NCBI GenBank assembly: GCA_046563655.1
Contig: CM102283.1
Location: forward strand, 7,440,001-7,504,000
Source of the DNA: Yuukianura sp. NJ FZ-2021
Lineage: Eukaryota
DNA length: 64,000 bases
Direction of reading: 5' to 3'
This document shows, piece by piece, positions 1 to 64,000 of the stretch. A program made the translations under genes and the position numbers. The notes beneath the pieces were generated by a model. It saw nothing but the letters and a program-made list of their open reading frames with translations. It made no database searches and was not told where the DNA came from. Position 1 is the stretch's first letter; each line of letters starts with the position of its first letter.

Positions 1-890
1 TGGAACAGCACAAGTACAACACAGTACCTCAAAATCAGTGAGTGAAGTGGCATCAGCAGCATCCACGTTCAAAATGGAACAATTCAAAGATGTCATGTCG
101 CGAACATGGGAAGTTCGGCTGAAGGATATTGGCCAAACGTAAGCATTTCATTCATTCCATCTTAGGAAAGTTTTGAAAGTTAAACGTTTTAAATCTTTCA
201 CAGAATGAAGAAGGAATGTCCGTTATGTAAGAAAGAAATACTGTTGGCAGATTTCCTGGACCACAAAAAGAATCACATGGAAGTGTGTCACCATTGTCGT
301 AAACCAGTTCCCGTCACTGCTGTTGTGACTCATGGCCAAAGTCATGTCGGAGATGAAATCGTGTGTGAAATATGTGGTACACAGTGCAAACAACGGTCAA
401 CACTTTGGGAACACATGAATGTTCACCTCAAGTTGAAACCGATTCGATGTGTCTACTGTGGCCAAGGATTTGCCTCCAGAACCTCCCTGAGATGCCACTT
501 CCTCGCACTGCACACCAAGTTCCGTCCACATTCCTGCAGGTGAGGATCCACTTTTCAAAATACTGCCAGTATTATACTGGCAGCATCTTAGATTTTAGAA
601 CAGACTTTTGCATAACTAATTCGCCATGGTCAGATTTTGGTTTTACTTTTCGGTAGTGGTAGTGTCCAGTACAGCACTTTTCTTTTTGTTTAGTCCTGGT
701 CTTATTTTTTAGTTTGCTTTTTTGTATTGATTTTTTAAGGTTTTGTGGCAAATCGTTTGTTCAGCACACAACAATGTTGGCTCATGAATTGATTCATTTG
801 GGAACACAGTGTCCATCCTGCTCTAAATCCTTCACTACCCGTAAAGAAGTCCAAAATCATCTACGAGAAGAACATTCAATGGATAGCTGA
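1..890 (+). CDS. C2H2 zinc-finger protein, 3' part (5' end lies outside the window)
   Basis: Exons <1-138, 204-539, 740-890 with phase-consistent GT-AG introns. Several CxxC...HxxxH fingers (CEICG..HMNVH, CVYCG..HFLALH, CRFCG..HELIH, CPSCS..HLREEH). TGA at 888-890. Confidence 0.8.
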
Positions 891-1249
891 TGAATCTCCT
901 CCATTAGCTATTCGGGTAATTCAGGAAAATTAAGGTCTCTCTTACTACACACTTCTACGGTAATTAAAATAAATACGGTATTTATTTATGTAATAAACTA
1001 ATTAAAATGCAATTTAAATCAGAATGTGCTCAATGTAATTAGAATGAACTACTATGATTTTATATTTAGAAATTTTGAAAAAATCCATTTCTAACTTTTG
1101 GATTTGAAGCGTTAATTTCTTATGTCGCTAGAATTTAGTTTGTTAATTTTTTGGGTTAGTTGTTTTTAAAATCCAAATTCATAATTTGACAGAAAAGTAA
1201 AAGAGTAATAACAGAATGGAAATAAAATGTACAAGGACTGCTCAATTTT

Positions 1250-4202
1250 TCAATCAGAAAGTTCAAAATCAACAACTTGGTCTTCAATGTCATCAACCCT
1301 TTGATGTTTCTTAGCTTTCTTTTCTAAAACATTTTTCTTCTGTCCTTTGACCTTCTTAACTTTTGATTTTCCCTCTTCAGTAGACGATAGTTTTCGTTTT
1401 TTAGATTTCTTCGACTTTGATTTTTCTGGACTACCATTGGCAGTATCTTCCGCAGCTTCAGAAATGTCCAGTTTAGTCCGGAAAGAAGATTCTTCGTTAT
1501 CCGAATCTTCCTCTACTGGTTCGTCACGTGAAAACATTGGAGCACCAAACACATCTTCTTCTTCTGTAGCTTTCGATCTGGATGCTGCCTTCGATACTGG
1601 TTTGGGAATACGCCGTTCATCCTTGGTTTCACTTTGATTCTTCTTCGATTTCGCTACGAATTTAGCATTTAGTTTGAAGTAGTCTCTAGCATAGGCGAGA
1701 ATTGGTGGTTCTGGTTTCGAAGTTTCAATTTGAACACGCAGAATTTGGTGTGACTTTTGGTCTACTAGAGACACGAGACCTTCGTCCATGGCCTTGGTTC
1801 GCTTGGCTTTGATGAAATCACTGTGCGCTTCGATCTGAAAAAAGTATAAGATCATAGCATTAACACTCTTCTGAACTAATACTGCTAGAAATGCAAAATT
1901 TTGGAGCGTACCTTCTCAATTAGCGTCTTGTACTTCTTAGAAACCTCAGCATTTCGACAACTCTTCTTGATGAAAGCCTTCAACTGCATGAGAGTTGGCG
2001 TAACTACTTCAGGGAAAGCCAGTTCAGTAGCAATTGCCTTACAAGTACCAAGAATACCGTCGAACACTGACTCAGAAACGGCCTTGAAGTAACCACTTTC
2101 TTCTGAATCAGCTTTCAGGCAACACTGAAGATCCAGGGGACGAACTGAAAACTTCCCAGACGTCTTTCCAGTAAAATCTGTCATGTTTAGGACTTCGGTT
2201 ACAAGAGGTAGAATCGGGATGAAGATTTTTGTTTTGTCTTGCAGAGTAATCAGCATTCTAATGATATGAAATCGAAGTGGAATATATTTTCTTGTAGGAA
2301 TCAGCTTGATAGTTCCTAGACAAATCTGAAAGCATAAAATCGGAAATCATTAGTGTTTCAATCGCGTAGAACTAATTATTAATCGAGTACTGCTCAGTTT
2401 ACTATTCAACTTACCTGAACCACGGGATACACCAGAAGACGAAGAGATTCATCTCCTGCTCCGATAGACCGTGCGAGTAGATCTGTCCAGACGTGGACAG
2501 AATGGACAAACTGCCATGAATAAACTATACGCGAAGCATCCTTCTTGCCTTGTTTTCCTTGTTGCTCTGCCGTCCCAGCAGTAACGGCATTTCTAAGGTG
2601 AATCGCCAGTTGACGTATAAAAGGAAACGCCACGGCGTAACAAGCTTCAGTATCAAGCAAATACGCTTCCACTAAACTGCCCCGCATGAAGTTGATTGCT
2701 GGCCAACTATTGACGGATGTAAACTTGCTGTTGGCCACATATGCAATGTACATTTGCTAAAAACAAAAGTGAAACTGATTTAGCTTGATTCATGTCAACT
2801 TCATTCGGAGTATAGTTATACCTTGAGCACTCTAGCAAGGTAGACCGTCTTGTTGTAATTTGTCATGCGTATGATTGATAGAAAAGCAGCTACACGGCAA
2901 GAGTCTTCTCCAGTTGACCAAATGTTGATAAACGTTTTGAGTAATTTGAAACTCTTGGTGGTCATCAGAGCCCAGAATCCGCTCATCTTTTGACAATGTC
3001 GGAGCACTGCAGCAATAGCCTCAGGGTTACCCATTGACTTTAGAAACTTAAAAGTAAACAAAATAGAATTGTTAAATCCGAGAACTAAAGTTTCAGTTAA
3101 CTTAGGTTTGAACTTACTGTGACGAGAGATTTCATATAGGCCTTAATTTTTGGGCGGAGCCGTACCCACTTCCCCTTTGATTTTTCCATTACATCTTGAG
3201 GATTTTCATCAAATCGTTTTTCGGAGAAGGCGATGTTGTTACTTCCGCAGAGAAACCGCACACAAAAGCTCTTTATGTTTCTAATACACAGTCGCATCAA
3301 GGCATTGAAATTGGCAGATCCTTCTATACGCCACTTCAACCCCGTAGGGGCCTCTTCTTTCAAGATGGATTCAACAGCACATTCAAAAGCTTCAATCACG
3401 TTGCTAAGAATCCCCAAGTCTCTGAAATAGAATTAACAAGGTTAAATTTATAACCGAGAACCAATAGGCATTTCAGAAATCGCTTTTCAGCAAAAGATGA
3501 TTCATACTTTGTCGTCGAAAGAGTCTTTTCCCAGTTAGCAATTACATGAAGGTTTACAATTCCCTTCTTCAAATAAACTGCTAATTTTTGCTTGTGCTCT
3601 TTTGATTGGTCATCCAGTAGCTCCTCCTCAGCTTCCGAATCGGAGGCAACCTGAAAATACGAAATAATTTTATTATGAAAAGGTCAATGGTAAATACTAA
3701 GCGGTGTAATATTTAAGCTCACCTCAAGACCACCAGGCTTATGAACTGCGTCTATTTTGTCTTCGTCGTCGTCGTCATCCTCAGACGAATCTTCGCCAGC
3801 ATCAAAGTTAAGCAACTCAGCATCATTTTCCTTCAGGTAACTAAAAAAATCTGGATCGCTCTTGGCTAGGTTTTTGAGAGATTTCTTATGCTGCTTGAGA
3901 CTGGTTTCTTCGGTGTCACTGTCGTCCTCGTCCGGCATTTCACCCTCTTGATCCTCGCCTTCGTCATCGTCGTCAGCCTCTTGGTCTTCATCTATCTCAT
4001 CTTCGTCTTGTTCATCGTCGTCTTCTAGTCCTCCATTGTCGTCGTCTTCGCCACTGCCTTCAATGCTAGCGTCATCGTCGTCCATATCATCTTCATCGCC
4101 CATTTCATCTTGGTCTTTTACGTCGTCCTCCAGCGTCTCCAGAAACTCATCGAAGCTCTCCATCTTTGTATTTTTAGGCTTTCCCGTCTTCATCTTCACC
4201 AT
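1250..4202 (-). CDS. NOC2L: Nucleolar complex protein 2 homolog
   Basis: Exons about 4202-3723, 3650-3508, 3421-3118, 3046-2822, 2756-2415, 2325-1912, 1834-1250. Acidic N-terminus followed by HKKSLKNLAKSDPDFFSYLKENDAELLNF. Noc2-domain motifs WSTGEDSCRVAAFL, AFPFIRQLAIHLRNA, VYSWQFVHS, LVYPVVQ, YIPLRFH, FIPILP, AFPE. Confidence 0.92.
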
Positions 4203-4393
4203 TTTCTAAAAAACAAACAAAATCAGTAAATGTATGGTCCAACACTACTTTTTGAAATACGAAATTACTTGTAATAGTATAAGATCTAGTTAATTAAATG
4301 CCTTACGCTTATGTTTCTTCCGTAACGTTGGTTATATCGTGAAACGTCTCTTCAATTGGCGACACTTCAGAAATTCAGCATTGAAATTTCAAC

Positions 4394-4402
4394 AACACGT
4401 GC
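4394..4402. promoter_or_regulatory. Myc-type E-box (AACACGTGC) near the NOC2L transcription start
   Basis: CACGTG at 4396-4401, about 90 bp upstream of a putative NOC2L 5'UTR donor (4305-4306). TSS-proximal E-boxes are typical of insect ribosome-biogenesis Myc targets. Confidence 0.45.
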
Positions 4403-5224
4403 TTTTATTTTCCTTCTAATAAGCTGACAATTTGAATTACTCCGCTGTTTTTTCTTTTTGCCAATCAGAAGCGTCACTCCCACCTCCAGCGTTGCCACTT
4501 TTTTGCCTATTGCATTTCATCAAAATGCATTTCAAATTCAAGCAAATGGCAAAACGAGCAATTTATATTTAAATTGAAAGCGATTCTGATATCATCTGTG
4601 CCAATTATTTGATACAAAACTAAGTCGAAGTCATTAATAAATTTAGTCTAATTAAAGCCATAACATTTTATGTTCAAAAGTTGATTTTTAAAGTTTGTAA
4701 TTTACTAAAAAGAATACAAAAAGCCTTTGAAAAGATAAATTGGAATTGGTATTTCGAAATTAATATTGCATTTGGCAAAACTCTTCTTATTTTTTTTTGT
4801 CTGTTTTTCTCTAAAATCTTCTCTTGCATCTTGTAGTAATTTCCTTCACTCTGCAATTATTTTATCGCTTTGGTATTTTAAGTTCAGTCTCACTTTGGCT
4901 CTTCAGCTGTTGAGTTCTTAGGTTTTGAGAGTTTAAAAGTGTTGCAGATAACATGGTTAATTGCTTAAGTAAGGTTTAATTACACTACGTTTAATAGCAG
5001 GGAAATCGGGATTATTCGTAAAACATTGGTAAATCAGCAGTTCGTCAAATTTGGAATTGCATATTCACTATTCACATCAACACAACAAGCAGGTATAGCA
5101 GAGCGGAGACGAATTGAGAGTGAGGTAAATCAATCACCTTACTTAATCTTTAATCATACAAACACAAAGGTTCTACGATTACTAGTTAAGTCAGTAGCTA
5201 CGGTTACGCATTAGAAGAGGGTTG

Positions 5225-5402
5225 GGTTGGAGAGTAGCAATGGGGTCCGTTTTTCTTTTAGTGTGAGTTAGGTTATCAAATCAGGACACAGTGCACCTTC
5301 AACACCTAACCTAACCTAACTCAGGGACTGTGCACTGTGTCCTGATTTGATAAACATAGCTCACACTAAAAGAAAAACGGACCCCTTTGCTACTCTCCAA
5401 CC
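5225..5402. mobile_element. Foldback MITE (non-autonomous DNA transposon) with ~72-bp TIRs and 8-bp TSD
   Basis: Arms 5225-5296 and 5330-5402 are near-perfect reverse complements. Identical GAGGGTTG flanks both ends (5217-5224 and 5403-5410). The loop contains (CCTAA)3. Confidence 0.88.
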
Positions 5403-5843
5403 GAGGGTTGTACTAGTTCTAGTTAACACTATTGAATCGTTAGTTACCGTTAAAACTAACGTTCCTCTCGGGGTATCCCGGCTTTCGTATTATGGTTTAA
5501 AGACTCCGGATCCCGGAGGTTAACCTAGTTAACCAACTTTATTTCAGAATTTTTATTTTCGTTTTTTATTTTTTGTTCATCACAGGACAGCATACACGCA
5601 CTGCTGACACTTTTTCTGGGTTTACCGTTGGCCATCATCCTCTTTTGTTCCCGATTTACTTAATGTCAGCATAGTAAAAAGGTCAACCTACATCGTCTAC
5701 TTGTAGCGGCTCAGCATGACATTCAAAAGAGCAAAGGTCGACAAGTGGCTGTCGTGAAAGATAATACTATTGGTAACGTTGGGAACGTGATCCTGATCCT
5801 GGAGGAAGGAGCTTATGTTCATGGATAACATTTGGCCATCATC

Positions 5844-19135
<13,292 letters not shown>

Positions 19136-20081
19136 GATGGGAACCGCTTGAACTCTGAATTGAGTCTTTCAGAATACCCTTCATCTTCTTTCCACTCTTT
19201 CTATAACGCCAACGTTTTTATAATGTCGCGCTAAACGTAAATTTCAGTGCTTGTTCTTATGCCTAAAAGTGCTCATGCAGTAGTACGTTAAAATAAGGTT
19301 AAGATTTTGACACTGTTGACTAAGTTATTACATACAGATACAAACTGTGCTGCAAAAGTGACGTTAATTCGAAAATAGGTTTATAAAAAACTACTGTCGC
19401 TAGATGTTACACTCGGAACTGTCTTTCGTGCCAAGAAGTGCATACGGAACCACTACTCGTCTCTCGTTTTTGTCAATCAGCGTATTCAACAACACTTCGT
19501 CCAATTCAGGAGAACACTAAGAGTTTAGTAGCTTAAGAATAATTTATACATAATTTAGTAAATCATGAAAAAATTTATTTCCAAATTAGAGCTGAGTTGC
19601 GTTTTGCAAAAAGTTGCAGGAACAAGGAGGAAATGGCGTTTAAGCTTATTTTCATATTATTTCTTATTGTTTGTCTTCTCTGTTTAGAATTTAAGTTATG
19701 CAAAATCTATGTTCTGTCAGGGATTTTGATTTTCAATTTTCAAAATTTAGTTTAGTTTTTGAAAGGCGAATCAACAACACAGAAAGACTGAACTAAAAAG
19801 AACATGAAAATTAAGTTGCACAGCCTCTGGCGCTTAAAACTCGGAATTTCCTTTAAAAAACGGATTTTGATTTAACTACGTGTACCTTTTTCTGCTTCGT
19901 TATTTAGAACGTGTAAAATTTAAGTTAAACATGGAAATAAAAGTAACATGAGACAACAGTAACACGTTGGTGAAGTTTTAATTAACTTGGTCTAATTATA
20001 AAATTTAAATTATAAAATTCATCAAGAAACCTAAAAATAACGTTAACTTTTTGTCAAAATTTGATCAAATTTGGAAGATGC

Positions 20082-20918
20082 GTTGTTTGGCGAAATTTTG
20101 TGTAGTGTAGTTCAGCATGTTGAATTGAGGTGGGGACAGGGAGTCACAGAAATCTTTTTTTTTTTGAAGCCACAGAAATTGGAAAGTGGAAATTCTGAGA
20201 AATTTTTAAAACCGGAGATTTGAAGCTCTTTGTAACGGGAGTTGAAAAAGTTGAGCAGAAAAGTGACCACTTTTGAATGGATTAATCCCCAAACTTTTTC
20301 GTCCCATTCAAACTATTTCCATACAAAATATTTCAAAATTCGAAAATTTAATTCTGCTATAACTTTTGATCAGCTCAATTCCGAGGAAATCTGATTGCAG
20401 ATTCGGATTCAGCGACTCAAGATCTATGCGAATCCACATTCAAAAGTGGACATTTCGAATTTCCGTTTTTCTAAAAAAAAATGACAACTTTTAGATTAAG
20501 TTGAAGGTTCCTCTCGAAAACTGACCGGAGCTATGCGGAGATCATACGGTCAGAAAAGGCTCCCTGCCGTCCTCGACTTTTTCCCTCCGCTGACATTTCC
20601 ATACAAAAATCAGACATGGGGAAGCCCTTTTCGCTCCGTATAATCTCCGATCTCAATTCTAACAAAATCACATGAAACTTTACTACTGCTCGTATTTGCA
20701 AACTTCTAAAAATTTCAACTTTTTTGCCATTTCTGCAACTCCATTGGTCGGCTCAAGTTGCAGAATACAAATTCACATAATTTAGTGCAAAAAATTGGCT
20801 AAAGACGCCGGTGCAAAATTTTATGAAATTTCAAAAAAAAGTTAATGTTGGCTTGATATACTTGCATAATTAAAATTTTAATTGCATAAAATTGCGTGCA
20901 AAATTTTCCACAAACAAC
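20082..20918 (+). mobile_element. Dispersed ~0.8 kb non-coding repeat, copy 1 (probable non-autonomous DNA transposon)
   Basis: Core 20200-20860 matches the reverse complement of 36120-36780 (e.g. GAAGCTCTTTGTAACGGGAGTTGAAAAAGTTGAG, GATCTATGCGAATCCACATTCAAAAGTGGACATTTCGAAT, CTGCAACTCCATTGGTCGGCTCAAG). Degenerate GTTGTTT...AAACAAC ends. Boundaries approximate. Confidence 0.75.
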
Positions 20919-21483
20919 ATAAGAAGAAAGGCAATGGAAAATCCCATAAAAATTGCTGGAAAGTTCAAATATTCGAAAGTGCTTCAAGATTTACTTAAGT
21001 CATATCCCACGGTTGGACTGGAATGCATTTTGATCCAGAGAGTGGACTGCTGGAGCCTTATATTTTGCCAAACCACGCCCAACAAAATTTCTGTAATTTT
21101 TTTATGCTATCGAAGATTGGCAATTGTTTAAGATGATGGTTATGGATTGTTGTTAGGTGGGGATGTTCCTGTCTGAGGCTGGTCCACCGTGACTCATTGG
21201 CCCATCTTGAACTTGAGCTACTCCCATTTGGACTTCTTTTGTGTGAAGACAATGCGAAGACGTAAGGAAGGAGCAGGTAGGCGGACTGCGTAGACTTGTG
21301 TGCTTCAGACAGGTAGTCACTTGGACGATTACGAACTGAAGAAGCTCCTGGTTTCTCACCAACATCCATCAACAGTAGCACATCATTCCTAACACTAAGG
21401 AACAATAACATGTGGACCCTTGACCCCTCGAATTGTTAACCTCAAGTATTTCAATTTCCGAGTTCCAGCATATCAGCGTCAGC

Positions 21484-24400
21484 ATGGAGACATTTGTGCT
21501 GATTCCGGAAGAACTTTCTCTGGAGCGTCTCGAAGGAGAAAGTAGCATTCGTGTTGTGGCCAATCAGCAACTCCTCCCACGCGGTCTCCGCTTTTCTCCC
21601 TTCCAAGGAACACTACGGACTGATGGAAATCTGGAGTCAGGACTTCCCAAGGGAAAGTTACCCTCTTGGGGTGGACTAAGGGCCACTTCATGGGTGAGTT
21701 TTTCGAAAAGTTTCAGAAAACAGCATCTTCTTCCTTTCTAAAATTTGTTGGTTACTAAGCTGAAAGCAGCTAAAACATTAACTTTTAAAAATTTGAACAA
21801 AACTTTTAAATTAGGTTGGTATTTTTTATGAACATCATTCTGAAAAGCATTCTGACCGTGAAAGGGACAGTTGATGAAAGAAAAGGCAAGGGAAAGTTGG
21901 GAGCCGAGTATTTTGGTGGCTTGTTGCTTATGAATTTTAACTTTTTTTTCTTGCTTTTGAAATTTTGAAGGTTCGTTTTCTTCGAGAGTGTCCACAAATT
22001 TCGAAGGAAGTGAATTTAGTAGAAATGATTCTGCCGGGAGGTCAAGTGATCTACGAAGTTCATCGACCGATCACTCTGGGAGAGGAACTTGTGCTTTTCT
22101 CCACTGAACCTCCACTGCCCTTTACCAAAGCCCTTAAGGAAGCTATCTTTGAGGAAACCATGAAAGCACTCCTGCTAGAAGTACCACTTGACCTATCCAC
22201 CTCACTCTTTCATTCACATGTAAGTCACAAATTACTTTTCTAGTATACTTTCTTCCTGAATGAAAGTTTTCTCCAATTTGAATTTTTAAGTTAGAGCTTT
22301 TAAACTCCGAACGGTTTTCAACCGATAATGAAACGCTTTACCTGAATAATTAGCGGAAAATTTTTCTTCCGACCACAATTTATTGACTGGAGCTTGTGTT
22401 AATCAAAATTTGTTATCGTTTTTTTCGATTCTTGGACATTTTTTTTAGAAAAAAGAAATCTGGGAAGACGAATCCTGGATTTCGCCGACGCTGACGCTTT
22501 TGTCTGAACCGTCATCAACGTCTTCTCCAGCCTCTGCCAAATCAACCACCAAAAGAACGCGCTCGCTCCTCCCTTGCAGCGTTTGCTCAAAAGCTTTCGA
22601 TCGGCCCTCCCTCCTCAAGCGTCACATGAGGACACATACAGGTAAGTCTTTTTTTGAAAAAAAAAGTATACTGTAGAAAGTCAAAAGGTGTGATGGTGTT
22701 TTAAAAAAACAATATTTTGGAAATTTTTAAATTTTCATAAATGAGGAAAATATACTTCAGTGAATTTGTTAGCCTAATCCTGACTTTTTCCAAAAATCCT
22801 TCTGTAGAAAGTTAGAAGGTGAGATGTTGCTTTAAAAAATAAATTTTTTGGAATTTTTTAAATTTCCATAAATGAGGAAAATATACTTTAGTGAATTTGT
22901 TAGCCTAATCCTGACTTTTTCCAAAAATCCTTCTGTAGAAAGTTAGAAGGTGAGATGTTGCTTTAAAAAATAAATTTTTTGGAATTTTTTAAATTTCCAT
23001 AAATAAGGAAAATATACTTCAGTGAATTTGTTAGCCTAATCCTGACTTTTTCCAAAAATCCTTCTGAAGAAAGTTAGAAGGTGTGATGGTGTTTTAAAAA
23101 AAAACAATATTTTGGAATTTTTTAAATTTGCATAAATGAGAAAAAATGCATTTAAGGGAATTTTTTGGCTTTTCTGTACTTTTCTCCTAAAAACGCTAGA
23201 AAGTTAGAATAATGTGATGTCCTTTTAAGAAAACAATATTTTGGAAAAAATTTAATTTCTGATCAGGAAAACACACTTCTGAGAGTTTCAGTTTAGTAAC
23301 GACTCTCCACAAAAGTACTACGCTAAAAAGTTGGGCGTGGTATGTGCACAGGTCAAATGTTTAGGTAAAAATTTTCATAAATTGAATTCTAAACGACTTT
23401 TGGTGACATTTAGGTGAAAAACCACATGCGTGTGACATTTGTGGTAAGGGCTTCTCGACATCTTCATCTCTAAATACCCACCGACGGATCCACTCTGGTG
23501 AAAAACCACATGAATGTCCAACGTGTGGCAAGCGATTCACAGCCTCCTCCAACCTCTACTACCACCGAATGACCCATGTCAAGGTCAGTAGTCACCGCCC
23601 TTTAAATTTCAAACACATTCTATATGACATTAACAAGAGCTAACTTTTATCTTCCCACATCTTTCTCAAGTCCAAGTACCCTCCGTTGACTTTTATTACA
23701 AGTTCACTAGTTCACTTCTTTAAAAAAACAAAAGTCTTGTCTTCTATTTGCGTGCAAGAATCTTTAATAACTTTTCAACGTTTTGTGTTATTATTCTTTT
23801 GAATTTATGACTACTTCCGTGCATGTTTATGACCTTTAGCCTCCCTATCTGCTCCAACTTTCTTCTGGAAGTGATAGACTCCCAGGGGGGACTTGAAACT
23901 TCTGGACTACTACTTTTTTTTGCATAAGGGCCTTAGCTTTTGTTTCTTCTTCTTCAAAAGATCCCGTGTCTAACCCTGTCGTGCCTTTGTATTTCTCTGA
24001 TCTTGGTGATAAGTGTTTTGATGCCTTTGGCTTTTAAAAAAACTTTGAAGAGAAAACGAAAACCGGTAAGTTAATAATCCATCAAAAGTCCAATGGAATC
24101 CATCCCATCTGGTGCTCTGGCGTAACCTTAGGTTCACCAACCAAAGTTTTACTTCAGTACCGTAAAATATCTTATAAGAGCCCTATTTCCAATATAAGCC
24201 GGGTAACATAAATTACGATTTTGACTATAACAAGTCGCACTAGAGGCTCTAAAACAAATAGACGCCTCGACAGGTTACAAGCCCTAGGGAAGTTATTCGG
24301 AGTTTTACGGTATTTGGTGGTGGTGTGCTGTAGTTGATGTCTTGCATGGAGATGAGTCTAAAGAAGATCTACTTTTTAAATGATCTGCTTGGGTTTTTGG

Positions 24401-27400
24401 GAAGCTGGGGAATGGGCTGTGAAGGAAAGAAGAAGATGCGATGACTGTGATTCCTTTGGGATTATTATTCTGTTCCTGCTACTGGTTCCATGGAAACAGG
24501 TTTGAAGAAGAGCACCCACCACAAGAATACAAAGTAGATCACCACACACCCACTAATCAGCCAAAGGGCCCCTCCACTTAACGCAACCAGAAACAATAGG
24601 GAACCAAAACAATCGAGAAAAGGGCTCCCTTACAGTGTTATTAATCTAGCGTCCTCGGCGCGTCTCCTTGGCCAGTATTTTTCTTTTATAAAAGTAAACG
24701 GAAAAACTGTTTTTGAAAACAAATCTCACAGCAAGGGCTCTCTTGCCCTTGGTGCATGGTCTGCATTCAAAAATTGCGACGTTTGTCGGTCATGTTCACA
24801 AAATGTGACACATTTGTCTTGGTGACATTTGAAAGAAGAGAAGCCGAATTTTGAAAAGAGTCCCTGTGTTGTTAAAGCTTGGTTTTGAATTTATGGAAAG
24901 ACAACTTTCACCAAATGTCTCATCAAATATGCTTTACACTCTGCTCAACAAATTTGGAATTATTAAACAAGTCGTCCTGGACGGAAGAACATGTTTCGTG
25001 ATAAAGCAGTTTAAATTAATTAGGAAAAACAAATTAAAACAAACCCAAATCCAAATTTTAAACTTTAGACTTGCACAGGGTTTGTTACTTTTTTTTGCAA
25101 AGTGGCATCATAATTTTCATTTTGCAAAATTTTAAAGTTTGATTTGACTCCAGACAAACAACTCAAAAAGTTTTAATTGAAAAAGTTCAGTTTTTTAACT
25201 AGTTGGTTCGTTCCTTGATGTTCATGCATTTTGAGAAAAAAAAACTGAAAAAGTTATTTTTAATCCAAGGGCCCCCTCAGTACCACACTGACCTTTACCG
25301 AAAGTGACACTTTATCGCTCCAAAAAAATGAAGAAAAAGTGACGATCTGTAGCCATATCTTTCTTCTTCCAGAATTAATTGGGTGAAATTCTTAGTGTCC
25401 GGACATGTCCTCAGTCTGGGAACCTTTTTAAAAAAAAAGTTTCAAAATTTCCAAAAAGAATGCGTCAGATATAAGATGAGTAGGGTAGAGTTCAAGATCT
25501 TTCTAAACTAGTTCAAAGGCAAAGTCGTTTTTCGGGTCAAAATTGTCAAAAGACCACATCTCTCTTCCATTCCATTTCTTTTGAAGTCCTTATTTAGATT
25601 TCACTTTTTTAAATGTTTTTGTTAGTTTTTTTTTAAAGTGATCCTGAATGCTCTTCCTTAAGAGTCACTTGGAAAGTTTGAAAAGGGCAAAGGAGATCCA
25701 TCAGAAACTAACAAGGAAAGAGGATTAATCTCAAATCTTTCAGATCCAGTTTTTTTCTGGGGTAAAGTTAAGGGAATTGCCAGTAGCCAGAATGCTTCCC
25801 GGGATATGTCAGTCACAAGGAGGGAAGTATAAGTCCATGTCCAGAAGGCGAAGGTGAGATGGATGGATGACTTCTCGAAGGGCTTGGAAACATTTTTGGA
25901 GGGGCCAAAGTGCACCACCACCATCAGTACTACCAGAACCAGTTTAAGAATAATAAGAGCCCTTACGCTTTAAGTATTATACGAACAAGTTCAAAAAAAA
26001 ATTGTTGTTTCGAACGTAGAAGATATGAGGAGGTAGTCCAATTAAGAGAAGGGCAGAACATGACTTGAATCTACAATTAACCTCAACTTTCTTACCAAAA
26101 ATGCTTCCATTTTAATTCTTATGCCTTTGGATACTTCCCCAGTATTCTGTTTCTCTGCTGGATGCTTCTTATTCCTAGCCTGAACGCATAAGTTCATCGC
26201 AACTCGTCTGTTTTCTAAATCTAAAAAATGGCCCAAAGCAATGAAAACTTTATGATCATTGTTTTTTGTTTTTCAGGAAAAACCGCACAAATGCTTGATT
26301 TGCTCCAAGTCGTTTCCGACCCCGGGTGACCTCAAGTCACACGGCTATGTCCACTCAGGCTCATGGCCCTTTAGATGTCCAGTTTGCAAGCGTGGATTTT
26401 CAAAACACACGAACCTCAAAAATCACCTCTTCCTTCATACAGGTGAGACTTGAGCAATTACTTTTCAAAAACTTGTCAAAAAATTGGTTTTTCGACACCA
26501 TGCGAACCTGTCCAAAAATTCGTTTTTGACGCCTTCCAAACCCGTCCCTTAACAATTTTCGAGCCGAGCCCTTTGGCATGTCATGGATTTTCCTCACTTC
26601 CTCGGAGGAACTCATCGTCGTCAAACCAGTATGTACCCCGTTCGTTACTGTGAAAGAGGTGTGTAACGTGATCACTGACAGGGAGACGATGATGATGATG
26701 ATGGTGATGATGATGGGTGTAAGGACTTTGGATGCCTTTTCTGGACAGGGTGGTCTACTGTCCGTTGGATTCTTATTTGAACAGCCGAGAACTAGGCAGC
26801 ATCGTGTAGTACTTGTAGGGTCTTTCATCAAAAGCAGCAGGGGGACTTTAATCTGCTAGATCAAGTGTACCATAGAGAAAAAGTTTCGGTCAAAGTTGAC
26901 TTATGTTTACCATTAGTCAATGACTAAGCTAACCAATCAGAGACCTTAAACCGCCGGTTAGCATTCGGTTTAAATTGAAACCGAATTTAAGAATTCAATT
27001 AACTCTACAAGTACAAGTACCTCAAAACTTTCATTGTTCTTAACCAGTATCCGGTTCTTGTTGTTCACGTTAGGTCATTGAAGGCCCTTAACTTAAGGGC
27101 TCACGCGCCTACCTTAATCCGAAGGATGCTTAAGGGCCTGGTCTACAAAGGAAGTTTGCAATTTCCCATATTTTTGCAAAAAATTGCAAAGGTGGCAGAT
27201 TGCAGTTTTTGTAAAAGAAAGGCGTTTCCTCCTTGTCGTTGGCGTTATTTCCAAAAAGATGATTTAGATTACCAAGGTAAGAAGGTGTAGGACAGGTGAG
27301 CGTGAGCCAATTATGGATAAGTCAACGGATTACACACTTAAGGAGGTACTATTACATACGTTAACGTACGTTAATAAGGGCAAGGGTACTTGCATTATAC

Positions 27401-30044
27401 TGTAACAGGAAGGGTGCCAGATGGAAAATACCAAAATGCTGAGACATAGGAAACGTCTTCCAGAAAACGCTCTTCTTTTTTTCGCCAATTTTACCAGTTT
27501 TCAGTTTTAGTGGAATTGGGTGACACGCCTCCTTAAGAAAAAAAAAACGAACAAAAGCAATAAGTCACTTGTTCGCATGCGACTTAAAAGTGAGTAACAT
27601 TCCAAGTATTTTGGAAAAGGAAGTACCTTGTTTTTAACGTTGGCGTTATTCGTTAACTGTGCGTCAACAAAAACGACGCTCTGAAGTTCCAACTCCAAGA
27701 ATCAAATTCCGGCGGAAATTTTGTTTGTCAAATTTTTAAATTTTGGCGGTTAGATGTTTAAACTATACTTGATAATGGTGCAAAATGGGAAATTTGTCAT
27801 GAACCTGAATTGACACAGCACAACGCGGGCATTTTTGGATTTACTGTAAGTTAAATTGGCTTGCAAGGTTTAAAAACATGCATTCCGACATTAGTATAGA
27901 TACATTTTGAGCTGAAAAGCAAACGGTTGTCGTTTTCCCGCTTAAAAAGCACTTTTCTGGTCGCGTGTAGGTGTTGAATTTGAAGGGCCCACTATTTCCC
28001 GGGTTGTTGGTGGCCTTTGACCCATTATCCCAATTTCCCACATCTTAAAGGGTTAAATTAGTGACATTATTGCGGTTGATTTCTTCCCAGTTCAAAAGTT
28101 AAATGCGGGAAGTTCAGGGGTCATCTGGGAAGCGAACAGGAAAAGTGAATAAGAAAAGAGGGGCCCTTAAGGTTCCTAACCTTAAGGTGCTGGAAGGAGT
28201 AGTAAGTTCCTTTCCGTTTGGCCTAATTGATCCATTACTTTTACCGGGATCTTAAAAAAAGTAGGAGCCCTGAACCAGTTTAAGGGCTCTCCCTTTATCG
28301 GATCTCTCCGTCAGAAGTCAAGACAAGAATTCCAGTAGAGCCCTTTAGTGTTTAATTCCAGTTTTTGAGGCGGGAAGATGGGAGGGGCTGCAGAAGATGT
28401 CAGAAGTCTGAGGAAGCTTCTCAGACTTCAAGTCCACCTTTCCACCAAGTCCATTATGAATATTTATACTCCCAGTACTGCCAGTATTTCTTCACGATAG
28501 AACAAGTACTACTCAAAGTGTACACTATCACTACTGCGGGGAAATTTAAAGTTTGTATTACCTTGTTACATATTCTGCTCAAGGAGAGATGCATCTTTTC
28601 GTCCGGATTCCAATTATTGACTGGAGGGTTTACTCTCCATATCCAAAGTACACTTTTTTGAAAAACTTTTTTAAAAAAGAGTGGGAAGGCCGTTAAACCG
28701 GTTCTGGACATGTAATGTTATTGCAGCAGAAACCCGGGAAAATCGGTAGCGCCCTTCAACTTTCAAACAATTCATTCCCTTAAGGTCTACATCCTTGGCC
28801 TTCTTGGACGTTAGGTGGACCCTTAGCTTCCAATAAAGTATACAGAGGAGCCCTTAAGAAATGAACCAGTAGTTAATTCAACAACGCAGCATAAATTAGA
28901 AGAATCACCAACTGAGCATTAATCTACAGCGCCCTGTCCACGCGGGGCATCCGAAGTCCAGAAACGGCACGAAATGGAAAATGAAAAATGGCTTTGGCAT
29001 CGTCCAGCTCATTTTTGTTCAATTCTGGTCCAGCAGCATTTTAAGCCCCGCAGCACTTTTTTTAAATGCTTGGAAGTGAGACTCCCAATCCAATTTGGAA
29101 GCTGAGATGATGTTGCTTATGAGTTCATGGATGCCGATCCAAACCTGAGAGAGGGAGGGATTCAAGATTAATTAATAGTAAAGTTCAAATGGGAAATTAG
29201 AAATAAGGACATAAAAAACCTGGTTTTCCTCTGACTTTGATTTAATTGCTGCTCCAAGCTACTACTTCGATATACTGCGGAATGGAAAAGTATCTTAACA
29301 CAGCCTCGCCCATCAACATCCCCAAAGCACTTAACTTTTTGGATCTGCATTTATGGGATGACTTCTTAGCTACCGCTGAGATCTCGTTTTTTCTGGAAGG
29401 GCTCCTGGTATAACTTTTTCAGTTTGGAAATAGTTGCTCCCTTGGCTTGAAATGTTAAGGGACGCCGAAAGATGATGATCAGAAGGAGAGTAATCATAAA
29501 GACTCACCTCATCTTAGGGCCAAAGGGCTCAAAGTGGTTTTGATGTTGAATTTATTAGGGATAAAGACTAGTCTTCGGAAGATACAAAAAAGTTAAAATA
29601 ATGCTTCTGGTTTGTAAAAGATGAACAACAAAAAACAAAAATTTCAAAGGGAAAAGTATTGGTTTGGAAGGAGGCAATCAATGAATCAACTTCTTCCTAC
29701 TCATTGTTGTTCCCACTAATACTGCTACTGCTCAAGCATATAGCAAGTACAAGTACAGATCATTTTGAGAAAAAACAAGCCTTGGGATCAACATGAAATT
29801 GTACTTCCCAATTAAAAAAGACTTTTAAACTTTGATTCATGAGCTTTTTCGTTGTTTTTTTCCCACAGGGAGTAAACCGCATGCCTGTAGCTCCTGTCCC
29901 AAAAGATTTGCTTTAGCCTGTAACCTCCGAGCTCATCTCAAAACGCATCAAGATGAAGAACATGACATGCGATGTGACCCGGATGACCCTGAGGAAGAGT
30001 CACCCGAAGATGAAGAGCTACTTGACGATGAAGAGTCTAATTGA
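21484..30044 (+). CDS. C2H2 zinc-finger transcription factor (6 fingers) with degenerate PR/SET-like N-terminal domain and PLDLS motif
   Basis: Exons 21484-21693, 21971-22219, 22449-22641, 23414-23583, 26277-26442, 29869-30044. Fingers include [87 protein letters not shown]-like [31 protein letters not shown]. Confidence 0.88.
22671..23250. repeat. Intronic tandem repeat, 131-bp unit, about 4.4 copies
   Basis: Unit starts (CTGTAGAAAG...) at 22671, 22802, 22933 and 23064, with a degenerate partial copy from about 23196. Copies 2 and 3 are almost identical. Confidence 0.9.
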
Positions 30045-31192
30045 AAAGAGTTTAAAACAAGTTTTTAAAAAAGGGGCTTTACAGAAGTAGCGAGCCGTCC
30101 TAAACTCTAAACCAAAAAAACCAAGCCAAGAGGTCAATGCCATTTGTACAAAGAATGCTCAACTTCATGCCAAATACTCTACGACTTTTAAAATTTAGAA
30201 AATTTTAGCCAAAGTCTTCCAATAATTTGGAGCTCTTTCTCAAAAGACTAATTAATTCAAAATTACTAACTTTTAAAATAACTTTAGTAATGAAAACGGT
30301 ACACAAAATACTCAACACTTATATATAATTTTAGTCTTAAGTTAAGTTACGGGTCGTTTTTTTTAACTGGATTTTTTAAAAAATGATTGTTGGATTTTAA
30401 CGATTTTTTTAGTACAATGTGCAAAACGGACAAGCAGACAGACAGACACATACTAAAAACAGTACAGTAGACACATTCACTCAAGAGCATTAAAAATGCA
30501 AGTTTTTTTCGGAAAAGCGATGGTTTTATGGAATACGGGAAATTGTCGTTAAAATTTTAAGTGCTTTATGGAACAATGCAAGAAATCGAGGTATGAAACC
30601 AGTTTTGTAAATGTACCAAGTTTAAATTTTTGTTAATTGATTATTGTTAATGAGTTGTTTTGTTTTTTGACATTATTCTTTTCTAATTTATATCAAGTGT
30701 ATGGGTTAACTTTTTAGTTAACTTTAATTATGTTTTTTGTATATCACGAAAATGGGGGTATTAAACAAAAAAGAAGTCTTCCACTTTTACTAACCCGAAT
30801 CGAGTCGTGGGTTGTTTTAGGTTGCTCTAATAACAAAATCTCAACGTGCCTCATGTACTCCCGATTCCAATTGAAGATTCAGGGTGAAACGTTGAATAAG
30901 CATAACAACTGCCCACACTCATCCCGGTAAATAGGATCCTACAGAAGACGGAGGGAGTTAATTGTCGACGTGGCCTGCATTTTGATTTTTGTCCGACTGA
31001 TCCACCCAAATGCACAAATTTTTTTAATCACTTTCCAAAAACATGAATCTAGAGAGAAGTAGTAGGCGATAATGAAGAGGGTTGAGTTTCCATTTTGCTT
31101 TTTTTTAAATGCGAATTATAGTACCTCACCAAGTAGATTTCAATTAGCATTCAGAGTAGTGTGTGTGTAGTAGTAAGATAAAGGATTATTAT

Positions 31193-32658
31193 TCATTTAG
31201 CCTGTGTTTTTTGGGTGTTGCTATGGGGATGACGTTGACGGGGACTCCGCCGGTGAAGACGTTCCTGGACTTTCTTCGTCTCTCAAACTCATTGTGGCCA
31301 GAAGGAGGTCTTGGAGAAAGAGACTCTGATCCTCTCGCAATTCCTTCCTCCGCTGTGAATCTAGACATCTGAAAAGAGTCAATATGCAATTGAGTAACTA
31401 CGTGATTAGGAAAGCGGGTCAGCTATGATGAATTAGTGATAGGAGAAACTTACTTGTCTAGAAGAAAAAGGTTTCTCTCGTTCTTGGCTCCAGAAGCTTC
31501 CTGTTGTGCTTGTTGCTGAGGGAGACCTCCACTGGATGAATCAGTCACAAGTGCTTGGCTAGGGGCCGGTGGGAAGACGCTTCGACGGGAGCCAGTCGAC
31601 GAAGAGCCTGGGAGCGTCGGGAGACCGGCAGGCTGCTGCGAGCTTCCAGTACCATGACGCGTATGGACAAGCCGGTCATAGGGAACCGAACGGCGGACCT
31701 GATTACATCGAAAAATACATGAGTTTTACTTGTAGTTGACTAAATCTTCCTAAACCAAAATAGAATTGAATTGATCATGTAACTTACGCCTGATAATTGT
31801 GAGAGGAGCTCCGCTATGGGATCGACGGGGTCACGCGACCCACCACCGGAGGGTGAGAGACCACCAGAACTGAAGTGCATGTTTGGGCGACGTGCTCTGC
31901 CCACTCCAAGTGTCCGCGAAGATGATTGTTGCACCCTACGGAGATTCTGTCTTCCCGAACTAGGATCTAAAGCAATCATAAGATTCATTACGATCTTGAT
32001 CCAGAATTGTACTTGATCATCTCAACCTTTTATAAAATTCTGTACCTTCTCCTCGTGCTGGTTGTCGATGCTCTAGTGTTAAATGGGAAGCTAAATCTTC
32101 TGTGACTAAATTCGGTTCACCCCCCTGCATGGAGGCGCATATTGGACAAACCTGGAGATTCACATTGGTTCCATTCATTAGTCCTAAGAATACTTAACTT
32201 AGGAATTGTGTATGGAATTAGTGAATCTAACCACTTCGATATTTGAATTTTGATGTTCGGATGTGACATGAGTCTGCAGTTCTGCTTCTGTAAATCCTAG
32301 CCGCCCGCATATTGGGCACGTGAGAGAGTGGTTGACATCTGACGGAGATTCCCCACCATAGTACAACTCTGTAAAACAAATTAACACTGATCATTTCTGC
32401 TCCATCTCAGCCATTTAGTAAGAGAAAATGCTAATCAGTTATAATAACACTACTTTCGGCCAATATTGGTTTACCGTGATCCGTTCTTGATAGGATGCAT
32501 TGGAGAGGATGATCCGCCAAGTGTCGAGCTGTTAACGTTCCTGAATCGAAGCAGCTAGCACAGAGGTCATAGTCAAAACATCTAAGACATTTGTAGCGAC
32601 GGCCTTTGAAGTTGCTCTTTAGACAAACGTCACAACTGACTCCCTCGTGACGTGACAT
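31193..32658 (-). CDS. KCMF1: E3 ubiquitin-protein ligase KCMF1 (ZZ + Di19-type zinc fingers)
   Basis: MSRHEGVSCDVCLKSNFKGRRYKCLRCFDYDLCASC start. Exons 32658-32475, 32368-32232, 32151-32046, 31966-31788, 31698-31454, 31368-31193. Motifs VCPICASMQGGEPNLVTED, DPIAELLSQLSGVRR, SLFLQDLLLATM. Confidence 0.93.
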
Positions 32659-33999
32659 TTCCTTCACCCTGCTTCGGCTGAGCTTCTGGCTTTGAACAGT
32701 ATCTCTGCTCATTAAACTACTTCCAATTCAACAAACATTCGCATTAACTTTAACCTGTAAAACAAAACAAACACAAATTAAAATCATTTTCCTCACCTAT
32801 TACTACACGTAATGTAAACGATTTAACTACTCAACCGTAACACGAATATGCACTGTCATTGTCCCTGTCAACGTTTTTAAACTACTAAACATCGCACCTT
32901 CAGCCACCATGACCAGCACTCCGCTATCCAGTACTCTTGTCCTGGATAAAACCAATATCAGCTGACTTACCGACAGCCGCTTTACATAACATATAGACAC
33001 CAAAATCCTAATATTTTGGGTGGGTCGTACTTCTTACCTCGTCTTAGTTGCGGATCTACCCAGTACTTAAGTCGAACAGGATTTTCAGCAGAGTATCAAT
33101 CGATTATGCAATTCAGTTCAGGTGAAGTTGCATAGTTAATTACGGTATTTACAAGACCAATTAAAGAGTGATTTTGGTACTGACCTTTTTACAATTTTAT
33201 TTTTACAATTTGACGGAATTTCCTTTTCCTTCTGTGTCTTTCTTGTTCTCCCCTTGTTGTCCTCTTCCCTTTCCCTGGCTTGTTTCGCTGTGTTAAATTT
33301 TCTGTCCAATTGCCAAGTTCACAAAAGTGAAGAATTTGAACGTTCGCGCCGGGAAAAACAGAGATCGGAAATTTACGAACCCCTCGGTTTCGATCCGAAT
33401 CTTCTGTAAAATTAATTTTCAGCAATTTTTGGTATATCATACCCTTAATTATGCAATTATCATACCGATAACTTAATTACGATTGAAACTAATTTAATTA
33501 TCGTTGGTTTGATTTGCGACATCTTTTATGTTAACGGAGTACTGCGCATGAACAAGTCGTAGATATGCAAATGAGGATGAAACTTGACATTTGAGAAGTC
33601 AGGTGACCGTTTTTTATCACCTTCCCCGCCGACGTGTGATTCAAAAAGATTTAACACGTAAGCTTTAGCTGACTTGGATTTAATTTCCATTGTTCAGTGT
33701 TCACAAACATCTCAGAGAGAGGTCAAACACCCACTGTGTAGGAAGGAAGAGGTGTCATAAATTTGACGATTATCCGGCACCTACTTCACAGTTACCAACT
33801 GACATTCCAACGATCCGGAACTAACGTCGATTGTCTACGCCTTGGAGGAAGAAGAAGCGGCCAGTTTATTTCTAGGTTTGTACATTGTTGTGAATCACAA
33901 TAATTTCAATCACAATTTGCGATATGTTTTCGAACCGGGAGTGATGTTAAAATTATCATATTGTTTTTCATTCTGTTTTTCCAGGACATCGTTAGAAAC

Positions 34000-35823
34000 A
34001 TGGTGACAAGACTACTACTTGGACTGGGGTTGTCCCTGTTGGCAGCTACGTTTCAATCGTGTGATGCTGCGGACTCACTGTATGGTTCCTCGTCTGATGT
34101 CGTTTCACTTTCAAGTTCGAACTTTGACAAGCTGGTGAAGGAGGGTGACAGCGTTTGGATTGTGGAATTTTACGCTCCCTGGTAAGTGCTGCGTCGTTAT
34201 TGGACGAAACCGGTTACGAATGTATCTAATTGGAGATCGTTACTATAATCTTTTAGGTGCGGACATTGTCAACAACTTGTTCCCGAGTATCAGAAGGCAG
34301 CCAAAGCATTGAAAGGTAAACGCCGATCTTCCATGAAGGCATATTAATATTAGTTAGATTTTTGTAACTTATATTTTGTTTTCCTAAATAGGTGTCGTGA
34401 AAGTAGGAGGGGTCAATGCTGACTTGGAAGAGAACAAATACTTGGCCAGTCAATACCAAATCCAAGGATTCCCTACAATTAAAATCTTTACTGGCAAAAA
34501 GGTGGAGGATTACAACGGAGGGCGAACGGCCAAAGACATTGTTCAAGCAGCACTACGAGCAGTAAACGCTAAAGTTGAGGCACAACTTGGTGGGAAAACT
34601 TCTGGAGGAGGTAAGATTTGACGTGAAAAGCTTCTATTTCACAAAACTACACAGTATATTTCCACAGGTGGCAGTGGCGGCTCTGGAGGAGATGCTGTGG
34701 TTGAACTCACTGACAGCAACTTTGATAAACTCGTCCTCAACTCTGAAGAACCATGGCTTGTAGAATTCTTTGCTCCATGGTGCGGCCATTGCAAGAAATT
34801 GGAACCAGAGTGGGCAAAGGCAGCCAAGGAACTGAAAGGAAAGGTGAACCTTGGAGCTCTGGATGCAACTGTCCATCAAGCCAAGGCTTCACAATATGGT
34901 GTCCGTGGTTACCCAACTATTAAGTTCTTTCCAGCCGGAAAGAAGAAAGATGCTGAAGAGTACGATGGTAAGTTGAATTCAAAAGCTTTCCTTTACTAAT
35001 CTACTGAGTTTTTCATCTTCCCTAAAACGTTTTTTCTCTGTAGGTGGAAGAACGGCCGATGCTATCATTGAATGGGCCAGTGGAAAGGCTGTGGACAACC
35101 TACCACCACCAGAATTGTTCCAAGTCACATCTAACAAAGTTGTAGAGGAAGCCTGCGGAGAGCATCCTATTTGTATTCTGGCGGTTCTTCCCCACATCTT
35201 AGACTGTGACGCCAAGTGTAGGAACGGATACCTCGTAAGTTTACTCCAAAAGAAGTATTTCATGAAATCAGGACTGTAATTCTCGAAATGAATGTCATGT
35301 TTTTACTTATTGCAGACGATGATGCTGACTTTGGGAGACAAGTACAAAAAACAGGGTTGGGGATGGATCTGGGCACAGGGCGCTGATTACTTGACGCTCG
35401 AGGAGTCATTGGACATTGGTGGATTTGGATACCCGGCACTGGCAGGTTAGAATAAACTTAGATTAATGTGTTAATTAGCACAAAAGTTTAAAACATTGCT
35501 CAAAACTTCATTTGTTTGTAATTTTAGCTGTAAACCTTAAGAAAGGGAAATATTCCGTCTTCCGTGGATCCTTCTCCGAGGAAGGAATCTCATCATTTCT
35601 TCGGTGAGTTGATAAATCATAAACTTTGCTTTGAATTTGAAGTTTTCATTACTAATTTAACAATTGCAGGGACTTGAGTTATGGGCGTGGATCTGTGGCA
35701 CCGCTTAGAGGAACTACTCTCCCCAAAATCTCGGATGTTGAGCCATGGGATGGAAAAGATGGAGTTCCGCCGGTAGAGGAGGATTTTAGCGACATTGACC
35801 TTGATGAGAGAATTGAACTCTAA
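34000..35823 (+). CDS. PDIA6: Protein disulfide-isomerase A6 (P5/CaBP1)
   Basis: Signal peptide, two WCGHC thioredoxin domains, FGYPALA b-domain, C-terminal RIEL*. Exons 34000-34181, 34257-34315, 34392-34610, 34668-34967, 35044-35234, 35316-35445, 35528-35603, 35670-35823. Confidence 0.95.
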
Positions 35824-36060
35824 AGACTTTGGTGGCATTATAATACTAAGGGTGTAACTGTAATTTAACTGGATACGAAAAACAGTTTTTGTCTCTAAGG
35901 ATTTTTGAATGGGAGATTATTTTGTGAAATTAACTTATGGGGACCTTTGTAATGTTAGTTGGATTAACCACTTTCTAAGTTTTGAAACTCAAAATAAATT
36001 ACCACCTTCATTAACTGCTGTAAAATCAGCGTCTAATTTCATTCCACCCATTCTTTTCGT

Positions 36061-36859
36061 GTTGTTTCGAGATATTTTGCACAAAATTTTGTGCAAATAC
36101 TTAGTTCTGCATGTGTGTCGAGCCAACTTTTTTTTTTGAAATTTCATAAAATTTAGAACGGGCGTCTGTTGGCAATTTTTTGCACTAAATAATGTGAATT
36201 TGTATTCTGCATCTTGAGCCGACCAATGGAGTTGCAGAAATCACAAAAAAGTTGAAATTTTTAGAAGGTTGCAAATGCAAATACGAGCAGTCGTAAAGTT
36301 TCATGTGATTTTGTTAGAATTGAGATCGGAGATTATACGGAGCGAAAAGGGCTTCCCCTTTTCTGATTTTTGTATGGGAATGTCAGCGGAGGGAAAAAAG
36401 TCGAGCGAGGCAGAGAGCCTTTTCTGACCGTATGATACCTGCATAGCTCCGGTCACTTTCCGAAAAGAACCTTCAACTTCACAATCTAAAAGTTGTTATT
36501 TTTTTTGTAGAATAACGGGAATTCGAAATGTCCACTTTTGAATGTGGATTCGCATAGATCTTGAATCGCTGAATCCGAATCTGCAATCGGATTTCCTCGG
36601 AAATGAGTCGATCAAAAGTTATTACAAAATTAAATCTTCGAATTTTGAAATATTTTGTATGGCCATAAGTTTGAATGGAACAAAAAAGTTTGGGGATTAA
36701 TCCATTCAAAAGTGTTCACTTTTCTACTCAACTTTTTCAACTCCCGTTACAAAGAGCTTCATATCTCCAGTTTTAAAAATATATGAAAAATTAAGAGCTA
36801 TACTTCAATAGTTCACAAAATTTCGTGCAAAATTTTTCCCAAAATTCCCAAAAAACAAC
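36061..36859 (-). mobile_element. Dispersed ~0.8 kb non-coding repeat, copy 2 (inverted relative to copy 1)
   Basis: Reverse-complement homology to 20200-20910. Imperfect inverted ends GTTGTTT..ATTTTGCACAAAATTTTGTG (36061-36093) and CACAAAATTTCGTGCAAAAT..AAACAAC (36814-36859). Confidence 0.75.
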
Positions 36860-37022
36860 GGACCTCAAAATTTGAAACAGAAAACCCATTTATTTTACGT
36901 TTCTCTTATTTACTGTCAAAATGAGAAAATGAAGAACTCTCTACTACTTTTCCGACTTCAAACACGTTTTTATTGTATTTCAACGTTTACAGCATTAAAT
37001 TTCGAATGCTGCACATTCTCAA

Positions 37023-38278
37023 TTAAAATCCAGTTTCCTTTTCGATGAATCGGTTCTCATGATTATTCGGTTTTGACCACCAGCCATAGTGACCTTCAGC
37101 TTTCCATTGCGATGAATATCCCTTCCAAGGTTCATCAATGGCTTCGAAAAACTGGGCTTTGAATCCATGTTGTGAAGCAAAGTTATTCAATGCCTTCCAG
37201 TAAGCAACTTCATTTTCGATAGTGTTGTGGGATCCGTTGAAGCTGTTTCCTTCACTGGGCCAGCCAGTCTCGCCAATTATGACTTCACAATTACCATTGA
37301 CTTTCTTGATTTCAGTCTGCAAGTGCAAAAAGTACCAACCAACTTCTTCAGCAGCTCGTTGAGGTCCCAACTGCGCATGCTCATTGCTTGGGTAAACGTT
37401 GCAGTAGACGTAGTCGGAGTTACGAATTAGGTCGTGCATAATTGCTTGAAGGTCTCCACCAAGCACTGCTCCGCACATCTCTGTTCGGAATCCGACTCTT
37501 AGTCCTTGACTATTGGCTCGTCCTTTATTGCTTTGGATCATGTTGAGAACATTGACGCCTTCACCGTGGGAATGTATGTACTCATTCGTAAACGTAATTC
37601 CCCAGACGGTTCCGGGTGCTCGCCAATTGGCATCGGCAGCAGCTTCGAAAGCATTGTTGATCTCTCGATTTTGATCTTCCGTCTGGTATACTCCAATGTT
37701 GACATTAAGCTTCGTAGAACTCTGTTGATTCATTGTGGCAGCAGCTCGAGCAATTAAGGCGTTACTGTCACATTGATCCCATGGCTTACCATTGTTGTAA
37801 CCTAAAAATAATGACATTTGTTTAAGCTTTAAGTTATGGTATGCAGCAGACAAACAGACAGACAGAGTCGGGGAAAAACATAAAGTAGCAAGCTACTTTC
37901 GCTACTTACTAATAAAATAGGTTAAAATTGAAAAAGAAAAATTGATCAAACTTACCAGCTGTACCCATGCTGTAAGTAGAAATGCTGGAGAAGTAATTTC
38001 GAACTACGGTAAGCTGTGCAATAATGTCATCCACGGTGTACTGGTCCCAGAGACGCGCAGGATCATGATCAGTGTAAGGCGAGAAGGCTACTCCGACAAG
38101 ATTGCGATTGAATTTTTGACCTTGGGAGATGCCGAAAGCCTGCAAACAAAGCCAATAACTTGTTAGAAACTGTGTGAAAATGCCTTTGGACATTCAAAGC
38201 ATAGCTTAGCAACTGTATTTAAAATTTTAATTAATTTAAACTTACCAAACTGACGAGAAATACTACACGTAAACACAT
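37023..38278 (-). CDS. Secreted glycoside hydrolase family 17 (beta-1,3-glucanase / glucanosyltransferase-like)
   Basis: Exons 38278-38246, 38139-37956, 37801-37023. Signal peptide MCLRVVFLVSLAFGISQG. GH17 motifs GVAFSPY, ITFTNE (acid/base Glu), NVYP, IIGETGWPSEG (nucleophile Glu), FFEAIDEPWK, EGHYGWW. Confidence 0.88.
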
Positions 38279-38328
38279 TTCTGCAAGCAATGTTCCACTG
38301 CGCAATTGGCATCACACAGACAGAGTGC

Positions 38329-38335
38329 TTTTATA
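38329..38335 (-). promoter_or_regulatory. TATA box (TATAAAA) of the GH17 gene
   Basis: TATAAAA on the minus strand about 50 bp upstream of the ATG at 38278, with an Inr-like GCAGT at 38301-38297. Confidence 0.5.
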
Positions 38336-39589
38336 TCTCTAAAACGCTAAATTTAGCGTTAGCAGAAATGACAAAATAATTGAATTCTAGTAGTTTAAAG
38401 TAGTACTAAGAATTCACCTGCATCATCAGTTCTGACAGTTTAATCAACCACGAACTTCACTTCAGGTGATGCATAATGTTGATTACAACTTGAAGGCTGT
38501 GGCAAAAAATAAATAAATTATACTCATGAGTAGTGAATTATGAGCTGTTAAGTTCAGTTTTTGTTGTTCAATCAGTCATCTATGATGACTGATTAAACGA
38601 CAAAGAACACACTGATCATGATGGGCTGTAGCACGAGCCGAGCGATAAGGCCTCAGAAATCGCTGCAAAGTTCAATTTGGAAACTTTTTAAAAAACTGAA
38701 AAATGTGGACATGAACGGAAAGCTTCCGATTGCTGATTACTAAATCCAAAAGCATAATCACAATCAGTTTTCATTTTTTCAGCATTTACTCAATCCAAAA
38801 CAGTCTCTTGTCTTGTTTCAAAAAATTATTTCTCAAAACAAGCAAATTAATCAACAACCAAACACGGAATTACACTTTACCTGCAATTTGCATTAGCAAA
38901 TAAGACGAATGTGGGCTCAACTCGAAATAAACTAAGGCTAACAGCACAATTTAATGATTGTACATAAATTTAATCTAACTTTAATTAATTTGCTCAACTA
39001 ACACCTTAATTCACAAGTAAATGAAAATAGTTCGTCCACCGTGGTTCAAAAAAATTTTCAGCACATAAATTCAACTTTCTAATTTAACATTTACAAAATC
39101 TCGTCCCATAAATTACTCGTATGGAGTCGATTCGTCCGATAGGAATTGTCTTTTGCAATAAAATGAAAAAAGTTCAAGTTATTAACAAATTTCAGAAAAA
39201 TTAAACTAAGAACTTAAATGGAAAGTCGTCAAAGCTAAGGTTATTTTTGGAAAGCGTCAAAAAGTTAGAGATTTGGAAAGGACAGGGGCGGGAGTGCATT
39301 TTGTACGTTCCTCTCCTTCGTCTTTCTTCTAATCAATCATCTAATTCCCTGGCTTCAGATCCTAATTCCTCAGTGGTTATACGAATATTATATAGTACTA
39401 TTCTAAAAAGTAGAATAAATAAATGTAGAGTGGAACAATTTAATTTATAAGAAAACGTAGCTTATTTACGGCATGAGGTGACCACTCCATGAGAAAGGGA
39501 GATTCAACATTACAGAGAACAAGAATGTCAGATCTGCGGAATGGGTCAGAAAAGCTGCTTTTGAGCAGGGAGGAAAGTCACATGGAAAC

Positions 39590-41700
39590 TTATTTGTAGT
39601 CGCTGTAGGCTGCTTTGTAGACGCAGACTGTGAACACAATTCCAATGACCTGCAGAAGTCCAATCGCCACTGCAATGGCAATCGCTATGTTCATTTCCGA
39701 TTTGAGCGTGTCCAAAATCTTGGTGAAGCAACCCTACGGCAAAAAACAAGATTGCCAAATAGAGTTTTCAAAAAACTCAGAAAAACCTGTAAACAAATTC
39801 TCCAAAACCACAAAAACTTACGACATTGATGTACGGTTCACCAGCTTGTCCTTCACGGCAACGCTGTGGCACATCGTCAAACCGCGTAGCGCCCGGGTTC
39901 AGAGGGCAGCACGCTGCCGGAACCGGGAACGTCGAATTGGCCTTGTACTTTTTAGCTACTTGGAAATCCGTGTAGTTGTTAACTCCACAACAATGGCCCT
40001 TAAAACGCAAACAGAATTAGCAATCCAAACCGAAAAAAAATCCATTTTCGTCTAAACTTTACCTCTCTCATAATGAAATCTGCAGTGACAGTGAATGGCG
40101 TAGCCTGTTCGCGTGTCGAGTACATACTTTCAATACTCTTCGACAGAATATTCTTCGTTTCAGATTCGGTCTATAACAAAAACATTCAAACTAATAACTT
40201 ATCCATCAATTCAAAATAAATTAAAATCGAAAGTTGCTTTCGTTTTCCCTACTTACTTCAGTTCGGTAAACCAGGAACAGAACGACCACAATAATTTCTA
40301 GGACGAAGATGAGGAACAGGAAAAACGCGTACTAAAAATAAAATTCAATCTCCATATTAGTAAGCACCATTAAATTTCAGTTTTAAGTGCTCATTGATTA
40401 ATTTCATCCCCATAATTTTTAATAGTCTTGACTTCCTTACTGCTCCAAGCAGAAATCTCGATTCCTTCATCGTTCCACAGTATCCCAAGAAGCTGATGAT
40501 GAAAATGAAAGCTCCAAGGGCAATGAAAACGTATCCTGTTTGCTCCAAAACAGTCGCTGGCCCATATTCGCTCACCTGAAAATATCCAATAATCAATGCA
40601 ATAAAATTCGAAAGTACTTTTCAAAATTTTTTTTTATATTTTTTTCAAAATTTTTTCTGTTCATACCTGAATCTGATCTTTGCTTGCCAACTTGAGCAAA
40701 GCTATGAGAGATGAAAGGTCTGCAACCAGCCAAATTCCAAGTCCGAGTAGAGCTGTTCCAAAAATCTAAAACCCAAAAGAACAAAATTACAGCGGAAATC
40801 GTAAAAAACGTAAACGTAAAAGTTTTTTTCACATGAAGCAAATGACGAAACCCATTCAGCAATTTAGCAATTTCGCTCCCACAATTTTCTTTCCTACAAA
40901 TGAAACGTGTTTCGCATCCGTATCCATTCACTAGCGTAAGCTCCATGAATTTATTATTCCCGCCACTCCAAATGCCTTAAATGACCATCAAAAACCGAAA
41001 ACATAAGCAACGCCACAAAAATAACTCCACCATTTCCATGTTGAAGAGTTTCACTCTTCCGCACGACATCCACGCATTGTAACCACCGTAAAAAAAGACC
41101 ATCCTTCATGCGTTTACTACTCCAAATCCGTCAATTATTACACACTCCAAAAAAACTAAAATTGTATCCATTGAATCCAGAAAAAAAAGTCAAAAAACGA
41201 TCAATAAATTCTCTTTTGTCAAAATTTGGAGTGTTAACTCGATAATTACATTTTCCCCACCGAACAAAGAATAACAGTGGGCGGAATACGCATAAGAGAG
41301 AGAGAGAGGTCAACGACCTCCGCTCACGCACATAAGCTGTTTAACTTTTTAAAACAAAGGGCGCATTTCTTAGAAATTTTCCATCATCTTAATTAAGACA
41401 CGCAATGAGCCAGCACAAAATTCCATTTCTAAAATATTCTTTCATGTTCATAAATCATGAAAATCATAAACATGCGTAAACGTCGAATTTAAACTTTCGC
41501 AGAATTTCAGACATCTCTTTGTCTCTCATCACGAAATTGACAAGAATCAATCAAAAAACCGTTCATGCTCATTAAACTGAAACAAATAATTGCAAATTCA
41601 ATGAAAAAAATATCATTTTTCAAAAAAAAAAAAAACTTACCACAAAAATGAAATTGAAAAGGCAGAGACAATACTTGATCACCGACGCTCCCAGATCCAT
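39590..41700 (-). CDS. Tetraspanin
   Basis: MDLGASVIKYCLCLFNFIFV start, FLGYCGTMKES, CCG motif, PAACC, GCF, four TM helices. Exons 41700-41641, 40765-40667, 40575-40441, 40331-40257, 40170-40063, 39998-39822, 39733-39590. Confidence 0.92.
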
Positions 41701-44336
41701 TTTGAATTTAGTTTTTGTTCTCAGGGTCCTTCAGAACCAGTTTCCTTTTAGTCCGTCTTTTGTCCAATACAATTTCACCATTCAATTTCAAATTTCCCAA
41801 AAATTTCAAAAATATGACAATGACAGGTTCTCCTCAGTTTTTGATGAATTCCGGTTGTTCACTGTCTAATTCACTTAGAAAGTGGAGATGAAGCAGTCCT
41901 TATTCAGTTGAAATGCACTTTCAAGTCCACAACCACCGCAAATTCTAGTCTCCTGTAAAAAAAAATCACAAAAGAAACAAATAAGAAAGTTTACTCGTTT
42001 GTTGCAATGACAACAGTAATCAATTCATTCAAAAATTTCAATTTCTACTACGCACAATCTGTCCTTGCAATTTTTTCCTCTCATTTATTTAACGAACGTG
42101 CAAGCAGAAATGATAGTATTCTACCCAAAATTCAAGTTTTTTCTGGTGCACTAAATGCATCATCACCTCATCTCACTTTTAACGAAATGAAGTGCACATT
42201 AATCAAATTTGTGTCACACCATTAATTAACTGCTCTTCACTATACGAACTTCCACACTTTTTTTAACTTAAGATTTTAGCGCAATCTAACACAATTTGTA
42301 CCACAACATCAATTCAATTCCAAATCAATTTTTTACTTTCTTTTTATTTCTTTAAGAGCAATTTAGAGTGGCCTGACCTGACCAAAAATTCTAATAAAAG
42401 AAAAACTTCAAAAACTTGTAACAATTTCACAACTTTCACTTTCTTTCACACCAAAAGATCAACTCCAAATGCGTGTGAAAGAAGCCATGCGGTTCCTTAA
42501 GCCTCAAATTTCATTCCAGGTGAGGAGCTTTGATCCTTCTTACACCAAAAAAGCGCTTCTCATTCACCAGCAGACAATAGAATGGAAAAAAAAGTTTTAG
42601 ACGCTTTCCTTCTAGAAAAGCTTAGAAAATGTTCTAGTGCTTCGCTTGTTCTTCAACTCAACCCGCCCAGTGACGGGACTTAATTTACTCAAAAACGCTT
42701 CGCACAGAAACCTTATTCCATGCTGGAACGCGTCTTCGATTCTTTCCTAAGGTCATTGGCCTTTTTCTTAAATCAACACCACTAAATATGTTAAACTCGT
42801 CGCACTCAATTTCAAAACGTACTTGCCAGCCCATAGCAGAAGTCGCAACTTACGAATTCATTAAAAATTTACAACCGAAAATTCCATCAACAAACAAAAC
42901 ACTTCTTCTGTTCCACTGGATAAAAAACTTTTCCTTTTTTTTTTTCAATTTACTTTTGAATACATAACGAAACCAAGTCAAGCTCAACGAAAAAAAATCG
43001 TGAGAGACACGCACGAAAAAATTTCAACAAAAGACAAATTTCTTATTTAGCGTTTTAAAAAAAATGTTTCAAGAAATATTGACTTTGGTGACAAGCTTTC
43101 GGGCAAACAGAACCAAAGAAATTGCAAGTATTTGCAAACATTACAAAATGAAGAAGGCTTCTCCAACTAAAAAGCAAATTTTCGCGCTAATCAAATTCAC
43201 CTGGCCCAAAATTTGCCAAATTTTTCTGTTTTCTATTGATTTTGAAATCAATTCAAAAAAATAAACTGTACCAGCTCCCGTACCACTGTTAGTTCCTGCC
43301 ACGGATTCGCCAGTCAAGTCTAAAAGTCACTTCCCTTGGTAAATTAAATTCTTCCTTTCGCCAAAACTTTCTGCAACACGCGATGCGGTCAAACCCAAAC
43401 AATTTCCAATTTCAGTGTTGATGTCCCCAAAATGTGACAAATTTTAGTTGTTGACAAATACTAACTTCCTCAAAGCGAAAAAACACCACTTATTTCCAAA
43501 GTCCGCCTTCCGCAAACTACAAATATGAAAATATTCTAACTTTTAATATTGTGAAGCAAAACCGGAAGATTTTTTTTTAGTAAAGACGGAAACTCCTGTT
43601 ACTATCAAAAGGCTACAATTAAGTTGTCCACTGCCCAATTCAAATGCAACAGGCAGAATAAACGCCCTTCTTCCATTTTTACTCAGAAATATCACATCTA
43701 CATCAAGATTTGATTCAACTTCACCTTCCATCTTAATTCTTAACCCTATTATGTTATATCACATCCCAACTAATAACCTGTTCACCAAAATATAGGTCAA
43801 CTACAACAATATTTCAGTCTCACGCCTCAAAAAAAAACCACAAGTTGTTCACCTCACAAAAAAATTGAATCAAACATGTAGCCATAACGTACTAATTTTT
43901 TTTGTAAAGTGAATCCATCAAATGTGTCGTACGTTTGCTTACGTTTGAGACGCTTTTATGAACTTTTCATTTTCATTTGAAATCACAATCACCCATCCAC
44001 AAAAACACAAAAAACCTAAATCCAAAAATTCGCAATTCGACAATGACATTAACATTTTTTCTACGGAACATTTTTACGCAACTTCTCCTCGCCATAGCAA
44101 CGATCAACGATACACCTAAAAATTGCAAATTATGTCAACATTTCTGAACCAAGAAGCAAAAATTCTGAAAACCTCACAGCAGCGGTTCTGAATATTTGAA
44201 ATCTAAGCAGAGTCAGGAATCGAATCATATTTTTTTTTGTGTCACTTTTTGAAGAAGCCCCTTATTCCTTACTCCGAACAATTCTACAAATACTTCATAG
44301 AATTTCAACTATAATTCGTACATTGTCAATTCAGTT

Positions 44337-47300
44337 ATGCAAAGAAACGAACGAACTCCAGACAGAGGAGGTGGAGGTGACACGTACGTCCAAGCATCAG
44401 GCGGAACCCGTGGTGGTGCTGGAACAACATTTTCCAAAGGCACCAAATCCAACATCGGCATTCAAAAACCACGCCCATTCAAAACTCCCGCACCACTCTT
44501 GGGTTCTCCATCTGAATTCATGCAAGAAGCCCTACTCAGAGGCTTACTTCCTTCAGCAACTGCCCATGCGCAAACAACGACTCAAGAAATCTGTCGTACA
44601 TCTAAATCGAGTTACGAGTACGACAGTTTCCCGCCAATTTTGCTTCAGCGTGAAGCAACCAAATCATCTACCAAACAACCTCCAGAGTCATGCGCCTCCT
44701 GTTCAGAATTCCCGCCCAGCCAAGGTCACTTGCTCGAAGAACTCCGAGCCCAATGTCGGCGGGAAAATCGGAATCCAACTCTGTACCGAATTGCAACTCC
44801 TTTAGAAATCTCCCGAATTCCAGAACATCTCCGGAACCTCAAGACGATTCCACTGGAACCGCCGAAAGATGACATCGATGACGACACTCCTCCAGACGCT
44901 CCATTACCTTACTACCTTCCTAAAGCACCTTCCAGTGACAGTCCGAAGAAACAGGGCATCAAAAAACCGAAACATCCAAAGTTAAGTCGGAAGCCACAAG
45001 CATATTGGCGTTGGGAGAAACCAGACAAGGCAAAACCCATCGAACTGCCTTCTGCCTGTCGAATTGTAGAAGAAGCTCGGCAACCGGAAATTCCCACCCC
45101 CGCGGAGCCGAAGAAACCACATCTAGCATCACTTGTAGACTTCGAAGACGGAGAAAGTGAATCAGACGAAGAACTCATGCCTGAATTTACATTTGAAATT
45201 GTCCAAGAACCACCTACACGCAAAAATCCAAAACCAACCACTTCATCCACGCATTGCGGACCACAAATGTAATGAATCAAAATTATTTCAAAATTAGTCA
45301 CTTGAATTAGTCATTTAAACTTTTTAAAATGAATAAGTCATGTTTTTGACAAAAACAAAAGTTTGACGAATTTCGAACACTGAAAGTATCTAAATTCAAA
45401 GCAAAATTTCAAAAATTTTGGAAAATTTTTCACATTTTGATCTTCCAGGCCTCAGAAGCAGGACGAAATTCACACGGCGGAGTACAACATTTACCGCGGA
45501 CCAAAACTGCTGATCAAAACACGTAGCCATGAGATCATTTTGCATAACGACCCGGATTACGAACACAACACTCCAATCAAGCTCTTCATTGAACCATTCG
45601 ATGACTTTGCAGCCACTTCCAGTACAAAAACCCTAAAAATGCAATTTCAATTAAAATTTAGTACAAAAATTTAACTTTCAACATTTTAAAATTTCCTAAA
45701 ATTCGATTTCAGAATGCTGCGAAATCCGAAAAATTACTTTGCTCAACGAAGGAACTACAGCTATAAGGTTCCAGTGGATCAGAGCTCCTCCAGGACCTTG
45801 CATTCAAAAGTTTTTGGGAAACTCTGCAAAATTGCTCGACGCTGGCAAATCTCTACGACGTCGACACTTTCCTCTTGCAGTTCAAGCCGCCGCAAATCAA
45901 AAGCATCAGCAGCATTGTAACTTCAAATACAAAAATCCCGCAAACAAAAATTTCTTTCAACTTTTTCAAAATCCTAAAACTCAATTTTTGTTCAAAAGGC
46001 GGTGACATCAGCAGTGGACCACGGAAAATGGCTCTGCATTTGACAACTTCCCGTCGCGTCAACCCAGCTTTAACTCGCGCAATTAAAATTCTGAACAACA
46101 CTGTTAGCTCTGACACTGCTTTTCGAAACTTGCTCCTTCTTCTGTCACTTCGCGTTCCAAGATTAAAACGCGAACTGATTCGGCGCACAAAACGTCAACT
46201 TAGCAGCCGAACTCTTCCGAGACAAATTCACGACCTTTATCTACGACTTCGGAAACAAAGACGTGTCAAGTACTACCAACCTGTGAAAGCTAATAGACGA
46301 CGACTCCAGTCCCGAGCCAGTTTTGCATATCACGAGGACTTACCAAAAGGCAACTCAAAATTTAGACATGTGCACCAACAAATTCGATAAAATTTGACTT
46401 TAACAGTTTTAGAGTTGTGCACCAACAAATTCGATAAAATTTGATGTTCAAAATTTTAGACGAGTGCACTTGTGACCTGCCATCGGACGGGGACTCATCG
46501 GATTCGTCCCAATCAGATGCTTCCTACAACTTCTTCCTGTTTCCCAACAAACTGCCACACGAATGTGTCTGTTCCCGCCCAGCATCTCCACCCGCCGCCC
46601 CACCCACAACCGCGCTTCAAGAAGAATGTGGTCCCGAGGACACTTCAACTCCACCAATCACGATGCTGCCGGAAGACATGATTTGTTTCTACCCACCACA
46701 AATGGAATGTATCTGCGAAGGAATCTGTATTTGCGAACCGCCAGCTGAAGATCAAGGAATCTGCGTCTGCGGTCCTTGCTGTATCTGCAGTCCGCAAGCA
46801 TCTTGGGGAGCATTGAAATACTGGAGTGCCGGTGAGCAGGAAACGCCAAGTTGTACTTGCATCGGAGTTTGTTCCTGCGGCCTCCCAGCCACGCCTCCTC
46901 CGACACACCGTGCCGCATCCCAAGTTAGCTGCATTTGTATCGGAACCTGCGACTGCGGCCAACCGAAACCGGAGTACATCAACTGTACTTGTGACGGTAC
47001 TTGCACTTGCGAACTGCCTCCAGAGGACGAAAGTTGTCCCGTCGAAGCTCAATGTGCAGAAGATGCTTGCCCATGTCCAGACCCATGTCAGTGCGACCCT
47101 CCAGAAACAATTGTTTGCACTTGTGGACCAATCTGTACATGCATTTCTCCACCATTCTCAGCAAGTTGTTCGCAAGGTCACCTTCCAGGAAGTTGTCTCT
47201 GCTCACCCTGTACATGCGATCCATCTCCCGAAGATGTCGTTTGTACTTGCGGGCCATTCTGTACTTGCAAAACTCCTCCAGCATCGGACGTCTGCTTTCC

Positions 47301-49234
47301 AACATTACCCATCATGCCTCCAGAAGACTGTACTTGCTCAGCTTGTAAGTGCGGTGACTTTCAAAGCTGTGAAAACAAGCTCATGAGCCGCGGAACGCAA
47401 CTTCATCCATTGTGCTACGAACCCCTTACGCCGCCGCAGACTCAACCGGAGGCCTTGGAGACAGAACAAGCTGGAGAGGACTATGAGGTTCCCGATTCTA
47501 GCAAAACCAGGCCGAGTTATTTCCTACGATTCTACAGTGACCAATTCGCAAATACATGCATGGGGGAAGACGCTGGAGAGGGAGCCATTTGCCCTCCAGC
47601 TCCAGAAAAGACAATTCCCAAAAAACTTCCGGTAATTTTGAATGTTACTTATCTTTTTCATCTTTTCAATACTGCTAATTTCCAAAAAAAAAATTCACTT
47701 CCACAGAAAATCCGAAAAACCCGCAAAGTGGAATTCATCAAACCAAACTGTCCCGAATTCATTTTCTGCGAACTTCCACAAATACTCCTTCCAGGACAAA
47801 AGTACAAGTTTGAAATCATGTTTCGTCCAGAAAAACCTGGAATTTACTCCGAAACGATTTACTTGTTGACACATCCACGACTAACTTCCGGTGCCTACGG
47901 AATTCATCTCCGTGGACTCTGTATCAATCCAGAAAGTCCTCCAGAAACTTGTAATTTTCTGGACAATGTCCAGGACGACCGAGGCGACCATGAACCTAGT
48001 CTCGATACGTCCTGCATAACAAAAACTCTCTTTTCAAAAATATACGATCGGCAAGCGAACCAAGCCCTTCACTCTATCATGGATCATGTCCTTCACTTTC
48101 AGCCTGAACAAAAGTTGACATTTCCATACGGGTAACATATACAAATACAAAAATCCCAAAAACTCGTTTGTCACAAAAATTACAAAAATCTGCTGAAACA
48201 TTCAAAACTCGTCTCCTTTTATAGGCGATTGACGTCCGAAGCCATTTTCAAAACTCACAACCGTCACCTCCATTACTATCCAGACTCGAGTGAATCAGCG
48301 CTACATATTGTCAAAACGCTGCTCCAACTTCTTGTAGCCAAGACCAACATTGTCGACAATCCCGCTATTTGCGAACGTAACATCACGGTAACACGAATCA
48401 TTCTCCAAAGTTTCCCGCCAAATAATTGTGTTTCAGCCAATGTACAACCTTCCGAAATCTCTAACTTTTTCAAAATTTTGAATCTTTTGTTCAGAAATTG
48501 TACTACGAATTGCTCAAACCGTCTTCGGAACAAGATTATTTCGATGCCAACCTACTGTCAGACGAAGTGGAAGGTTTGCTGGCCGAATTTCGTACCATTA
48601 CGACAGAACTTACGAGACCTCCAGTATTCATGGGCATGTCCGCTGACGAACGTTGTGACGTTGGGCTATCAGTTTCAGTCCATGCAATGGTAGACGAACT
48701 CACAGATTCGTTCAACAGGATTTCAGAAACCGTCAAAAATAAATTTACAACACACATTTGGCGAACCGTATTGAACGAGAAATTGACCAATGTACGAGAA
48801 GCCGAAATTGAAGCAAAACTCCAAAACCAACGTCTAAGAGTATGAATCACCAAATTCACCAACCCAATTAATCGGTAATCCATTAACACCCGAACTTAAC
48901 ATTTTCAATTTGTTTCTAGATGGAGACTAAACAACGAACGATGAAATGGGACATTTCTACCCAGACCGGAGACAATTCCGTACCGACCTTAGACGACGAA
49001 GACGACATCCCTGTACCGGAAGTTCCTGCGGAAGACATTGAATATCAACTGCATCGAATGTACGCAGAATCCATTCGGGAATCACGTCTCGCTTCTGCGC
49101 AGAGCATAATTGCAAATGCTATTGAGCGCATGGTTTCCTTCGTGGACGCTTCTGAAAATCTTTGTGACTATGAAAAGCAACAAGTGATTATCACCCCAGG
49201 CGATGACGATCCCTTTAGATGCTGCCGCTACTAG
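44337..49234 (+). CDS. MYCBP-associated protein-like (MYCBPAP/AMAP-1; ciliary/sperm) with a large Cys-rich insertion
   Basis: Predicted exons 44337-45268, 45449-45621, 45713-45916, 45999-about 46319/46349 (donor uncertain), 46460-47631, 47707-48131, 48225-48387, 48495-48839, 48920-49234. Motifs recalled from MYCBPAP: LLNEGTTAIRFQW, ILLPGQ..F.IMF...PGIYSE...LLTHPRL...I.LRG, EAIFKTHNRHLHY. Start codon and family assignment are tentative. Confidence 0.62.
46370..46444. repeat. 28-bp direct duplication (GTGCACCAACAAATTCGATAAAATTTGA) in an intron
   Basis: Copies at 46370-46397 and 46417-46444. Confidence 0.85.
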
Positions 49235-52200
49235 TTTGAAAACCAATCAACGAAACAAGCCAACCGACTTTTGAGAATCACAAAAGACAACTTAGATGAA
49301 AATATAAAACAAAAACACTATTCACCAAAAAAATAAAATAAAATAAATTTAAAAAAAATGTTTTTTACCTATTTCTGCCACTTTGCTAACAAAACTTATT
49401 AGAATCGACAGTGTGTTTTCGACAGTTTTTTTTTTCACTTACTCCGCTCGGAGCCTTCACCTTAACAATGATCGATTCGTAAAAAAATTCAACCCATTTT
49501 TTAAAAAAGCCTTTGTCAGTATTCTAACCTTGAAGCTTTTCAAAACACGAAACTGGACAATTCAAACAAACCAGTCGATTTTCAACGTGTCACGAACACT
49601 AAAACTTTTCTATTATTGACGCAAGTTCTCATCCATTAGTGTCAGGACATCCCTAGAGTACTGGCAAACCCACGCGCTGGCAAAACTTACGCTTGACCCA
49701 TATACTTCAAAAACATCCAGGACACTTTTTCAACCTAGCATTATGTTTTTCCAGATTTAGGACAAGATAGCCAAAAAATTTCACACCGAATTTTAACACA
49801 GTCGTCACAATTCCAAATTCCACAAATTCGCCAAAAATAAATTTTTATCTGCTGAAGAAACTGCAACAAGTCAAATACTAATCCCGATCTGTTAAAAACA
49901 AAAACAGGAAAAGATTTTTGAATTTTGAAAATTTTGTTTTCCCTCATAATTTTTACGATTCCAAAATTTCCCACGCCCTGGCCATGATCTTTCTGCCTTC
50001 AAAACATTTCAAGTTCCTCTTCGTGACGGCGACATCAAAAAAAGTGAGCTCAAAATTTTGAATTATTGAAACAATCTACTCCAAACGGAATCGAAAAAAA
50101 AGAAGAAAACTATTGACACGCCAAGGACAAAAGTACAAAAGTCAGTCATGAACATGATAAAGCAATTCTCGTTTCTCTAATTTTCCTACACTCAAAACTC
50201 CAAAAACCAAAATCCAACCAAATCCGAATTTCAAAAATTTCCATTTCAAAATTACATCCATCTCACACCCAATGCTCCCACAAGCTCCCACAAAGTATCT
50301 CTTTAGCACTTTTACTTTTTTAGCACCTTGACCTTGCCCGTCAATTTACCACCACAGTAGTTTACCAATTCACAAGATCATCTCTTCTACCAACAGACAT
50401 CTCTTTAGTAGCCAACTCTAACCAATTCGACCTTGATGCACTTAAAACCAAAAAGTAAAAATTTGCACTTTCCACACCCCAATTCCAAAGAATAATTTAA
50501 GCATTCCACAAGCATAGAATTAAACCAAACCAAGTATGAATTGCCGCCAGCATTTTCACGCCTATCAAAAACTCTTCAACTGTTAAAAGAACAAAACGGA
50601 ATCAATTTCACTGCCCAATGCCATTTACACCATGTTCAAAAATCTTAACACTAATTTAATTGCTCACGATCAAAATAGTTAACCACAGGATGTTAGTAGT
50701 TAAAAAAGAACCACTCTAGACTAAACACTTCTGTTGAAGGAAACAATTGATCATAAAAAAGATTTCGATTTTTATCAAGTGCCAAAACCCATTATTAAAA
50801 TTCACTAATTAAATGTTGCACATAAAATTTTCCAAGAAAATTTTTCGTGTTCCTCTTCCATCTAATATCGTCATGGTCCGTTCGTCATCTTTAAAATCCA
50901 AAATCTTACAAGCTCCAACCATCCTTAAATCTTGCTTCCTAAAACTTCTTTTGCAATTTTACAATTCCGCTTCCTATTCCGCTCCTGCCTTTAACTCAAC
51001 GTTAACTAACGTTAATCTTCACATTCGCAAGTCCTTTACCTTGCAAAAATCTTTAGTCGCAGAGTACAATGCATTCATTCTACTTACATAATACTCCGCT
51101 CCTTAAACCTTAAAGCCTCTGAGATACTTGGTCCTCATGACCTTAATTCGCAGGTTCTCATCAACCTATAACTATGATTGAGGGTGGTAATGGCAGCACA
51201 TCAGTTAATCAACTGCTACTTGCAAGTACTTTGGTACTGGCAGCATCGCCAGCAGGCTATCTTCCAATCACATGACGCTCCTGTACCAACTACTTAATTG
51301 CAACGGACTTAATTGAACATTTGCCATTGTTCTGACTATCTTCCTGCTCAAAGTTGAAACTGATTCGTATTCCCCACTGGTTGGTGGTTTCTTTGTGTAA
51401 CATACTAAGCGAAACTTCCTACTGTGGAAGACGCAGCATCTCTCTTTCTACAATGATGAAGATGATGAAGGAAGATGCCCTGCATTTGCACTGCATCCAA
51501 GATTTTTATGGAAGATTAGGATATGGATGTAAACTAACTAAAAAGAAATTGAAACTCGAATTCATAAAGTTAAGCAGCCAAAAATTAAAAAAACTAGGTT
51601 GCTAGTCTACGCCCTTTCATCTCCACAGGCCACAAACTAAATTGTCAATTTGAAAACATGTACGCAGAAAGACACCAGACCCACCCTGTTAAAGGTGCGT
51701 CGTGTGAAGACATTCACAATTGATGCTAATGTGAATTCTAAACTTAAACTTTAAGAATTAGAGTTAACGTTAAGAATAACTACCATCACAGTTAGGCCAC
51801 TCATCATCACTTCTCATCCTTGCTTCCGGGTATCTTTTAGTCTTAAGTCTGGGACTTAAACATGACAAAGTCACACGCTATAAGTCGACACACAACAAAA
51901 GTTTAACAATTTTGCGTTATACAAATGAGTGACTTTTATAGCTTTGGGTGGCAGGCAACGGCGAGGGCGGAGGAGGAAAAATTTAATTTTTCAAAATTGG
52001 AGCAAACCTCAGGCAATGTACTCGTTAATTTCAATTTTTTTTTGAATTTTAGGAAATTAGAAAGCAGCAAGAAATTTAGGTAAGAGTTGAATTGAAAATT
52101 GAATGTATGCTGAATGTTTTCTCAGAAAATCGTAGTATATAACTTGCGGTTTAGAATTCATTCGTTCATCACTACTCGAGTGACCTGTCTGATGATCTCT

Positions 52201-53783
52201 GTCACAGAAAATAAGGAAGATGCGGAAAAACTGGTCAAGCAAGTGAAAGAAGATTAATCTCAAGGCAAATGTGTCTATGCAGTTTACTTACAAACGTTGG
52301 ATCTCCATTGCTACGTTATCCTAAAGCCCTAAAGTAAACCTCGGGATTGAAAAGCATATGGGGCAGTATGATACTGCCAGCATCACAAAGACTATAAATT
52401 GAACCTTGTATTTTGTATAGTAGTAAGTGCCCCTAACACACATTTCGAAACGAAACTCCCCTCATATGAAGAACAGTCGTAAATCTTTCATCTGAAGCCT
52501 AATTAAAACTACGTTATTGTTAAAACTCAAAATGGTAGATAATCTTTTGTTACAAAAGTTTTGTATTCTTTGTACTAAACAAAAGAAATGAATGAATCAC
52601 AATTTGTCGATGGTATCAAGGTTGTTAAGTACTAAACTGTGGTGATGACGGTCTTTCCACTGAATGACAAGTAGTCATCATCACCATAGTTGAATTTAAA
52701 GTTAAATATTTATGAATGAACGAAGAAGTATTCCAAAAAGTAATTAAGAGCCATAAACTCTGCCACATGCAGACAGTAACTCACTGCAAACTGCCAACTT
52801 CTGAAGTAGTCAATTCACGTTTTGGCAAAAGTTAACCTCGCTCTGATTTGTAACATATACAACTTAACTGACACTTTTAAAAGTTATGTTTGGGGCAAGA
52901 GACAAGGACAACAGAGAAAAACTGGTGCAGAAAACCTAAAAAAAAGACTAACATAGTTGCTTTTTGGGCCATGTTGACTTGGTTGGATATTGCAAAACAA
53001 TGATTCAGTAAGTCATAATTGTTTATATAATGGATTAAACATAAAGTTTGTAAACAAAGGTTAGTTAATTTAGGCGCTGTCACATTTTTGAATTTTTAGT
53101 GACATAGGCTCCTAGAGTGAACAAATAGTAACGGAGTTTTTGAATTTTTTTTAGTGAGAAACCGTCGAAAAACTTCAATTTTCTTGCGACTTTTCACCCG
53201 CCATAATGAATTTGGTAAAAAGGGAAATGGAGAGTTTAAGTAAACGTTAACTTTAAACAATGGTTTGTTACAAATATTTTAACAAATTGCTCAACTTCAA
53301 CAGTTCAACTGTTTGTACAGTTGGTGTCGGCATCGGTTTGTGAGGTCATTCTCTCACAAAGTTCGTGCAACGAGGACAATGTGCACCACCAGATAATTGA
53401 CTTGGAACACAAAGAAAATCGTTCCGTCAGCATAACATTGTGACTCAGATCAAATTCAAAAGGAACTGTTGTACTTGATAAGCTAAGCTACACGCAACTA
53501 AGGATTCAATTTATGTTATCCGGTTTCCAGTATCCAATGATTTCATCTTCAAGTTCAAGAATCATAACCATGACACCGCCATTATGCCTTCTCTTCTCGT
53601 TCTCACGTTCCCTCAAGGGCACTCTTTCCCTACATTGTTTCACGATTAAGAATGCAACTCAACAGGTCAAACTACCATGTACATGTGTCATTGTCTCTTG
53701 TTCAAGATAGATGATGATGAATTAATCGGTCTATCGTATGGATTCCGTAACTTAACTTATGAAATGAAACGTAATTTTCTTAC

Positions 53784-54110
53784 CTTCGCTTCGTTGTCCA
53801 AATCTCGAGTCTATTGTTTGCGAATCTCTTTGTTGTCGCTGTAGCTTCAGTTCTGGAGCGATTCAGTGGACTCAACAGGTGAAATAGTGCAAATAAGTTG
53901 CAAATTCGCTGGTCTGTACGCTTCTTCAGTCGCGAAAAAGTTGGAAGAGTAGCTGTTTGCAGAGCTAGAGCAGAAGGAGAAGTGAAGTCCAAGGCGAGGG
54001 AGGAAGTCTACACTCACCAATTTGTTCTTTGTTCTAACAATTTTGATCAACACAGGGTAGATAGTACAGTACCTTGTTGTAGAGCGTACAGTTGTCACTA
54101 TTGGAACGTC
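53784..54110 (-). other. Putative non-coding 5'UTR exons (probably of the tetraspanin gene)
   Basis: Minus-strand donor GTGAGT at 54017-54012, acceptor CCAG ending at 53853, and strong donor AAG|GTAAGA at 53783. Candidate downstream acceptor TTTTTTTACAG ends at 41953, just upstream of the tetraspanin ATG. The upstream end is approximate. Confidence 0.45.
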
Positions 54111-54795
54111 TAGAGGTCAAAGGTCAAGCAGGAGGAAGTGGTCGATTGGTCCGTGACGAAGTGGTGTCGTTCCTGGAAGCACTGGATTTGAATTTGGAAA
54201 AGAAATTGTAAGAAAAAATCTTCCTTTTTTTGAGTTGTGTTTTTCCCTCCGTTTTCCTCCCCTTCGTCTCACTCACTGAGACGCCAGACGCTAGAAACCA
54301 AACGCCACCACCACGTTATAACGTCAACGTTATGCCAAATACTACACAACAGTGGGCCCAAGTTTGCAAAATTTTCGCACTTTTCATCCCCCTTGCCAAT
54401 TTTTGCACAGAATGAGTTTTTTCGCACGCCTATCTCTCGTACGTCTTATTTTCTCCCCCTTCAAGCTTAACGTATGGGGCGCAGGGTTTCAAGGTATCCC
54501 GACTTGTCAGTGCCCACTGGGCTTTGATTTTTTTTTATGACCGGATGTCACCTTGACTTTGAAAAAACGATGACGAATTTGAGTAAAATTGGCGATTATA
54601 ACCAAACATGAAAATTTTTATGCATTTTTGCAGCGTGACATCTTTCTAGTGGGGAAGGGTGGGCTTTTATAACACGATTTTAAATTTTCGCGCGTATCGA
54701 AATCATAAATTATGATTGGGTGAGGTACGACCTATTAAGTCGTTGATTGAATGTTTAATGCATTCGTTTTGATTCTTTAGAACAAGGAAGCTGAG

Positions 54796-56471
54796 ATGTC
54801 GTCATTGAACAAACTGATTCTTCAACGCCCCAGGGATTCTGAACATTCGCAACCGGAAGGCTCTGGTCAATTTTCTCAAGGCAGTGGTTCGTCACAGCAA
54901 GCACCCAAAGTGCCTGTCCTTTTGAAACGCCCGGAAGGACCAACTGCGACACAAGGACCAGCGATAGTCTCAAGAACACTGGGACAATCACCAGCCATTG
55001 TCACTGAAGACAAAGCTAGTCAGCAGACCAAAGTCGTCCAGGCGGAAAAGAAGAAGCATACTATTCTTCAGCGAACCGGTACACCGACAGTGGGTGGTGA
55101 CCAGGGAGATCGGGATCGTGTATCTTCTTCTGGAGGAACTAATTTGTATGATCAATTGAAACCTTATGAATTTCCTTACGACAAGGCAGTTCCACTTATT
55201 CACAATGACTTATCGTTCAAATCTAATCGGAAGTTCCTCAAGTCTCTCAAGTCAACATATGACTACTTGGTGGTTACTGTCATTGGACCACCGAGATCAG
55301 GTTCGACAAGAGCTTAACTTAACATGAAATGATTTATATTATAAAACGTTTTTTAAACGTTTTAGGAAAGACGACCATTTTGAACTACTTGGCGGGAGCT
55401 CCAGAAAAGACTGAATTCAACTGCGAACCGAAAATTTTCACGCCGCGGAAGGACATCGACGATGAAAAGCTCTGCACTTTCTACGTTACTCCCCAGAATG
55501 TCGTGTTCATCGAAATGGCTCCCATCTTCAATGCCTCGGCTGCGGTTGACCTCATTCCAACTGTTGACAAGTATTCTACGCTCGAATCCGTGACCACGGT
55601 AAGTTTTAATGAATGACTAATTGATCAATATTAACTTAACCCCAATTACTTTGTATGTTTATGTTCCTGGTTATATTTTTTGTGAATCAGGCCTGGAATT
55701 TGCGGCTGATGCGTTGGACACTCTCCGTGAGTCATCTGGTTATCGTCACCAGTTTGGCTGTCATCGAGCCCAAGACTGTTCAGTTGATTCACTCAGCAGC
55801 CAACCTTCAACCTATGGTAAACCCAGCCGACAAAACATCTTTATTAATTCTGTGGCATGCATTTCGAATTTCGAGAAGTAACAAGAATATTTCATAAAAA
55901 AATAAAAATAACTGTTGTCAGTTTTCATCAGCTTGTCTAGTCACTGACGCAGACGCTGATGGCATATGACTACTAATTATTTTGTTTTTCCAGGAAACTG
56001 CTTTTGGTGGGAATTCACATCCTGAACTAGTTTTTGTGGGAAACAAATGCTGGTTACCTTCAGAATCCAAAGATCGATTGACCTCACTCTGCAGCACTGC
56101 GGATATCATTGGATTCGGAAGACGCACGAGGCTAAAGCCCAACAGTTTTCTGTTGCCACACTGCAAAGAATCCATGGTTCCAACTCGTCAGGCGTAATGA
56201 CCATTTTTGAAAAACATTTCAATTTTCGTCGAAAACTATGGCTGAAAATAAGTATCAATTTTTCTGGAATAGATACGAAGAATTTCGAAGAAAAATCTAC
56301 GAGTACAACCATTGGACACGGTCAAGTTTTGCAGATGACGAGGCAGAGGACGGCCAAGCAAAAATTCCGCAAAGCTTAACGCTGAACGACTGGTTCACTT
56401 TTGCTTCAAATGCTTGGGAAGAAATGGCCAATCCAGCATATTTTCAAGATTATGTTAGACTCTTGCACTGA
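54796..56471 (+). CDS. SMG9: Nonsense-mediated mRNA decay factor SMG9-like
   Basis: Exons 54796-55300, 55366-55598, 55691-55816, 55994-56193, 56273-56471. Disordered N-terminus, DYLVVTVIGPPRSGKT P-loop, FYVTPQNVVFIEMAPIF, LSVSHLVIV, HPELVFVGNK, LTLNDWFTFASNAWE..FQDYVRLL. Confidence 0.8.
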
Positions 56472-56695
56472 AAATACTATTGCCGAGCAGCTCATGAAAG
56501 CTATAAAATTGCATAAGTTAATCCATGACAACGGTATAACTTTATTATTTATCATGTTTGGTCAGAACTTTTTCGAAAGTGCAAGTGCGGCATTTTCAAA
56601 TATTTCAAAAGAAGACGCGAGTTATCTGTAATTTTCAGTCACTCGGTGACATTTGACATTCTTTTTTAGTACTTGGCATCACTCTGAACTTTATA

Positions 56696-58378
56696 ATGTG
56701 GCAAAGCTACAATCCTTTGTACTGGGTAGGACTGATGGACTATGAGGAACTGGAAGCCAACTTGGAGCCAATTCAGACTGTTGGCGGCAGTGCGGGGTCA
56801 ACGACCTGGACATCCGACGGTGCATGTCCACTTCTTCCCTTCGTCCCAATTCCAATGGAGTTCCAGCTCGTCTTTTGCTTCTTCTCTATGATCTCTGTCT
56901 TCCTTCAAGTCATCATCCTCTGCAAAATGGAACGCGTTCTACTCGAAGAATCCCGCAGTACATCAATTCCAAAAGCTCCAGCTACTGGCGAAACTGCACC
57001 GAATATTCGAGTCAAGTCTATCTACAAGCTACCGTCACTGCGCAAGTCACTTCGGGTTCTGTTTCGCTCACGTCAGGAAAGTCTCGTGGACGGATTCAAA
57101 GCTGGACGACAGTGGGAATCAGAAAAGTCTGACGTTTACTTAGCTACTGACGGGGATGCTGGTGGACAGCGACGATTGACAGACGCAGGCGCAGTGATTC
57201 CAGAATCAGTTTATGTTCCAAGATTCCTTACGTTGCACCAGTTTCGACGTGGAGTAGAATCTCCGGCGGAGGTGGATGCTCTTCGGATCGAATCTGTCAT
57301 GCGCATTTTGGATCTCAAGCACAAGGTATAAGCTAAATTCTAAAACTTTCTAGGAAAACGTTTTTGAAAAAATGTGGTTTTTCAGTAGTTTTTTTTTTCT
57401 TCATATTAGGTGCAATTTGATGCTACTGAAAATTCTGGATTTTGGCTTTCTCGTGGAGGAGCGACAGTTGCTGCTGGATCTACGCATTGTTTGGGATACT
57501 TGAAATCGCTTACGTTGAAATCAGCGTCCGAGTGGGACTGGGACATTCCAGCACAATTTGCCATCCAAGGACAATTTGCACTGAGCCATCTCAAAGGAGA
57601 ATTCCCCGCGTAATTTTAGAAATGTTAATTTTAAAAAGTATTGGATACTTGGATGAAAGAATTCGTCATAATTTTAAAATTTTCATTCTAGACTGGTGAC
57701 AATTTTCAAACGAGGATACTGGAAGGGAATTGATTCGAACGAAGTGTCAAAGAAGACAATGAGTCCCTCTGAACTCGAACTTGTGGGAGCCATGGACAAG
57801 GACCAAATTCTGGACGAAATCAAAAAAGCATTGACAGCATTCCAAGCATCTCTCGGTCGCCAAAACTTTCTTGTCGGCAACATTTTGACCGTGGCAGATG
57901 GATTTGCGTTTGCCATTTTGGCCCAAATGGCTTGGACTCGAAACGCTGACCTTCATAGCCTCATCAAAGGTTTTCAAAATTACAAAAATTTCAAAATTTC
58001 CGAATTTAATACTTCCACAAATTTTGGTGAATCCTGCTTCCAGAATATCCGGATCTCTTGACCTACACCAACCGTATTCGCAGCATCATCTGGGACGACT
58101 GGACTCCACCGTCACTTTGCAACGGTGACCTCTCTGACGACTTAGCCGGCACTGACTTCTCCTACGACCAAAATGGTAACAAACGCTTTCAAACCGCCAG
58201 TGGAACTGAACAACGCAACCAACGCTCAATGTCCACTCGTACGTTATTTAAAAATAGTTTCAAAATTTCGAAACCCTTTGCACAAGCACTAACCGATTTT
58301 TGTTAACTTTTCAAAAATCTTTGTCGAAATTCAATTTCAGGAACTTTTCCCATCATGAACACCGATAATCCACTTTAA
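56696..58378 (+). CDS. Failed axon connections (FAX)/metaxin-like GST-fold protein with an N-terminal TM extension
   Basis: Exons 56696-57325, 57410-57609, 57692-57969, 58044-58238, 58341-58378 (last exon tentative). FAX-like LHQFRR..P....LRIESVMRILDLK, LGRQNFLVGNILTVADGFAFAILAQ, YPDLLTYTNRIRSIIWDDW. Confidence 0.72.
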
Positions 58379-59406
58379 ATCTACTACACTTTACAAACTA
58401 CAAAACATTCAGCAGCTGACAAAAAAAAATACGTCAAAACCGAAGATTTCAATAATACTTTTCAAAAAAAAACTTCATTCTTTCAAAACCCTTGACAAAA
58501 TAAACTAACTACTTTTGAAGTGCTGTCTCTGGATGATATTTTTAAGCTTTCAGTAAAATGGAAACAGGGGCTAAACCCTACAAATCTAAAAATAGAAAGC
58601 ATTAGGGCTCAAATCCAGGACAAAGATCATTACGACCAAAAAATGGAAAAACTTTTTTCAAATTTTTAGAATGCATGGGCAAAATGTTCCACAGTAAATT
58701 GCTTTCCTCGTGTTCCACCCTGTGCATACGTGACAAAGTTTTCATCCCCATAGAGATTCACTTTCCCCACCCTCTCTCTTACTGTATTTTTCCTGGAAGG
58801 CTTTTCATACCCTCTCTCGCTCGTGGCCGTATCTTGTTGTTGGTGTCACACTTACCCTCTGGCAACAACTTAAATCTCTTAGGTTGTTTAGGAAGTTTCC
58901 AAAACTGTTAAGTACTTAAGTGGTTGAATAAGCACAGTACACAGTGGAATGGACCCCAAATACTTGACTCTTTAGGGAGTATTGGAAATAGAGAGGGTTG
59001 GAGAGATGAAAGAGAAGATCACTTTTTCGCACCTCCACAAAAACTAGTCATTCAACAATAACAATTTTTATTTTCATACAGATCAAGTTTCTGCGATCGA
59101 CGGATAAAAAATGGAAGAATAGGAAGAAGGAGGTATGTTGCGCAATTTATATTAGTAATCAAATCCTAGTTACCAGTACAAGTACAACAATTACTTCAAT
59201 TACTTTTACTTGTAACTGCCCTTTCACTTTTGTCTTTACGTTGTTTTTACACATTTTACAGTCCATTGTCTCTGTATTTTATAACGGGATTTCCCTAATG
59301 TAAACTTGACAGAAGACGGTACCCGGCTTCTCGTTCTACAGTGACTACACTCGGTAATTGACTCATCACTCAATTACAATTTTTAAGTTAACGTCCTTGG
59401 GCAGAG

Positions 59407-60466
59407 ATGAAGAGGCTGAAAGGAGAGAAACTGGCTACTGGGGTGATCGTCTTGGAATGGGTAAGTTCACACCGTGTAATTTCAAAATTAATTATAGTGC
59501 TATTGAATTGATAATGGGCTGGGTAATTGATAATGGTGGTGGTTTACCGTGTACAGTTGATGACCGTGGCACAATCGATTGGGCTCATCGTGTACTTGAA
59601 GTACTTGGGAGACTATCCAGAAGCTTCTGCCGACATTAATTTAAACCCAACTACATTGTTAGTATGGACGTCACTGGGGGCAATTGGTAAGATTTGAAAT
59701 GCTGGACTTCCTGGAGCATGTGCTGTGTTTTCTTATGTTAAATGAGTTCAAACGTTTTGTTTTCGTTTAGCAACGATCATTCTGTTCATCTTCCTGTCAA
59801 TACTCTTAAAAATGGGAATAACTCAGGTAATTTTGGAAATTCTTAAATTAAAACCGGTAGTACCGTACCGTATAAGTCAAATCGGTAGTTCTAACGGTAA
59901 TTTGCTTTCTTTAGAAATGTTCCCGCCATCTCTCCATTTGGATAATGATTCAGTACGTTCTGTTCGTACTGACATTTATCATTATAGTGGCCAACGTTAT
60001 TGGATACTTGAACTGGGGCTGGTTCGGAATAGTACTGATCGTCTCCCTTGTGTATCGATTCATCATCCTTAAGGTCATCAGTGACTTTAACCATGCACTG
60101 GACGTTGAACGAGACAAGGAACGACGAAGATCAGTTATGGACTTGAGACAGTCCGAAGTGGGAAGCACAATTTCTGGATCACCCCCTGCCAAACTAACAC
60201 AGAACAACTTGCACTTTCACAATAGCCAGTACATTCCACTTCCGACTCAGAGTAATAGTCAGCATTATACTGCTCCAGAGTATAATACTCGGCCTATTCA
60301 GCCAATTTATGCCACACCGACGCCATCCTATGTGCCACCAGACATTCAACCAGTGTCAACCATCTCCGTGTCCCAGACATATCATCCCCGGCAGCAACCC
60401 CAAGTACTGCCGCAATTTCGCAGCAATGCACCAGTGACACGCAGTTTCAGCGAAAGTACTGTCTAA
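59407..60466 (+). CDS. Uncharacterised four-TM membrane protein with a Pro/Tyr/Gln-rich cytoplasmic tail (DUF4728/LAPTM-like architecture)
   Basis: Phase-consistent exons 59407-59460, 59557-59686, 59771-59826, 59915-60466 give about four hydrophobic helices. Upstream exons (59082-59132, 59313-59353) may be UTR or may extend the N-terminus. Confidence 0.6.
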
Positions 60467-60823
60467 ATGAAGACAAAAGCCAAAGGTAAAGCCAAAAACC
60501 TTTTAAGAAACTCAACAAATATTGCAATTTTAAGAAAACACTTTAAATATTTTGTTATAGTCAAAACTTTTGCTCAGCTTAGGTCTTTACTCCTGTTTGC
60601 AAATTGCTGCAAAACTTTTTCAGATTTCTTAAAATTGTTTGGTTTTAGATCGTTATAGACTCTAGATTTGTAAATTAACTAAGCTATTTAGTAGAAATAG
60701 TGTTTGTAAGTAGCATTTGGAAGTGAAAATGATAATTATCCCTGGATTTAACTTTTAGTCAACATTGACCTAAGAACACCGCCCAGTATTTAGTACTTTG
60801 TTACTTACTGAAGTGGTATTAAA

Positions 60824-63590
60824 TTAACTCAAAAGCTCAGCTTCAGTTGCATCAAATTCTGGATTGGCTGACTCAACTTGCCTCGTAACTGGCTCGTCGT
60901 CGTTCGCCACTTCAATCGACTCTGATTGGCTCGTCAACTGTGATGTGTCAATGTAATGAAATGTTGGCTCCAATAATGGATCTTCTAGCGTTTCTTCAGC
61001 GATCTCTTCATCGCTGAATTCAGCTTTTATGATTTCTTCCAGCTCAACTTCATCAGCGTCCGGATGATTCAGAACTTTAAAGGCTCTGACACTCTTGATA
61101 CTCCCTTTCGGCCATTGACTATCCACTCGTTCCAGTCGCAGCTCCAGTCTCTTCTCATTTTCTATTGACGCTGACTTTTTGCGACGTTTGGATGTTAGAA
61201 ATCGCTTCGTCGGCTTAAGCGATCTCCCACTCTTTGAGAACCGTGGAAGCTTCACTTCTTCAAAATATTCAGCATGTTCAAAAAATTCTCGAAAATCTTG
61301 GTCCGAGTCCTCAGCATCTTCTTGCTTGATCACCTCTTCATCATCTTCATCTTCTTCATCTTCAACAGGAGACACATAATCTTTGAATTTGTCCTTGTAT
61401 CGCTCAGTATGTCTCGCTTGCATATGCATTCTCATTTTAAATTTTCTTGAGAATCCAGCACGATCGGGACACTGTGGACAGAAGTACCGCTGAACTCCGA
61501 GTTCACGAAACGAGCGATACTTGGGTATAGTTGATTCTGGATGGACCAATTGGTAATGGCTAACCATTTCTTTCATCTTGCGTGAAGTGAAGATACACAG
61601 TTCACAGACATAGTCCCTTGGAAAGTGTGTTGATTGGTGAAGAATTGCTCTCGTAGAATCTCTACAAGGCTTCTGACAAATCAAACAAGCTTTTCCGAAC
61701 TTATTGTAGATCCCTCTTGCTTGTTGACCGTGGCCATTTTGAATGTGAACTTCTAAGCCTTGTTTTCTTGTGAATCCTGTAAAAAATAGAAGAATTTGAA
61801 AAAAAGTAAGGAATTTCAAAAATTGACGCTGGAAACTCCAAAGTTTTGCAATACTTTGGCTGTAACTGGATTACCTTGTATGGCAGGACATTGGTCACAA
61901 AAATACTTGCGTTTCCTTACTGGTGGTTTCTTTTCTACTTTTGGCAGTTTCTTTTCATCGGGATGTTGTTCGGAATAGTGCTGACGAAGTTTAAGCATAG
62001 TCTTGAATCCAATTTGATCTTCTTGTGGACACAGGGAGCATTTGTAGTAGAAAGTTTTACCGTAAAGCTCTTTTAGTTCTAACTCTGACAGATGAGTTCT
62101 TTCGTGTACTCTTTTCCGGTGAAAGTCTTTGAACGGTTTACCACAAATTGAGCACGTAATTCCTCTGTCTTTATGATTATGCCGGATGTGAGTTGCCAAA
62201 TTCCGTAAACTCGTACAAACTCTGCCACAGAGCTGGAAAAAAGCGAAGAAATTCAAATTGTTAAGTAACTGGGGTAGTAAATTCAAAAATTATAGCAGAA
62301 GAATCAGTTACATCACACTGGCAATCCATTTTCATTCGATTCTTGAGTATTACGCCTTCATGGGTATCTCTGATATGAGCTTTCAGCATCCAAGTAGTTT
62401 TGTAACTCTTGCCACATCGATCACAAAAGTAATCCCTCGTTGTGTTGATATGAACAGAAACTTCATGGCGCTTCCGATTAGACGTGTCATGGAACTTTCG
62501 ATCACAATAACGGCAGGGATGCATTATGCCTGTATAAATGTGTTACGTAGATTTAGAAAACTTTGGATTCGATTAATCTTACTGTTGATATTGATTACCT
62601 GAATGCTTCCGCCTGATGTGTTTGCTCAATTGAACCTGGGATTTGAATGTACTGGGGCATAGACGACAGCGTCCATCGGGATGGGCAGGAATCGTTTCAC
62701 TTCGAGGCAGCCGAATCGCTGGTTCTCTTTGACGTTTTTCTTTTTCGATTTTAACATGAGTTCGATTTGGCGTAAGTTCAGTACATTCAACTTCCATAGA
62801 CCGTAGTGCAGTTTCAAATTCGTCATCATCATTTGACTCAGGCTCCTCTGGTATATCTGGTTGACTGAAAATTACTTCCTCTTCTACTTGGGCTTCGAAG
62901 TTCGGATGAGACTTTGTACCTTCACTGACTTCCAGAAACGTTTCGCCGGCCAGAACTAGACTTTGGAAGGCATCCGACGTTTTGGTTTTCGTCAGACTTG
63001 GCATTGAGGATTTGTAGGCTGAAAATGAATAAGCGGTATTCGGTAAAATAAGTTCATACTTAACATCTTCTGGAAAAAATATCGCCTGACAGTAGCTCAC
63101 CTTGAACAAGCCTGGATTTGATACTATGAGTTCCTTCAATATTTGGAGAATTTGGTAAAGAATTGACCATCAGTACGCTAACGTCTGTCTTCAAACTTTC
63201 TATTCCCTTTTGCAGTAGTTCCAACTCCGCTATCCAGTCTTGTAATTGGTTCATTTTTTGCGAACAGGGGATACAAAATGGATCGGTGAGGCACGCCAGT
63301 CGAAGCATATTTTGTCTCTCTTCGTCTTTTATGGCAAACAGATCACAAAATGTAAGAAGTCGAGTAGTTGATGACTGAGACACTTCTGTCTGATTTACGG
63401 TAGTCCAGTAGCTGTCATTACAGACGAAGCAAAATATTTGAGAAGGTGGAAGTGCAAATATAACTTGTCCAGGTTGTACCGCATCTGGAGGGGCTGCAGT
63501 ATTTCCAGTAGTAGTTTCAGTGTTTACTGTGGAAGTACTTTGAAGTTGTTTTCCCTGTCGCTGTTTCCGGGGGTGGTTAGCGTTCTTCAT
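60824..63590 (-). CDS. C2H2 zinc-finger protein with an N-terminal ZAD-like (CxxC...CxxC) domain
   Basis: Exons 63590-63101, 63018-62599, 62529-62312, 62232-61875, 61776-60824. CFVCN...PFCIPC followed by a coiled coil, then about 10 C2H2 fingers and an acidic tail. The true start may be further upstream. Confidence 0.85.
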
Positions 63591-64000
63591 GCTGCTGTAT
63601 TTTCTCAAACTGCAAGACAAATAAGACAAAAACTACTTTAGCACGTTATTATTCCATGACCAAGATTGTAGTTCACTTATTAATTAGCCAGGTTAACCCG
63701 TTTAACTGTTAATTAGCTCACAATTTCAATTAATTAAATCACTTCAAAAACGTAAACAATGATAATTTTTTGAATTCCCCAAATTCCAATTTTGAATTTA
63801 TCAGATTCCCGCCAAAACTAAATTCTTGATTGTTACACTCCTGCCTAAACATTAATTTAACAATAACAACGAATGATTAAAATTAATATAATGAAAAATA
63901 TAACTAATTAATTATTCATTAATCAAGCTGGCTAATTATTACATTTCATTAAGTTCGAGGTCCTCATGGTACATGAGCACATAATAAAGTATACAGTTCC

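Follow-up and report, generated by a model that had tools for sequence, protein, structure and literature searches.

The analysed window, a stretch of 64,000 nucleotides from Yuukianura sp. NJ FZ-2021 (contig CM102283.1, positions 7,440,001 to 7,504,000), contains a MYCBPAP gene whose ASH/PapD-like domain is interrupted by an insert of ~550 amino acids. Because its cysteines are retained in a second copy of the gene, and in view of its pN/pS ratio, of the exon chain found in a divergent species (L008) and of the GT donor in that species, we conclude that the insert is coding, is under purifying selection that includes its cysteines, and is lineage-restricted. Its exon chain is common to the window and L008; the insert itself is absent from the other orthologues compared.

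The insert lies inside the ASH/PapD-like domain of MYCBPAP

The host gene was modelled as nine exons encoding a protein of 1359 amino acids of the MYCBPAP/FAP147 type (Table 1). Six of the exons have the same phases and no stops in the window, in the second copy of the gene in the same genome (L003, used for pN/pS) and in L008, and the boundaries of exons 7-9 were taken from the 1 of 16 combinations tried in which all sites were canonical and the only stop was terminal. Exon 1 was 43% identical to its L008 counterpart over 164 columns, and pN/pS between the two genome copies was 0.17 in exon 1 and 0.03 in exon 3. Reading through intron 5 as coding sequence was rejected; stops were found in L003 (103 nt) and L008 (84 nt), and the frame is open in the window copy only.

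Table 1. Features of the host gene in the window
Feature	Positions	Strand	Remarks
X-box (RFX)-like site, lead only	44088..44101	+	~250 nt upstream of start codon; 1 mismatch to consensus
Exon 1, start codon and Pro-rich N-terminal region	44337..45268	+	open in joined model
Exon 2	45449..45621	+	AG/GT ends, phase 2 to 1; phases identical in L008 and L003
Exon 3, N-terminal strands of MYCBPAP ASH/Ig-like domain (NEGT motif) and loop start	45713..45916	+	
Exon 4, basic Cys-free phase 1-1 exon, first part of insert	45999..46349	+	GC donor
Intron 4, GC-AG, 47-nt tandem duplication of acceptor region	46350..46459	+	repeats D4/D5
Exon 5, Cys/Pro-rich module and acidic tail, phase 1 to 0	46460..47631	+	AG/GT ends
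Intron 5, 75 nt	47632..47706	+	GT/AG, phase 0 in window, L003 and L008
Exon 6, C-terminal ASH/Ig-like strands (LPGQ motif), then helix	47707..48131	+	PF14646
Exon 7	48225..48387	+	AG/GT ends, open in joined model
Exon 8	48495..48839	+	AG/GT ends, open in joined model
Exon 9 with stop codon	48920..49234	+	boundary test

Downstream of the insert, exon 6 matched the MYCBPAP profile PF14646 at profile positions 296-361 with 46.1 bits (cut-off 24.5; E = 4.6e-12), and the cysteine-rich exon 5 joins it in frame, as the original prediction had held. The strands in exon 3 matched profile positions 267-286 weakly (E = 0.044) and, like their L008 counterpart (E = 0.0033), were under the cut-off on their own; they aligned motif for motif with three homologues (P0009, P0010 and P0012) that exceed the PF14646 cut-off over both halves. 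Only two PF14646 matches were found in the genome, corresponding to the window gene and its second copy. When PDB sequences were searched with exon 6 at E up to 1, mouse MYCBPAP (9ijj_v) alone was matched, and weakly (E = 0.15), and a profile of orthologues (A7) aligned through the NEGT and LPGQ motifs with 9ijj_v (E = 1.8e-17) and with Chlamydomonas FAP147 (7n61_0I; E = 5.2e-9), its only PDB matches. The predicted structure of P0009, a weak model (pLDDT 50.9), has strands flanking a loop modelled at low confidence (129-180) and matches both C2 chains from Chlamydomonas and ASH/PapD domains, the fold being checked on P0009 rather than on the window protein. Model and profile agree with the PF14646 halves that flank the insert, and they support the earlier suggestion that the NEGT and LPGQ motifs would be parts of one domain, which here is of the ASH/PapD-like type. 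Accordingly, the host is identified as MYCBPAP, with the insertion point inside this domain.

The insert had been put at ~300 residues, which is correct for the cysteine-rich module. Because exon 4, which was overlooked, also lies between the two motifs, the complete insert (exons 4 and 5) is ~550 amino acids long. Exon 4 comprises 117 Arg/Lys-rich codons (29 K/R vs 6 D/E) without cysteine, and it has 2 matches in the genome. It gave no Pfam match over the cut-off, and three atlas matches at 0.76-0.80 were at chance level. We speculate that this basic segment might bind tubulin tails or the acidic cysteine-rich segment.

The X-box-like site upstream of the gene has a counterpart ~200 nt upstream of the ATG in L008, with neither site above chance alone and the pattern picked after the sites were seen. 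MYCBPAP proteins localise to the C2a projection along with CFAP65 and CFAP70; at the locus G000:C7, a candidate for CFAP65, four CFAP65-type Ig matches exceeded the cut-off.

Conservation and distribution of the insert

Comparison of the two genome copies gave a pN/pS of 0.187 for the module in its coding frame, against values of 0.89 and 1.97 for the two alternative frames. The second copy retains all of the module's cysteines (52/52), and 9 changes in Cys codons are synonymous (Fisher P = 5.5e-10), although, with cysteines changing at the non-Cys rate, a total lack of Cys replacements would be only mildly improbable (P = 0.02). Exon 4 differs between the copies by 4 synonymous and 0 non-synonymous changes, and the acidic tail of exon 5 evolves faster (pN/pS 0.54). 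Intron 4 carries a ~52-nt indel, and the sole change at the exon 5 acceptor (TAG/CAG) leaves a valid acceptor either way. Haplotype or whole-genome duplication as the origin of the second copy was not supported by window positions 14200-18300, which gave 1 match (1 candidate scored).

In L008, exon 4 is 44% identical to that of the window, and the open reading frame P0066 is the orthologue of exon 5 (33% identity, E = 1.6e-23). This counterpart has 443 amino acids, with 10.2% Cys over the whole exon and 39 aromatic residues. Six of the ten cysteine units described below recur in the same order, and the four central ones are replaced by unrelated Cys-containing heptad repeats, indicating that unit number is not fixed. 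Among ungapped positions, 39 of 46 cysteines matched, compared with 84 of 236 other residues, a difference that is inflated because aligners anchor on Cys. The intron 4 donor is GC in both genome copies and a canonical GT at the equivalent codon position and phase in L008; the intron itself is ordinary, with 110 nt (71% A+T) in the window and 81 nt (72% A+T) in L008.

The spacing between the NEGT and LPGQ motifs is 591 amino acids in the window, 648 in L008 and 187 in a more distant relative (L009), and 77, 75, 61 and 38 in other homologues; a hand count on profile alignments gave ~39-40 for mouse and Chlamydomonas. Between the motifs there are 59 cysteines in the window protein, compared with 0, 0, 0 and 2 in P0010, P0012, P0009 and L009, respectively, and none of the six other orthologues or homologues with measurable motif spacing has the module. 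Since P0010 and P0012 come from gene prediction, the firmer negatives are P0009 (419 amino acids from a 1284-nt contig, probably spliced) and the genomic L009. At the position of exon 5, and with the same phases, L009 has a Cys-poor, Ser/Glu-rich linker exon. Word-index searches for longer proteins (E up to 0.001) gave 0 of 71 and 0 of 4207, and both missed P0010 and P0012, which were in range, so they are silent on distribution. Among the homologues compared, the insert is not broadly shared. It had also been called undescribed, and no account of it was found in the literature; the gene could still be listed in the annotation tables that accompany springtail genome papers.

The cysteine-rich module and its possible role

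The module (frame 46462-47379, plus strand) contains 52 Cys (17.0%) and 47 Pro (15%) in 306 amino acids, bearing out the earlier count of about 52 in about 305 codons. Among its 22 CxC motifs are ten CxC-x2/3-CxC units (8 CxC-x3-CxC and 2 CxC-x2-CxC) between 46708 and 47352, which hold 41 of the 52 cysteines; the seven units listed originally are all present, and three more lie at 46762, 47068 and 47194. In 10,000 composition-preserving shuffles, the mean was 0.44 units and the maximum 5, and none reached ten. The unit pattern had 10 matches in the genome, 2 of them outside this gene in poly-Cys stretches without the module. The units are spaced 7-21 residues apart, Thr, Ile or Val fills 14 of their 20 x-positions, and internal DNA repeats are present among them. 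The module is acidic (41 D/E vs 8 K/R, with K/R adjoining 3 of 52 Cys) and has 14 aromatic residues. No Pfam family was found for exon 5, for the module or for P0066, one sub-piece reaching PF02068 with E = 7.2 and 7.5 bits (cut-off 31.8). An atlas search gave no usable match for the module, and AlphaFold2 (3 sequences) gave no fold (pLDDT 29.6). The basic exon and the cysteine units represent two new conserved sequence modules without known family.

MYCBPAP/FAP147 is described as acting in the C2a projection (PMC13345628, PMC9113940) and organising the C2a arm, which collapses upon its loss in mice (PMC13345628). We propose that in this protein, which forms the stalk ("rachis") of the C2a arm in the axonemal central apparatus, a loop of the ASH/PapD-like domain may have grown by ~550 amino acids, when a basic exon was added and an ancestral linker exon was expanded through internal duplication of the CxC-x3-CxC unit. 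The role would be structural on the arm (bulk, stiffening, protein contacts) rather than detoxifying. We give even or slightly better chances to the four-Cys units being putative Zn2+ sites during tail building, forming thiolate knots on Pro/acidic spacers, with perhaps disulfide cross-links in mature sperm. The disulfide step is modelled on mammalian outer dense fibres, and Zn-protected thiols of sperm tails become oxidised (PMC7589359). A complete zinc-to-disulfide redox switch in the C2a stalk protein of a springtail lineage, with ten units that would hold Zn in assembly and cross-link on maturation, is put forward tentatively and with considerable doubt. If true, it would make the central apparatus stiffer or lock it, in sperm with an axoneme devoid of accessory tubules, and would move chemistry like that of outer dense fibres to the core central-pair scaffold.

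The units might instead act as Zn knuckles with a purely structural role, or as modules that bind proteins, without later oxidation or cross-linking, which we consider unlikely. Four cysteines per unit in an intracellular host protein would fit, the Thr/Ile/Val x-positions suit small beta-hairpins, and Trp, Phe and Tyr beside units 1-2 are conserved in L008. Sequence does not separate knuckles from the explanation we prefer, but a unit number that varies, and heptads in place of units in L008, are more in line with a bulk property than with specific domains.

The proposed linker expansion takes all exons to be spliced into one mRNA, which is very probable; the insert would then loop out of a domain whose two halves still fold as one. 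Counting against a single transcript, the window model requires a GC donor, the exon 4 frame continues 13 codons beyond this donor to a stop (46388-46390), and each of the three genes has an in-frame ATG at, or close to, the beginning of exon 5 (46444 in the window; L003 3450; L008 3435). Exons 1-4 might thus end at this stop, with the module and the C-terminal half of MYCBPAP made as a protein of its own from ATG 46444 and a second promoter. Such a split gene is improbable, since similarity between the window and L008 ends exactly at the donor, where L008 has GT in the same phase, the gap between stop and ATG is only ~53 nt without a polyadenylation hexamer (no AATAAA/ATTAAA in intron 4), the acceptor stays valid despite its change between copies, and the ASH domain would be split over two chains.

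The original prediction called the module metallothionein-like and inferred a fusion. The motifs and the Cys content stand, but the module is not a metallothionein, going by its size, its aromatics and the Pfam searches. A Zn/Cd/Cu store or detoxifier derived from a metallothionein gene is very improbable, although 17% Cys lies within the 15-30% range given in PMC7826182 and PMC4229212, multimodular forms exist (PMC7826182), and CxCxxxCxC is a metallothionein motif (PMC8836122, PMC11242308). Against it are the Pfam result, the aromatic, acidic and Pro-rich composition, the few K/R beside Cys, the spaced units (run together in the motifs of PMC8836122) and the lack of TGCRCNC, the MRE consensus for metal induction, in 41366-46461, including ~2.9 kb upstream of the ATG. 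Because exon 5 matches the Cys-poor linker exon of L009 in position and phases, a metallothionein origin is unsupported, and exon 5 looks like an expanded linker exon rather than a captured metallothionein gene. No new metal-detoxification pathway follows from the insert.

Loop expansions confined to particular lineages are not unusual among sperm proteins. A largely neutral, disordered expansion in which the cysteines play no special part would be in keeping with a loop of 38 to 648 residues among homologues that is Ser/Glu-rich in L009, with the lack of a predicted fold and with the faster tail; we assign it scant probability, given the module's pN/pS, the cysteines kept between copies and (with the alignment bias noted) in L008, and the six units in the same order across species. 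Least probable is alternative splicing of exons 4-5 with a short, ordinary MYCBPAP as the axonemal form. The symmetric exon 4 could be skipped in frame, and a phase-0 GT at 45880 would allow a direct junction with exon 6. In the window, L003, L008 and L009, however, the phase is 1 at the end of exon 3 and 0 at the start of exon 6, so that omission of exon 5 shifts the frame, and scanning the 3' part of exon 3 in L008 (from 2770) revealed no phase-0 GT. The retention of an insert of ~550 amino acids by two divergent species singles out a surface loop of the ASH domain as tolerant of whole new modules, and the insert predicts extra mass on the C2a arm in the sperm of this species.

Comparison with known systems

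Like MYCBPAP/FAP147 of mouse (9ijj_v) and Chlamydomonas (7n61_0I), the window protein has both ASH/Ig-like halves and the downstream helical region, but it is longer (1359 amino acids vs 932 and 976), with the greater motif spacing given above. Springtail MYCBP-associated proteins (Orchesella dallaii CAL8144241.1, P0010; Allacma fusca CAG7718728.1, P0012; also P0009 and L009) share the NEGT and LPGQ motifs and their flanks, and their loop (61-187 amino acids) already exceeds that of mouse; unlike the window protein, they have neither the basic exon nor the Cys module.

The module resembles metallothioneins (plant CxCxxxCxC, invertebrate and multimodular mollusc forms) in Cys fraction and in CxC and CxCxxxCxC motifs. 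It differs in being aromatic, Pro-rich, acidic and Lys-poor, with spaced units and beta-branched x residues; metallothioneins lack aromatics, form metal-thiolate clusters and are mostly <100 amino acids or 10 kDa (for size, PMC7826182 and PMC4229212), whereas the module is a segment of a larger protein, not free-standing. The Cys/Pro-rich, sperm-tail-linked Mst(3)CGP proteins of Drosophila (Mst84D, Mst87F) and Cys-rich proteins of mammalian outer dense fibres offer a possible functional analogy (PMC10645079, PMC7589359). Transcription of the Mst(3)CGP genes is male-specific and takes place in spermatocytes. There is no Pfam similarity to either; the repetitive Cys-Gly-Pro that defines Mst(3)CGP proteins in PMC10645079 is represented by scattered CGP tripeptides (4 in the window, 1 in L008) without a tandem repeat, and the window module sits in an axonemal scaffold, not in a separate accessory protein.

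A cysteine-rich insert within MYCBPAP

Joining nine exons gave a gene model of 1359 codons with one stop, and its splice sites are AG acceptors and GT donors throughout, with the sole exception of a GC donor at 46350. As the original prediction of MYCBPAP-like flanks would have it, exon 6 matched positions 296-361 of Pfam PF14646 (MYCBPAP) over the cut-off, and exon 3 matched positions 267-286 below it. Exon 6, searched against 1.84 billion representatives, returned 62 matches, of which 16 were retrieved and ten looked up for names; two of these ten were named, P0010 (Orchesella dallaii "MYCBP-associated protein") and P0012 (an Allacma fusca protein). These names point to a springtail, which the tree placed no more finely. 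In a tree of 15 rows, the window gene, its second copy and the metagenome locus L008, from a second, divergent species, formed a starred clade (99/95) inside an otherwise open group.

The motifs NEGT and LPGQ had been taken for parts of one domain, which the two PF14646 halves and structural comparisons bear out. A 21-sequence profile run against 177,635 PDB sequences matched only mouse MYCBPAP and Chlamydomonas FAP147, aligning through both motifs. In the model of the orthologue P0009 (weak, pLDDT 50.9), residues 129-180 are of low confidence and are enclosed by strands 102-123 and 184-234; the best fold matches of this model include an ASH/PapD-like domain as well as Chlamydomonas C2 chains. 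The spacing between the motifs is 591 aa in the window, compared with 77, 75, 61 and 38 aa in the homologues P0010, P0009, P0012 and P0050, and about 39-40 aa in the mouse and Chlamydomonas proteins, as counted by hand in the profile alignments. The insert consists of the end of exon 3, exon 4, a basic exon not mentioned in the original prediction, and exon 5.

The module in exon 5 encodes 306 aa including 52 Cys and 47 Pro, matching the earlier estimate of about 52 Cys in about 305 codons. All seven CxC-x2/3-CxC units listed originally are present, with three more at 46762, 47068 and 47194; the ten units account for 41 of the 52 Cys, with linkers of 7-21 aa between them. Shuffling the module's residues 10,000 times yielded a mean of 0.44 units and a maximum of five. 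At the DNA level, the pattern C-[I/T]-C-x-G-x-C-x-C occurred at 10 sites in the 98.7-Mb genome, eight of them in the MYCBPAP gene and its copy, and the reversed control pattern at two. AlphaFold2 gave no fold for the module, and neither exon 4 nor exon 5 had a Pfam family over the cut-off or a usable match in an atlas search.

The exons probably belong to one transcript, since phases are conserved in L008 and a canonical GT donor there stands at the codon position of the window's GC donor, since intron 4 is ordinary in size and composition and no polyadenylation hexamer was found in it, and since skipping of exon 5 would shift the frame. Counting against a single transcript are a phase-0 GT at 45880 and, in the window, L003 (part of the second copy) and L008 alike, an in-frame ATG located where exon 5 begins or close by. 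In either case, the Cys module is continuous with the C-terminal half of MYCBPAP.

Features of the window and of related loci
Feature	Location	Strand	Remarks
Phosphatidylinositol 4-kinase-like exons (presumed)	14219-18238	+	One match in genome
Segments maybe similar to 37023-37892 frame	20498-20790; 36180-36491		Both match L013
Open frame, presumably glycoside hydrolase family 17 beta-1,3-glucanase-like	37023-37892	-	289 codons; possibly acquired horizontally
Exons presumed tetraspanin-like	39777-40620	-	Upstream of MYCBPAP, opposite strand
Nine-exon MYCBPAP model	44337-49234		
Exon 4	45999-46349; L008:2962-3351		Basic, Cys-free, 117 codons; Leu-rich core conserved; no known family
Intron 4	46350-46459		GC-AG; acceptor region tandemly duplicated in 47-nt steps, one unit more in C2 copy
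Exon 5	46460-47631		
Cys/Pro-rich module	46462-47379	+	
C2H2 zinc-finger gene (presumed)	60824-63632	-	Acidic linkers
21-nt repeats	L008:3963-4146		At least seven; Cys-containing heptads in place of four central units
Duplicate on contig C2	Window 43414-55961; L003:884-8001 and L012:1-3343		Roughly 10 kb; 91-95% identical
MITE-like elements	L003:564-883; L012:3344-3663		Two, 320 nt, 100% identical; 13-nt terminal inverted repeats; absent from window
CFAP65-type Ig matches	L024-L026 (G000:C7:8154871-8158988)		Four over cut-off, one locus

Distribution, origin and selection

A scan of metagenomes turned up 153 pattern matches, and three loci were confirmed; two of these, L009 and L010, do not differ over 1133 nt, leaving two distinct genes. 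L008 has exons 1-6 with the phases of the window gene (2,1,1,1,0,2), no stops and a motif spacing of 648 aa. Its Cys-exon frame, P0066, was the only match of the window's Cys exon among 1856 candidates (E 1.6e-23, 33% identity); six of the ten window units are kept in the same order, with the centre replaced by 21-nt repeats. Exon 4 is 44% identical between the two, and its product is a candidate for a new small domain. The more distant relative L009 has one 212-nt, Pro-ending exon (phase 1 to 0) at the insert position and a spacing of 187 aa that includes 2 Cys; it resembles neither exon 4 nor exon 5 in sequence. We infer that exon 5 is this ancestral linker exon, enlarged by internal duplication (there are DNA repeats among the units), and that exon 4 was added. 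The insert has no counterpart in P0009 and L009, which are firmer negatives than P0010 and P0012 (gene predictions that could miss exons), and is common to a second species. The titles and abstract openings of the papers listed, few of them subscription papers, contained no account of such a MYCBPAP insert.

The second copy of the gene, on another contig (C2), is 94% identical with all nine exons open. Between the copies, the module differs by 32 synonymous and 21 non-synonymous changes (pN/pS 0.187; Fisher P 5.5e-10), and exon 4 by four and none. The two remaining frames of the module give pN/pS of 0.89 and 1.97. All 52 Cys are retained, nine with an altered codon; the zero Cys changes (P 0.02) are modest evidence alone. 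Judged by these substitutions, the insert is coding and selected. The insert, about 550 aa long and set in an already known scaffold protein of the flagellum, is real, selected and lineage-restricted.

The duplicate may be an allele, a paralogue or an assembly effect. It is circularly permuted (window order 43942-52605, 54767-55961, then 43414-43949), an arrangement that a circular intermediate or a tandem repeat would produce. The MITE-like elements bracket it in direct orientation, each adjoining an 8-nt sequence also present at window 43942-43949, and are identical while the enclosed duplicate is 6% diverged.

A possible role on the C2a arm, and metallothioneins

In hexapods the central pair is not known outside sperm. 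Published accounts describe MYCBPAP/FAP147 as the C2a arm's stalk or rachis (PMC13345628, PMC9113940), link PDB entry 9IJJ with the central apparatus of mouse sperm (PMC12297659) and describe Collembolan sperm axonemes without accessory tubules (PMC7140630). Outer dense fibre thiols of mammalian sperm tails are Zn-protected and later oxidised, leading to stiffening (PMC7589359), and axoneme assembly in Drosophila needs Cys-Gly-Pro proteins (PMC10645079). On these grounds we favour a reading by analogy in which the Cys units would form Zn-thiolate beads with Pro/acidic spacers between them, perhaps oxidised at a later stage, and the module would be a structural appendage of C2a. That it acts within the central apparatus as a built-in Zn/disulfide switch seems unlikely. 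In the window and in L008 alike, the 200-250 nt before the ATG contain an X-box-like site, and such sites are not above chance (four found versus 2.8 expected in the window, one versus 0.26 in L008). The CFAP65-type locus is a candidate C2a partner or other ASH-domain protein.

The description "metallothionein-like" held in part. In Cys content and the CxCxxxCxC motif the module resembles metallothioneins (PMC7826182, PMC4229212, PMC8836122, PMC11242308), but it fails on size, on lack of aromatics and on Pfam membership, and was rejected as a family member. Set beside metallothioneins, it is acidic (41 D/E versus 8 K/R), with K/R flanking only 3 of 52 Cys and Thr, Ile or Val at 14 of 20 unit x-positions. 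It may bind metal in metallothionein style.
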